The notes below the pieces were generated by a model. The model was not told the DNA's origin. It worked only from the letters and a program-made list of their open reading frames with translations, and searched no databases. Of a DNA stretch of 54,063 nucleotides, positions 1-54,063 are shown one piece after another. The translations under genes and the position numbers were made by a program. Source of the stretch: a virus (taxonomy: Duplodnaviria; Caudoviricetes); IMG/VR virus record IMGVR_UViG_3300033076_000675, positions 1-54,063 of that record; one strand, written 5' to 3'. The first letter of the stretch is position 1, and every line of letters begins with the position of its first letter.

Positions 1-51
1 TGATGACGAGCGGCCCAAGCCATAGCATGAAGGCGTCAAGGAGTGAGTAGT

Positions 52-549
52 TCATGGGGTGGGAGGCTTTGGCATATACTTGTAATGCGTAGGATTGACC
101 AGAACGCTTTCCGGCCCGTGGAAGCGACCGTTGTAACGGTAGCCCTCAAAGGCTTCATTGGGGTTAAAGGCGGGATCAAAGAGGATTAGGCCGTCTTGGT
201 CAGCATCTTGGATTGTTTCAATAGGCATCCACTTCTCTTCATTTCCTGCTTGGCGCAGGTATTCAGCAACGGCGGCTTTAGCGGCTTCAATCTCGCCATG
301 CTGCCAGTGGTCAGGCAAAGCCTCCCATACAAGCGACGTGAGGCGTGCTCTAGCAACCTTCTCCCAATCAATCGCAGGCTGTGTAGGCTCATTATGCCAC
401 TCTTGGGGCGGGTAGGGGATAGGAGGATCTGACGCGACCCGCTTAAGGTATTCAAGCTCTTCGGGCGTTGGTTCAGCCTTGATCATGGCGGCAACCGTTT
501 TGTCATCAAATGTGATTTTCAAATTATCTGTCATCGCGTCAGAGTTCAT
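52..549 (-). CDS. phage hypothetical protein with C-terminal DUF551-like domain
   Basis: C-terminus WMPIET...NPTHYKYMPKPP resembles DUF551 (WQPIET...PTHWMPLP); 4-nt overlap with upstream ORF. Confidence 0.6.
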   Translation of the reverse strand: MNSDAMTDNLKITFDDKTVAAMIKAEPTPEELEYLKRVASDPPIPYPPQEWHNEPTQPAIDWEKVARARLTSLVWEALPDHWQHGEIEAAKAAVAEYLRQAGNEEKWMPIETIQDADQDGLILFDPAFNPNEAFEGYRYNGRFHGPESVLVNPTHYKYMPKPPTP

Positions 550-1028
550 GATTTTTCAGGCTGGGGTTGGTTGATCAGGGTAAAATTCACTTCGTCGTCC
601 TGGCACCTTCTGCACGCGGGGTGTTTGCATCCGCAGTGATGCTGGTGCGCCATGTGGGAAAGGGCGTCCTTCAACGCATCATTTTGCAAGCTCAGTTCTT
701 GAATGATGAGCCGCGCCTTGAGTGGAAGCTGGAGCCACTCAGGCCCGTTGATCGTAAAGCCTGTATCGGGGTCAACAACGGCGGCAATCTGAGGGTTCTC
801 CAACTCCTTAACCCTGGCAATCAGAGCGGGCGCGGCGTTGCGGAGGGCGACGATTAAAGCGCGGTCCTCTTGGTAACAAATGCCGCCTTGGCTATTTGCA
901 TAGTTACTGGCAACATCGCCGCCTGATGCGTTGCCGATGCCGTTAGGATCATTTTTAGATTCCTCCCAAGGCCCCGGCGTTGCAGCCGCGAGCAGGGTTT
1001 CGAGGTTTTCGAGGTCGAGGGTGTTCAT
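546..1028 (-). CDS. Ead/Ea22-like phage accessory protein
   Basis: LLAAATPGPW...DRALIVALRNAAPALIARVKELE signature; C-terminal HxCGCxHxxCxxC cluster. Confidence 0.65.
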   Translation of the reverse strand: MNTLDLENLETLLAAATPGPWEESKNDPNGIGNASGGDVASNYANSQGGICYQEDRALIVALRNAAPALIARVKELENPQIAAVVDPDTGFTINGPEWLQLPLKARLIIQELSLQNDALKDALSHMAHQHHCGCKHPACRRCQDDEVNFTLINQPQPEKS

Positions 1029-1240
1029 AGGCTGGCAAGTTTGTTGAGTTTGGCTTCCAGATCCTCAATGCGATTCCTGGCATCATGTGCGCCCATACGT
1101 GCTCCTTTGATGGATTCGCGTGCCATGACGGCAAGTTCCAGGGCGGAGTATTTGTCCACGGGATGACCGAGAATTGGAGCGAGAGCTTCGCGGATTTCGT
1201 CGAGAGTATCGACAAGGTGAATGTTTGCAGGGTGGTCCAT
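1025..1240 (-). CDS. hypothetical protein
   Basis: ORF in coupled leftward run; ATG at 1240 (MDHPAN). Confidence 0.55.
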   Translation of the reverse strand: MDHPANIHLVDTLDEIREALAPILGHPVDKYSALELAVMARESIKGARMGAHDARNRIEDLEAKLNKLASL

Positions 1241-1244
1241 AGAG

Positions 1245-1691
1245 TTATTGTGCGTTGAGTTTAGCGAGGGCAATGTCTGTTAAATCGCGGATTAAAAGGC
1301 GAGTGTGTTGTTGTGAATGAGCTTCACGAATTTGGCGGAGAATGTCGCGTACTTGATTTAACGCCTCCACCGGGTCAGCAATCCCCTGGCAGGCGTTGAC
1401 GCATTGGACGGCGCGGGCAGCACGTTCTTTGCTTTGTGGGAGATGCAAAAAATCAGCAACATCGTTTTTGGAGCTATCCTCAATAAAACTTTTGGTTACA
1501 TCCCAAATAGCCCACGGCTCCCCATAGCTGGCGGGTGTGTTAGTTTCGTTGTTCATAGATTCATCTTTTTTATCGGCGTTTTCAAAAACAAAATTGTATC
1601 CACGTTCACGCATTAAAGCGTTCAGTTCTTCTGCGGTTTTGCCATTAAAAACTTCCCGCATTTCATCAAGATGATCGGCTAAATTTATCAC
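1245..1691 (-). CDS. hypothetical phage protein
   Basis: EPW...ARAVQCVNACQGI motif common in phage accessory proteins; start may be internal (MNNETN). Confidence 0.6.
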   Translation of the reverse strand: MINLADHLDEMREVFNGKTAEELNALMRERGYNFVFENADKKDESMNNETNTPASYGEPWAIWDVTKSFIEDSSKNDVADFLHLPQSKERAARAVQCVNACQGIADPVEALNQVRDILRQIREAHSQQHTRLLIRDLTDIALAKLNAQ

Positions 1692-1912
1692 TTCCGCAGT
1701 CCTCCTAAGAATGCATCAAGTGGATTTGTTGGCATGTGCTTTTTAGCCATCTCTCGCAAGGCGTCTGCATTGGCTTTGCCTTGATCGTATCCGGCCTCGT
1801 AAGTCTGATTGAACAGCTTACGCAGGCCCGCCGCGCTCATGGTGACATTGCTGTCGCCGTTGAACGACGGGTTTTTGTCGGAGAAGATTTTCCAAAGGTC
1901 TGCTTTGTTCAT
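1688..1912 (-). CDS. hypothetical protein
   Basis: ATG at 1912 (MNKADLWK), coupled to neighbours. Confidence 0.6.
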   Translation of the reverse strand: MNKADLWKIFSDKNPSFNGDSNVTMSAAGLRKLFNQTYEAGYDQGKANADALREMAKKHMPTNPLDAFLGGLRK

Positions 1913-1914
1913 AA

Positions 1915-2136
1915 TCAAATAATCCTCAGCGTTTCTTGTTTCCCGTCCTTGTCCTGAAAAACGACTTTGCCACCCTGCTTCTGCACGCAAAGCACGGACT
2001 CATAGAGCCGCATAGCCTTGCGTATGGCGTCAATGAATGTGGCGTGTTTGCCGTCTCGCTGGATCGTGTCGAGCCATTTCTTTTCTGACGGCGTCACGTC
2101 CAGGCTGATGCGTGTTTTGTCTTTAGGATGGGGCAT
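1915..2136 (-). CDS. ribbon-helix-helix (CopG-like) DNA-binding protein
   Basis: TRISLDVT beta-strand, two helices (..FIDAIRKAMRLYE) and GGKVVFQDKDG tail. Confidence 0.6.
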   Translation of the reverse strand: MPHPKDKTRISLDVTPSEKKWLDTIQRDGKHATFIDAIRKAMRLYESVLCVQKQGGKVVFQDKDGKQETLRII

Positions 2137-2141
2137 AATGG

Positions 2142-2399
2142 TTAGCGGCGATTTTGTTTCCAAAGCTCAAATGCAGCTTTTTGATTTTCTGGACTGCTAC
2201 GTTCAAATAGCAGCTTAGAATAAGGTGCAAAGTTTAGGTATGCGTAAAACTGCACCCAATCTGGATCCGGCTCAGGAATGGCCTCGATTGCAGCCCGCAG
2301 ATAGTCGCGGTTCACGTTTGTTGCTGGATAGCCATCGGCTATTTGTGCGGCTTTAGCAGCCTGCACTGCCATTTCCAAATGTTCGTCTGATATTTTCAT
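2142..2399 (-). CDS. hypothetical protein
   Basis: ORF preceded by ACGA-repeat leader. Confidence 0.6.
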   Translation of the reverse strand: MKISDEHLEMAVQAAKAAQIADGYPATNVNRDYLRAAIEAIPEPDPDWVQFYAYLNFAPYSKLLFERSSPENQKAAFELWKQNRR

Positions 2400-2430
2400 A
2401 ATCGTCGTTCGTCTCCTTATCTTGCACGTT

Positions 2431-2979
2431 TTATGTGGGTTGGCAAGGGATTGTTTTCCTTTTTACTCGCTCAGTAATTGGCACGTTTGGAGCCGTTGCA
2501 CTTTTGTTGAGAATGAATGAAAGTGTGCCGCGTGAACTGATGGCGAAATGAGCCAATGTCGCTTTAAATCCGTGCTCCTTGTAAAACTCCACCACAGCAG
2601 AATGATCGTGCTTTACAATGCTCCTAGAGGCATTAAAACCGCATCTTTGGCGGCATTCCTTTGAGCGGTCCATCATGTTCTGAGACTGAGTGCCCAAGGC
2701 AATGTTTGAAGCCGCGTTGTTCAGCGGGTTTCCGTCCAAGTGGCGACATACGATTCCCTCTTGGTAGATTGCGTCTCCAAAAGACTGAAACGCTTGCAGC
2801 CGATGCGTTCGGATGGTCAGCCGATTGCACTTTGGGCCAAACGTAAAGCGATTATAGCCGTCTCGCGTGCATTGCTGTGGAACAATCCGGTTTTGTGGCC
2901 TCGTTACAGTCAAGCCATCCTCACTCACTCGATAACCGAGTTTTGCGGCTTGTTTTTCGGGGTGTAGTCTGTTCTTCAT
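2431..2979 (-). CDS. HNH homing-type endonuclease (HNH_3-like)
   Basis: THRLQAF...VCRHLDGNPLNNAASNIALGTQSQNMMD motif. Confidence 0.85.
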   Translation of the reverse strand: MKNRLHPEKQAAKLGYRVSEDGLTVTRPQNRIVPQQCTRDGYNRFTFGPKCNRLTIRTHRLQAFQSFGDAIYQEGIVCRHLDGNPLNNAASNIALGTQSQNMMDRSKECRQRCGFNASRSIVKHDHSAVVEFYKEHGFKATLAHFAISSRGTLSFILNKSATAPNVPITERVKRKTIPCQPT

Positions 2980-3545
2980 AAGCTAATTCAAACTTGGTGG
3001 ATGGGCATGGGACCTCGTGGAAAGCCGTCCTGCTGTATTAGCAGGATAGGCTTCTTCCAAACGTATCGTTTCAAACTTGGAGCCATGAACACGAAACCGC
3101 ATGTAGGATTTACTGTTTGTCGTCGGTAAGCCTGACTAGGCAATCTCTCAGCATTGATCCTCGATGTGCTTTAACGGAAGCCAAAGCCGCTGTGATGGGC
3201 GGTAATGACCTCGGCAAAGGGAACTCTCAATAGCCGAGTTAGCTATCTCCAAACCTCCGTTAGCACTGCGCCTGCCAGACTGCGGTGGACAGTCCGGCAC
3301 GTTTTCTTGCCGATACCGCAAAGAACTGATCTGCGCGGTGAATCCCGGTGAACCTACTGGCGAGCTACTTGGCTCCGTTCGGTATTCAGAGGATGGTTTG
3401 TGCCGATATGAAAACGGTAGGCAAGCCGTGAGTTGAGTGAGTCGAATAGGCAAAAACAAAAAAGCCGACTTGTGCAAGAAGTCGGCTTAGTTGCTGGTTT
3501 GCAAGTAAACGCGGATCACTCCTTGCACGAGCAAACCATTGGATA
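2980..3545 (-). ncRNA. putative long structured leader/ncRNA
   Basis: No convincing ORF; hairpins at 3022-3053, 3210-3238, 3274-3298, 3462-3488, 3495-3538; long-range helix 3166-3180/3254-3266. Confidence 0.5.
3451..3488 (-). terminator. intrinsic terminator/attenuator
   Basis: Perfect 10-bp stem AAGCCGACTT/AAGTCGGCTT with 7-nt loop, followed on minus strand by TTTTGTTTTTG. Confidence 0.75.
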
Positions 3546-3552
3546 TGCCCCA

Positions 3553-3580
3553 ATTCTGCCCCATCGCGCGAAATGTGCAA
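3553..3580 (-). promoter_or_regulatory. putative leftward sigma70-type promoter
   Basis: TTGCAC-N16-CAGAAT on minus strand; CAGAAT recurs at 35093 and 49231. Confidence 0.45.
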
Positions 3581-3629
3581 GAGGAAATCGCATGCCGCAT
3601 GAAATTCCCTCAGTGCTCTATGTCACAAA

Positions 3630-3657
3630 CTCACGAAAAACGCCCTTTTTTCGTGAG
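3630..3657. repeat. inverted repeat between divergent transcription units
   Basis: CTCACGAAAAA-N6-TTTTTCGTGAG, 11-bp arms. Confidence 0.7.
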
Positions 3658-3751
3658 GCAGAAAAATTAGGCTATGGCCAAAAGCCTAATTTCTGCCCTG
3701 CAACTTTGCTATTGCGTCTCAATAGGCGTGGCTGTAATGTGGCTCTCAATT

Positions 3752-4279
3752 ATGGCTTACAATCTCAACACCATGACGAACACCCGCGAATCGGGGACGT
3801 ATTACGCCGGAAAGAACAAGGCGGATCAGGCTTACGGCAAGGTGCTTTCAGCGCAGACGCCAATGAGCACGCCGGGCATGGTGGGGGCAGGAGGGCTGAC
3901 AAACGCCGCTTCTATTCGCCAGCAGCAAAACACCGCAGCTTTGCAGGCCAAACAGAAAGCGGGATTGCAGAACAACCCGATTGAGCAAGCCGCCCTAGCT
4001 GCCGCCGAATCTGACTTACAAGACGAAATGGCAGCCGAGAATCAAGCCCAAGCGGCCAGAACGTTCTCTTTTGCGCAGCAGATGGCCAATCGCCCCAAGA
4101 CTCCAGGTGGAAGCGTCCGACGCGGTGCTGACATAATGAGCATCGGTCAGGCGACAGGCTCAGGGCTTGCTAAGGCTAACATGGAAGGCAGGCGCAAAGC
4201 ACGCCTCGGTGCTGCATCCGCTCAGGCCAAGCTCCAGACTGCGATGTTGCAACGCGAAAATCAACAGCGTCTTGGCTGA
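3752..4279 (+). CDS. putative internal virion/ejection protein
   Basis: A/Q/G-rich helical protein at head of virion module; ATG 3752 follows TTGCGT-N17-TAATGT (alternative start 3674). Confidence 0.55.
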   Translation: MAYNLNTMTNTRESGTYYAGKNKADQAYGKVLSAQTPMSTPGMVGAGGLTNAASIRQQQNTAALQAKQKAGLQNNPIEQAALAAAESDLQDEMAAENQAQAARTFSFAQQMANRPKTPGGSVRRGADIMSIGQATGSGLAKANMEGRRKARLGAASAQAKLQTAMLQRENQQRLG

Positions 4280-4323
4280 TAGCCTACCTGTTACCCTAAC
4301 CTTACCCTACTAGATACCCTATT

Positions 4324-4935
4324 ATGGCCGCAATGATCGAAGGCAAGCCCGCCTCAGAATTCTTCAAAGACGCCGCTCAACGGCAGAAGCGGTCTAATGC
4401 GTATGCAACTTACACGCCGCCAGAGCCAAAGAAAGAGGAGCGAAAAGAGGGTAAGATTCCTGAAATCAAAGCCGCTTCTCCGGCTCCAATGCGTAGCGAG
4501 CCAGCAAAGGCTGTCGCGCCCATGAAGGAGGCCCCAAAGCCTACGCAATCCGCTAAACCTGTTCCAGCCAAACCCGCAGAACCGCCAAAGAACGCCCGCC
4601 AGCTATTGCTTGAGCGCACTTACAAGGAAGCGCAGGAAATCAGCAAGGCCGCGAAAGAGCGTCAGACAGCACTGGCAAAGAAGGCCACGGACAATGAGGC
4701 CGCTCGCCAGCGCAATATTGCCGCCGCTAAAGAAGAAGTGAGGCAAGCTAAACCGACCCTTATCAAAGCAGGCGACGCCACAATCAAAGCCGTAGGCGAC
4801 ACCGCAGCAGGTATCTCGGAGTCTATCGGTTCTGCCGCATCTTCCCTTAGCGACCTCACAAAACGCTTTGTTGTTGGTGATTCTGAACAAAAGAAACGTG
4901 CGCGTGAACGCCTTCGCAAAGCCCAGGAACTTTAA
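4324..4935 (+). CDS. putative internal virion protein (K/A/P-rich)
   Basis: Low-complexity basic protein upstream of giant ORF. Confidence 0.55.
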   Translation: MAAMIEGKPASEFFKDAAQRQKRSNAYATYTPPEPKKEERKEGKIPEIKAASPAPMRSEPAKAVAPMKEAPKPTQSAKPVPAKPAEPPKNARQLLLERTYKEAQEISKAAKERQTALAKKATDNEAARQRNIAAAKEEVRQAKPTLIKAGDATIKAVGDTAAGISESIGSAASSLSDLTKRFVVGDSEQKKRARERLRKAQEL

Positions 4936-4949
4936 TCTATCTCCCATTT

Positions 4950-5405
4950 ATGGCACGCTACGACGCAGACGGTTACAGAGCAGACGGACGCAAACGCATC
5001 TCCGGTTACAGCCGTGAGATCCAAGGTGGGGTTGATGAAGCCCGCGCCCGCAGTGATGCACGCCGTGAATCCAAATACACCAACCGCTTGCCGGATCGTG
5101 GCGTTGCTGGCCAGATTGCAGCGCAGCCCGCTATGCGCCAAGTCTCCACAGGCAGGCAGGGTGTTGTGGTTCCTTCATACGGCGGAGGCACTAAAACAGT
5201 CATGCCGCAAGCTAAAGCCATTCCCCGCGCTGAACTGCCGCCAACCATTCAAAGGCCCGCAGAACAAGCCGCATCACTTGACGCGGGTAAGCGCATGGTC
5301 GAAAAGATGGCCCCCTCTGCGGAAATCATGTCTGGCCTTAACGATTTGATGACTGGCAAAGGACGGAAACGGCGCACAAGCAAAGTCATGCGCCCGATGG
5401 AGTAA
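4950..5405 (+). CDS. putative internal virion protein (R-rich)
   Basis: Basic low-complexity ORF in the same run. Confidence 0.55.
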   Translation: MARYDADGYRADGRKRISGYSREIQGGVDEARARSDARRESKYTNRLPDRGVAGQIAAQPAMRQVSTGRQGVVVPSYGGGTKTVMPQAKAIPRAELPPTIQRPAEQAASLDAGKRMVEKMAPSAEIMSGLNDLMTGKGRKRRTSKVMRPME

Positions 5406-5426
5406 TAACGCCCGCAAATCCTTCCA

Positions 5427-8400
5427 ATGGCATCACTCGACAGCCTCCTTACCAATCCCACGCGTTTACGCCAATATGCCACCCGTGACCCTCGCGTCGC
5501 GCCGGAACAGCAGTTGGCGCGTGTTGGGATTAGCTTGAACGCAGCCAATCAGGCGGCAAGCGGGGGCACTGGAAGGCCAACGGGAGGCCCTGCGCCACGC
5601 CGAGGCTCTACGCGCTCTAGCGGTTCTGGCCTCAACAGCCTCATGTCTCGCTATGATAAAGCGTATGACAAGGAAACACAGCAGGCAGCCAAAGCCGAAG
5701 CTAAAGCCATTGAAGATGCCACAGCTACCGCCGGAGAAGTCATCACAGCCATCGAGACGCCAACGGGCATCTTACCTGCTCAGGGGCCTAGCGGTTCGCC
5801 TTATCTTGTTCGCAAACCGGGCAGTTCGACTACTTTACAAGATCCTGTAAGCGGTGAAGAACTTGTGCCGGATGTGACCAGCCCAACTGGCCTGAAAAGC
5901 ATCACGGCAGAAAAGGCCAAGGTGGAAGCTGATAAAGCCACGCTCCGCAGCCGCAAGGAAACCGCCAAGATTTACGAAGGCGTTCAGAAGGACATCGCCA
6001 AAGAACAGGAAGCCGCCCGTGATGAGGTTATTGGTGAAAAAACAAACCAGTATCTGCGTCAAGGCCGGAAATATTACCTTGATCGCGTTACTAAAGAACC
6101 GATTCCGCTGCAATCCGACGAGGAATTCGAGTCTGAGCAGCAGAAGAAGATGGCTAAACTTGCCGAAGAAAGCCGCGCCAAGCAGCTTAAACGCAAGGTG
6201 GCGAATCTGCGCATTGATGAGGATACCATTCAGCTTGAGCGCAAGCCGCCGACGGATTCCGAGTATAGCAAACTCAAAGAGGAGCGCGACACCACGCTTG
6301 AAATCCTCACTTCACAGGGCCTCACGCCTGATGAGGAAGGGCTTTCCAAGCTCGCTGGCATTGAAGGCGGGGCAGAAATTGCCAACAAGTTCAAAGACGT
6401 GCAATTCCGGCTCAAGGCTGCGGATGAAGCGCGTTATGAGCTTGATTCGATCAAGCGCAAGCGTTTGGACATCGAACGCCAACTTGCCAATCCTGACGAA
6501 TGGGAAGCTGAACAGCAGAACGTGCTACAAAACGGCACGGAAGCCGATCTTGACGAGCGCATTAAGCGCGACCAGGAAGTCGCCGCCGATCTTGACGAGA
6601 CAATCAAGGTTGAATCTGCGCCTATCATCGAGCGTGATGCCCAGCTACAGGCTGAATTAGACGCTGCTGATACAGACTTGCAGAACGCTCTGACTGGTGA
6701 TGAGCGTATTGCAGCCCAGCGTAAGCGCGACAACGTGCTGGCGCGGATGTCTGCATGGGAAGGTGAAGCTGCCGAGGCTAAAGCGTCTCTAAACGAGTCC
6801 GTTAAGCTGCGTGACCAGCGTATCAACAATGCCACGGCGGCCCAAGAAGTTCGGCAGACAAAGACTATTGCAGACCGGAAGAACGCTATTGGCGAGATTG
6901 CCAAGACGCCTTTCCTTGCGCCCGTTGCAGCCAAAATCCAGGCTCTCGACGAGGAAGAAGCTAACCGCATTGCTGGCATTGCCAATCTTCCGCCAGAAGA
7001 GCAGGAAAACGCTAAGGCGATCGTTGCCGACGACATGACGAAAAAGCGTGCTGCCGTTGACCAGGAATTGAAATACGCCGCTCAAACGATGGACGCCAAT
7101 TTGCGCGGCCTGTATGAGAAATACGGACGCTCCACCCGCTCCGAAAACTGGCTTACTGAGAATGATCCTCAAAATGAGGGGCTTTTGTTTAACCTGATGC
7201 AGGATGCCAAGAAAGTTGGCCTCACTGAGCCGCAGGTAAGGCAGGCAATGGAGTATTCCGCCGCGCTTGACTGGTCTAATCCGCGCAAGCTGGAAGGACA
7301 AGGCCGCAAGGAAGTCTTTGAAGATGTGCGTAAGCTGCCAGACGGAAAAATCACCGTCAATCCGCGCTACTATCTTGACGAGGAAGAATACAAGAAGGTG
7401 GTAGAGAAAGCGGACGCCACGCCAGAAGCAAAAGCAAACGCTCTCGCTATCCGTCGTGAAGTTGCCGCGCCCTTGGCTGCACGCGCCTTGTCTGAACTGA
7501 TGGAAGATCCTCAAATGGGCAAATGGGTGCAGGAAAACACTAAAGGCACGCCGCTTGAACGTCTTGAGCAGTTTAACGCCAAACTCAAAGAAGGCGGGGC
7601 ACTTGGCGCAGCTTACAACGCATTTCGTTCCGGTTCCGGCAGTCTTGCATCCAGCCTCCTTGGTGGATATGCAGCCGTTACAGGCAATGAAACCGCCACG
7701 GATGCCGCTCAATACTACGCCCAGCATGCGCAAGCCTACGGAATGGCCCAGGAAGCCGCAGGCAAAGGCACGGGCACGCTTGGCCGATTCGCGGGTAAGG
7801 TTGTTGGCGCTGCCCCTAGCCTGATTCCAGCCGTTGCCATTGGCCTTGCGTCCGGTGGCCTTGGTCTTGGCACGTCTGCTTCACTTGTTACATCTTCCCT
7901 TGCGTCTGGCGTTCAAAGCATGGGCGGCACGTATTTGGATGCTTACGAAGCGTTCAAGGATAAGGGATATTCCGACTCCGAAGCTCGTTCTAAAGCTTTG
8001 GCTCCTGCTATTGCTTCCGGCCTCATCACTTCGACTCTAACTCAGTTAGGCGGGGCGCGAGGTGTAGAAAGCATCTTTAAAGCGGCCACTCCCGAAACCG
8101 TGAAAGCCGGATTAAAGGCCACGCTTGCCAACATTGCCACCAACGCAAGCGAGGAAGCTTTGGAAGAGTTCAGCGACCAAGCTTTGCAGGGATTGCTTGC
8201 CTCCGCTACTTACGCGCCAGAAAAGCCCATCACACAGGCTTTGAACGAGGCTATCGAGGCTGGTCTTATCGGCATGGCTCTTGGTGGTGGCGTCGCTGCC
8301 GTGAAAGGCACAGGTGGAGCCGCTCCAGCAACAGGCGAGACTCAGACTCCGCCCGCTACGCCAGCTCCCGAAGTGCCAGCCGCAGAAGGCGAAACTGCCG

Positions 8401-11400
8401 CGCCTACCGAGGTGCTGCCTGAGGTGCAAGCTTCAATCGAAAACATCATCAAGAACTTTGCGCCGGACGTAAATACGCTTCCGCAGGCTATTCGCGCCAC
8501 GGCTAAGACTCGCGGTGTTGCGAAAACGTCTCAAGATGCCGCAAGAGCTATTGTTGCCGTGGCTCAAGGGCAGGACCTTAACACGCTGCCTAGCGGCCTA
8601 CTGGAATCCGTTGGCCTTGCTCGCACAGCTAAGGGCACTATCGAAGCCAAAGACAAAAAGATTGCGCCTTTGATCGAGTTTGAAAAGGGTCAAGCCGTCA
8701 TTCGTGATGAAGCCGTTGAATGGCTGGAACAAAACGGGCAAGACTTGCTGCGCGCTCAAATCGGCAAGACCGAGACTGAACGCCGCGCCGAAATCAACAC
8801 GCCGAAGCCCGCTAAAGCCGAGGTAACGCCAGAGCCGCAACCAGAACCCACGCCAACAAGTGAGCCGACCCCTACGCCATCGCCAGCGCAACCAGAGGCA
8901 GCACCGACTGCCGAAGTTGCACCCAAGGCTAAGAAAACGGTAAAGGAAGCCGCGCCAAAAAAGACGACGCTCTTGATTGGCAAAGGGCGCGCTGGTCCAT
9001 CGGTTAAAGCTCAGTTTGCCTCCGAAGTGGATGCCGACGCTTTTTCATACGAGGGCGCAAACAAAAATCTGACGACTGGCCGCAACCTTTCCGCCGCAGA
9101 TCAAACGCGCTTTGCCAAGCGTGCAGCCGATGTGCTGGCTAAGGTGCAAAAAGAAACTGGCATTCCAGAAGCTGAGCTTCGTCCTATCCTGGCCGATTAC
9201 AGCAAGGCAGTCCGTGAACAGGCTAAAGCCGCTAAACCCGGTGAGTCTATCACGGCTTCGACGCTGCAAGAGTTCATCGCATCAAAAACCCTCCCCCCGG
9301 CGAGCCAAGCACAGGAGGAGGGTAGCGCAGGTATTGTGACACAAGCGGGTGAGGGGTCGATCTCTCCCGTTACCGAAAGTAGTGTGACACCTGCGGAAAA
9401 CGTGTCAAGTCCTGTTATTGAGACTAAGCCTCAAGATGACGGCAAACCTTCCGGCAAAGCTGCGGTTGCTCTTGGCGTCACCAAAGACGGCAAAATCATG
9501 CGTGACGGGTATGTCGCGGCATCCGTTGCAGACCTTTCTAAAGACGAGCATAAGCGTCTTGTTGCCGCTTCTAAGGCTCTTGTGGACACACTGAGCAAAG
9601 CTGAAAAAATCAAGGGCGTGCGTATTGTCATTACCGATGATCCGAATGTTGAAACAGCGGCAGCAAACGAGGATGGCGACATTCTTATTAACCCGCGCCT
9701 TACTGCGCTCAACATCGCCAAGGCAGCCAAAGACATCAACCGCACGCCAAAAGACTTGGTGATTCATGAGCTTATCCATGAGCTTGCGGCCCAGCGTCTC
9801 CCGCGCACGTATTACACGGCACTTTGGATCAACCTGCCAGAGGCGACGAAAGAGGCGAGTTTGAACGAATATTTCCGAGGCGTGAAACCCGAAGATCGCG
9901 GCAAGATTTCAGCCCATAATGCAGGGGCGGAGTTCTTTGCGCAGATTATCGAAGCGCGTCTCAAGGGCGAGCTTGCAAGCCAAGTTTGGGATTCCCCCAC
10001 GCTGACTGAGCAAGTGTTGACCATGCTGCGTGAATACATCGCGGCTTTGCGTGACCTTGCGGGACTCATCACTGATCCAGAGATTCGCGGTTACGTGAAC
10101 AACGCGGCGGATGCGGTGGAATCGGATGTTCGGGCGGCTTTGAAAGAGGCTGGTATTGAAGAGGATTTCCTTGGTGCTCCACCGATTACACAATCATTTC
10201 CGCTACGTCCTACCATTTCCAATCAAGACGCAGAGGAAGTAATTGCTAGTAGGCTTTATGCGCCAGACGCAGCAACCCCTTCTCCAATCGGGCCAGAATC
10301 CGACATTGAAGCTCCTAGCGATGCTGCCGACCAAGAAAACGTGCGGCAGACGCTAGAAGATATGGAAGCCTACGAGGACTTGCGCAACGATGCAGCAGCC
10401 ATGAAAGCGTTGCAGAAGCAAGTGCTTGCCCAGGGTGCGGGCGAGATGACGCCAGATCCAAAGAATCGCGCTTTGATGGGACTAACGCCTGAAACTAGAG
10501 CGGCACAACAAGCCGCGCTTGTGGCTCAGACTATTAACGGTATCGAGATTCAGCGTCATGCGGATGTGTTTGCGCGGGCGCGTGAAGCGGTGGCGACCAA
10601 TCGTGCAGCCGTAGAAAAGCAGTTGTTCGACAAGATCGAAGCTGACGCTCTTTTTGATGCCGATGACATTGCAATGGCGCAGCAAATCACGGAAAGAATG
10701 CAGCGTGAAATAACGCTCAATCCCGACGATGCCGCGCTCTACAATCGTTATCTGACGCTGACGAACTATTGGGCAGACAATAAGACGAACGTAGCCCGCT
10801 CCCTTGCTATCATGCGTGACCCGCAGCAGACGCCGCTTGAGCGTATGCGGCAGTCTATCGCAGTTGTCGGCATCCCGCCTTTAAAGGTGCGTATGCAGAT
10901 TCGTGCTGCATGGACGCCAAGACAAAAGGCGGCGGAGATTGCAGCCCTTGAGAAGCAAATTGCTAACATCGAGAACGATGCGCAGGTGAAGCTGTTGGAT
11001 GTGGAATCTGAAAAACAGCAGACCATCGCAAAAATGAAAGCAGAGCTTGATGCGGCTATTGCAGCCGTTGAAGCACGCCCTAGTAAAGACGAAATTCTCG
11101 CCTCTTACATCGAAGAAAACAAGCGTCTCCAAGCCGAAGTGCTGAAAAGCATGAACTTGTCTAATGACGACGTGATGCTGAATCCAGAAGATCGTTACGC
11201 AGTGCGTCAGGCGATGATGGAATCTGATGGCGTTAAGGCGGCAATGGCTAAGTTCAGCCCTGAACAGAAAGCAGCCGTCAACCTTGCTCTCAACGGTTAT
11301 TCTGACGTGGAAATCTCCAAGCGCACAGGATTTAAGCCGGAAGAGGTTGCTAAGGTGGCCGAAAACTTCCGTCAGAACATCTTGAAGCCTGCGATTGCAG

Positions 11401-13712
11401 CCGAGGTGAAGAAAGGGCGCACGTTTGCATTACTGCTTGAAAGCGGTTTGAACAAGATTCGCCAGTTGCTTCGCGCTCCTGCCGTTGACCAGTTCGGCAA
11501 CCTTGTCGGCACGGGTGAAATTAACACGCCAAACGCTGCCGCAATCGCTGCGGAGATTGACCGCATCTTAGACTTTACGATGCAGCCAGCCCGCCGCCGC
11601 AATCGGCCAAACTCGCTAGTTGCCAAGGTGGTTCAGCTTCCAAACGGGCAAAAGGTGCGAATGTTCATTCCGTTTGATCCTGATGACGCTCGCGCCTTTT
11701 ATCGCTACGCCCGCGAGATGTCAACCCGTGATGCATCCGCCTTCGATAAGGTGTATGAATACTGGATTAACGGCATTCTTTCCGGCCCACAGACGCAGGT
11801 GGCTAACATCGCTGGCAACGCTTTACAAATCGCGTGGAACTACACCGCCCAGCGTAGCGCAGAAGCCCTGCTGAACATTGCTTACCGCGACCCGAAAGGC
11901 GCAAAGCTTGGCGAGTTCCCACACGTATTTAAAGCGTTTTATCAGTCAGTGGTTCCGGCGTGGGATCAGGCTAAACTGGCATGGGATACCGAAGCGGATA
12001 ACACCCGCACGGAATACCTGAATGAGCCACTTACCGCTGATTTCAAAGACTCCAATCTTGATAAAGTGGGAGGGCAGCGTTCATCCATCCAAGGCACTAA
12101 AGGGCGCATCATTCGCATTCCTGGCCGTGCTCTCCGGTTCTTTGACTCCCTTTTCAAAACGGGCGTTTTACATGCCGAGGCTGCCGCTATAGCTTATCGT
12201 CAAGGGCGTGATCTTGGATTGAGCGGCCCGGCTCTTGAGGCGCACATGGCTACGCGCCTTGCCCAAAAAGGCAACACCGTTTGGCAGGAAGCTATGACTG
12301 TTGCCGATGATCTTCTTTTTCAATCGGACAACTGGGCAACTCAAATTGCCGATGATTTTGTTAAGCGCAAAAGCCGCGTTGACTCTCTCGAAAAAGCTAA
12401 AGCAGAAGCTGAGGCTAAGGGTGATTCTGATGCCGTGAACAAGATCCAGAAACAGATGGCCAGCGCGAAATTTGTTGCGTCCATCATGCGCTTTCTGTTT
12501 CCGTTCACTCGCACGCCAACCAATATCTTGCGCGTGGGCGTAAGAAAAGCGGGCGGTTCTGCTATCTCTGGCCTGTTCGGAGTCGCTAATGGTTTTTACC
12601 AGATGCGCAACGGTAAGCCTTGGCTCGACACAGTGGATGCCAAAGGCAACAAAATTACAGGCAGTTACAACAAGGCTGCGCAGGTTAAAGACTTGTCCGA
12701 GACGTTCTTGGCCGGGATGGCATGGGCGACGTTGGCAGGCATGGCAGAGGGAGACGATGACGACGACAAGAAGATGATTCTTATCATCGGCAACCGTCCT
12801 TATGGCGCGGCATCCGCAGGTGAAAAAGCCGAAGTCATGCGCAAGTATGGCGGGACACAGGTTGTCATTTTCCGCAATTCGGCAGGTGATGAAATCGCAC
12901 GTTTTAACTATGGGCGGTATGAACCGTTTGCCACGGCGGCTGGCGTCATTGTGGACACACTTCGAGAAATCAAGCAGGCTGGCAAAACAGAAGGCGGCGT
13001 AGATGCCGCTAAACTGGCCGGAAGCGTTGGAGCGCATCTTATTGCCCAGGCTGAATCCAAATCGTTCCTGCAAGGCTTGGCTGGCATTGCTCGCACGGTT
13101 GAGCAAGTCAGAGCGGGTCAATACGAGCCGGGTCCGGCATTGGGCAAGTCTGTCATTTCAGGAATTGTTCCTAACTTGATTCGTCAGTCCATGCGCAACA
13201 TTGACGACTACCAGCGTGATTTCAAATCGGCTGGCTGGCTGCATGAGGCATTCCCAACGGGTGACTTTGCAGAGCCTGTTATCGGCCCAGGCGGACAGCC
13301 TGTGAAGAAAGGCGGCAACCCGCTATCCCGCCTGCTTGTGCAAGTTCCGAACGCGCCTAGCAAAAAGACTGCTGAGGCCACTATCCAGCGTTACAATCTT
13401 CGCAATCCTGGCAACCGCATCGAACGGCAGCCGCTGACATCCGCGCAGTTGTTTGCTTATGGGGCAGATGGCAAGACCAAGATTCCAGTGACAGACGCCA
13501 AGGATAAACGCGCCTTTACTGAGCTTTATGAGCGCATTTACGAACAGAAGATTCGCCAAGGCATCGCTGCAAATCCGACAATCAACCTGCCAAAACCACC
13601 GCTTAAAGCCGTGTCGAGGCTAGAAGAAATCAACTCCGCCGCACTAAAAGAGACACGGGAGAGATTTTTACGCACTAAGTTGGTGCAACGGAGTCTCAAC
13701 AGTGCTAAATAA
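5427..13712 (+). CDS. giant internal virion/DNA-ejection protein (large polyvalent protein)
   Basis: 2761 aa; coiled coils, G/A-rich hydrophobic stretch, zincin-like HELIH (9765-9779) with downstream AEFFA, HTH-like segment ~11250-11375, C-terminal FPFTRTPTN/EPFAT motifs typical of podoviral ejection proteins. Confidence 0.75.
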   Translation: MASLDSLLTNPTRLRQYATRDPRVAPEQQLARVGISLNAANQAASGGTGRPTGGPAPRRGSTRSSGSGLNSLMSRYDKAYDKETQQAAKAEAKAIEDATATAGEVITAIETPTGILPAQGPSGSPYLVRKPGSSTTLQDPVSGEELVPDVTSPTGLKSITAEKAKVEADKATLRSRKETAKIYEGVQKDIAKEQEAARDEVIGEKTNQYLRQGRKYYLDRVTKEPIPLQSDEEFESEQQKKMAKLAEESRAKQLKRKVANLRIDEDTIQLERKPPTDSEYSKLKEERDTTLEILTSQGLTPDEEGLSKLAGIEGGAEIANKFKDVQFRLKAADEARYELDSIKRKRLDIERQLANPDEWEAEQQNVLQNGTEADLDERIKRDQEVAADLDETIKVESAPIIERDAQLQAELDAADTDLQNALTGDERIAAQRKRDNVLARMSAWEGEAAEAKASLNESVKLRDQRINNATAAQEVRQTKTIADRKNAIGEIAKTPFLAPVAAKIQALDEEEANRIAGIANLPPEEQENAKAIVADDMTKKRAAVDQELKYAAQTMDANLRGLYEKYGRSTRSENWLTENDPQNEGLLFNLMQDAKKVGLTEPQVRQAMEYSAALDWSNPRKLEGQGRKEVFEDVRKLPDGKITVNPRYYLDEEEYKKVVEKADATPEAKANALAIRREVAAPLAARALSELMEDPQMGKWVQENTKGTPLERLEQFNAKLKEGGALGAAYNAFRSGSGSLASSLLGGYAAVTGNETATDAAQYYAQHAQAYGMAQEAAGKGTGTLGRFAGKVVGAAPSLIPAVAIGLASGGLGLGTSASLVTSSLASGVQSMGGTYLDAYEAFKDKGYSDSEARSKALAPAIASGLITSTLTQLGGARGVESIFKAATPETVKAGLKATLANIATNASEEALEEFSDQALQGLLASATYAPEKPITQALNEAIEAGLIGMALGGGVAAVKGTGGAAPATGETQTPPATPAPEVPAAEGETAAPTEVLPEVQASIENIIKNFAPDVNTLPQAIRATAKTRGVAKTSQDAARAIVAVAQGQDLNTLPSGLLESVGLARTAKGTIEAKDKKIAPLIEFEKGQAVIRDEAVEWLEQNGQDLLRAQIGKTETERRAEINTPKPAKAEVTPEPQPEPTPTSEPTPTPSPAQPEAAPTAEVAPKAKKTVKEAAPKKTTLLIGKGRAGPSVKAQFASEVDADAFSYEGANKNLTTGRNLSAADQTRFAKRAADVLAKVQKETGIPEAELRPILADYSKAVREQAKAAKPGESITASTLQEFIASKTLPPASQAQEEGSAGIVTQAGEGSISPVTESSVTPAENVSSPVIETKPQDDGKPSGKAAVALGVTKDGKIMRDGYVAASVADLSKDEHKRLVAASKALVDTLSKAEKIKGVRIVITDDPNVETAAANEDGDILINPRLTALNIAKAAKDINRTPKDLVIHELIHELAAQRLPRTYYTALWINLPEATKEASLNEYFRGVKPEDRGKISAHNAGAEFFAQIIEARLKGELASQVWDSPTLTEQVLTMLREYIAALRDLAGLITDPEIRGYVNNAADAVESDVRAALKEAGIEEDFLGAPPITQSFPLRPTISNQDAEEVIASRLYAPDAATPSPIGPESDIEAPSDAADQENVRQTLEDMEAYEDLRNDAAAMKALQKQVLAQGAGEMTPDPKNRALMGLTPETRAAQQAALVAQTINGIEIQRHADVFARAREAVATNRAAVEKQLFDKIEADALFDADDIAMAQQITERMQREITLNPDDAALYNRYLTLTNYWADNKTNVARSLAIMRDPQQTPLERMRQSIAVVGIPPLKVRMQIRAAWTPRQKAAEIAALEKQIANIENDAQVKLLDVESEKQQTIAKMKAELDAAIAAVEARPSKDEILASYIEENKRLQAEVLKSMNLSNDDVMLNPEDRYAVRQAMMESDGVKAAMAKFSPEQKAAVNLALNGYSDVEISKRTGFKPEEVAKVAENFRQNILKPAIAAEVKKGRTFALLLESGLNKIRQLLRAPAVDQFGNLVGTGEINTPNAAAIAAEIDRILDFTMQPARRRNRPNSLVAKVVQLPNGQKVRMFIPFDPDDARAFYRYAREMSTRDASAFDKVYEYWINGILSGPQTQVANIAGNALQIAWNYTAQRSAEALLNIAYRDPKGAKLGEFPHVFKAFYQSVVPAWDQAKLAWDTEADNTRTEYLNEPLTADFKDSNLDKVGGQRSSIQGTKGRIIRIPGRALRFFDSLFKTGVLHAEAAAIAYRQGRDLGLSGPALEAHMATRLAQKGNTVWQEAMTVADDLLFQSDNWATQIADDFVKRKSRVDSLEKAKAEAEAKGDSDAVNKIQKQMASAKFVASIMRFLFPFTRTPTNILRVGVRKAGGSAISGLFGVANGFYQMRNGKPWLDTVDAKGNKITGSYNKAAQVKDLSETFLAGMAWATLAGMAEGDDDDDKKMILIIGNRPYGAASAGEKAEVMRKYGGTQVVIFRNSAGDEIARFNYGRYEPFATAAGVIVDTLREIKQAGKTEGGVDAAKLAGSVGAHLIAQAESKSFLQGLAGIARTVEQVRAGQYEPGPALGKSVISGIVPNLIRQSMRNIDDYQRDFKSAGWLHEAFPTGDFAEPVIGPGGQPVKKGGNPLSRLLVQVPNAPSKKTAEATIQRYNLRNPGNRIERQPLTSAQLFAYGADGKTKIPVTDAKDKRAFTELYERIYEQKIRQGIAANPTINLPKPPLKAVSRLEEINSAALKETRERFLRTKLVQRSLNSAK

Positions 13713-13726
13713 CGATCATCTTGCCC

Positions 13727-15823
13727 ATGTCTGAACAATTCCAGCGCATTGTTGCCTCCCTGCTAGAGTTTGGCTCTACGTCAGAGGAGAACGACTTTTG
13801 TATGCATGTCATCCGCGAGATTGACTTTCAGCGGCAAAATATGGGATGGGAGAAGGATTCTTGCTACCGCCCCGGCACGTTTTTGCACAAGCTCGACATT
13901 GCGCAGCGGAAGTATGAGCAGGACTTTGATTACCGCGCCACGGTTGACCCTCTTTTTGCAGAGTCAAACATTGCGCTTAACCCAATCCTTACGCAGGTAA
14001 ACCAGCATTCAGACAAGCTGGGCAATGATCTTTTGAGCACTCCGGCCTTTTTCACGGCCAAGCCTCAAGGCGCAGAAGATGCCACGGATGCAATCAACAT
14101 CCTCAAAGACAGGCTGATTTACCGCTCCAAAAAGATCAACCTTCACGAAGTCGGCAAAGCGGCAGCCAAAGGCGCATTCATTCGCGGGCAAGAAATCGTG
14201 ATGACTTGTTACTCTCAGAACGCCTTTTTGCGTCCGACTGAGGTCAAGGTTATCAAGGTGGATGGCAAAGTGGTGAAAGACTCGCTTGGCGTTCCGGTAT
14301 TGGATGCCGATGTGTGGATTAACGATCCTGCCAATCCAGAGGTTCTAATCCTTGAGCGCGAGATTGACTTTCCGAACAAAGTTAGGCTGCCTGCCGATGC
14401 CGTGATGCAGACAGGCAACTCAAAAGTTGTCTTGCAGCAAGTAAAAAATGATCCAGGCGCAGACGTAAAGGTGATTCACTACGGCGACTTTTTCACCGTG
14501 CTAAATGCCGAGAGCCTAGAGGCATCTTATCTCAACGGCCACGCCTTCCGCTCTAACGTTGGTGATTTACTTCTCCAGTTTCCAGAGGAAAGCCTTCTGC
14601 CCGCTGCCAAAGAATACAAGGAGCTAGACCGACTTGGCCAGTTGCCGCTTTCTAACGTCTTAGATTACACCGTCGAAGCGGATGCCCCACGCAAACGCGA
14701 CGGCGAGACAGACGACGTTGCAATGAACAACGCAGACGGTGGACAGATCGCGGGCAAGTTCAAACGCCGCTCTTTCTACTATGGCGTAATTCGCTACGAT
14801 GCCGACAAAGACGGGCATGCAGAGGATATTTACTTTATCATTGACGCCGCTGCCAAGCGCGTCCTGCACTACGAATACGCATCTTTGATGTTCCCTTGGA
14901 ATAAGGCCATTCACCCTATTCCTTACACCTGCGTCCGCATTTGGCCAAAGCTTCACCGCTGGACTGGCACAGGCATGTATGACCTGCTAGAGCCTTGGGA
15001 AATCCTTGAAGATCGAAACACTAACCGAATTGAGATTGACTCCTCAACCTCTGGCAATGTCGTTTTTGAAGATCCTACTGCCACCACGGCAGGCGTAGAT
15101 GGTCCTGGTATTCAGTTCCGCACACGGGAAGCATACGAGCTTCGCCCAGGCCGCACAAAAGACGAGGCTTTGCAGGTGACTACGGTTCAGCCTGCCAACA
15201 TTGAAATCTTTGCAGCCATGCGCGACAGTTACCGTGCTCGCATTGAACTCACTGGCGGCACGACAAGCCCGCAGGATGCTTCGACTGCCGACATTCCAGG
15301 CTCAGACACTCTCGGAGTCGCTAAGATCCTTGAGAACACCGCTAACAATGGATTACGCGCCCGTGAGTCGGAAGTCATTGTTGGCCTGACTCGCATTCTG
15401 CATTCCGTTGCCGATATTGAAGCTTGGGCTTCCGTGGAAGGCTACAACGCCGAGTTTTTGAACGCGCAGCTTGGCCCCGAAAATGCACAAAAACTTATCG
15501 AGTGGCTAAAAAGCATTGGCGAGGATTACCGCGATACTATCGAGGTCAATCTTTCCAAATCATCCAGCACGCAGTTAGTCGAAGTTAGCAAGGCTGCGAT
15601 TGACATCACGCACCAATTCTACGGTGAAAACCCGGCGGTGATGGAAACGGTGAAGCCTCTTTATACTAACATCCTAATGGCGTTCGATGTGCCGAATCCC
15701 GACGCGCTTTTGGATGTGGAAGTTGCTAAACAGGCATCCGCATTAACGCAACTTGCCGCTATCGGTGAACAGGCTCAAGCGCAGCAGGCGAAAGCACCAC
15801 AAGAAGAACAATTACCGCCATGA
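13727..15823 (+). CDS. portal protein
   Basis: ~700 aa; podoviral portal-like segments (YDADKDGHAEDIYF, PIPY..RWTGTGMYDLL, TLGVAKILEN) and Q-rich C-terminus. Confidence 0.75.
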   Translation: MSEQFQRIVASLLEFGSTSEENDFCMHVIREIDFQRQNMGWEKDSCYRPGTFLHKLDIAQRKYEQDFDYRATVDPLFAESNIALNPILTQVNQHSDKLGNDLLSTPAFFTAKPQGAEDATDAINILKDRLIYRSKKINLHEVGKAAAKGAFIRGQEIVMTCYSQNAFLRPTEVKVIKVDGKVVKDSLGVPVLDADVWINDPANPEVLILEREIDFPNKVRLPADAVMQTGNSKVVLQQVKNDPGADVKVIHYGDFFTVLNAESLEASYLNGHAFRSNVGDLLLQFPEESLLPAAKEYKELDRLGQLPLSNVLDYTVEADAPRKRDGETDDVAMNNADGGQIAGKFKRRSFYYGVIRYDADKDGHAEDIYFIIDAAAKRVLHYEYASLMFPWNKAIHPIPYTCVRIWPKLHRWTGTGMYDLLEPWEILEDRNTNRIEIDSSTSGNVVFEDPTATTAGVDGPGIQFRTREAYELRPGRTKDEALQVTTVQPANIEIFAAMRDSYRARIELTGGTTSPQDASTADIPGSDTLGVAKILENTANNGLRARESEVIVGLTRILHSVADIEAWASVEGYNAEFLNAQLGPENAQKLIEWLKSIGEDYRDTIEVNLSKSSSTQLVEVSKAAIDITHQFYGENPAVMETVKPLYTNILMAFDVPNPDALLDVEVAKQASALTQLAAIGEQAQAQQAKAPQEEQLPP

Positions 15824-16158
15824 GGAAAACACCACAACAAGTCGCAGAGGAAAGGAAAGCTCAGGAATTACGAGACAAAGAAGCTCGTAACCGCAAGGAA
15901 CTTGCCTATCGGCATCTTGCTTCTAACGATTATTTCAAAGAGTTTTGCATTGAGCTAAAAAAGGAAGCTCAGTTGGCTATTGAAGATGCGACCAAAGAAG
16001 CACGTAAACCCGCCAAAGATCGCAACAATCAGCACGTTGTTGATAAACTTCGCGAGTATGATGCCAAGGAAAACGCCGCTTCTCGCGTCTTTGACGAAAT
16101 CGCCATTATTGACAAGGAAACCATCAAGAAAGAATCCAGCAACTCCACCTTACCATGA
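15820..16158 (+). CDS. small helical protein downstream of portal
   Basis: ATGA overlap with portal; usual position of a small head-associated protein. Confidence 0.55.
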   Translation: MRKTPQQVAEERKAQELRDKEARNRKELAYRHLASNDYFKEFCIELKKEAQLAIEDATKEARKPAKDRNNQHVVDKLREYDAKENAASRVFDEIAIIDKETIKKESSNSTLP

Positions 16159-16517
16159 ACAGGCTCCCTCAATTCTATTACAACGCACGCGGCGAACAGT
16201 TTTCCAAACTGAGAGGCAACAACACGCTTTCTTCGCCAGCTACCGCTACTTCAATTATCCCGTCTTTGACTGGCTACAAAATCGCTATTTTTTGGGTGTC
16301 TTTTAGCGGAAGCGCAGCGGCCACCGTTGTTTTTAATACTGCATCGACTGCCGTTGGCTCGCCTATCCAGGTTCCAGCCGTGGCCAGCTATGAGCTAGGC
16401 AGCCCTGACAATAATATGCCAATCGTCCTTGGCAACCTTGGTGAGGCTATCACGGTTACTGGCGTTGGCTCTGCAACCGTTGGCCTGAACTTCATCTACG
16501 CTTACGTTAAAGACTAA
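16155..16517 (+). CDS. putative virion structural protein
   Basis: Beta-rich, S/T/A/V-rich. Confidence 0.5.
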   Translation: MNRLPQFYYNARGEQFSKLRGNNTLSSPATATSIIPSLTGYKIAIFWVSFSGSAAATVVFNTASTAVGSPIQVPAVASYELGSPDNNMPIVLGNLGEAITVTGVGSATVGLNFIYAYVKD

Positions 16518-16522
16518 TCGTT

Positions 16523-16879
16523 ATGCTTGTCGTCCCCGAACAATACGATTTGCAGATTACCTGCGGCATCACTTTTGAAGAGGTGACGTTTCAGTTTTTC
16601 GGGACGAACAACGTGCCGATTGACTATGATGGATGGACCATTCAGGCCACGGCAAGAGTCAGCCCTGATGATGCCGTTGTCTTGGATTTTGAGCCTGAGT
16701 GGATAGATGACACCATCGGCAAATTCAAGTTCCCTGAAATTACACCGACCAATACAAACGCCATCCTGCCAGGGGTCTATCATTACGACGTGGTGCTTAT
16801 CAGCCCAACGTCGCAGCGCAAAGGCCCCTACATTTCCGGCGAGCTTACCGTCAACAAAATCAATAGCCAGCCCTCCTAA
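16523..16879 (+). CDS. tail-fibre attachment/BppU-like Ig domain protein
   Basis: PIDYDGWTIQATAR...GVYHYDVVL...ISGELTV pattern; precedes tail fibre. Confidence 0.6.
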   Translation: MLVVPEQYDLQITCGITFEEVTFQFFGTNNVPIDYDGWTIQATARVSPDDAVVLDFEPEWIDDTIGKFKFPEITPTNTNAILPGVYHYDVVLISPTSQRKGPYISGELTVNKINSQPS

Positions 16880-19473
16880 TGGCCGAAGTCGTCAAAATCG
16901 TTGTTAATCAAGCTCCACCTCCGGTTAAAACGGTGGTGGTAACTGAGCGCATTACCGAAACTGGCAGCGGTGGTGATGTGGTGGGGCCAGCCTCAGCGAC
17001 AAACAACAACTTTGTGTCTTTTAACGGCACTACGGGAAAGCTAATTAAAGACAGCGGATACGACGCCACAGACTTTGCGACAGCGGCCCAGGGCGCACTC
17101 GCTACATCGGCCTTGCAGCCGGGAGACAACATCTCGGAACTCGTCAACGACGTTCCATACGCCAGCGTAGGCTCTGCCCCAACGGTTCACGCGGATTCTC
17201 ACGTTACGGGAGGCTCTGACAAGATCCGAGACGCCACCGCCTCACAGGACGGCCTCATGACGGCAGCCTATGCGGCGACACTTGATAACCAAAGCGGCAC
17301 CAACACAGGCGACCAGAACATCTTTCAGACCATCGCGGTTGCGGGCCAGTCTAATGTGGTGGCTGATTCAACTTCGGATACGCTTACGCTTGTTGCGGGT
17401 GCAAACGTCACTATCACGACCGACGCCTCAACGGACACGATCACGATTGCGGCAACTGGCGGTAGTGGCTCCGGTGACGTTGTGGGGCCTGCAAGCTCGA
17501 CCGATAATGCGTTGGCTCGCTTCGATTCCACGACAGGCAAACTGATTCAGAACAGCACCGCAATTTTGGATGATGCCGGGGCACTTAGCCTTGATAACGG
17601 CACCCTCACAGCATCCTCGCCAATCCTTGATCTTGAGCAGACATGGAACAATGCGGGCGTCAACTTTAAGGGCATTGCCTTTTTGGTAAACGACACGGCT
17701 TTCAATACCTCGGATTCAAGGCTTTTTGAAATCAGCACCGCCAGTATGGGGCCGAGGTTTTGGATTCTAGCCACCAATGGGCACGTCAACGCCCCGCGCT
17801 TTGCTGCCGTAGGGACAAACTCATACCTTGATGCTAATTGCGTGGTTCAAGGCACGCATGTAGTCGAATCGGGATTCATCACCCTCAATGCGGCTCAAAA
17901 TGTCTGGATCAAGCGCGGCACAGGCAGCCCCGAAGGCGTAGAAACGGCCAATGTGGGCAGTATCTTTATTCGCACAGATGGCGGCACTAATACAGCGGCT
18001 TACCTGAAAGAATCCGGCACGGGCAATACAGGCTGGGTAGCGATTGGTAATGGTAATGTTATCGGCCCCGCATCCGCGACCGACAACGCCTTAGCGCGGT
18101 TTGACTCAACAACCGGGAAGCTGATCCAAAATAGCACTGTTATTTTGTCAGATGCAGGCGATTTATCTGCCGTCAATAGCATTGATTTTACACCCATCTC
18201 GGCCCCGGCTCACAACGAAGGTTTGCTCTATTACGACACCGACCGCAAAGCATTGTCGTATTACAACAATGAGCCGGATGTCAGCATGCAAATCGGTTTT
18301 GAGACTTGGGTTCAAGTCAGAAACTCGACTGGCTCAACAATCACGAACGGTCAGGTAGTCTATCTCAGTGGAGCCACCGGACAACGCCCTAATGCGATCC
18401 TGGCTCAAGCAAACACGCTGCCGACTTCCCGCGTCATCGGGATGGCGACGCACGACATTGAAAACAATTCGGACGGCATTGTTACTGTATTCGGCACTGT
18501 TCGCGACCTTGATACGAGCGCATTTACGGACGGGCAAATTCTGTATCTATCTGCAACGACACCGGGCGCAGTCACGGCAACGGCTCCAATGGCCCCTAAT
18601 TTGACGGTTCAGATCGGGGTTGTTCAGCATGCCCACGTCACGCAAGGAACCATTCTCATTCACCCCGAGACAGACTCAGTGGATGCAGATTCGATTTACA
18701 ACGGCACCGCTGCCGCCCGTGCGCTTATCAAAGCCCTGGATTCATCCACGGGTATAGTAACGCAAACAGGCGCGACCACGTTCACGAAACGCACCTTAAC
18801 AGGCACCACGAATGAAATCACGGTAACGAATGGAGACGGTGTTTCAGGAGCACCAACGATCTCGCTTCCGACGGACATTGACCTTAGCGGTAAATCCTCG
18901 CTAGCTATCCCGGTTTCAGCCACTCCCACAGTTAACGCCAATGGGGAGATTGCGCTTGATACGACTGTCACAGATTGGTCGCACGGCATTCTGAAATACT
19001 ACGGCGGCGAGGAGCTTGGAACAGTCGCCATGCCGATTGCGCAGTTCACAAGCCCGGTGAATGGGCGCGTGCCGACATACGACAGCATTGCGGATGAATT
19101 TCAGCTAAAAGCCCTACCTGTTGAACTAATGTTCGCGGTTTCCGATGAGGCAACGGCACTCACGACCGGGACAGCCAAGCTTACGTTCAGGATGCCTTAC
19201 GCCATGACGCTAACGAGCGTGCGGGCAAGCGTGGGGACGGCTCCAACTGGCTCAACGCTGATTGTGGACATCAACGAAAGCGGTTCAACGATTCTTAGCA
19301 CCAAGCTATCAATTGACGCTGGCGAGAAAACGAGCACCACGGCTGCAACGCCTCCCGTTATCTCGGATTCTGCGCTGGCCGATGACGCAGAAATCACCAT
19401 CGACATCGACCAAATCGGCTCAACCATCGCGGGAGCGGGCTTGAAGGTAACACTACTTGGAACTCGCGCATGA
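16879..19473 (+). CDS. tail fibre protein
   Basis: T/S/G-rich mosaic; three GDVVGPASxTDN..FDSTTGKLI repeats; GSPEGVETANVGSIFIRTDGG motif. Confidence 0.8.
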   Translation: MAEVVKIVVNQAPPPVKTVVVTERITETGSGGDVVGPASATNNNFVSFNGTTGKLIKDSGYDATDFATAAQGALATSALQPGDNISELVNDVPYASVGSAPTVHADSHVTGGSDKIRDATASQDGLMTAAYAATLDNQSGTNTGDQNIFQTIAVAGQSNVVADSTSDTLTLVAGANVTITTDASTDTITIAATGGSGSGDVVGPASSTDNALARFDSTTGKLIQNSTAILDDAGALSLDNGTLTASSPILDLEQTWNNAGVNFKGIAFLVNDTAFNTSDSRLFEISTASMGPRFWILATNGHVNAPRFAAVGTNSYLDANCVVQGTHVVESGFITLNAAQNVWIKRGTGSPEGVETANVGSIFIRTDGGTNTAAYLKESGTGNTGWVAIGNGNVIGPASATDNALARFDSTTGKLIQNSTVILSDAGDLSAVNSIDFTPISAPAHNEGLLYYDTDRKALSYYNNEPDVSMQIGFETWVQVRNSTGSTITNGQVVYLSGATGQRPNAILAQANTLPTSRVIGMATHDIENNSDGIVTVFGTVRDLDTSAFTDGQILYLSATTPGAVTATAPMAPNLTVQIGVVQHAHVTQGTILIHPETDSVDADSIYNGTAAARALIKALDSSTGIVTQTGATTFTKRTLTGTTNEITVTNGDGVSGAPTISLPTDIDLSGKSSLAIPVSATPTVNANGEIALDTTVTDWSHGILKYYGGEELGTVAMPIAQFTSPVNGRVPTYDSIADEFQLKALPVELMFAVSDEATALTTGTAKLTFRMPYAMTLTSVRASVGTAPTGSTLIVDINESGSTILSTKLSIDAGEKTSTTAATPPVISDSALADDAEITIDIDQIGSTIAGAGLKVTLLGTRA

Positions 19474-20327
19474 ACCTCGTAAATCCATTTCGATTTGGAG
19501 CGGGCGGCGGGGCATATTCTGCCACGGGAGGAACCATCACGACCGATGGCGCGTTTACGATTCACACCTTTACGGCAGACGGCACATTTGCTATCACGGG
19601 CACAATCCCCTCAGTGAGTTATTTGGTTGTGGGGCAGGGCGGCGGAGGCGGCTACACGGTCGCGAACGGATACAGTGCAGGTGGTGGCGGTGGTGGCGAA
19701 GTCCTGACGGGCACACTCTCAAACCTCACGGGCAGTATTTCGGTTCAGGTAGGCAACTCCGCAGGTGCAGGTGGAACCGTCGGTAGCCAGCAAGGCGGCA
19801 ACGGGGAGGACTCCATCTTTTCGACCGTCACAGCTAACGGGGGCGGCGGCGGCGCACGCGGCCCTTCTGCAACATCGGTAGCTGGCAGCAATGGCGGAAA
19901 CGGCGGCGGCGGATCTTCCGGCACTACTTCCGGGGCAGGCGGCACAGGCGACCAATTCAACGGCGGGGCAGGCCAAGGCAATACCTCACCCTTTCGCGGT
20001 GGTGGCGGCGGCGGCGCATCGGCAGCAGGCGCAACAGGTTCAGCTTCCGGCAATGGTGGCGCAGGACTTGCCTCTAGCATATCTGGATCATCCGTCACTT
20101 ACGGCGGTGGTGGAGGTGGGGGCGCGTTCGGGACAGGCACACCAGGAGCCGGAGGAGCTGGCGGAGGCGGTGCAGGCGGCAACAACGGCACCACAGTTCC
20201 CTTCACAAACCCCACGGCGGGCACTCCTAACACGGGCGGCGGGGGTGGTGGTGGCGGAGCCTTTAACGCAGCCCAAAACGGAGCCGCTGGCGGTTCTGGC
20301 ATTGTCATTGTAAGATACCTCACATGA
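19470..20327 (+). CDS. glycine-rich virion/tail protein
   Basis: ATGGTIT...IHTFT...polyG runs...GGSGIVIVRY family pattern. Confidence 0.75.
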   Translation: MNLVNPFRFGAGGGAYSATGGTITTDGAFTIHTFTADGTFAITGTIPSVSYLVVGQGGGGGYTVANGYSAGGGGGGEVLTGTLSNLTGSISVQVGNSAGAGGTVGSQQGGNGEDSIFSTVTANGGGGGARGPSATSVAGSNGGNGGGGSSGTTSGAGGTGDQFNGGAGQGNTSPFRGGGGGGASAAGATGSASGNGGAGLASSISGSSVTYGGGGGGGAFGTGTPGAGGAGGGGAGGNNGTTVPFTNPTAGTPNTGGGGGGGGAFNAAQNGAAGGSGIVIVRYLT

Positions 20328-20824
20328 AAATCCTTTACGACACAGACACCGAGACTTTCGTCCGTTACCCGCGCAACGATGACGAGGATGTTGTCGGTCT
20401 TGATCCGCGCTACATCCCCTATCAGGTCATTATGGAAGATGAACCGGATTACAACCCTGAAACACACTTCCTATCCTCCCATGACACGCCAAACCACGGC
20501 GAGCACACGCTAACTCGCGGATGGACCGTGAATCCGTTGGCAGAGCCAGACCCAGGAGGCCCAGGGGTTCCAGCCCGCGTTACTCCAAAGCAGTTGCAGC
20601 TTTGGTTGCTCACTCACTCCAACGAAAATGGCAATTTTCTTGAGCAGGTGAACAAGCTCATCAACGCAGGTCCGGACGGCATCGAAAAGGACGCCCGCAG
20701 AATTGAGTTTGATAAAGCTCTCTACTTTGAACGCACGCACCCGCTTACGATTCAGATTGCCTTTGGATTAGGTTTGAGTGATAGTGAAATTGATACTGCA
20801 TTTGCAGAAGCGTCTTTACTTTAA
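20324..20824 (+). CDS. tail-fibre-associated/assembly protein
   Basis: VTPKQLQLWL...FERTHPL...LGLSDSEIDTAF C-terminal module typical next to fibres. Confidence 0.6.
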   Translation: MKILYDTDTETFVRYPRNDDEDVVGLDPRYIPYQVIMEDEPDYNPETHFLSSHDTPNHGEHTLTRGWTVNPLAEPDPGGPGVPARVTPKQLQLWLLTHSNENGNFLEQVNKLINAGPDGIEKDARRIEFDKALYFERTHPLTIQIAFGLGLSDSEIDTAFAEASLL

Positions 20825-20832
20825 TTCACGCC

Positions 20833-21363
20833 ATGTCTGACTCCGATTCATGCTTTCCACACGCCACTAATTCAACAATGGCGGGCTGCACTAAAGGCAC
20901 GTTGAAGTCCTTGGTTGGCATGGATCTAAAAGCCGATGCAGCTACGCTCGCGCAAGAGGTCATTGACCGGGCAAATGCCGACATTGCGCTTGCGACTGCC
21001 ATCACCTCAAAGGCGGATGCGGCTCACACGCACTCAAACGCCACCACTTCAACGCCCGGCTTTCAATCGGCAGCGGATAAGCTCAAGCTCGACGGCCTCT
21101 CAAGCAAAAGGCGCGAAACCTTTTCAGGCACCACAAACGCAAGTGGCGTTTACTCGGTCACTTTCTCGCCCGCCTACCCTGCCGCTCCCAACATCCAAGC
21201 CAACATCATTGGCGCTACGGACACGCAGAACATCCGCATTACAGCCATTAGCTCAACGGGTTTCACGGTAACGGTTAGAAACCGCGTGGATGTGGTGGGC
21301 CTGCTTCCAAGCTGGCAGAATGTCAATGGTGCAGCCGTGGACGTATCCGTAATCGAGAAATGA
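20833..21363 (+). CDS. short tail-fibre-like protein
   Basis: KADAAHTH..ATTSTPGFQSAADKLKLDG fibre motif and H-type-lectin-like C-terminus. Confidence 0.6.
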   Translation: MSDSDSCFPHATNSTMAGCTKGTLKSLVGMDLKADAATLAQEVIDRANADIALATAITSKADAAHTHSNATTSTPGFQSAADKLKLDGLSSKRRETFSGTTNASGVYSVTFSPAYPAAPNIQANIIGATDTQNIRITAISSTGFTVTVRNRVDVVGLLPSWQNVNGAAVDVSVIEK

Positions 21364-21364
21364 C

Positions 21365-21826
21365 ATGGCCACTCATTCACCAGAACCTAACGGCGAACTT
21401 CGCAAGCAGTCAAAGACGCAGACAATCCTGTCTATCATAACAGGTGTTGCGTCTATCGTGGTTCTTCCGCTGATGGGTCTTGTCTGGAATCAGACAATGG
21501 AGCTTCGGGTGAACTCGGATGCGATTAAAGGAACTCAGGCCAAGATTGACCAGCTTCAACAAGCGTTGGTGACAATTCACAATCAAGCCGACGAAAACAA
21601 GGGTGTTATTTCCGCACTGCGGGAAACAATGGCGGCTGACAAAGCAAAGCGGGATGCAGAGCTAACTGAGCAAGAGACACAGTTTGCTAGCACGGAGAAC
21701 AAGCTAAATTCATGGATGGCAGAACAGCACCGAATGAATGCTATCATGTGGGGCCAGCACAAAGTTTTAGGAGACTACCCTTCCGGCCCATTCTTTTTCT
21801 CCAATATTAGCCAGCACAACCGATAA
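21365..21826 (+). CDS. membrane-anchored coiled-coil protein (lysis module candidate)
   Basis: Single N-terminal TM helix followed by coiled coil. Confidence 0.5.
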   Translation: MATHSPEPNGELRKQSKTQTILSIITGVASIVVLPLMGLVWNQTMELRVNSDAIKGTQAKIDQLQQALVTIHNQADENKGVISALRETMAADKAKRDAELTEQETQFASTENKLNSWMAEQHRMNAIMWGQHKVLGDYPSGPFFFSNISQHNR

Positions 21827-21829
21827 ACA

Positions 21830-22228
21830 ATGAGTCTCCCATTTCTCCACATTGAAGCCCCTTTATATGTCGCGTGGTGCATTTTGGGTAGCGTTGTTTC
21901 ATCCATCCCTGTTGGCATTGGCGTTTTTAGGGCCATGCTTGGGCAACTGCCGGACCCTAATGTTACGGGATCATGGAGCTTTTACGGAGTGCTGATTGCA
22001 GCCATCATTGTTTTATTTTCATGTGGCATTGTCTTTATCCGGTGGTTTTTCAGTTTTTGGCTGAAAAAACAGGAAGATATGAACGATAAAACCGTTCAGG
22101 CAATGCTGGCGATGGCTAAAGCTCTCGACAAAAACACCGACGTTACCAACAAGCAAAACGATTGGTTCGATAAATTCGCCCAGGAAGGGCTTCGTGAACA
22201 TCTTGGGTTTCCTAAAAAACTGCCATGA
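21830..22228 (+). CDS. membrane protein, holin candidate
   Basis: Two hydrophobic helices and charged C-terminus, near endolysin. Confidence 0.45.
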   Translation: MSLPFLHIEAPLYVAWCILGSVVSSIPVGIGVFRAMLGQLPDPNVTGSWSFYGVLIAAIIVLFSCGIVFIRWFFSFWLKKQEDMNDKTVQAMLAMAKALDKNTDVTNKQNDWFDKFAQEGLREHLGFPKKLP

Positions 22229-22707
22229 ACGACGAATATCCAGACATCCGCCCCGTTTCTGATGCTGACGCGAGCTTGCTGCCGTGGTCTAAAGGGCCTG
22301 TTTGGAAGCTTTACAAGCCGTGGCCGTTTGCATTTCGAGATGAGAACGGGCGCGACTGGCATTTCACCATCCCAGCTGGATTTTTGTTTGATGGTCAAAG
22401 CGTGCCTAGCATTTTTCATGCGTGGCCTTTGCGCTACGGACCTTCCGGCGTTGGCATGAGGGCCGGGCTTTGCCATGATTGGCTCTGTGAAATCTACAAC
22501 TGGCGTTCGGAATGGGTCATGAAAGCGTTTAACGGCATTCGTCCTGATTGCCCGTCGCCTCAAGCCATTCATCAAGTCTATTACGACATCCAGATGGAAG
22601 ATGGGCAGCGACCACGCAAGGCTAAAGCGATGTGGCTTGCCGTGCGTCTATTCGGCCCTGGCGGACTATTGCGCCCTTCGACAATCTGGAAAGGCATTAT
22701 CTCATGA
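22225..22707 (+). CDS. DUF1353-like protein
   Basis: IPAGFLFDGQSVP...AGLCHDWLC...MWLAVRLFG. Confidence 0.8.
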   Translation: MNDEYPDIRPVSDADASLLPWSKGPVWKLYKPWPFAFRDENGRDWHFTIPAGFLFDGQSVPSIFHAWPLRYGPSGVGMRAGLCHDWLCEIYNWRSEWVMKAFNGIRPDCPSPQAIHQVYYDIQMEDGQRPRKAKAMWLAVRLFGPGGLLRPSTIWKGIIS

Positions 22708-22793
22708 GCGGCTACCTTCTAGCACTTCTCGTCACCTGCGCCCTTGTCCTTGTTGTCGTGGGCGTTTTCTACATCGTCAATCCAAAGGGTTGA
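22704..22793 (+). CDS. 29-aa single-TM peptide
   Basis: MSGYLLALLVTCALVLVVVGVFYIVNPKG, ATGA-coupled; below ORF-track cutoff. Confidence 0.55.
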   Translation: MSGYLLALLVTCALVLVVVGVFYIVNPKG

Positions 22794-22817
22794 CATCTCT
22801 GCGCAAGTCGTTAGGCT
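22790..22817 (+). promoter_or_regulatory. putative promoter for 22854 gene
   Basis: TTGACA-N16-TAGGCT. Confidence 0.5.
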
Positions 22818-22853
22818 CGCGGTGCTAGGAAACAACGAATACACGACGACATT

Positions 22854-23201
22854 ATGACTCTATCACCTTGGCTCATTTACATTTGGGGCATCTCTGACTC
22901 TATTAAAGAGGCCGCTCATTTCTTTTCTTTCGCATCTGGCATTGTTGCGGTTATTTGCACATTTATCTATCTTTATTGCAAATATGATAAGGATGAGCAT
23001 GGCGCAAAAATTCTGCCATTTAAGACTGTGTGGGTGATATTTTTAGCTTCATTGTTTTTTAACGTAGCATGGCCATCATCCAAAACTATTGCCGTAATGG
23101 TCGTTGCTCCAGCCATCGTCAACAGCGAGCCGATCCAAAAGGATTTGCCGGAACTCTACAAAGCCGCAAAAGACGCGCTTATGTCCACTTTTACAAAATA
23201 A
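22854..23201 (+). CDS. AT-rich membrane protein (moron-like)
   Basis: Two to three hydrophobic segments and PSSKTIAVM motif; own promoter. Confidence 0.65.
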   Translation: MTLSPWLIYIWGISDSIKEAAHFFSFASGIVAVICTFIYLYCKYDKDEHGAKILPFKTVWVIFLASLFFNVAWPSSKTIAVMVVAPAIVNSEPIQKDLPELYKAAKDALMSTFTK

Positions 23202-23204
23202 CCC

Positions 23205-24104
23205 ATGAAACTCTCTCTACTCCGCCAAGGCTCCACGGGCCTTGAAGTCGTCACCGCGCAAAACGCGCTTACAAAAGCAGGCTTTTACGTCGTCGCAGAC
23301 GGCAGCTTTGGGCCGCTAACAAAAACCGCAGTTCAGCTTTTCCAACAGTCTAAAGGGCTGGTAGATGACGGTATTATTGGCGATGACACATGGAAAGCAT
23401 TGCTTGAAGTGCCCGCGCCTGTAAAGCCTCAAGCCGTTACAGCCATCGGAGGCGGCAAGGTGCAGCAAATCGCAAATACGCCTGCGCCTAAGCCCGCAAA
23501 GCCCGCTCCAACTACCGAGAAATCCTCGGCAGTTGCCGATTCAAAGCTGATTCAAAACCACTGGTTTGCATCGGCCATTCGTGAGCCTATTGAAGGCGGT
23601 TCTGATCTAGTCCCGCTGTTCCTTGTGATTCACTTCACGGCTGGCGCAACGGCAAAGTCATCTATTGAATTTTGGCGCACTCCAGCCGCTAAAGGTGCAA
23701 GTGCTCAGATAGTGATTGATCGCGACGGAACTATTTACCAGTGCCGTCCGTTTAACAAAACCTGCGGACATGCTGGGAAATCCACATGGAAGGGCCATAA
23801 CGGCCTGAATGATTGCTCAATCGGCATCGAGCTTGCCAACGCTGGCGACGATGAAAAATTAGCCGCTCGTTACACCGCGCTGCCGCTTGTTGAGGCCAAG
23901 CATAAAAACGGAGGCCCTGTCACAAAATGGGAGGCTTATACAGAGGCGCAGTTGAAATCTTTGGAAATCTTGGCTAAAGCTTTAGTGAAGGAATACGGCA
24001 TTACGGAGATTGTTGGCCATGATGACATTGCGCCAAAACGCAAAAATGATCCAGGCCCAGCTTTTTCAATGGACGAATTTCGCAAGACTGTTTTTGACGC
24101 ATGA
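23205..24104 (+). CDS. endolysin: N-acetylmuramoyl-L-alanine amidase (Amidase_2) with N-terminal peptidoglycan-binding domain
   Basis: LRQGSTG..DGSFGPLT..FQ..GLVDDGIIG PG-binding domain; VIHFTAG, HAG, SIGIE, GHDDIAPKRKNDPG. Confidence 0.9.
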   Translation: MKLSLLRQGSTGLEVVTAQNALTKAGFYVVADGSFGPLTKTAVQLFQQSKGLVDDGIIGDDTWKALLEVPAPVKPQAVTAIGGGKVQQIANTPAPKPAKPAPTTEKSSAVADSKLIQNHWFASAIREPIEGGSDLVPLFLVIHFTAGATAKSSIEFWRTPAAKGASAQIVIDRDGTIYQCRPFNKTCGHAGKSTWKGHNGLNDCSIGIELANAGDDEKLAARYTALPLVEAKHKNGGPVTKWEAYTEAQLKSLEILAKALVKEYGITEIVGHDDIAPKRKNDPGPAFSMDEFRKTVFDA

Positions 24105-25351
24105 TTAACGAACCCTATCCGCTACTTCACAACTGCGCTATTAGCATGACTGAGCGCATTAAGCAGGCGTTTTCATGGATTCGTGAGCCTGATAAATGCC
24201 CGGTAGCGGATCAGGGGCCAGCGTCTGCGAAATGCTATCTTATCTATCGTGCCGTGGATGGGCTGCTATCCAGCGACGAGGAAGCAGAAGTGCTGAATGC
24301 ACCGATTCCGCTTGTGAAGGATCGCGGCCTAGCATCCCGATGGGAAATGAGCATTGCCACCGCAGAGGCGTATTTGCTCATGAATCGCTTCATTGACGAC
24401 GAATACAGAATCGCCGCCATCAAGAAAGCGCTCAAGATTTGGGACACTTCGACCCGTAAAGACTGGCCTCCTCAAATCCTTAACTTTTTGAGATTAAGTC
24501 TCATCTTGTCTTATTGGCAATATTTGCGCGGCAACAAGGCGGAGGCAATGCGCTTGATTGAGAATGCCTTTCTCGACTGGCAGGCGCACATGGCGTTGCT
24601 TGATTGGAAGCGTTGGCCGCATCGGATGACCGAAGCTCGCGACGACATCTTGCATTTGCAAAGCATGGTCTTTATCGCCCGCGCTTTAGGTGAAGCGAAG
24701 TTTAGCGATTACGAGTGGTGTAATCCAGAAGGTCTATGGCCTATTCCACACGTCACAAGTTGCCCTATGTATGCCATCGTTCGGCGCATGAGCTTGTTAC
24801 ATCGGCCAGACGGCAACGGCGTCATTTGGCAGTATCGGCCTAAGCTGGGCAGTAAAGTGAGCGAATACGCCAAGTTGCACGCATCCAAGCCATACGGCCA
24901 AGGCGGCATGTCTGAATTGCTGCGAACAAAGATGGCCTCGTTTGTGTCCGATGACACTATCACCAGTGCCATTGACTACGGATGCGGCAGATCGAATGAC
25001 GCTCATAACCTGTGGCCATCGGCTGAGGTGGTGAAGTATGACCCGGCTTTGCCTGACCTTTGCAAGTTTCCACGTCGTCACTTTGACATTGGTCTATGCA
25101 CAGAGGTGATGGAGCACATTCCGCTTGAAGAGATTGATAACGTCATTTGGGAAATGAAATGCCTCTCTCGTCGCTGGCTTTGCACTATTCATACCGCTCC
25201 CGCTGCTCAGATCCTTTCCACGGGCGAGAACGCTCATTGCCTGCAACGTCCTGCTGCATGGTGGAAGGAACGCTTTGAGCGCATCTTTGGGCCTTTCGTC
25301 ACCACCGAATCAATCGGCCCGCATCGGTTTATCCTTGCCGTTAAATCATGA
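24101..25351 (+). CDS. class I SAM-dependent methyltransferase with helical N-terminal domain
   Basis: IDYGCGRS, YDPA, CTEVMEHIP, GENAH...WW motifs. Confidence 0.75.
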   Translation: MINEPYPLLHNCAISMTERIKQAFSWIREPDKCPVADQGPASAKCYLIYRAVDGLLSSDEEAEVLNAPIPLVKDRGLASRWEMSIATAEAYLLMNRFIDDEYRIAAIKKALKIWDTSTRKDWPPQILNFLRLSLILSYWQYLRGNKAEAMRLIENAFLDWQAHMALLDWKRWPHRMTEARDDILHLQSMVFIARALGEAKFSDYEWCNPEGLWPIPHVTSCPMYAIVRRMSLLHRPDGNGVIWQYRPKLGSKVSEYAKLHASKPYGQGGMSELLRTKMASFVSDDTITSAIDYGCGRSNDAHNLWPSAEVVKYDPALPDLCKFPRRHFDIGLCTEVMEHIPLEEIDNVIWEMKCLSRRWLCTIHTAPAAQILSTGENAHCLQRPAAWWKERFERIFGPFVTTESIGPHRFILAVKS

Positions 25352-26010
25352 TTTCCGACATTTTGGGCATAACCCTTGCAAGTCCTGGCTATTTTGAGCT
25401 TGCTCATGAGGCAGCGCGACGATTCCGCAAATACACGGGATGCGATTGCCTTGTCATTACCACGGATAGGCCGGACAGTTACGACGCCAAGCTCGCCCTC
25501 CCGAATTTAGGAGATAGGACGCTTTGCTTTTTTGACGCTGATTTGTGGTTTATTCGGCAAGTGGATCTTGAGCCGTTTCGCCAGATTAACGGAGTGGCCG
25601 CAGTCCGTGAAGTAGGGCGGCATTTACCGCACTCATTCTGCATCCATGATTGTTCCGTGTTAGATGCGCCGATGGATAGGCATGTGAATGCAGGGCTGAT
25701 GATTATCAATCCTCGCGTGCAACCTGTTAAATCTGCTTTTGAAATAGCATCTCAAATACTGGCGGATTCAAAGGCTGGCGTAAACATTCTCAAAGACTAT
25801 GGCGAGCAGTCTGCCCTTAACGCCGGATTCCATAGAGCAGGCGTGGAGATGACGTTTCTTGATGATGCTTGGAACTTTTGGCCTAAAGCGTGGACGTGGG
25901 GTTGCTATGATGCCCTGCCTGTTAAACCATTTGCTATTCATGCCGCAGGCGTAAAACTTCACGAAAAGGCTCAGTTTTTGAAAGATCAGTGCAAAGTATG
26001 GGAATTTTGA
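25348..26010 (+). CDS. glycosyltransferase (GT-A fold, GT8-like)
   Basis: FFDADLW DxD motif, VNAGLMII, EQSALN, WN, IHAAG. Confidence 0.75.
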   Translation: MISDILGITLASPGYFELAHEAARRFRKYTGCDCLVITTDRPDSYDAKLALPNLGDRTLCFFDADLWFIRQVDLEPFRQINGVAAVREVGRHLPHSFCIHDCSVLDAPMDRHVNAGLMIINPRVQPVKSAFEIASQILADSKAGVNILKDYGEQSALNAGFHRAGVEMTFLDDAWNFWPKAWTWGCYDALPVKPFAIHAAGVKLHEKAQFLKDQCKVWEF

Positions 26011-26053
26011 TTCTTGACTTTGCTGCACAAAGCCCACAAACTACAACACGACT

Positions 26054-27064
26054 ATGCCAGACGACCTTATCGACCTTGAAAGCATCCTAGAGAACGCAGA
26101 GAACGCCACTCCGCAGGAACTCCAGGCGTTGCTGCCTGCCGCGAAGAATCCAGGGGCGCACGCTCCTGCAACGGGCAATCTGTCCAGTGACGAGATTATC
26201 GCCAAGCAAGTTAATGAGGCCACCCCGGCTGCACAGACCACGGAAACCCAAACTCTTTCTTCTGAGTCTGAAATTGAGACAGAGACTCAAACTGAACAAG
26301 AAGTCGAAGTTCCTCAGATTTCCGCCAAGGATGCTCTTTTTGAGCAATTGCGCGTCCAGTTTCCAAACGAGTCCCTTGTTAATCTTGCCGCCCGTGCTGA
26401 GGCTGCTTTCTCGTCTGAGCCTGCGCCAGTGCAGGAAGGTAATGAAGGCGATGTTCTGGCAGAGATCCAGTCCGACTATGACGCCATGCTTGAAGCAGCC
26501 AGAGAGGCTGACGAGCACGTTCAATCGCTGATGAACCCCGAAGATGGGACTCTTGTCGAATACACATCTGAAATCCGCGACGCTGAACGTGCAGCCATGC
26601 GGGCAAATCTTGCCGCTGAGGCGTCTTTTGAGAAGCTTGCCTTTGAAGCTAACAAAGCCGTCGAGGATGAATATCCAGAACTGAACGATCCTAAAAGCCC
26701 TGCCTTCCTGGCCGTTTCTGCTGCTGTGGATGTTAATCCTTCCATTCGCGAATCTTCCCCAGTGGCCCTGGCAAATCTTGCCCGCCATATTGCAAGCAGC
26801 ATCCGCCAAGCCGCACCCGCGCCCGTTGCTGCCGCTAAACCTTTGCCCTCGCCTACTCGCGTTCCGGCTCCCGCAGGCCCTAAGCCTCCGGTTGCCTCGC
26901 TCTCTAGTAGTGTGCAGGCTTCCCACGCATCCGCTGCAACTCCGGCTCCCGGTGCGCAGCAGAACAATAACGACGTTGTTTCCAAAATTCGTAACTTGAA
27001 GTCGCTTGACGATCTTGAAAGTGCGTTCTTTGGGAAAGGACTTAGCACTATTGTTCTCTCCTGA
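26054..27064 (+). CDS. capsid scaffolding protein
   Basis: Acidic A/E-rich protein with Pro-rich C-terminus immediately before capsid gene. Confidence 0.65.
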   Translation: MPDDLIDLESILENAENATPQELQALLPAAKNPGAHAPATGNLSSDEIIAKQVNEATPAAQTTETQTLSSESEIETETQTEQEVEVPQISAKDALFEQLRVQFPNESLVNLAARAEAAFSSEPAPVQEGNEGDVLAEIQSDYDAMLEAAREADEHVQSLMNPEDGTLVEYTSEIRDAERAAMRANLAAEASFEKLAFEANKAVEDEYPELNDPKSPAFLAVSAAVDVNPSIRESSPVALANLARHIASSIRQAAPAPVAAAKPLPSPTRVPAPAGPKPPVASLSSSVQASHASAATPAPGAQQNNNDVVSKIRNLKSLDDLESAFFGKGLSTIVLS

Positions 27065-27067
27065 TTC

Positions 27068-27178
27068 TACTCGCCGCGTGAGAGTGGGCCTCCAAACGAG
27101 GAGGCGATGAATGACGAAATCAAGCAACCCGAACAATCGGGAACTTTTGCTTGGTCGCATTCATCCGCCCAAAAGGCA
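27068..27178 (+). promoter_or_regulatory. structured 5' leader of major capsid gene
   Basis: Tandem hairpins: GCCTCC/GGAGGC and nested GATGAATG..CAAGCAA..CCCGA/TCGGG..TTGCTTG..CATTCATC. Confidence 0.55.
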
Positions 27179-27195
27179 CCACTACATCTCACATC

Positions 27196-28749
27196 ATGGC
27201 TGACTACATCGCCTTCAATACAGACACGATTGCAAATATCGTGGCTCAGTCCCCTACCTACGCGAAAGAAATCGTGTGGATGGCTCGCGTTGCTCAAGAC
27301 GACGCGGCTTATAACCCGTTCGCTGACCTTATGGGCGGCTTCGACTCCGTGAAACCTATCAAGGAAGTCGTTGACACCCAAAAGATCAAAGGCACTCAAC
27401 TTGTCATTTCCCGCATGGCGGGCCTTGGCGGTAAAGGTGTTCAGGGCGCAACCAAACTCGTCGGCAACGAAGAGAAGCTGAAATACAATCAGTTCCTGCT
27501 CCAGATCGGCCTGCATCGTCACGCCGTCGCCATTGATAAAATGGTGAAGGATCAGACCGCCATCGGTTCTGCCGTTGATACCACCATCCGTAACGGCCTG
27601 CGTCAGGTGTTTTCGCGCCTGAAATGCGACTGTATCGAAGCTGCCATGATTGGCGAGTCTGATACGCGCAATACGCTGTATGCCAACGGTCGCGCCAGCT
27701 TGGACACTCTTGGTTCTCAGGATTACATCAATCAGAGCACCATCTCCCAGGCTAAGATCATGATGAACGGTCTTGGCGGTTCTCCGATTGAAGTCGCTCG
27801 CAGCAAAGGCAATCAGCGCATCTCAAAGTATTACTTCCAAGGCAATGATCGCGGCTTTGAAGGTATGCGGAACAACGGCCAATTCCAGGCCATTGAATCC
27901 ACCGCAGGCGTTCGCGGCGATGCCAACTACGTATTCGGTGGCCACCTTCCTGAATGGCAGGGTGTGCTTCTGAATGAATGGGAAATCCGCAACGACTCCG
28001 CTGATGCTGCCCAGGGCGCATTCTGCCAGCCTAAAGCCTACCTTGGTGAAGCTATTGCCGCTAAAGGCACTAGCACCTCCTTTACGGCTCAGGTCAAAGG
28101 CGGCGGTTGGAATGGTAACTCCACCTTGACCACCATCGCGGCGGCTAAAACTGGAAACGACTATTTCCGCTACTTCCCGAACGCTCCTTTCGCTGCGTTT
28201 GACCGCACGATCATCACGGCTGCAACCACTCGTCGTTATGCGATGATCCAGCATGCTTCCGGCGCAGACATCGGCAAGTTCTCGTTCATCTCTTATACCG
28301 ACACCGACGCCTATGTGCTCGGCAAGGCTGATTTGTCCGACCTTGAACGCCTTGGCTCTACGACCACAGGAGATTACGTTCAGACTCTGACTGGTTCTAG
28401 CATCACTTGGGGCACTGCTCCTTGGACGACTGCTTACCTGTCTGAGGGTGAAATCCCGATTGGCTCTTTGATCGTTCCTGTAAACGCCAAAGGCCAGCCT
28501 TGGGTGCGCAGCTACATGCTGGGCAATGACGCCATCGTCACGGGTTACGGCTCGATTGACGGCAAGGCTTCCTCTGCCTTTGGCCAGCGCGTCACTGAAA
28601 CCCAGGACTACCAGCGCGACCAAGGTATCGGTGCTGAACTCGTTTGGGGCGTGAAGTGCATGGAGAACGGCGCAGGCATCAAGAACGGTTACGTTCTGGT
28701 GTATGGAGCCTACAACCTCCCCGGCATGCCTGACATTGACGCGGGTTAA
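27196..28749 (+). CDS. major capsid protein (N4 gp56/DUF4043-like)
   Basis: GKGVQGATKLVGNEEKL..IGLHRHAV, GEW-like PEWQGVLL, ETQDY..DQGIG; follows scaffold, ends at a strong terminator. Confidence 0.8.
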   Translation: MADYIAFNTDTIANIVAQSPTYAKEIVWMARVAQDDAAYNPFADLMGGFDSVKPIKEVVDTQKIKGTQLVISRMAGLGGKGVQGATKLVGNEEKLKYNQFLLQIGLHRHAVAIDKMVKDQTAIGSAVDTTIRNGLRQVFSRLKCDCIEAAMIGESDTRNTLYANGRASLDTLGSQDYINQSTISQAKIMMNGLGGSPIEVARSKGNQRISKYYFQGNDRGFEGMRNNGQFQAIESTAGVRGDANYVFGGHLPEWQGVLLNEWEIRNDSADAAQGAFCQPKAYLGEAIAAKGTSTSFTAQVKGGGWNGNSTLTTIAAAKTGNDYFRYFPNAPFAAFDRTIITAATTRRYAMIQHASGADIGKFSFISYTDTDAYVLGKADLSDLERLGSTTTGDYVQTLTGSSITWGTAPWTTAYLSEGEIPIGSLIVPVNAKGQPWVRSYMLGNDAIVTGYGSIDGKASSAFGQRVTETQDYQRDQGIGAELVWGVKCMENGAGIKNGYVLVYGAYNLPGMPDIDAG

Positions 28750-28761
28750 TCGCTGATTCAT

Positions 28762-28798
28762 GGGGCGGCGTAGGCTTCGGCTTGCGCTGCCCCTTTTT
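28762..28798 (+). terminator. intrinsic terminator after capsid gene
   Basis: GGGGCGGCGTAGGC-TTCG-GCTTGCGCTGCCCC-TTTTT. Confidence 0.9.
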
Positions 28799-28824
28799 GT
28801 AAACGCTCAATCATTTCTCAGACC

Positions 28825-29319
28825 ATGCTTTCCACTACTCCTATTTCTGGAACTCCGAGCAAGATGCCTCGCATTAGCGCGGCCTCTCTCACCACTTCCC
28901 ACAAGGTGTTTCTTTACGATTCACGCAAGCCCGATGGAGACAAAAACGTCTCTGGAACGATTGCGATTGAAGATGTCAAGACCGCTAAAGTGGCTGTAAC
29001 CGCTACTGCCTCAGGTGCTGCAATTCCAGCTACGGCTGATTACGTCACCGTGACTAGCGCAAGTGCCGACAATATTGTGATTCTGCCCGCTCCCGTAGTT
29101 GGCAAGAGTCTCAAAATCTTTGTTGGCGCAACTGGCTACGAACTGCGAAGCTCTGACCCTGCTACTATCGCCATCAACGGCGGTTCAGGCGCAGGTGCAG
29201 AATCTGCTATTGCTGCTAACGTGTTGGTTCACATCACCTGCACAAGTCTTACCACTTGGGTTGGTTTCCAACAGGTCGCCGCTGGCACTGTTTCTGCGGT
29301 TCAGGTTGCCGCCGCCTAA
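28825..29319 (+). CDS. putative capsid decoration/minor capsid protein
   Basis: Small A/T/V-rich beta protein after capsid gene. Confidence 0.55.
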   Translation: MLSTTPISGTPSKMPRISAASLTTSHKVFLYDSRKPDGDKNVSGTIAIEDVKTAKVAVTATASGAAIPATADYVTVTSASADNIVILPAPVVGKSLKIFVGATGYELRSSDPATIAINGGSGAGAESAIAANVLVHITCTSLTTWVGFQQVAAGTVSAVQVAAA

Positions 29320-29332
29320 TCCTCTCAACTCC

Positions 29333-29372
29333 GAGCCTTGGCGGTTGCATTAGTAGCCGCCAAGGCTTATTT
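29333..29372 (+). terminator. hairpin/terminator
   Basis: AGCCTTGGCGGTTGC-ATTA-GTAGCCGCCAAGGCT then TATTT. Confidence 0.65.
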
Positions 29373-29385
29373 ATGAACCTACGAC

Positions 29386-29946
29386 ATGACTACTCACTTC
29401 CTCATCGAATTCCCCAACAATCACAACGTCGCAACAGAGGTTTATGACCGTGTTGGTCAATGTTTGAAGCGTCGCGCTCGCATGGATGACCGCCGCAAAA
29501 GCAAGACGATATTGCAGATGGATCGCGCTACGTTTGACAGCACGCGAGGGAAGGACGGAACTCTTGGGAAGTATCGGCAATTTGGACCGTGGCCAGTCGC
29601 CAATGTGGATTTTGAAGCGCACGACGGCACTTTGCATCCTACCGCTGAGGCTTGTCTTGCGCATGAACTGCAAGCGCGGTTTGGCGTGAGTTCACTGGAT
29701 GAACTAGAGGCTCAATTAGAGTTCAAACGAGATGCACTTGGAAACTCGATGGATTCAATCGAGCAAACTTTGTCTCCGATCTCCGTTATCGAATCCGCCA
29801 TTAAATCCAAAGGCCAGACCGTTGAACAAATCGCAGAGGCTACCTCTCTCCACGTTCAAGACGTAAACAACATCGTCACCCAAAACCCACACTTGTTTAA
29901 GCGTGGCGCAGGTGGCCGCATTTTTCTTCTTCCGCAGGACGCATGA
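29386..29946 (+). CDS. hypothetical protein with C-terminal winged-HTH-like domain
   Basis: TVEQIAEATSLHVQDV...FKRGAGGRIFL. Confidence 0.55.
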   Translation: MTTHFLIEFPNNHNVATEVYDRVGQCLKRRARMDDRRKSKTILQMDRATFDSTRGKDGTLGKYRQFGPWPVANVDFEAHDGTLHPTAEACLAHELQARFGVSSLDELEAQLEFKRDALGNSMDSIEQTLSPISVIESAIKSKGQTVEQIAEATSLHVQDVNNIVTQNPHLFKRGAGGRIFLLPQDA

Positions 29947-30170
29947 CTCCCACTCGCAAGCCAGCACTCACTATCGGCCAATACGTCAAGGAACGAAATT
30001 CCCCGATGGCTGGCGACGTGAAAACGCGGCTAGAACGTGCTTGGAAAGCTCCTAAATCAGTGCCCGCTATGGCCAATGACCTTGGCTTGACCGAGGCGCA
30101 AGTGATGGCCTGCATCTACAGCAATCCCAAGCGTTTCGTCCTGCGTGACGAGATGATTCACAGAATCTAA
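29943..30170 (+). CDS. small HTH-like protein
   Basis: SVPAMANDLGLTEAQV...NPKRF resembles C-terminus of preceding ORF. Confidence 0.5.
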   Translation: MTPTRKPALTIGQYVKERNSPMAGDVKTRLERAWKAPKSVPAMANDLGLTEAQVMACIYSNPKRFVLRDEMIHRI

Positions 30171-30174
30171 AGTT

Positions 30175-31107
30175 ATGCCAATCGTTGCCGACATCCGCGA
30201 TGAACTCCTGCAAATGGCAGGGCTTGAAGCTGTCACGGACGGCCCGCCAAATCTTGAGTATCGCATCATCTCCGACATCAACCGGGCGATTGACAAGATT
30301 GGCGACATGAACCCTAGCGTCTATTTCCAGACGCGACCAGATCAGGCGGAAGCTATCCGCGCTCCTGTGCAGCTAACGGTGCAGGTGACAAACCTTTCCA
30401 AGGAGATCACCATTGCATCGGGCTACGTTGCCTCATGGATGGCGGGCTGCGCAATTCTCATTTCAGGCGATGCGACAACGAACCGCCTAGCCAATGAAGA
30501 GACGGGCGACAATCCGACGCTTGAGCAGCCTTACATGGGCGAGACTGGCACCGTTACCGCTACCGTTTGGCATGACTGGATCAGACTTCCGTCAAATGTG
30601 AATACGTTCATGGACCCGGTTACGCTGAACAAGGATTGGAAGCTCTTTCGCGCCCAGGATCTTAACCAGCTAGACCGCCGATGGTTTGGGCGTGGCTGGG
30701 TGAATGGAGACTATTTCTCCGGCGACTATGGCCTTGTAAACGGTTGGCAAAAACAGGTCAACCGCCCTTTCCAATGGTATGAAGTGGCGCGTTATGTGCA
30801 GGCCGAACTGATTTCAGGCATCATGCTTGATTCGCTACCGCCGTCGCAATACAAGCTATGTTATACCGCAAAGGTAGGAATTAACCGAGTCATTAGCCTT
30901 GCTGATAATCGGCAGTTTATCACGCCAGAGGGCAAAGATCAGGAAATCTTGTTGCCGATTTGCCGCTGGTATTTTTCATCCTACCCGATGTGCAGCATTC
31001 CAAAAACGGAGCTTCAATCAGACTATCAAGACGCGCTGCTTGCCGCCTCCGCTCTTGGAGTGGCTGGAAACCGCCGTAAACGCATTCAATACTGCGCCAG
31101 CCGATGA
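30175..31107 (+). CDS. head-tail adaptor (tail tubular protein A-like)
   Basis: ADIRDELL..INRAID N-terminus; position before nozzle. Confidence 0.6.
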   Translation: MPIVADIRDELLQMAGLEAVTDGPPNLEYRIISDINRAIDKIGDMNPSVYFQTRPDQAEAIRAPVQLTVQVTNLSKEITIASGYVASWMAGCAILISGDATTNRLANEETGDNPTLEQPYMGETGTVTATVWHDWIRLPSNVNTFMDPVTLNKDWKLFRAQDLNQLDRRWFGRGWVNGDYFSGDYGLVNGWQKQVNRPFQWYEVARYVQAELISGIMLDSLPPSQYKLCYTAKVGINRVISLADNRQFITPEGKDQEILLPICRWYFSSYPMCSIPKTELQSDYQDALLAASALGVAGNRRKRIQYCASR

Positions 31108-34079
31108 ATCAACCTTCCGTTATTCCAATTCGTAATTGGGGCACTCTCGCTAGCAGCGTTGAGACAACCGACCTTGGAACCGGGAAGCTGACGCGGGCTG
31201 TGAATTGCATTCTGCGCCCGTTTGGAGCCGTTAAAGGCATTCCTCGCTACTTTCGTCTTTGGGCTATCGGCTCTGCATCCACGGTGCAGGCAACTATGCG
31301 TGCTTTGACGTTCACGGGATTCCCTGGCGGCGTGGGTGCAACTGCGCCAGATCGTGCGACGAACAAAACGATTGCCGTTCGTGTGTATCGGCAGGGCAAA
31401 AACTTTCTGTTCTTTTACGATCTTGTAAATAGTAAAGCTCGCGGCTTGTTTTACATGGGCGACGACGGCACTTACACAAGCGGCACGTATGACTTCACCG
31501 CAGGAACGCCATTTTATGAGGTGCTTGCAGTCGGCTTGGATTCCACTGCCCGCTGGTATGGTCGCCGCATGGGGCCAATGCTCAAGATTTCAAACAACGT
31601 AGATACGCCCGTTTGCGTTCAGCTTAACCGGACCACTACTCCCGGTAAATGGCGGCTGGCGGCTTCAAACGTGGCCCCAGGAGATCCAGTCATCTCAAAG
31701 GTTCCAGCGGCTTCCCAGCTTAACACGCAGGCTTATTACACCATCTCCGGCTCTGCTGCGATTCGCATCCTGCCAGATCCAAGCAACGAATCCTTTTACA
31801 CGTATTCTGCCGTTGCTGATGTGGCGTCTGTTAGCACTGCCGCAGATCGAATCACCATTAGCGGATTCACTCCGACTGAGGGGCAACTGTTCACTATTGC
31901 AGGCGGCACGGCCCCAGGTGGGCTGACAAATTACACGTTCTATGTGATGCGGAATGTGTCTGGAACTAGCTTTCAGGTTTCCACATCGGGTTCCGGCGCA
32001 ATCATCAATCTCACATCGGTAGGAACAGGAACAAAAGTCTTTAAATCGCTTGTTCAGGCTCTCACGAATAATACCGCAGTAACTCTGGCAAGTTCTGGCA
32101 CTTTGCCCACAGGGCTAACCGCTGGCCTTTATTACCTCGTTGGCGTCAATTCTCTACAAGTTCGTCTATCGCTGACTTCTGGCGGCAGCGCAGTAGCATT
32201 TAGCGACGTGGGCGTGACCATTTCCGACCACACGATTACGCCCGTTGGCTCAGTTGTCAGGGCAGGTGGCGTAGCATTGACTTTCACGGCTGATACGATT
32301 GCCTTTCCAGGCGCGAGCGGAAACAGCAAGATTCAAGTCGCTATCCAGTATTCCAGCTACACCACGGCAATCACTTCGACGCGCTCAGGAACGGGCACAA
32401 CTACCGACCCTTATCTCTACACGCTCATCACTGGCAATAGCGCAGGCTCATCCTCAAATGATGCCATTGTCGCTTATGTGAATTCCGATACGCTAGCGGT
32501 TGGCATCCTCGAAGCTTCTACAGCGGCAGCCAACAATACCGCAGACACAGGCAGTTGGGCGGCTACGTTTCTCCTGAATGGCGTAGGCTCTGGCACGTCT
32601 GATGGCCTCACAAACCAGACTTGCAGCGTTTATTTACGTTATTGGGACCCTGGCGTTTCTCGCGTTGGCTATGAAGGCGTGTCGTCTGACAAGTCTAACG
32701 AGATCATTCTGACTGACACCGAGAACTCAGACATTTTAGTCTCTATCCCCACGGACCCAAGCGCAGAAGGCGGGCGATTCGGTTTCATCCGCGTTTATTT
32801 CCAGTTTGGAGAGGGAGCGGCGGCTATCTGGAACCTTGTCGGGGAGGTGGCAAATACGAGTGGCACAAAGACGCTGCAAATCGGCACTAATACCGTCATC
32901 GGCCAAGGCATGAGCGCGGATCAAAACCGCCCGCTGCCGTTCAAGGCCGTCTGCTTTGTTCAGAATCAAGTTTGGCATGGAGGCAGCACAACAACGCCTG
33001 ATTTGCTTTACATTTCCAAATCTGCCACGGATGACGAGATTGCGCCCGAAGGAGCCAGTATCCTCGACCCGTTTTTGATAGTGTTGCCAGAACAGACGGC
33101 AGACTTCAAAATCACGGCTTTGGATACGGATGATTACCGCCTGCACGTCCATACATCGCAAGGCGTCATCTTGCTTGATCCTCAAAATCCAGAGCAAAAT
33201 CGTCATATTCCGCAAGTGCCTGTTGGTGCGCTTAACCCGGCCTGCCTTGTCAAATGGGAGAAATCCAAGATTTACTACCTTGGCTCAGACATGGCAATTT
33301 ACGAGTTTGACGGTGCTCGTTATGGGCGTCGCAACGTCAGTTCGGCCACTAAGGAAGCGCAGCTTTACATCCTAGACCGGGCTAACCTTGACCGGGTAAG
33401 CCGTGAACCTGACCGCGTGAACGCATGGCTTGATGTGCGCTCAGAACTGCTTTTCTACCATTTCCCAGCCGCAGACAACACGCTGAACGGATTTGTTTAC
33501 GACTTTAAAAATACGGGCGTAGTGGGTGAACTCACTTACCCGAAAGTTTACGATCAGGCGGAAATGGAGCCGGAACGCACAGAGCGCATTTTCACCGATG
33601 AAGAGGGCAATCTGTTTGTCTTTAACTCGCTGGACCAAGAAGATTGGGGCGACACCCTCACAGCCACGCCAATCTTCACCACGTATTCCACCTCGACCAC
33701 TCCGCCGATTCAATACAACGGTTATGGATACGTGGACTACAACGGCAAGCGATACTATCAGGCCGTCGAAACGATCATCGAAACAGGTTTTATTGACCTG
33801 AACGACCCGACAAAATACAAAGCGTTCATGGGCGGCTTGTGGACTACGGTTCAGAACTCCCGCGCTTTAGTCGAAGTGACGTTCACAAACAAGTCAGGAC
33901 GCTCTGTAACGCGCCAGTATGGCGACATCGGCAGCAAAGGGCATAATCAGATTCACAAAGTAGCCGCCTCGCTTGGCGGCGAAGCGGTGAAGGTAAAGCT
34001 GCGGATTATCTCAGCCGAACAAGCCGGGTGGATCTTCCGCAACTTTTCGCTCATGTATCGGGCAGCGGGGATGTTTTAA
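31104..34079 (+). CDS. tail nozzle/stabilisation protein (P22 gp10/T7 gp12-like) with inserted beta domains
   Basis: 991 aa; propeller-like repeats; TLPTGLTAGLYY..LSLTSGGSAV insert; IIETGFIDL and VKLRI C-terminal motifs. Confidence 0.7.
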   Translation: MNQPSVIPIRNWGTLASSVETTDLGTGKLTRAVNCILRPFGAVKGIPRYFRLWAIGSASTVQATMRALTFTGFPGGVGATAPDRATNKTIAVRVYRQGKNFLFFYDLVNSKARGLFYMGDDGTYTSGTYDFTAGTPFYEVLAVGLDSTARWYGRRMGPMLKISNNVDTPVCVQLNRTTTPGKWRLAASNVAPGDPVISKVPAASQLNTQAYYTISGSAAIRILPDPSNESFYTYSAVADVASVSTAADRITISGFTPTEGQLFTIAGGTAPGGLTNYTFYVMRNVSGTSFQVSTSGSGAIINLTSVGTGTKVFKSLVQALTNNTAVTLASSGTLPTGLTAGLYYLVGVNSLQVRLSLTSGGSAVAFSDVGVTISDHTITPVGSVVRAGGVALTFTADTIAFPGASGNSKIQVAIQYSSYTTAITSTRSGTGTTTDPYLYTLITGNSAGSSSNDAIVAYVNSDTLAVGILEASTAAANNTADTGSWAATFLLNGVGSGTSDGLTNQTCSVYLRYWDPGVSRVGYEGVSSDKSNEIILTDTENSDILVSIPTDPSAEGGRFGFIRVYFQFGEGAAAIWNLVGEVANTSGTKTLQIGTNTVIGQGMSADQNRPLPFKAVCFVQNQVWHGGSTTTPDLLYISKSATDDEIAPEGASILDPFLIVLPEQTADFKITALDTDDYRLHVHTSQGVILLDPQNPEQNRHIPQVPVGALNPACLVKWEKSKIYYLGSDMAIYEFDGARYGRRNVSSATKEAQLYILDRANLDRVSREPDRVNAWLDVRSELLFYHFPAADNTLNGFVYDFKNTGVVGELTYPKVYDQAEMEPERTERIFTDEEGNLFVFNSLDQEDWGDTLTATPIFTTYSTSTTPPIQYNGYGYVDYNGKRYYQAVETIIETGFIDLNDPTKYKAFMGGLWTTVQNSRALVEVTFTNKSGRSVTRQYGDIGSKGHNQIHKVAASLGGEAVKVKLRIISAEQAGWIFRNFSLMYRAAGMF

Positions 34080-34518
34080 CGGAGTGGTATTTTTCCTCCC
34101 ATTCCCGCGACCCGCTTGCAGGCTCGCCCGCTTTTTTGCGTAGTTGGCGGATGTATTCGTTGGTGCATCTATGTTCTTTACTCAGGTCTGTATCACGCTT
34201 TGCCCAATCAAACACAGCATTGGTGTATTTGCCAGTTCCTTTAAGGCATTGACCTTTTTTGCGAATAGGCAAGCCAAGAATCACCATTCTTCGACGCACA
34301 GAAGAGTCCGAAACTTTTAACATTTTGGCTATTTTGTAGATTGGCTGCGTTAAATCTACACCATCAAGGCTGACTTTCTTAAACGGATCAGCTTTAATGC
34401 CTCGCTTGCACCGAGCCAAGTAAATTGGACTCAAACTGCAATTCAGTTCATTGGCAATTTCGTCCGCTGGCCGTGTGAGGTCAACGCCTGTAAAATCTAC
34501 GGGCTTTCCTTTTTTCAT
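34051..34518 (-). CDS. protein with three tandem HTH repeats
   Basis: VDLT..EIANELNCS / VDLT..KIAKMLKVS / FDWA..DLSKEHRCT repeats. Confidence 0.65.
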   Translation of the reverse strand: MKKGKPVDFTGVDLTRPADEIANELNCSLSPIYLARCKRGIKADPFKKVSLDGVDLTQPIYKIAKMLKVSDSSVRRRMVILGLPIRKKGQCLKGTGKYTNAVFDWAKRDTDLSKEHRCTNEYIRQLRKKAGEPASGSREWEEKYHSVKTSPLPDT

Positions 34519-34543
34519 CGTATCGTATTTCGTCGTTTGTTTA

Positions 34544-35023
34544 TCACTCAGGCAGCAAGATCACTCCCGCTTCCGAGCCGCTGGCATATCCAGACGCATA
34601 AAAAATCACGTCAAGGGCATGTTGCAGGCGTTCAGTAAACATATGGCGAGGCACGGCGCAAACGAATTTGTGAGAATCCTTTACTTTACGCACTTCTGCC
34701 GTAATTCGTTTGCCAGCGATGAGCGAAACAATATCCTCTAGGATGTCCTGCGGATTCATCGGCACGCCAGACGGTGTAAAAGCGTCTTTATCGGGGTTGT
34801 TTTGCACCTCGAAAGTAAATCCAATGTGATTGGAGATGCACTCAAGGGCTTTAAAATGCGCTCCTTTTGAGCCGATATATTGCCCGATATTGTCCTTGTG
34901 AGAGCGTAAAACAAGGTGTCTCTCTCCAGCCCGCGCAATCTCCATTGCCCTTGGTTTCTGAAAAGCGAGAAGCAGGCAAAGATGGCGCATTGCTTCAAAT
35001 CGTTCGTCTAGGTGGTCTGTCAT
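34544..35023 (-). CDS. KhpA-like KH-domain RNA-binding protein
   Basis: VLRSHKDNIGQYIGSKGAHFKAL matches KhpA consensus (DxGxxIGxxGxxxxA); ATG 35023. Confidence 0.7.
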   Translation of the reverse strand: MTDHLDERFEAMRHLCLLLAFQKPRAMEIARAGERHLVLRSHKDNIGQYIGSKGAHFKALECISNHIGFTFEVQNNPDKDAFTPSGVPMNPQDILEDIVSLIAGKRITAEVRKVKDSHKFVCAVPRHMFTERLQHALDVIFYASGYASGSEAGVILLPE

Positions 35024-35031
35024 TGATACTG

Positions 35032-35098
35032 AGACTACAATCTCATTAAACGATGTCAATGATTTCGTATTTGACACCCACTCAAACCCGCGCAGAAT
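35032..35098. promoter_or_regulatory. back-to-back divergent promoters
   Basis: Minus: TTGACA(35059-35054)-N16-TAGTCT; plus: TTGACA(35071-35076)-N16-CAGAAT. Confidence 0.6.
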
Positions 35099-35104
35099 AA
35101 AAGC

Positions 35105-35425
35105 TCCTTAAAGAATCTCCACGCGCCAAGAACACCTGCGAGATTCTTCCATCATACTGCAAGATAGGCCGCTATTTTCTTGGGGAGAATGGCTGACTCA
35201 AGCAAGACGGCGTGAAAAACCGACAGAGGGTGAAAATCCCTCAACCATTTCAGTTTCAGCCGGAAACCCGGTAACCAATTTACCCTCGGGGAAGCTGTTG
35301 CTTCAAAGCAGATTTGCTACCTGCTGAAAATAGAGATCATACGCGTTAATACTCTTGCGGGTTAGATTCCCGCCCCTTGGACGCTTTAACAACCCTTGTC
35401 ATCCCGGTGGCGAGGGTTTTCTTTA
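35105..35425 (+). ncRNA. putative ~320-nt ncRNA with two tRNA-like T-arm modules
   Basis: Promoter upstream and terminator downstream; GAGGG-TGAAAAT-CCCTC and GCGGG-TTAGATT-CCCGC 5-bp/7-nt arms. Confidence 0.5.
35391..35424 (+). terminator. intrinsic terminator
   Basis: AACCCTTGTCA-TCCCGG-TGGCGAGGGTT-TTCTTT. Confidence 0.7.
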
Positions 35426-35438
35426 ACCACGCATCATC

Positions 35439-35591
35439 ATGAAATTCTGCCAACTCGATAAAATAGGTCCGTCTGTGCAATGTAAAGGACGGCGCATCCA
35501 CAAGCGGCGACGCAATAAATGGATTCGCAATCAGCCTTTGAACGATGAAACACGCCCGTTGACGAATCGTTACAAGGGCTACTGGTTCTGA
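35439..35591 (+). CDS. small basic protein (50 aa)
   Basis: MKFCQLDKIG...KRRRNKWIRNQ...NRYKGYWF; below track cutoff. Confidence 0.5.
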   Translation: MKFCQLDKIGPSVQCKGRRIHKRRRNKWIRNQPLNDETRPLTNRYKGYWF

Positions 35592-35659
35592 CGGGTTTTC
35601 TTTTGACACTCCGCCCGCCATCGGTTAAACGGCGAAACCGCAAACGCGGATCATCACAC

Positions 35660-35995
35660 ATGAATCTAAACACACTACGCGACCAAGTTCACGGCCTCGC
35701 AAAAGACAAAGGCTGGCATGACGATACCATGTCTGTCATTGACTACATGGCTAAAGCGACGGCGAATCTCCACGGCGAAACAAGCGAACTATGGGAGGCC
35801 GCAAGGCGAGGAGAGCTTAACAAGCAGTGCGACAAAGCGTGTGCATTGACCTGCATTGAAGAGGAGCTTGCAGACATCATCATTCGCGCTTTGGACACCG
35901 CTGGACGCATGGGCGTGGACATCGAGGCCGCAGTATCCGCCAAGCACTTCTACAACGCTACAAGGCCGCATCGGCATGGAGGGAAACTGGCGTGA
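35660..35995 (+). CDS. MazG-like nucleotide pyrophosphohydrolase
   Basis: KGWH...LHGETSELWEAAR...EEELADIIIRALD...YNATRPHRHGGK. Confidence 0.85.
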   Translation: MNLNTLRDQVHGLAKDKGWHDDTMSVIDYMAKATANLHGETSELWEAARRGELNKQCDKACALTCIEEELADIIIRALDTAGRMGVDIEAAVSAKHFYNATRPHRHGGKLA

Positions 35996-36210
35996 GCAGT
36001 CCACTTACCGAACAAATCGGCGGCGACCACTACAAGACGCTGACGATTCAACCCGTAGAGTTCATCACGGCTAACAAACTGCCTTTTTTGGAAGGTTGCG
36101 TTATCAAGCGTGTCTGCCGACATCGCAGCAAGAATAAAGCAGAGGACATCCGCAAGGCCATCCATGAGCTAAAGTTGATTCTCAAACTTGAATACAACAC
36201 TGATGAATAA
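35992..36210 (+). CDS. DUF3310 (SaV-like) protein
   Basis: QIGGDHY..IQPVEFI..FLEGCVIK..EDIRKAIH. Confidence 0.85.
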   Translation: MSSPLTEQIGGDHYKTLTIQPVEFITANKLPFLEGCVIKRVCRHRSKNKAEDIRKAIHELKLILKLEYNTDE

Positions 36211-36281
36211 CCGTGTAACCATCGCCGCCCCATATCTGAAACCTCTTGTCGAAGCCATCAAATCCATAGACGCACGATCCT

Positions 36282-36638
36282 ATGAAAACGCCACCAAAGA
36301 AAAAGGCCGCTGCAAAAACCCCAAAGGCAAAACCCGTCGCCAAAGACACCGCTAAAGGGTGGGCTTGCCCATGCTGCCCGCGAGTCCACGCGCCCACTGT
36401 TAAAGAATGCCAATGCCGTAAAAAAACAGATGGCCAGAAAGCTCAAGATGAGGCTTTGCACCGCGAGCGCATCAAGGAGTTTATGGAACGCCTTAGAGAG
36501 GCCGAAAAGCTGCGTCCAGTGCCTCCGCCCATGCAATTCCCGCACGTTCCCTTTATCCCGAAGTGGATACCCAACCCCAACTACCCATTTAGGGAACCAA
36601 TCATGTGCAAAGCAATAGCCACTTACGGTTCCCTATGA
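36282..36638 (+). CDS. hypothetical protein with Cys cluster
   Basis: GWACPCCPRVHAPTVKECQC. Confidence 0.6.
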   Translation: MKTPPKKKAAAKTPKAKPVAKDTAKGWACPCCPRVHAPTVKECQCRKKTDGQKAQDEALHRERIKEFMERLREAEKLRPVPPPMQFPHVPFIPKWIPNPNYPFREPIMCKAIATYGSL

Positions 36639-36820
36639 CCGATCATCTCCCATCCCGCATAAAGCTCGACCCCGCCCGCGTGGAAAGCCGCAAAAGGCTG
36701 GCGCAGATGCACCCAGCAGACTGCTTTAAGGCGATGTTCGGGCTTCCTTTCACTCCGCCTACACCCTCAAATCCTCCGGCATCACAGCCCAAGTCTTGCC
36801 TGCAAGATCCCGACAAATAA
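36635..36820 (+). CDS. hypothetical protein
   Basis: ATGA-coupled ORF. Confidence 0.45.
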   Translation: MTDHLPSRIKLDPARVESRKRLAQMHPADCFKAMFGLPFTPPTPSNPPASQPKSCLQDPDK

Positions 36821-36872
36821 GGTGGCCATCGCAGCCGTCTTGATCCGCGCCTAAATGTAGAATCTCAAGGTG

Positions 36873-36925
36873 AAAGCCCTCCGGTAGATGCGTTTGACAA
36901 CCATCTTCCGTGAGGGCTTTTGCTT
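36873..36925 (+). terminator. intrinsic terminator-like hairpin
   Basis: AAAGCCCTC-CGG..CCG-TGAGGGCTTT-TGCTT. Confidence 0.65.
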
Positions 36926-36984
36926 GTCTAGTAGTCACTGTCGCAGATGGAAATCCGTATGGCATAAAAAAGAATTAAAATGGT

Positions 36985-37012
36985 TTGACGGGAGAACGGG
37001 CGCGGGTAATGT
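36985..37012 (+). promoter_or_regulatory. promoter with ACGG tandem operator-like motif (copy 1)
   Basis: TTGACGGGAGAACGGGCG..TAATGT; related copies at 41333 and 49208. Confidence 0.6.
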
Positions 37013-37048
37013 GGACTTGCCACAGGGCAAAATCAACACATCATCACT

Positions 37049-37342
37049 ATGGAAACACGCAATTACACGCCGGGGCCTTGGCATAAAAAAGCTGGCCGCG
37101 TTCTTACGACTGAACCAGAAACGTATTCTGTGGATGGACCGCCATCTGATTTTATGTTTCTTCAAAATGAAGGCGATGCAGATTTGATTGCTGCCGCTCC
37201 AGATTTGCTGGAGGCTTTGGAGCTTTGTAATGCAATCATGGAAGCTAAGATTCGTCCTGGCGAAGATGACGCGCCTACATGGCATGATGTGATTAAGCAA
37301 ACAGAAGCAGCCATTGCTAAAGCGAAAGGAGAGCAGCTATGA
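37049..37342 (+). CDS. phage accessory protein (TPGPW/AAAPDLLEAL family)
   Basis: YTPGPW...ADLIAAAPDLLEAL...AAIAKA. Confidence 0.7.
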   Translation: METRNYTPGPWHKKAGRVLTTEPETYSVDGPPSDFMFLQNEGDADLIAAAPDLLEALELCNAIMEAKIRPGEDDAPTWHDVIKQTEAAIAKAKGEQL

Positions 37343-37647
37343 AATCCAAAGACGACATCTCGCCCAACCAAATCCGTTTCGCCTACTTTGGCGACTCCCT
37401 CCGCATTGTTTACGAGGTCACGCCGGACATTGACGAGGAGATTGTGGAGATTCGCCGCGCTGAGATTTACAGCGACCTTGCCCGTTCTAAGTCTGGCTGG
37501 TTGCCAATCACATCCGGCATGGATATTTTGCTTGGTTGCCTTAACTCAGACTTTAAAGAAGCAATCCGCGAATGCACATACGTCATCTCGGAAGATGGCG
37601 AGCTTATCCGTAACTCTCGCGTCAAACAAGTTCCCGTTAACCCATAA
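37339..37647 (+). CDS. hypothetical protein
   Basis: Coupled ORF. Confidence 0.55.
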   Translation: MKSKDDISPNQIRFAYFGDSLRIVYEVTPDIDEEIVEIRRAEIYSDLARSKSGWLPITSGMDILLGCLNSDFKEAIRECTYVISEDGELIRNSRVKQVPVNP

Positions 37648-37664
37648 CCCAACATCACACTACT

Positions 37665-37895
37665 ATGCTCACCTGCAAAGAGATGCACAAAAGCACATAC
37701 TACATTGATCCAGAACTGCACACCTGGATGCGGCATCAAGCCATCATCGAAGGCGTGACTCAGAACGACATCTTTAACGACGCCGTGAGGCAGTTTAAGG
37801 AGCGAAGTGTTGCCAACAATCAACGCCTTGCTCACGTCATGGCCACCAAGAAAACAACCGCCGTTCACCCGGCTAAGAAGGGAGGGAAGAAGTGA
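37665..37895 (+). CDS. ribbon-helix-helix DNA-binding protein
   Basis: KSTYYIDPELHTWMRHQAIIEGVTQNDIFNDAVRQF. Confidence 0.65.
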   Translation: MLTCKEMHKSTYYIDPELHTWMRHQAIIEGVTQNDIFNDAVRQFKERSVANNQRLAHVMATKKTTAVHPAKKGGKK

Positions 37896-38005
37896 TGAGC
37901 GCTCTACTTGCAATCGCTACACAAATGTCTGGCTATGAATACGCCGTTGTTATTTTGGCGGCTTCCGCTGGCATATCACTATTAATTTGGGTGTGTGATA
38001 GATAA
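37895..38005 (+). CDS. 36-aa single-TM peptide
   Basis: MSALLAIATQMSGYEYAVVILAASAGISLLIWVCDR, TGATG-coupled. Confidence 0.5.
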   Translation: MSALLAIATQMSGYEYAVVILAASAGISLLIWVCDR

Positions 38006-38010
38006 TTACC

Positions 38011-38103
38011 ATGACCACCCCTCGCCAATCCATCATCGCAGGCATTGCCCTAGCCGTGCCTTTCCTCATCTTTGCTGCAATCGCTATTATCAAACACGTA
38101 TGA
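38011..38103 (+). CDS. 30-aa single-TM peptide
   Basis: MTTPRQSIIAGIALAVPFLIFAAIAIIKHV. Confidence 0.55.
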   Translation: MTTPRQSIIAGIALAVPFLIFAAIAIIKHV

Positions 38104-38303
38104 AACGAGAATCTACCACCGATAATCGCATGTCGTTTGCACTGCGGTTTAACGACCACCAGCAGACTCTAAACGAAGCCAAGCAAGCCGAGTGCAACTA
38201 CCAACCGCAACGCGCACAAGCCAAATACGGCTGGATTCCTTGGGCAGCTTTTGTCCTGGCGATGGTCGCCCTCTACGTTTTCGCTACTCACTTCAACCGC
38301 TAG
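38100..38303 (+). CDS. small protein with C-terminal TM helix
   Basis: ATGA-coupled; WIPWAAFVLAMVALYVFA. Confidence 0.55.
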   Translation: MKRESTTDNRMSFALRFNDHQQTLNEAKQAECNYQPQRAQAKYGWIPWAAFVLAMVALYVFATHFNR

Positions 38304-38315
38304 TCACCACTCATT

Positions 38316-39158
38316 ATGTCCGATCAATCTATCATCACCGCCCCTGAAACTGACATCCAAATTGCACGCGAGAACGCCGCTTTTGAGCTTCTTCAACGGC
38401 AAGCTAAGATGTTCTCGTCGTCGTCTCTTGTCCCTAAAGAGTTCATCGGCAACGTCGCCAACTGCGCTATTGGAATCAATATCGCCAAGCGTCTTGGAGC
38501 AGATCCATTTATGGTGCTGCAAAACATTGACATTATCCACGGACGCCCCAGCTTCCGCGCTACGTTCCTGATTGCAATGGTAAACGCCGCTGGCCGTTTT
38601 GAGCCGTTGCAGTTCCGCATGGAAGGCGACGAAGGCAAGCCTAACCGCTCTTGCGTGGCTTGGACGAAAAGCAAAGACGACGGTGCAACGCTGGAAGGTC
38701 CTAAGATTACCCTGGAAATGGCAAAAGCTGAGGGCTGGAGCACAAAGACGGGAAGCAAATGGATTACCATGCCAGAGCTTATGCTGCGCTACCGTGCCGC
38801 CGCGTTCTTTGCCCGCCTCTACGCGCCAGATGTGACGCTTGGACTCCAGACTGCCGAAGAGGTTCAAGACACGCTCCCGCCCCGCGATGTGACGCCATCC
38901 GCCACGACAAGTAAGCTCTTGCGTGAGGTGCCTGTGATTGAGGAAGCTCCTGCCATCACCGTAGCTCATCCGATGGTTGTATCTGAGTTCCTTTCGGAGA
39001 ACGGGCTGACTTGGGATAATGTGTCTCAAATGCTGCTAGACAATGGCATCCTTGACGACGTGCGCCCCAATCTTTCCGACGTGCCGCCAGTTGAGCTTGA
39101 GCGTATCATGTCAGCCCGCGAAGCCATCCTTAAGCAGGTGAAAGGAGGGGCGAAGTGA
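38316..39158 (+). CDS. RecT/Red-beta-like single-strand annealing protein
   Basis: SSLVPKEF.GNVANC..PFMVLQN..IHGRPS...KWITMPELMLRYRAAAFFARLYAPD. Confidence 0.75.
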   Translation: MSDQSIITAPETDIQIARENAAFELLQRQAKMFSSSSLVPKEFIGNVANCAIGINIAKRLGADPFMVLQNIDIIHGRPSFRATFLIAMVNAAGRFEPLQFRMEGDEGKPNRSCVAWTKSKDDGATLEGPKITLEMAKAEGWSTKTGSKWITMPELMLRYRAAAFFARLYAPDVTLGLQTAEEVQDTLPPRDVTPSATTSKLLREVPVIEEAPAITVAHPMVVSEFLSENGLTWDNVSQMLLDNGILDDVRPNLSDVPPVELERIMSAREAILKQVKGGAK

Positions 39159-39475
39159 TGAGTGCGCATACACCTGGGCCTTGGGAGATTGCAGATGCAA
39201 CAAACATCTTCACTAAATTAGGGGCAGCTAATGCCGCTGGCATTGAGTGCGACGCTAACGACGGATGGCTGATTGCAGATTGTTCCCCTGGTGTTTCTTT
39301 TGTGAAGGGTGAAGAAACAGAGTTAAGTTTAACTGAAACTAAGGCAAACGCCCGCCTGATCGCCGCCGCCCCTGATTTGCTGGAGGCTTTAAAGCAACTA
39401 GTGAATGCCGATGACGGTTTATCGCCAGAACTGGACGCAGCCCGCAAAGCAATCGCTAAAGCCACCCAACCATGA
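39155..39475 (+). CDS. phage accessory protein (TPGPW/AAAPDLLEAL family)
   Basis: HTPGPW...ANARLIAAAPDLLEAL. Confidence 0.7.
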   Translation: MMSAHTPGPWEIADATNIFTKLGAANAAGIECDANDGWLIADCSPGVSFVKGEETELSLTETKANARLIAAAPDLLEALKQLVNADDGLSPELDAARKAIAKATQP

Positions 39476-40671
39476 AAGACGAACGCTTTGGCGTCCCCTC
39501 AGCGTCAGAACTAGCCCGCCTTGTCGAATGTGCAAACTCGCACAAGGCACAGGCGGGCATTCCTGATGACAAGTCGAAGGATTCTTCCTTTGGCGATAAC
39601 GTCCACGCCTTTCTAAGTGGTGACAAGCCGTGGGCCGCACTCACACCGCAAGAGCAGCAGAGCGCGGAAGCCTGCGCAGACATGGAGCAATGGCACATAG
39701 ACGCCTGGAAAGAGGATGGTGAGATGACCGTCATTCGGGAGACGCGGCTTGGATTAACAGCGATGAACACGGTTGTAGAGACTGCCAAATATCCCAACGC
39801 CACGTATCAGTTCACAGGGCAGATGGATTGCCTTGTGATTCAGGGTAAGCGCGGTCTGTTGATTGACTTCAAGAGCCTACACCCTGACATTGAAGAGCCG
39901 ATTGATAACGCGCAAATGATGGGCAACGCGGTGCTTGTGGCTGAATGCTACAGGCTTGAAAGCGTCAAGGTGGTAATCATCGCCCCATTTCTGCCACGGA
40001 TGCCGCCTGCTATCTTTGACGATCGTGGTTTGCAGATGGCGCGTATCTGGCTAGCTCAAACGCTGGAAAACGAGCGCAACTCAACCGAAGCAGACCGCAA
40101 GCCGGGCAAGTGGTGCAAGCACTGCAAGGCTGCGCTAGATTGTCCTGCGCTCCATCATGGCGTTATTCAAGCCGTGGAGGTCGTTAACCCAATGGCCATC
40201 GCGGGGATGCCGGGAGATCAACAACGCTCCGCTATGTGGTCTATGGTGGCGAACCTGCCGCCTGAAAAGCATGAGGCGCACTACAACGGCCTAGCGATGA
40301 TTAAACGCTACGTGGATGTGGTAGAATCCTCATTCAAAGCCCGCGTTGAAGCTGGCGAGATGCCCGGTTATGTGGTGCAGGAGTCCCCAGGAAACCGCGA
40401 GGTTGAATGCGCGCAGAAAGCATACGAGTTACTTGCCCCCGAGGGCGTGACGCAAGAGCAGGTGCTAGCGTGCTGTAAACCGTCTGTAACGGGCTTAGAC
40501 GAGGCTCTAAGGGTGGCTAGTGGCGTGAAGAGTGTCACGGCCAAGGGCGCGGTGAAATACAACCTTACAGCCAGAGAGGCGAAGGAGAAGCTAGAGCAGA
40601 TCCTTGCGCCTGTGATGATGCGAGGGAAAAACAAGACCAAGATTGTTAAAGTGAACCAGATCGAGGAATGA
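39472..40671 (+). CDS. Cas4-like PD-(D/E)XK exonuclease (DUF2800-like)
   Basis: PSAS..C, GQMD, IDFKS, PGKWCKHC..C Fe-S cysteines; next to annealase. Confidence 0.8.
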   Translation: MKDERFGVPSASELARLVECANSHKAQAGIPDDKSKDSSFGDNVHAFLSGDKPWAALTPQEQQSAEACADMEQWHIDAWKEDGEMTVIRETRLGLTAMNTVVETAKYPNATYQFTGQMDCLVIQGKRGLLIDFKSLHPDIEEPIDNAQMMGNAVLVAECYRLESVKVVIIAPFLPRMPPAIFDDRGLQMARIWLAQTLENERNSTEADRKPGKWCKHCKAALDCPALHHGVIQAVEVVNPMAIAGMPGDQQRSAMWSMVANLPPEKHEAHYNGLAMIKRYVDVVESSFKARVEAGEMPGYVVQESPGNREVECAQKAYELLAPEGVTQEQVLACCKPSVTGLDEALRVASGVKSVTAKGAVKYNLTAREAKEKLEQILAPVMMRGKNKTKIVKVNQIEE

Positions 40672-41006
40672 TTATGAAACTGACACAAGAAGAAAAGCGA
40701 ATCAAGATTGCAGAGGTGTGCGGGTGGACGGGTATCCGTGGGAACATTGGCTACCCAAACGCGGCTACGGAAGCGGCGGAAGTTTACTACCTAATTCCCA
40801 ACTACTTCAACGATCTCAATGCCTGCCATAAAGTCTGGCAAAGCTTTACCAAAGTTCAACACGAGCAATTCAAGTGGCATCTTGTGCAGATTGTTCGTGA
40901 AGTTAAGGACTTTGACGGTCCTAAAGCATCCGTGACTTGTGCCCCTGCTTCATTGCGGGCGGAGGCTATCGGGAGAACTTTTGAAGCATGGAAAGCAGGA
41001 GAATAA
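40668..41006 (+). CDS. hypothetical phage protein
   Basis: IAEVCGW...PNYFNDLNA...RAEA motif family. Confidence 0.6.
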   Translation: MIMKLTQEEKRIKIAEVCGWTGIRGNIGYPNAATEAAEVYYLIPNYFNDLNACHKVWQSFTKVQHEQFKWHLVQIVREVKDFDGPKASVTCAPASLRAEAIGRTFEAWKAGE

Positions 41007-41009
41007 CCC

Positions 41010-41336
41010 ATGCCCAAAGTCTCAACCCTAGAGCGCAAGTTCTCTCTTATCTGGCTAGCCATCAAAGGGCCAATACTCACGCCTGAGCACGTCTTTTACC
41101 CTGGCCGCAAGTGGCGCGCAGACTTTGCACATCTCCCTAGCCGCACGCTTATCGAAGTGGAAGGAGGCGCATACGGAGGCAGGCACACGCGGCCACAGGG
41201 ATTCAAGGCAGATCTAGACAAATACTTCGCCGCCGCAATGGCAGGATGGCGCGTGATTCGCATTGGAGCGCATCAAATCAACGTGCAGACCTTGGAGCAA
41301 ATCCGCGACCTGATAAAAGATAATAAAACATCTTGA
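41010..41336 (+). CDS. DUF559/Vsr-like endonuclease (possible resolvase)
   Basis: RKWRADFA..IEVEGG..RHTR..D..KY..A...GWRVIR. Confidence 0.8.
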   Translation: MPKVSTLERKFSLIWLAIKGPILTPEHVFYPGRKWRADFAHLPSRTLIEVEGGAYGGRHTRPQGFKADLDKYFAAAMAGWRVIRIGAHQINVQTLEQIRDLIKDNKTS

Positions 41337-41360
41337 CGGTTTGACGGGAGATGCAAGAAT
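41333..41360 (+). promoter_or_regulatory. promoter with ACGG tandem motif (copy 2)
   Basis: TTGACGGTTTGACGGGAG..AAGAAT. Confidence 0.55.
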
Positions 41361-41386
41361 AAGGGGCCAACAGGCATCATCACATT

Positions 41387-41569
41387 ATGACACTTGGAAA
41401 ACTACGCGAAATGACGGCACACCTGCCAGATGAAACTGAACTATGGTATGAAGATATGAACTTTGGTGGTCGTGAAAAACCCTTTGATGAAGATCATATA
41501 TACCTGCCAACAAACGATATTTATCCCGAGATTCTTATTAGTTCAATGGTATGGACCGAAGTTGAGTAA
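41387..41569 (+). CDS. small acidic hypothetical protein
   Basis: ORF with ATCATCAC leader. Confidence 0.6.
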   Translation: MTLGKLREMTAHLPDETELWYEDMNFGGREKPFDEDHIYLPTNDIYPEILISSMVWTEVE

Positions 41570-41620
41570 ATCCACAAGGTTTGTGCATCTCACACACCAA
41601 AAATAAAACCTTAGCTTATT

Positions 41621-41914
41621 ATGAAAATTGAAATCGAAATCACAGACAGCATTACCGCCGAAATCAAAATCGGAGATCGACGCGTCAAATACGGCGCACG
41701 TAAAGGCATGTGGCAATTCATCGAAGGAGTGTCTGAGCAGGAGCTTGAAAACACCATCGAAGGCATTGTACTTTTGAAGCTGACTAACGTTCTGTCAGAC
41801 ATTATGCAGGGTTATTTGCCCGACGAGCAGAACGCCGATGACTGCTGCTGGGAACCTTGGGAGAAGCTTTCCAGAAAAGCGCAGGAAGAAGTTTATAACC
41901 GCATCAATCCGTAA
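41621..41914 (+). CDS. hypothetical protein
   Basis: ORF track; acidic. Confidence 0.6.
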   Translation: MKIEIEITDSITAEIKIGDRRVKYGARKGMWQFIEGVSEQELENTIEGIVLLKLTNVLSDIMQGYLPDEQNADDCCWEPWEKLSRKAQEEVYNRINP

Positions 41915-41995
41915 ACCACGGAGTCATCAAGATCTCCAACTAACGCAACCGGGGGCCGCGCATCCTTCACGCGGGCAACTTAAATCATCACGACA

Positions 41996-42307
41996 ATGGA
42001 TACCGAAAAAATCAAACAGATGGGCCGCGATTATTTCAAGGCGAATCCCGAGCGCTTACCATCGTATCTGGATGACAAGGCGTTTACAGAATTATGCCAG
42101 AGTCACGATTCTTTAAGGGAGGATCTTCAAGCGTCTTTATTGTGGAATGAAGGCTACAACGAAGCCTGTTACGCCGCATCCAAAGAAAGCCGCGCTATTG
42201 AGTTGCTGGGTAAACTTGTCACGGAAGTTTGGGCCTCTGAAAACAACGAGGCATGGCACCAAGCCAGCGCATTCCTGCAAGAAATCGGATGGAAACCAAA
42301 ACCTTAA
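41996..42307 (+). CDS. hypothetical protein
   Basis: ORF with ATCATCAC leader. Confidence 0.6.
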   Translation: MDTEKIKQMGRDYFKANPERLPSYLDDKAFTELCQSHDSLREDLQASLLWNEGYNEACYAASKESRAIELLGKLVTEVWASENNEAWHQASAFLQEIGWKPKP

Positions 42308-42318
42308 ATCATCACACT

Positions 42319-43143
42319 ATGTTCTACGAAGATCAACACAAGCTTGCCGCATACCTTGAGCGGCATCCAGACGCCGAATGGGAATATTGGGCTGGCAAAT
42401 GGTATGGCCACGACGACGGACGCTTTAAACGCGCAAGTGAGGCGTTTAATGCAAAATATGACATCCGCCCCGTCCTGCGCTACGGCCTCCCATCTCACCT
42501 GCAATCCGAGATCCACAATCCAGACAACCTGACCGAGGAGCAAATCTGCGAGGGCGGGAAGTATCGGGCAGTTCTCAAGAGTGAATCGGCTAGCCAGCCT
42601 CACGAGTATTGTAACAAAGGCTATCAAGAGTGGCGACGTGCATTACCGGGAGATCAGTCATTTGAAAATTACCGCACTACTTACCGCCTCCCCGCCACCG
42701 TCCCCTGGCCAGATTGGGAGCTTACAAAAGCTACGCCTTGGCCTGAGTGGCCTGATCCAGAAAACGAAAAGCCAGACCCCAAAGACGCCCGCATTGCAGA
42801 GCTTGAGAAGCAGGTTTCCGAGCTTCACGAAAGCTGCAAAAACCTGCGCGAGACTTGCAGCAAGATCGCCTCCCCCTGGCGTCGCATGTCTGAGGTGCCG
42901 ACTGAGGAGGATGCGGATAAGGATGGTTGCGTGCCTGTCATTGACTACACAGGAGCCATACGCATGTTAGTTATCGAAAGGTGGGCTGAAAGAAAGTTGG
43001 GAGGCTCTTTAGTTGCATGGATGCCCGCCCCCAAGTTCCACGGCTGGCCCGACCCTCTAGCCGACCTTCTCAAACAGCACGGTGTCGAGGCCACGCCTGA
43101 ACTCACCGCAGCCCTTACAGCATGGAAGGGGGTGGAGAAGTGA
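42319..43143 (+). CDS. mosaic hypothetical protein
   Basis: ATG 42319 after ATCATCAC; HNPDNLT, KDARIAELE coiled coil, DUF551-like VAWMP end. Confidence 0.65.
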   Translation: MFYEDQHKLAAYLERHPDAEWEYWAGKWYGHDDGRFKRASEAFNAKYDIRPVLRYGLPSHLQSEIHNPDNLTEEQICEGGKYRAVLKSESASQPHEYCNKGYQEWRRALPGDQSFENYRTTYRLPATVPWPDWELTKATPWPEWPDPENEKPDPKDARIAELEKQVSELHESCKNLRETCSKIASPWRRMSEVPTEEDADKDGCVPVIDYTGAIRMLVIERWAERKLGGSLVAWMPAPKFHGWPDPLADLLKQHGVEATPELTAALTAWKGVEK

Positions 43144-43406
43144 GTGATACTCATCCATGGTCGTGCCCATTTCCAGAAGGCTGTAATTGCGGACTTTCTG
43201 AAAAGATTCAAAACGAAGCTAAGTTTACCGCCCTCCGCGCCCACGCTGAACGGCTGGCGGAGGCTTTGGAAAAAATACAGAGGCAGCTAAATCTTGATGA
43301 TGAAGAAAGCTATGCTTCTGACGATCCTCAAGGTGCTATTGATTCTGCGCATGCAGACGCCAAAGCAGCCCTCACCCTCTACCGCGCCGAGAATCCAAAG
43401 GAGTAA
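43140..43406 (+). CDS. hypothetical protein
   Basis: GTGA-coupled. Confidence 0.55.
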   Translation: MSDTHPWSCPFPEGCNCGLSEKIQNEAKFTALRAHAERLAEALEKIQRQLNLDDEESYASDDPQGAIDSAHADAKAALTLYRAENPKE

Positions 43407-43410
43407 CGCC

Positions 43411-43743
43411 ATGACCAAATCCGAATACATCAAAGAAGCATTAGGCGAAGCTCTCTGTGAGCATTCCGACCACTACAACCTATTCACCGCAGACCAGCTT
43501 CAAGACATTGCTGACGATCTGCTTGGGGCCTTTGAATGCTGGAGTCAATATTCCGGTGAAGAGTGCATCCCGAATCCACAGATTGCCGAGATTGAGAAGC
43601 TGCAAAAGAAACTTTGTATTGAGGAGTCGAAGGTGTCGTGTCCTAACTGTGGCGGTCACGGACGCATTACCTCTTACGGAGTGAGCCATACAGCCGATTC
43701 TGAATGCCCAAAATGCAGAGGGGAGGGCAAAGTAATCCGATGA
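43411..43743 (+). CDS. protein with DnaJ-type zinc finger
   Basis: CPNCGGHG...CPKCRGEG. Confidence 0.7.
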   Translation: MTKSEYIKEALGEALCEHSDHYNLFTADQLQDIADDLLGAFECWSQYSGEECIPNPQIAEIEKLQKKLCIEESKVSCPNCGGHGRITSYGVSHTADSECPKCRGEGKVIR

Positions 43744-44129
43744 ACCACACTCCCGAATCACTCCTCGCCCTCACCAAGTCGCCAGAGGGCTTATACGAAT
43801 TGCGCTACCAAGCCGCTTTGGCGGATGGTTATTTTGAAGTTGAAAGGCGCGGCACTAAAATTGTAGGCGTTAATCCTCGCCTATTAAAGCGAGAGCATGT
43901 GCCCTTCTACCCCACCTCCCTAGACGCCATCTTCGCCGCAGAGGAGAGGCTTGGGCTGCATAAATTGTGCAAGCACGATGCCTTGTATCAGAAATGGGAG
44001 GAATTTGCAGACGACCTTATTTGCCAGTTCACAGACTTTATCAGTGCCGCTGAATTCGCCTTTCTCCCGCCACCCCTCCGCTTAATCGTTTACATCCTCA
44101 CCGCACAAGGGAAAGAACAGAACCCATGA
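43740..44129 (+). CDS. hypothetical protein
   Basis: ATGA-coupled; VPFYPTSLDA motif. Confidence 0.55.
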   Translation: MNHTPESLLALTKSPEGLYELRYQAALADGYFEVERRGTKIVGVNPRLLKREHVPFYPTSLDAIFAAEERLGLHKLCKHDALYQKWEEFADDLICQFTDFISAAEFAFLPPPLRLIVYILTAQGKEQNP

Positions 44130-44584
44130 ACACTGACACCCCACCCCAGCCAGCGCAAGACCCTTGGGTTCCTCTCGCTGATGTACTCACACTTATCAAC
44201 CATCCCAACTTCCATTGGTGCGTTGGTGGCCTCGAGGAGCTTAAATACATCGAACTCCGCATCGATACGCGGGACAACTGCTGTCTCGTCAAGACCCGAA
44301 ACGGCAAGCAGGTGGATATGGCTAAAGTCGCGAAAGCTTTGGAGTTACCATACCTGAAAGGCATGAACGAGAATCCCGCCGTCGAAGTCCACTCAAAGGA
44401 GACGATGGACGAGGTGAGGGAGGCTTTGAAAGCAGCCGAAGAGCATCTCCGACTTTACGAGGTTCAGATTGACGGCCAGTGTGGCGGCTGCCGTAGTGAT
44501 GAAGAAATGGAACAAGAAAAGCTTTGGGGTGGTGCTATTTACGCCGCTCGTTCCGCCTTCGCCAAACTCAACCCGCCTCAGTGA
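44126..44584 (+). CDS. hypothetical protein
   Basis: Coupled ORF; KYIELRIDTRD. Confidence 0.55.
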   Translation: MNTDTPPQPAQDPWVPLADVLTLINHPNFHWCVGGLEELKYIELRIDTRDNCCLVKTRNGKQVDMAKVAKALELPYLKGMNENPAVEVHSKETMDEVREALKAAEEHLRLYEVQIDGQCGGCRSDEEMEQEKLWGGAIYAARSAFAKLNPPQ

Positions 44585-44985
44585 TGAACTACACCCCCGA
44601 AGAAATAGCCGAAGCCGAACGAATCGTAAACGACATCGCAGAGCACATTGACAACCGTGAGACTCGGGCAGCTTTGCGCCAAGCTCTCTCCATCTACGCT
44701 GACAAGCTGGATGAGACGCGGGAATCAAAGCGCGCTATTCTCACTAACGCCGTGCTCTCAGAGTTGCTAACCATGCGAGAAGAGGCGGATCATGAGGCTA
44801 TTGTAGCCGAACTCAACAACCGTCTCATTGACCGCACGCAAGGACTCCTGGCCATAGCCTCTAAACACCGCCGAGGCCGTTCCGCTACCTCTTTCCGCGC
44901 TGGCTGGGAGGCCGCAATGAATCATCACTCCATCCCTTCGGCCCCCGGCTTAGAACAAGCTCTCCAACAACACCTCGAATCATGA
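44584..44985 (+). CDS. hypothetical protein
   Basis: TGATG-coupled. Confidence 0.55.
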   Translation: MNYTPEEIAEAERIVNDIAEHIDNRETRAALRQALSIYADKLDETRESKRAILTNAVLSELLTMREEADHEAIVAELNNRLIDRTQGLLAIASKHRRGRSATSFRAGWEAAMNHHSIPSAPGLEQALQQHLES

Positions 44986-45179
44986 CCAACAAACCGAAAG
45001 CAAGAACCAAGGAAGAAAAGATCGCCCGCGTGAAAGAAGTCATGCGGATGTCGAACGCAGGCTTTAACGCCAACTTCATCGAACGCCGGACAGGAACTGC
45101 CGTATGCAAGGCCCGCGAGTGGGCTAAGATGCTTGGTATTGAATGGACGGGCAAGCCAGAGAAGGGGGTGAAGGCATGA
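44982..45179 (+). CDS. small HTH-like protein
   Basis: GFNANFIERRTG..AREWAKMLG. Confidence 0.5.
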   Translation: MTNKPKARTKEEKIARVKEVMRMSNAGFNANFIERRTGTAVCKAREWAKMLGIEWTGKPEKGVKA

Positions 45180-45331
45180 GTTATGAAAATAAAAGTGATA
45201 AGGCTCCGCTCCACATAATAATCTTTGGCGTGCTTTTGGTGTTTTACTGTTTTGCCTGGATCTCTGCCGAAAAGAAAACAGCCAAACGGAACCCTTGTTC
45301 CTGCATGTATTGCCGCCCCCAAAAGCCATGA
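45176..45331 (+). CDS. small membrane protein with Cys cluster
   Basis: TM helix then CSCMYC. Confidence 0.5.
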   Translation: MSYENKSDKAPLHIIIFGVLLVFYCFAWISAEKKTAKRNPCSCMYCRPQKP

Positions 45332-45957
45332 AACGCACGCCCCTCAAGCGCAAGACCCCGCTCCGACGTGGCAACGTTGCCACAAAGGTTTGCCGGGGTG
45401 TACAGAACGATTCTAAGCCTCGGAAAATTAAGGTCCGGCTCGCCACCGTATCGAAGGCACGGAAGGTCCAGCTAGAGCTTTACTTTGCGGCCACCAAGGC
45501 AGCCAAAGAGGCGGACCACAGGTGCCAGCGGTGCTTTTGCGTTTCGGAAGCCCTAGACGCCCACCACCCCTACGGGCGTTCGGGTAGCTGGCTCCATCAC
45601 TTCATCCTCCTTTGCCGCCCCTGTCACGAATGGGTGCATGAAAACTCCAATGAGGCGTATGCGGAGGGGTGGCTGCAACCCGAATACAAAGGCTACGTTC
45701 GGACGCAGCACAAGACGCCCTGGAGCAAAATCTACACCCCTGCACAGTGGGATGTTACGACGATCCAACAACGGGAAGGCCCAGCGGAAAAGCGAATAGC
45801 GGCCCAGCACGCCTCTGTTGATTGGCGGCAGGGCGTGAACCAAAACGCCGCGTTCCTCAACGTCTCCCCCGATGCGCTACGCCGCTACATGGAGCGGCAC
45901 AACATCCCAATCCCCGACCTCAGAAAAAACAAACACATCAAAGATAAAAAAATATGA
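45328..45957 (+). CDS. HNH-type nuclease with C-terminal HTH
   Basis: MKRTPLKRKTPL..CQRC..DAHH..LCRPCHEWVH; VDW..LNVS HTH. Confidence 0.7.
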   Translation: MKRTPLKRKTPLRRGNVATKVCRGVQNDSKPRKIKVRLATVSKARKVQLELYFAATKAAKEADHRCQRCFCVSEALDAHHPYGRSGSWLHHFILLCRPCHEWVHENSNEAYAEGWLQPEYKGYVRTQHKTPWSKIYTPAQWDVTTIQQREGPAEKRIAAQHASVDWRQGVNQNAAFLNVSPDALRRYMERHNIPIPDLRKNKHIKDKKI

Positions 45958-46169
45958 ACGAGCTATTCACCATTCCAGAATCAAAGTCGCCGCGTCTCAA
46001 GTGGATGGAGGCGCATGGCATCGAGGTTAGCCACTCAGAGCTAACTGGATACATGGCATTTGGCACCGCAGAAGGAAGCGGCTTTGGCGACACTGCCGAG
46101 GAGGCTATTCTTGCCTATGCAAAAAACATTGGCATTCCCCTATGGAATGAGCTTGACCTGCCCAGGTGA
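45954..46169 (+). CDS. hypothetical protein
   Basis: Coupled ORF. Confidence 0.6.
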   Translation: MNELFTIPESKSPRLKWMEAHGIEVSHSELTGYMAFGTAEGSGFGDTAEEAILAYAKNIGIPLWNELDLPR

Positions 46170-46317
46170 CCGGGTAGGGTAGTGGAGTCGAAAGTCTGCG
46201 TGGAAACAGGCTTTCAATGACGCGTTAGTGAAGCAAACGATAAAATCGCCCCTCTTATTCAGGACCGCCGCTTCACGGTTTCCATTCCTGAGTTCGAGGG
46301 GCGTCCTTCTTATTGTT
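46153..46317 (+). promoter_or_regulatory. promoter plus two-hairpin leader with loop-loop complementarity
   Basis: TTGACC-N16-TAGGGT; GAAAGTCTG/CAGGCTTTC; CGCCCCTC/GAGGGGCG; TGGAAAC/GTTTCCA and GTGAAGC/GCTTCAC. Confidence 0.55.
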
Positions 46318-46824
46318 ATGGCTACTCCCGAAAAAGTCCCATATTGGGAACTCCTTAAACGCCCTGAATGGCAGCGTAAACGCTTGGAAATCATGCAGCG
46401 TGACAATTTCACTTGCATTGATTGCGATGATTCAGAATCCACTTTAAACGTTCATCATCGCTATTATGTGAAAGGACGTATGCCGTGGGATTATCCAGAT
46501 TTTTGCCTGATTACACTTTGTTCATCTTGTCATGAAATTCAACATGACTCCGCTGATTTTAATGCATCATGGGAAAATATAACGGATGCTGTAATTGGAC
46601 TTCTGAACTTTTCAAACCCATGCATTCATAACGATCTTGAGATGGTGGCTAGAATGCTTCTTCGAAAAACTTCCAGAGAGAAAGTTGCTGAAGCTTTACT
46701 TGATGGAGTGATGAGGGCTTGGGCTGAAGAAACTGACGAACCGCCTTTAGTATATACTCAGCAGGATCATTTTAAAGAGTGGGCAAAGGTTAAATACCCT
46801 AATAAGCCTAAATATTTTCAGTAA
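46318..46824 (+). CDS. HNH endonuclease-like protein
   Basis: WQRKRLEIMQRDNFTCIDC..LNVHH..Y..LITLCSSCH. Confidence 0.85.
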   Translation: MATPEKVPYWELLKRPEWQRKRLEIMQRDNFTCIDCDDSESTLNVHHRYYVKGRMPWDYPDFCLITLCSSCHEIQHDSADFNASWENITDAVIGLLNFSNPCIHNDLEMVARMLLRKTSREKVAEALLDGVMRAWAEETDEPPLVYTQQDHFKEWAKVKYPNKPKYFQ

Positions 46825-46832
46825 CATTTAAC

Positions 46833-47492
46833 ATGACTGATTCCTCTTTAATTGCCGATTTGATCCGTAGCGGAGTTGCGCCCGAGCTTATTCAGCGCGT
46901 TGCAGAGGCTCTTGTTGAAGCGGCTAAACCGACTCAAAACACCCCGATTCAATCCTCTAATGCTATTCGTTGCGCTCGTTACCGTGAATCAAAAAAGCAT
47001 GTCAAAGCATGTCAAAACCATGTCGCAAGCGTGTCTGAACATAATTCTCCCTCCCCCTCGCTCCCTCCCTCGCCCCTTTCCCCCACTCCCCCTATCCCCA
47101 CACCCACCCACACACCCCCACCCACACGTGCGCGTAAGGGCCGCAGGGCTGAAGCCATTGGAGAGTTCATCCTTACCGATGCAGAGCCTTCCAAAAAAGA
47201 TCCGCGATTCACTGCATTCCGTGACACGTTCATTGAAGCTTACGAGTCTTTCACATCTCAGAAATACCGCTTTCGTCCTCACGATGGAATGCAACTTTCT
47301 TCACTGCTCAAAGACAGCCCAACTCTTACCGCCATTGAATTTCGAGGTGCATTAGATTGGTGTCGAAAAGTCGCCTCAAGGGACCGCTACGCAAAAGGCT
47401 GCGTGAAGAACACCAGCAACCTAGCCGCATTCTGCACAGCCTGGAATGACATCGCTGAATATTTCCAAACTTATACAGATCCAGTTAAATGA
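46833..47492 (+). CDS. replication initiator protein
   Basis: Directly upstream of DnaB; NAIRCARYRESKK helix, internal iterons and Pro-rich linker as in lambdoid O-like initiators. Confidence 0.65.
   Translation: MTDSSLIADLIRSGVAPELIQRVAEALVEAAKPTQNTPIQSSNAIRCARYRESKKHVKACQNHVASVSEHNSPSPSLPPSPLSPTPPIPTPTHTPPPTRARKGRRAEAIGEFILTDAEPSKKDPRFTAFRDTFIEAYESFTSQKYRFRPHDGMQLSSLLKDSPTLTAIEFRGALDWCRKVASRDRYAKGCVKNTSNLAAFCTAWNDIAEYFQTYTDPVK
46994..47035 (+). repeat. iteron-like tandem repeats (putative origin)
   Basis: AAAGCATGTC AAAGCATGTC AAAACCATGTC GCAAGCGTGTC. Confidence 0.6.
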
Positions 47493-48928
47493 TCGAAGAA
47501 CCCAAAAACCGCTTTGGCCGGAAAAGCCACGAAACCGCCACGGCTGAAGAACTGCTTGCCAGCTTTGCAGAGGCATCGGGAGATATGCCGCAAAGCAGTG
47601 AGGCAGAGGAAGGTATTATTGCTAGCATCTTCAACGACCCGCACAAACTGAGCGAGGTTCGATTGAAGCTCCAGCCGCAAGCCTTTTACAACGATAGCAA
47701 CCGCCGAATCTATGAGGAGATGCTGACGATGGATCAAGAGGCTGTGGATATTGACCCGATTGTCATTGTGAACCGCCTACGCGACCAGAATGCGCTAGAA
47801 TCCTGTGGAGGGGCTGCCCGAATCACTGAGCTATTTTGCTACCATGCAAGCGCGGCTGCGTTTCAATACTACCTCAAGATGATGCGCGACCGCTGGACGC
47901 TGCGCAAAGAGATCCACGGGCATCTTCTGGCTGTTAGTTTGTGCTTTCGCCATCATAAGGACAGACCCGACATGGAGGTGGAGAGCACGCTAAACGATTG
48001 CACAAGCGTGGTGCAGCTATCGAGGGATGGAATCAAGGTTGACATGAATACCTCCGCCACCCTAACGCAGTGCCTGCACGAACACATAGAGCATATGCAG
48101 GCATTGCAGGAGAAGCGCGAGACGGGCAAGATGCCGCTCATCACCACCGGATTCCCTACGCTGGATAAAAACGCAGGTGGAATGGCGATAAACGAATACT
48201 GGCTTGTAACCGGACCGACGAAAGCGGGTAAATCTATTTTAGCGGGCAATATTGTGAAACACGCCGCGAACAAGGGATGGAAGGCGAAGATTTACACGAA
48301 CGAGGTTCAGCGCGTGGCTTATGCGGGGCGTTTCCTCGCCTCAGAGAGCAGCGAGTTCGATGGATCTATCGAGCGGCATGGATTTGAAAACAGGAAGCAG
48401 ATGGCCGAATATAGCCGGGCAGTGAACGCGCTTTCTCGGACCATCGGGGAGAATGTGATTATTGACAACGCCGCCGGGAAATATGTGGAGGACATAGTAG
48501 CAGACATTCGCATGGAGGCAGAGAGAGGCGTGCAATTCTTTGTGGTGGATCTTATTGGTAAGCTCCGCACTCGTGTTCCATCATACAGCCGGGAGAATGA
48601 GCTAGCGGGCATCTCTGGTAAGCTCTCAGACGCCACCAAGCTCTTCAACGTGGCCCTGATGGTGGTTGCCCAGGAGAACGACGATGGAGCCGTGAGAGAG
48701 TCAAAAGCCTTAGCGATGGACTGCGAGGCATGGCTTAAGATCAAATTCGTTTACAAGGAGGCTGAGGGCAAAAGGACGTTTGGAGCCGCTGCCATGGACG
48801 CCAAAAAAGAGATTGAGCGCGACAAGCGAAACCTTGTTGTCGAGGTTGCCCGTGGATTTTCCGCTGGCGATTCTATCCCGTGCCACTTTAACGGAGCACG
48901 TTTCCTTTTGGCTGAGATGGCCAGATAA
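47489..48928 (+). CDS. dnaB: replicative DNA helicase, DnaB family
   Basis: PQSSEAEEGII..FYNDSNRRIY N-domain; ITTGFPTLD; Walker A GPTKAGKS; VVDLIG; RES. Confidence 0.9.
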   Translation: MIEEPKNRFGRKSHETATAEELLASFAEASGDMPQSSEAEEGIIASIFNDPHKLSEVRLKLQPQAFYNDSNRRIYEEMLTMDQEAVDIDPIVIVNRLRDQNALESCGGAARITELFCYHASAAAFQYYLKMMRDRWTLRKEIHGHLLAVSLCFRHHKDRPDMEVESTLNDCTSVVQLSRDGIKVDMNTSATLTQCLHEHIEHMQALQEKRETGKMPLITTGFPTLDKNAGGMAINEYWLVTGPTKAGKSILAGNIVKHAANKGWKAKIYTNEVQRVAYAGRFLASESSEFDGSIERHGFENRKQMAEYSRAVNALSRTIGENVIIDNAAGKYVEDIVADIRMEAERGVQFFVVDLIGKLRTRVPSYSRENELAGISGKLSDATKLFNVALMVVAQENDDGAVRESKALAMDCEAWLKIKFVYKEAEGKRTFGAAAMDAKKEIERDKRNLVVEVARGFSAGDSIPCHFNGARFLLAEMAR

Positions 48929-48952
48929 CAGGCACACCTACACGCACGCATT

Positions 48953-49108
48953 ATGAAACTGAGATCAACACCATGCCCGAAATGCAAAAAGAAAACGCTT
49001 AGTCATCCGCCTTTATCGGCGCATGATTGCAGGCGCAATCCATCGAAAGATACCAGCCGCGCTGTATGCCGTAGCTGTGGAGTTAAATTGAAAATCATTA
49101 ACTCATGA
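48953..49108 (+). CDS. zinc-ribbon protein (51 aa)
   Basis: CPKC...CRSC; below track cutoff. Confidence 0.55.
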   Translation: MKLRSTPCPKCKKKTLSHPPLSAHDCRRNPSKDTSRAVCRSCGVKLKIINS

Positions 49109-49272
49109 ACTGGCAAGCATACCTCCCCACGCCTGAGCAGATCGAGGCGGATAACGCGCTTGTGGATGCTGCGCTAGACCGCCTGACAAACTTTGTGAAA
49201 ATACAGTTTGACGGGATGACGGGCGACGTGCAGAATGAGGGCGTTAAGGAAATCAAATCATCACGCATATGA
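49105..49272 (+). CDS. small hypothetical protein
   Basis: ATGA-coupled at both ends (MNWQAYLPTP...). Confidence 0.4.
   Translation: MNWQAYLPTPEQIEADNALVDAALDRLTNFVKIQFDGMTGDVQNEGVKEIKSSRI
49208..49236 (+). promoter_or_regulatory. promoter with ACGG tandem motif (copy 3)
   Basis: TTGACGGGATGACGGGCG..CAGAAT. Confidence 0.55.
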
Positions 49273-49565
49273 AATCACTTCACTCTCCGTTTAAATTAGT
49301 GCCTGAAATTGTGGCAAATTCCACACTGGCGCTTGCTCCTTTCCGTATCGTCAAAAGGGATATTGAACACGCTGTAATTAAGATCAACGAAAGCAGCATT
49401 ACTCCAAACGTAAACGCTGGATCGGACGCCGCCTTGGCTCATGCTATCCAGCTTGCTGAAACTATGCAAGCCAGCCGCGCTGGCGATGTTCTTGCTAACT
49501 TGGTTCATACGCATACTCAGCTTGGACAAATCATCGCTAATATGCAGGCGATGGCGGCAGAATAA
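49269..49565 (+). CDS. hypothetical protein
   Basis: ORF with ATCATCAC leader. Confidence 0.6.
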   Translation: MKSLHSPFKLVPEIVANSTLALAPFRIVKRDIEHAVIKINESSITPNVNAGSDAALAHAIQLAETMQASRAGDVLANLVHTHTQLGQIIANMQAMAAE

Positions 49566-49604
49566 ACAAACCTTAGGGGCGCGGCTGTAACGCGCATTTC
49601 AATT

Positions 49605-50075
49605 ATGAAAAACATCATCATCACAGACGAGGAATTAATAAGGTATTCTGACGTTTTTAGCGCAAGTATTCACAAGCTGTCTAACTTGGACGCGCGACGA
49701 GCAGCCCTTGCCGACTTCCTGAACAACCACCCTCAGGTTGCGCAGCTTCGGCCCATCGCGGAGATGCCAGAGAAGGTGCCAGAGGGGTGCGTGCGGGTGT
49801 ATATGTGGATGGATCATGGAGGGTTTGGCGGGCAGCCATCCTTCATATGCCGAAAACAAGATAACTTCAGCCACTTCATCGACATCCAACTCCCTACGCC
49901 CGACCCCGATGCAGAGGAGAGACAGCAGTTTGAGGAGGCGATGAAGAAAGCTTGCCCTGATTTCAACTTTACTCTGGAGCAAGACGGGAAAACTTATCGC
50001 AGCATCAGGGTTGATGCCGCCTGGATTGCCTGGAGTGTTCGAGGCCAACTCGCAAAGAAAGGAGGCGACAAGTGA
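49605..50075 (+). CDS. hypothetical protein
   Basis: ERQQFE..Y....AWIAW module. Confidence 0.6.
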   Translation: MKNIIITDEELIRYSDVFSASIHKLSNLDARRAALADFLNNHPQVAQLRPIAEMPEKVPEGCVRVYMWMDHGGFGGQPSFICRKQDNFSHFIDIQLPTPDPDAEERQQFEEAMKKACPDFNFTLEQDGKTYRSIRVDAAWIAWSVRGQLAKKGGDK

Positions 50076-50596
50076 GCAACACGCCTGACACCGCAGCCGC
50101 CTTGAAGTATTGCACCGCTACTATGCCAGCGGAAGATTGGTGTGCCTACATGGCCAAGACCTGCCAGAAAATTGAAACCCAGCGCGACGAGGCCAGGGCT
50201 GAGGTGGAGAGGTTGAGGAAGCGTGAAGTTTTCGCCAAGGACATCATCACCAACTTCTTAAACTGCCTGCCCTTACGCCGCGATTGGCTAGATCCGGTGG
50301 TGGAGCAAATGGCCAAGGAGTTTTTGCAACCTGAGATCATCGGCTGGAAACCTGCCGCCACCTCCCCCGAAATCTTCGAGGCGGAGGGAAAAGAGTGGTA
50401 TAGGCACACGCCAGGGGATGAGTGCCCTTGTGACATCAAACAGCAGGTAAAGTGCCTGACGAGCAAAGAAGGTGAAACTGCCACGTCTACTGCCGTCGTG
50501 TTTGGGTGGGAAGTTAAAAACCCGAACGAAACATGGTGGGGCCTCATCATCGGCTGGCGACCCGCAGACGCGCCGGAGAAACTGGAGAGGAAGTAA
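50072..50596 (+). CDS. mosaic hypothetical protein
   Basis: TPDT..ETQRDEARAEVERL; IIGW repeat. Confidence 0.6.
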   Translation: MSNTPDTAAALKYCTATMPAEDWCAYMAKTCQKIETQRDEARAEVERLRKREVFAKDIITNFLNCLPLRRDWLDPVVEQMAKEFLQPEIIGWKPAATSPEIFEAEGKEWYRHTPGDECPCDIKQQVKCLTSKEGETATSTAVVFGWEVKNPNETWWGLIIGWRPADAPEKLERK

Positions 50597-50614
50597 ACAG
50601 AACAACGAACGATT

Positions 50615-50902
50615 ATGACAACTCAAAACGCTTTAAAAGAAATAGCCTCAGCTTACGAGGCGCACAAAGCAGCCGCTCAAAAGCTGGCTACATTGACCAA
50701 ACAAGCCTATCCAATCGGAACAATGGTCCGCATTAAAACCGGGCGAGGTTACACAGTCGGAACTGTGATTGATGCAGGTTGCACTTGGAGCACGCGGTAT
50801 CCCGATGAAATCAGGATTCGGAATAGCCGAACGCTAAAAAGCCGGGGAGCAATCTACGCTTCGCACACCGCCATTAAAATCATTAGCTACCCTGAATCAT
50901 GA
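50615..50902 (+). CDS. hypothetical protein
   Basis: ACGATTATG leader; YPIGTMVRI. Confidence 0.6.
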   Translation: MTTQNALKEIASAYEAHKAAAQKLATLTKQAYPIGTMVRIKTGRGYTVGTVIDAGCTWSTRYPDEIRIRNSRTLKSRGAIYASHTAIKIISYPES

Positions 50903-51312
50903 CACCACGTCCACCAACACACAGAGAGCCAACAGACGAGGAAATGCAATGCTTGCCGGAGGGGACGCTTGTTCTATGCACCGATGGCAAAACATGGCAA
51001 TTGACCGCTAGTGCAGGCAAAAAAGCTTATTGGGGGAAAGGCCTTTTCGCCGTCCCCATCACGGGGCAGGAGGCTCCCACCCTGCATGAACCCATCACCC
51101 GCGAGGCCCTCAACAAGGCCCTGCGTGAACGGGATGAGGCGAGGGCAGAAGCACGGGAAAGCCTGCGGGATAAATTCGCGATGGCCGCAATGAGCGGATG
51201 CTACGCCGGAGAAGCTCCACAAAAACGCTCTGCTTTGGATTTTGAGGCAGATGCCGAGATGTTTTACAAGATTGCAGACGCAATGCTCGCCGCTCGGAAT
51301 CAAACCGTTTAA
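50899..51312 (+). CDS. hypothetical phage protein
   Basis: SLRDKFAMAAM...YKIADAMLAAR, a widespread phage module. Confidence 0.7.
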   Translation: MTPRPPTHREPTDEEMQCLPEGTLVLCTDGKTWQLTASAGKKAYWGKGLFAVPITGQEAPTLHEPITREALNKALRERDEARAEARESLRDKFAMAAMSGCYAGEAPQKRSALDFEADAEMFYKIADAMLAARNQTV

Positions 51313-51316
51313 CATT

Positions 51317-51562
51317 ATGGGACAAAAAGCTAAATCATTCAAAATCTCGCACGACCTTGCAGAAGCATCGGTGTTGAGGGCGCAATACATGGGCTATCCT
51401 TCGTGGGCGAACTATGTCAAGACGCTGATTCGGAGGGACATCGGGGGCGTTATTTGCGAGGCGCAGGATTTGAAAAGCCTCACACTCAGGCAAGAGGATG
51501 CACTTGATTTGATTTTGCATCGCACTGTTGAAAAGGCAATTTCAAGGCTGCCCGCCGAATAA
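51317..51562 (+). CDS. RHH-like DNA-binding protein
   Basis: KSFKISHDL..RAQYMGYPSWANYVKTLIRRD. Confidence 0.55.
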   Translation: MGQKAKSFKISHDLAEASVLRAQYMGYPSWANYVKTLIRRDIGGVICEAQDLKSLTLRQEDALDLILHRTVEKAISRLPAE

Positions 51563-51615
51563 TCTTGACACAATTTCCATAAACCGGGTAAAATCGAGTT
51601 TCGACGCAGGATAAT

Positions 51616-51837
51616 ATGGTTGCCGACATTTTTATCACACTTGGAAGTCTTTACGCTTTCGGGCTTCTTTTATTCTGGCTGACAAGCCGCCATGAAGCGG
51701 AATTTAAAGGTAAAGAACTGCCAGAGGAGTTGAGAGACTCCCACGAAAGTATTCATAATGAATTTCTTGAGCTAAAGATCAAGAAATGGAACGAGGTTCG
51801 ATGGATCGGCAATACTCCAGACGATGACGCTTACTGA
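51616..51837 (+). CDS. small membrane protein
   Basis: N-terminal TM; preceded by TTGACA-N18-TAAAAT (51565-51594). Confidence 0.55.
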   Translation: MVADIFITLGSLYAFGLLLFWLTSRHEAEFKGKELPEELRDSHESIHNEFLELKIKKWNEVRWIGNTPDDDAY

Positions 51838-51911
51838 GGCGTTTTATCTGGTTGCAAAGCAAGATCCGAGGAGCCAACATCACCACCAGTAAACACACGA
51901 AAAACGACACT

Positions 51912-52292
51912 ATGACACCAGAAAACGCCAAAGCACTTCTCCCTATCATCACGGCTTATGCGGAGGGAAAAACGATTCAGGTATGCCGCAGATACACTGA
52001 ATCAGAAACTTGGAGTGACATTCCTTTTCCTGATTTTAATGATGCGCCTGACCGCTACCGCATCAAACCAGAGCCAAAGCGGGTCGCAATGACAAGCGAC
52101 GACTTCCCGCCTGTGTTTTGGATTCGGGATATGGATAAAGGGACAACAGACCTTTGCGACAGTATAAGTCCATCAGGGCAACTTGAATCTCGTCATCTCA
52201 AAAGCGCACCAGCGGTTTTGGAAGAGGAAAACTTCCGTTGGTCCACCGACCGCAAAACGTGGCACAGCTTCATGAAGGAGGTGCAGGAGTGA
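51912..52292 (+). CDS. hypothetical phage protein
   Basis: LLPIITAYAEGKTIQ...YRIKPEP family motif. Confidence 0.7.
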   Translation: MTPENAKALLPIITAYAEGKTIQVCRRYTESETWSDIPFPDFNDAPDRYRIKPEPKRVAMTSDDFPPVFWIRDMDKGTTDLCDSISPSGQLESRHLKSAPAVLEEENFRWSTDRKTWHSFMKEVQE

Positions 52293-52346
52293 TTTCTTGC
52301 ATCTCGCGCAAAGGGTGACATTGTTTGGTAACAACGATCTACGATT

Positions 52347-52859
52347 ATGCCGATGCCACGCAACCCAGGAGTGCCTGATTTCATTCAGGCCGTGGCGTTT
52401 GGCATGTCGTATGCACAGGCTTACCAGAAGCATATTTCAAAAGGAAAGTGCTCTGACATTACGGCAAACGTCAATGGATCAAAGCTCGCTAATGAGACTG
52501 ATATTCAACTAGCGATTATAGAAGCTAGAAAACAAGTGGCTGAAAAGGCTGAGAAACGCTTCGATCTTAGCAAGGATAAATGGCTAGATCGGATGATGGG
52601 AATCGCTGATAAAGCCGAGGAAGCAGAGGACTTTGCAGCAGCTAAAGGGGCGTTAGCTGAGGTGGGTAAAGCCTGCGATTACTACGCTGCCATCAAGGTC
52701 GAGCATGAGCACTCTGGCACCATCGAGCACACGCACAGCTTTGACGGCGTGCTAAAGTCCATTATTGACTCTGGCTCTCCTGTGACTCGCAGACTTGAGA
52801 AAGCGCGTGAAAGGGAGGTCGAGGTGATTCCGCTTGAATCTGCGAAGAAAAAGAAATAG
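52347..52859 (+). CDS. terminase small subunit
   Basis: N-terminal HTH (AQAYQK..ANVNGSKL), AAKGALAEVGK helix, KVEHEHSG tail. Confidence 0.7.
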   Translation: MPMPRNPGVPDFIQAVAFGMSYAQAYQKHISKGKCSDITANVNGSKLANETDIQLAIIEARKQVAEKAEKRFDLSKDKWLDRMMGIADKAEEAEDFAAAKGALAEVGKACDYYAAIKVEHEHSGTIEHTHSFDGVLKSIIDSGSPVTRRLEKAREREVEVIPLESAKKKK

Positions 52860-52869
52860 GCTAACGATT

Positions 52870-53079
52870 ATGAATCGACGCAACACTGCAAAAATCCTTC
52901 TCTTACTTTTTGCTTTCACTCTTGCGGCTTGTGGCAAACCTCAAAGCTCCATCCCAGCAGGAGGCGGCCTTCTTGAAGCCTACTCTTTCGATGGCCACCT
53001 GTTTATCGTGTTTAATAGAGGAGGCATCCTTCACCATCCTGGTTGTCCATGTTTGAGCGCTAAAGTCACAAAACTATGA
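52870..53079 (+). CDS. putative lipoprotein
   Basis: Lipobox LAAC; GILHHPGCPC. Confidence 0.65.
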   Translation: MNRRNTAKILLLLFAFTLAACGKPQSSIPAGGGLLEAYSFDGHLFIVFNRGGILHHPGCPCLSAKVTKL

Positions 53080-53438
53080 AAACTCTCCTCATCATCCTAG
53101 CGGCCCTTGTCGCCATTCCATCGCTAGCAGGCGAGCACGAACGCAGGCAGCTTGCCCAGCTTACCGCGTGGTGCGAGTCACAAGCTATCACCTCGATGGC
53201 TGCGACGCCTGGAGTTATCCGGCTGCGTCAGATCATCGAAAAGGGCACACTAGAGCAGAAAGAACAGGCTAGCGTGGCCTTGAAACGGCTTTACGACATG
53301 GCACGCTTGCAGGGCAGATCCGAGGCGCAGAGACGCTTTTTAGTGATGCAGCAGGAGGCTAGCGACAACGTGCAACGCTTGCGCGAAGCTGAGGTGCTTG
53401 GACGCGCTATCGGTCAGGGAATCAGAAACGGAAACTAA
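53076..53438 (+). CDS. putative secreted protein
   Basis: MKTLLIILAALVAIPSLA signal peptide. Confidence 0.6.
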   Translation: MKTLLIILAALVAIPSLAGEHERRQLAQLTAWCESQAITSMAATPGVIRLRQIIEKGTLEQKEQASVALKRLYDMARLQGRSEAQRRFLVMQQEASDNVQRLREAEVLGRAIGQGIRNGN

Positions 53439-53442
53439 CGCC

Positions 53443-53583
53443 ATGCCAAAAGGAACCAAAGTTCACTCAATCTTTCAGGCCCTCGCCTCGAAATACCACG
53501 ACAAAGGCAAAGCCGCACGCATCGCTCAATCGGTGACAGGCAAGAGCCTTGCGACTGGCAAAGCACCGAAGAAGAAGGGTTGA
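53443..53583 (+). CDS. small basic protein
   Basis: MPKGTKVH...KAARIAQSVTGKSLATGK. Confidence 0.6.
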   Translation: MPKGTKVHSIFQALASKYHDKGKAARIAQSVTGKSLATGKAPKKKG

Positions 53584-53615
53584 CAGGCCCTCGAAACTCT
53601 CCACACTCGCCGCGT

Positions 53616-53852
53616 ATGCACGATCCAAACCACAACCCACTAGGCTTTCCACCGCCACCCCGGAGCGCAGCCGCTCCAACTCCTCTTCGCATGACTGAGG
53701 CTGAAAACGCCGCAGGAAAGAACATCTTGGAGGAGATTTCCAAGTCTGATGATCCGGATGAAATCGCCATGCTGGCAGATGCGTATCACGGACTTATCAC
53801 TGCCGCCTGCATGAGGCTTGGCATTGTCGCCCTTTCGTCGGAGAACCTGTAA
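53616..53852 (+). CDS. hypothetical protein
   Basis: ORF track; ATG 53616. Confidence 0.5.
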   Translation: MHDPNHNPLGFPPPPRSAAAPTPLRMTEAENAAGKNILEEISKSDDPDEIAMLADAYHGLITAACMRLGIVALSSENL

Positions 53853-53866
53853 ACGAACCATAACTC

Positions 53867-54063
53867 ATGAAATCCCTTTTATTCCTTCCCATCCTCGCCC
53901 TGTGCTCTTGCTCCACGCCTGCGCAGAACGCCAAGCTTGCATCTATCGGCAGCCTTGCGTTGTCCTACGCTGAGGCAAAAGGCGCTATCACTCCCGCTGA
54001 TGCCGCCCTTGTGCGTGAAGCTGGCGTTATCGCTTTGGCCCCTGAGCCTGTGACCACGCTGCC
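53867..54063 (+). CDS. putative lipoprotein (truncated by window end)
   Basis: MKSLLFLPILALCSC lipobox; open to end of window. Confidence 0.6.
   Translation, partial: MKSLLFLPILALCSCSTPAQNAKLASIGSLALSYAEAKGAITPADAALVREAGVIALAPEPVTTL

Follow-up and report, generated by a model that had tools for sequence, protein, structure and literature searches.

The sequence under study, referred to below as the window, is the complete 54-kb record (54,063 nt) of a phage. Rightward genes occupy 3674 to 34079 and resume at 35439; flanked by these two rightward runs, a KH gene (34544..35023, minus strand) and an HTH gene (34051..34518, minus strand) thus form an island of leftward genes at the junction of late and early regions, as the earlier note had described. 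Divergent from the KH gene lies a candidate non-coding RNA of ~320 nt (35105..35424, plus strand), delimited from a promoter, a terminator and a predicted fold; its 5' end was set from the promoter.

The back-to-back TTGACA-N16 promoters of the earlier note were both located. The plus-strand element of the non-coding unit (TTGACA-N16-CAGAAT, 35071..35098) was found by motif scan with 10 of 12 matches; its hexamers, TTGACA (35071-35076) and CAGAAT (35093-35098), are separated by a 16-nt spacer, and it ranks second among the promoter-like sites in 35000-54063. The same hexamers with the same spacing are found in the related sequence L002, L003 has TTGACG, and contigs X2 and X3 keep the promoter as far as 35098. 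The minus-strand element (TTGACA-N16-TAGTCT, 35032..35059) was read from the sequence: TTGACA runs from 35059 to 35054 and TAGTCT from 35037 to 35032, also with a 16-nt spacer, 8 nt before the KH-gene ATG at 35023. It is absent from the scan list because its -10 hexamer shares just 3 of 6 positions with TATAAT. Neither -10 hexamer is a good one. The scan found 2 promoter-like motifs against 1.9 expected by chance, so the case for both promoters comes from conservation. The homologue P0016 was called with a read-through N-terminus that retains residues encoded by both minus-strand hexamers, which suggests that the minus-strand promoter is conserved too. With its ATG 8 nt after the -10, the predicted KH-gene mRNA would be leaderless or near-leaderless.

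The KH and HTH proteins

The KH gene encodes a 159-aa protein, classified as tandem type-II KH-like from Pfam searches, homologue alignment, AlphaFold2 prediction and structure comparison. The start methionine is the same in 6 of 7 aligned homologues; in P0016 the called start lies 30 residues upstream of it. A KhpA/B-type KH domain that includes a GSKG loop spans residues 1-75, and residues 88-159 are KH-like without a GXXG. The loop, in the context IGSKG, occupies residues 51-54 (GSKG), and G51 and G54 are invariant in all eight sequences; across the family alignment the invariant residues are N45, I46, G47, G51 and G54. Pfam KH_KhpA-B (PF13083) was matched at E ≤ 0.1 by each of the eight proteins of the family, with 5.9e-8 as the lowest value, the window's own protein falling under the gathering cut-off of 32.1 bits (17.6 bits, E 0.0037; 17.3 bits in the genome search). 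A phmmer search against 1.84 billion representatives gave 13 matches at E ≤ 0.001, namely three full-length relatives and ten long multi-KH proteins aligned only within query residues ~19-74. All 20 substitutions listed for the KH gene in relatives are synonymous, as under purifying selection.

The AlphaFold2 model (pLDDT 89.1, pTM 0.85) bears on the tandem KH fold that the earlier note had proposed to check in this way, and it contains two type-II KH-like halves. The order of elements is H-E-E-H-H-E followed by H-E-E-H-E. The N-terminal half (H5-19, E27-33, E36-41, H47-50, H55-67, E70-73) has the type-II order alpha-beta-beta-alpha-alpha-beta; the C-terminal half is alpha-beta-beta-alpha-beta and has a single long helix (131-147) where the helix-GXXG-helix would stand. 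In structure comparison the N-terminal half matched archaeal uS3 (Z 7.0, rmsd 2.6, 74 residues aligned) and Era (Z 6.1-6.5; residues 1-79 against uS3/Era KH domains, Z 6-7), the C-terminal half matched KhpB/EloR 9lrg (Z 6.8, rmsd 3.3, 70 aligned), and the top matches, at Z 7.9-8.1, were to LarE (C-terminal domain), which is not a KH protein; according to the tool's own warning, Z below 8 may reflect a common arrangement. Foldseek against the PDB returned no match at E ≤ 0.001. The PF13083 signal, the invariant GSKG and the model together uphold the claim of an intact GxxG loop followed by a degenerate second half, and support a predicted KhpA/B-type KH domain joined to a degenerate KH-like one.

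The closest known proteins are KhpA and KhpB (EloR, Jag; PF13083), which share with the N-terminal half the type-II order and the GXXG, and with the whole family the profile match; the C-terminal half can be superposed on the KH domain of KhpB. Unlike KhpA, which has ~80 aa and pairs with KhpB, the phage protein is one 159-aa chain of two halves. It further differs from both in its GXXG-less second half, in the sub-threshold score of the window's protein, in being phage-encoded and in carrying neither a Jag-N nor an R3H domain; here it is known from sequence and model. NusA (KH1-KH2), and short archaeal NusA in particular, likewise carries two type-II KH-like domains in succession on a single chain. 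Archaeal NusA-like models gave the best two-domain Atlas row (TM 0.39 by query, 0.42 by row, 98 aligned), and NusA rows occur among the Foldseek and VIA-align results. These TM-scores are low, however, and no significant sequence match was obtained (best NusA E 0.4). A NusA-type tandem KH was rejected on this E value, on the second half without GXXG and on the missing further domains (NusA N-terminal or S1).

The HTH gene encodes a 155-aa protein, assigned by AlphaFold2 and homologue searches. Its model (pLDDT 76) has three two-helix HTH units (helices 18-25/29-38, 60-67/71-80 and 109-116/120-129), in agreement with the triple-HTH description of the earlier note. Pfam gave weak HTH matches only, all under the cut-off, and the nearest Atlas clusters are multi-HTH. 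Six homologues besides the window's own protein were found (47-74% identity), and the C-terminal tail is almost invariant. The last 29 nt of the gene overlap a convergent tail-fibre-like gene. Within the 3' end of that gene, 64 nt downstream of the HTH stop, is a terminator-like GC hairpin on the minus strand (33964..33987; 9 pairs, 7 of them G-C, with a weak T-run), possibly the end of the leftward operon; it was also the sole Rfam match at E < 1 (CC0196), scoring 22 bits where the gathering score is 35.

HTH and KH homologues come from contigs of equal length (62639, 63061 and 11002 nt), a single 1835-nt contig (X3) holds the end of the HTH gene together with the KH gene, and the HTH homologue P0022 is on a contig also of 1835 nt. 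KH and HTH thus appear, from these sequence comparisons, to be real genes and a conserved pair. The combination is a rare phage gene pair.

The rightward unit and the start of the early module

The RNA unit was read in three independent versions and consists of conserved islands between unalignable spacers of differing length. In the window its fold z-score is -3.0 on the plus strand (0 of 100 shuffles as good) against -1.27 on the minus strand; L003 gave -5.0 (0 of 200 shuffles as good) and L002 only -1.59 (4 of 100). The core is a 35-nt block (35247..35281, plus strand) that is the same in the three versions bar one C/U difference. It comprises a hairpin, GCCGG-AAAC-CCGGY, followed by AACCAAUUU, occurs once in the window and is not a palindrome. 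One of the five hairpin pairs is G-C in two versions and G-U in the other; none of the five consensus pairs was changed on both sides. The unit ends in an intrinsic terminator, t1 (35391..35424, plus strand), with a 12-pair stem that includes three G-U pairs (35391-35418; -16.7 kcal/mol, z -3.5) and a U-run. Terminator t1 is the strongest in the right 19 kb, heading the table of terminators in 35000-54063, and is 97% identical in L003, where a T-to-C change turns a G-U into a G-C pair. Since the variable positions in core and t1 keep their pairing, G-C to G-U in one and G-U to G-C in the other, they fit an RNA of the plus strand only.

No ORF is conserved across the three versions. Rfam 15 (4227 families) gave no match at gathering thresholds over the whole window, and at E up to 10 only chance-level rows were obtained for the regions of the window, L002 and L003. 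No RNA run containing the stretch was among those listed. By sequence prediction, the features of a small-RNA gene are present: own promoter, intrinsic terminator, no conserved ORF and a conserved core. The ~320-nt terminator-bounded unit of the earlier note thus stands, and it is probably a non-coding RNA running from promoter to terminator. As a class, phage small RNAs resemble it in having a promoter, a short non-coding stretch with a conserved core and a strong terminator, and in lying at the start of the early region; among phage-encoded small RNAs with their own promoter and intrinsic terminator, one example is that of bioRxiv 10.1101/2024.10.31.621285. The candidate differs from the class in that it has no Rfam match and that a target sought in the phage was not found.

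Beyond t1 is a 50-aa basic protein gene (35439..35591, plus strand), recognized from its homologue P0025 (86% identity, equal length) and its substitution pattern, all six listed substitutions being synonymous. This conserved gene lies inside the supposedly non-coding gap. The protein has 14 K/R and 3 D/E residues and no family match. The gene sits in an optional 179-nt segment bounded by an 11-nt direct repeat (D13); X3 skips 35414-35592, the segment that holds it, and no match was found in L002 or L003 in a search run without a positive control. It has no promoter-like site of its own and is placed between t1 and a second terminator-like hairpin with U-run, t2 (35554..35603, plus strand), detected by folding and fused to the conserved early block. 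A hairpin precedes the same GGGUUUUCUUUU in all three versions, and the stems are unrelated (-15, -23.3 and -21.8 kcal/mol).

Version comparison defined a near-invariant block (35593..35659, plus strand) made up of the U-run, a -35-like TTGACAC with a poor -10, and the leader that precedes the first early gene. In this leader, a hairpin CCGC-AAAC-GCGG (35638-35649) ends 10 nt before the ATG; the core and leader hairpins are the only two matches in 54 kb to an AAAC-loop pattern (0.13 expected), a pattern that was written after both hairpins had been seen. The first gene of the early module encodes a MazG-like pyrophosphatase (35660..35995, plus strand; phrog_3301, E 1.6e-22), 97-98% identical in two other phage contigs, and a module starting with this gene is common to the window, L002 and L003.

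Relationship between the KH gene and the RNA unit

In two complete relatives, G001 (99% complete) and G002 (100%), the promoter, core and terminator of the RNA unit are found directly upstream of the same MazG-like gene. The KH family profile gave no match in either genome at E ≤ 1; as positive control, the window's own genome was matched at E 7e-87. Since the unit is present in both complete relatives without KH, it belongs to the early-gene module and not to the KH cassette, and the point where homology of the window to L002 breaks off, at the RNA-unit promoter, likewise makes it part of that module. In the three KH-bearing versions (window, X2 and X3) the unit always adjoins the KH gene, so that the two may be functionally linked where both occur; these versions are all close relatives, and their adjacency is therefore not independent evidence. 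On these sequence comparisons, the KH gene and the RNA unit are neighbours rather than a proven pair.

The reading preferred here, to which a probability of roughly 0.55 is given, is that an accessory KH–HTH operon and an RNA unit of the early module are two separate things placed back to back. As to binding, transcription and function, we infer that the leftward operon would start at its sigma-70-like promoter as a leaderless mRNA. The C-terminal half of the KH protein probably packs on the N-terminal half as a dimer partner would, and the protein may bind single-stranded RNA (single-stranded DNA being less likely); the HTH protein may bind DNA, perhaps in the region of the divergent promoters. 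The two proteins would make a small regulatory cassette carried by only some phages of the group. The core would offer a short GC hairpin, with AAAC as its loop, next to a single-stranded tail; through this core the ~320-nt unit could act either as a small RNA of the phage or as a leader RNA that is terminated, independently of the KH protein. In this phage, read-through of t1 would also express the 50-aa basic protein.

Alternative explanations

The earlier note had proposed a cognate riboregulatory pair, in which the KH protein binds the divergent RNA and the two together would control translation of the phage or titrate a host KhpB. The divergent layout, the intact GXXG loop and the adjacency in all KH-bearing versions fit this proposal, but with the RNA unit retained in both complete KH-less relatives, the homology break tying it to the early module and the KH-bearing versions not being independent, it has become rather improbable. 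Doubtful, too, is that the unit is no free small RNA but serves the early operon in cis, as a leader or anti-termination region; the core would then be a nut-like hairpin on transcripts from the 35071 promoter, and a factor such as the 50-aa arginine-rich protein would carry these transcripts through t1 and t2. Lambda N is an arginine-rich protein that acts with a cognate leader hairpin, nut, in the read-through of terminators, and the loop of lambda boxB has five bases and is GNRA-like. The lambda pL/nutL/N leader resembles the present region in its promoter, its long leader with a small conserved hairpin, its basic-protein gene and its terminators before the early genes, and lambda cI, as expressed from PRM, is likewise a regulator gene that is divergent and leaderless. 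In all three versions the promoter is followed by the conserved hairpin, the terminator(s) and then the early genes, the position of the promoterless 50-aa gene between t1 and t2 is as expected, and the post-hoc AAAC pattern recurs in the leader of the first early gene. However, there is no homology to the lambda region, the hairpin loop of this phage is one of four bases, neither a repressor nor an integrase was recognized, and the small basic protein, itself without a family match, is encoded by a gene that is optional among relatives, whereas the core is invariant in all. The conserved TTGACAC right after t2 also points to a separate start for the early genes.

The conserved islands could instead act as DNA, for instance as operators bound by the HTH protein or another regulator or as recombination linkers between mosaic modules, without a functional RNA. 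Short islands amid unalignable spacers, at a junction where phages swap modules, would suit such elements, as would the lack of compensatory covariation. This is nevertheless quite unlikely given the plus-strand pairing of the variable positions, the rank of t1 in the terminator table, the folding that beats shuffles on the plus strand and not on the minus strand, and a core that is non-palindromic and occurs once. In a further alternative the cassette would act on DNA rather than RNA, the KH-like protein binding single-stranded DNA or serving as a DciA-like helicase-loading adaptor and the HTH protein binding an origin or another DNA site. Structure comparison also returned the KH-like domain of DciA (8a3v_D, Z 5.5; 7ykm_A, Z 4.6), a passage in PMC11261784 describes KH domains as able to bind single-stranded DNA, and the phage has its own DnaB-like helicase. 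We regard this as very unlikely, because the DciA rows rank below uS3, Era and KhpB, the GXXG loop and the KH_KhpA-B signal indicate a classical KH, and two complete relatives that share the replication genes do without the cassette; the helicase gene (47489-48928) is 12 kb away.

The KH cassette and its genomic setting

The virus record is a whole one (54,063 bases, completeness rating 100%). According to ORF lists and PHROG and Pfam scans, a rightward block of genes (3674-34079) codes for an SU10-like portal, a major head protein, an endolysin, a tail assembly chaperone and a 991-aa tail-fibre-like protein. The second block, likewise rightward, starts near 35439, reaches the end of the record and codes for a MazG-like pyrophosphatase, DUF3310, RecT, an exonuclease, HNH endonucleases, a DnaB-like helicase and the small terminase subunit. 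The only leftward genes at the junction of the blocks are those for a 159-residue KH protein (34544-35023) and a 155-residue HTH protein (34051-34518), together termed the KH cassette. Neither an integrase nor a repressor was recognised in the window by Pfam (46 other ORFs) or PHROGs (42 ORFs). A 2761-aa ORF (5427-13712, + strand), directly before the SU10-like portal gene, had no PHROG match at E <= 1e-5. BLASTN of 33900-35700 returned no relatives of the region from the phage collection, and no RNA run containing it was among the sequencing runs listed.

Exhaustive phmmer searching of 1.84 billion representatives with the KH protein returned 13 proteins at E <= 0.001; three were full-length relatives (78, 46 and 28% identity) and ten were long multi-KH proteins, aligned only within residues ~19-74. 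Further relatives (95, 72, 69 and 60% identity) were found by a word-indexed search. As judged from these sequence searches the family is rare, with about eight members among billions of sequences. The phage collection gave no tblastn match to the KH protein or to two of its homologues (P0002 and P0004), and relatives were unconfirmed in viral_contigs, metagenome_contigs and genome_contigs with the single protein, an alignment (A1), P0004 or P0002 as query. All eight family members matched the Pfam family KH_KhpA-B at E <= 0.1 (best 5.9e-8); the match of the window's own protein was sub-threshold (17.6 bits, cut-off 32.1). The start methionine is common to six of seven homologues, the remaining one (P0016) being called 30 residues further upstream. 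The GXXG loop, described as intact in the earlier note, is present as GSKG in the N-terminal half, and N45, I46, G47, G51 and G54 are invariant. In a substitution table holding 41 of the 102 differences over the whole 1.7-kb stretch, all 20 substitutions of the KH gene listed for related contigs were synonymous; at the sequence level, purifying selection on this gene is clear.

The KH protein was modelled with AlphaFold2 on the family alignment (pLDDT 89.1, pTM 0.85). The tandem KH folds expected from the earlier note were recovered in the model, as a type-II KH half (H-E-E-H-H-E) followed by a degenerate, KH-like half (H-E-E-H-E) with one long helix and no GXXG. Residues 1-79 aligned with archaeal uS3 (Z 7.0) and Era (Z 6.1-6.5), and residues 88-159 with KhpB/EloR (Z 6.8), the Jag-like protein 3gku (Z 5.6) and archaeal NusA (Z 5.8); the top rows were those of the LarE C-terminal domain (Z 7.9-8.1), which alone reached Z 8, and middling Z-scores are common according to the warning of the structure-comparison tool. 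Foldseek of the model against the PDB gave no match at E <= 0.001. Over its whole length the modelled protein matched one predicted viral structure (A0A6J5PF67; TM 0.73, 16% identity), and viral KH_2 clusters of ~92 aa in the Atlas (scores 0.80-0.81) were taken as leads only. The protein is predicted to work like KhpA/KhpB or a NusA-type KH module, and differs from KhpA in missing the Pfam cut-off and in having two halves, KhpA being a single-domain protein. Phage KH proteins are barely described: none of the papers listed in a literature search reported a phage-encoded KH protein in its title or the start of its abstract, and the passages with the word "phage" in a 2024 KH review concern only NusA and lambda (PMC11261784).

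For the HTH protein, AlphaFold2 (pLDDT 76, pTM 0.35) gave three two-helix units and one further helix, in keeping with the triple-HTH gene noted beside the KH gene. Pfam matches were weak and confined to the middle unit; the nearest Atlas clusters were multi-HTH proteins (scores 0.91-0.92, 185-194 shared features). Foldseek against the PDB gave nothing at E < 0.1, and there was no match to the protein in viral_contigs. Besides the window's own, six homologues were found (47-74% identity) with a nearly invariant C-terminal tail; the final ~45 residues (34051-34190, - strand) are almost unchanged even at ~50% identity. The last 29 nt of the gene overlap the convergent tail-fibre-like gene. The KH and HTH genes seem to travel together, because their homologues lie on contigs of equal size (62639, 63061 and 11002 bases) and because, in a KH-bearing close relative (X3), one 1835-nt contig carries both the end of the HTH gene and the KH gene; the contig of the HTH homologue P0022 is equally long.

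Promoter-like elements, predicted terminator and conserved core of the candidate RNA unit

The back-to-back TTGACA-N16 promoters proposed earlier were located on both strands. The + strand element, TTGACA-N16-CAGAAT (35071-35098), has 10/12 matches and ranks second among promoter-like sites of 35000-54063. On the - strand, TTGACA (35059 to 35054) is followed by 16 nt, TAGTCT, 8 nt and the ATG at 35023, a spacing that fits a leaderless start of the KH gene; the -10 hexamer is poor (3/6 consensus positions) and the element is absent from the list of the promoter scan. The motifs alone prove little, since two were found in the region where 1.9 were expected. The promoter reading gains weight because hexamers and spacing are conserved in relatives. 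Both are identical to the + strand element in L002, a phage contig with the RNA unit, and the -35 is TTGACG in another, L003. Contigs of the close relatives X2 and X3 are alignable up to 35098 and diverge thereafter, and the read-through N-terminus of P0016 keeps, at equal spacing, the amino acids for which the two - strand hexamers code. Within the right 19 kb, the highest-ranking sigma-70-like site (TTGACA-N18-TAAAAT, 51565-51594, + strand, 11/12) is found a short way before a small + strand ORF (51616-51837).

The candidate RNA unit (35105-35424, + strand, ~320 nt) ends in a predicted terminator, t1 (35391-35418), of 12 pairs and a U-run, which heads the terminator table for 35000-54063. 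Folding of 35100-35430 gave z -3.0 on the + strand (0/100 shuffles as good) and z -1.27 on the - strand (9/100). Searching with the MazG-like protein identified L002 and L003, whose proteins are 97-98% identical; L006 duplicates the sequence of L003, and the comparison of the RNA unit covers three independent versions. The fold z was -5.0 in L003 (0/200 as good) and -1.59 in L002 (4/100). A 35-nt core (35247-35281) differs by one C/U among the three versions and is otherwise identical; t1 is 97% identical in L003, and a near-invariant block extends in L002 and L003 from the U-run via TTGACAC to the MazG-like ATG. The spacers between these islands are unalignable and of differing length (in X3, 107 other letters versus 145, and 239 versus 103).

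In the three versions, reading frames that cross the core are not conserved outside it, whichever strand is read. A single consensus structure emerged, the 5-pair hairpin GCCGG-AAAC-CCGGY, whose one variable position pairs as G-U in the window and as G-C in the other two versions; in t1 of L003 a T to C change turns a G-U pair into G-C, and at the variable positions of both hairpins pairing is kept on the + strand only. By its sequence features the stretch looks like a non-coding unit bounded by promoter and terminator, as first suspected. It may be a new phage RNA, whose core is invariant and which falls into no Rfam family: the regions of the window, L002 and L003 had no Rfam match, and the core motif was found in viral_contigs only in the two known relatives, in metagenome_contigs as the same sequence again, and nowhere in genome_contigs. 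Among ~21,600 windows of the phage, the best duplex with the core (-29 kcal/mol; mean -15, sd 4) does not stand out. The complement of the core's single-stranded tail is no commoner than chance, and TTGACAC is not a phage-wide motif (5 matches, 6.2 expected). The -35 element comes immediately after the preceding + strand lysis gene in L002 (4975-5550) and L003 (4881-5426); these genes differ, and by eye on the translations, not by family search, one looks peptidase-type and the other like an amidase. The boundary between lysis gene and RNA unit is a mosaic junction.

Occurrence of the RNA unit without the KH gene in two relatives

The KH family profile, which recovered the window's own gene at E 7e-87 as a positive control, had no match at E <= 1 in the full-length records behind L002 (99% complete) and L003 (100%, terminal repeats); therefore the RNA unit exists without the KH protein. 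On sequence comparison the RNA unit is assigned to the early module, since the window and L002 are homologous from its promoter onwards. The cassette adjoins the RNA unit in the window, X2 and X3, and these three are close relatives. The pairing of the KH protein with a cognate RNA, to which neighbourhood had pointed, was not borne out, and the practical outcome is negative in that comparison of relatives did not repeat the hint of a protein-RNA system.

The supposed non-coding gap after t1 holds an ORF (35439-35591, + strand) for a 50-aa protein with 14 K/R and 3 D/E. The six substitutions listed for it in X2 contigs are all synonymous, and the 11002-base contig mentioned above encodes a homologue that is just as long (86% identity); the ORF looks like a real gene by its sequence, and its product had no family match. 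The ORF is part of a 179-nt segment bordered on both sides by copies of an 11-nt direct repeat (D13; 35414-35424 and 35593-35603), each copy being the U-run after a terminator stem. Because the repeat flanks a segment that is missing from X3, gain or loss by recombination between the copies is suggested. Ahead of the early block, each of the three versions has a second terminator-like hairpin and U-run (t2), whose stem sequences are unrelated between versions.

Proposed roles and alternative readings

We think that the KH and HTH genes form an accessory regulatory operon. The KH protein is predicted to bind single-stranded nucleic acid, most likely RNA, its modelled second half substituting for a dimer partner, and the HTH protein is predicted to bind DNA. 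For action on host or phage RNA, a single-chain KH "pseudo-dimer" of this kind would give a phage a compact tool. The RNA unit is a separate early-module element and could be either a small RNA or a terminated leader, acting through its invariant core; it could bear on early-gene timing in this phage group because it is located where early transcription is set.

Several alternatives were weighed against this reading. That the KH protein and the RNA unit are a true protein-RNA pair is favoured by their adjacency in the close relatives and disfavoured by the KH-profile blank in L002 and L003. The RNA unit might instead be a nut-like anti-termination leader served by the 50-aa basic protein; the position of its gene between t1 and t2 speaks for this, and against it stand the segment missing from X3 and the lack of a match to the protein in L002 or L003, a search made with a short query and no positive control. 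The conserved islands might be DNA-level elements only, a reading disfavoured by the one-strand pairing of the core hairpin and t1. The KH cassette might also act on DNA, a view disfavoured by the GSKG loop and the KH_KhpA-B signal of the KH protein.

The AAAC-loop hairpin pattern CCGNAAACNCGG occurs at two sites in 54 kb (0.13 expected), one in the core (35260-35271, + strand) and the other in the start region of the first early gene, ending 10 nt before the MazG-like ATG (35638-35649, + strand). Both are kept in L002 and L003. Because the pattern was written after both sites were seen, the count serves only as a description. It is improbable, though conceivable, that the AAAC-loop hairpins are shared sites of one RNA-binding factor, the upstream RNA being a decoy or loading site that sets early-operon translation or read-through. 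Such a factor could be the tandem-KH protein, the 50-aa arginine-rich protein or a host protein; if true, the phage would carry a protein-titrating RNA circuit with optional input from the KH protein. On the KH coding strand, 22 nt (34831-34852) are 73% like the first bases of the RNA unit (35100-35121; inverted repeat I2); the two RNAs would be similar there, not complementary, and the resemblance is probably due to chance.
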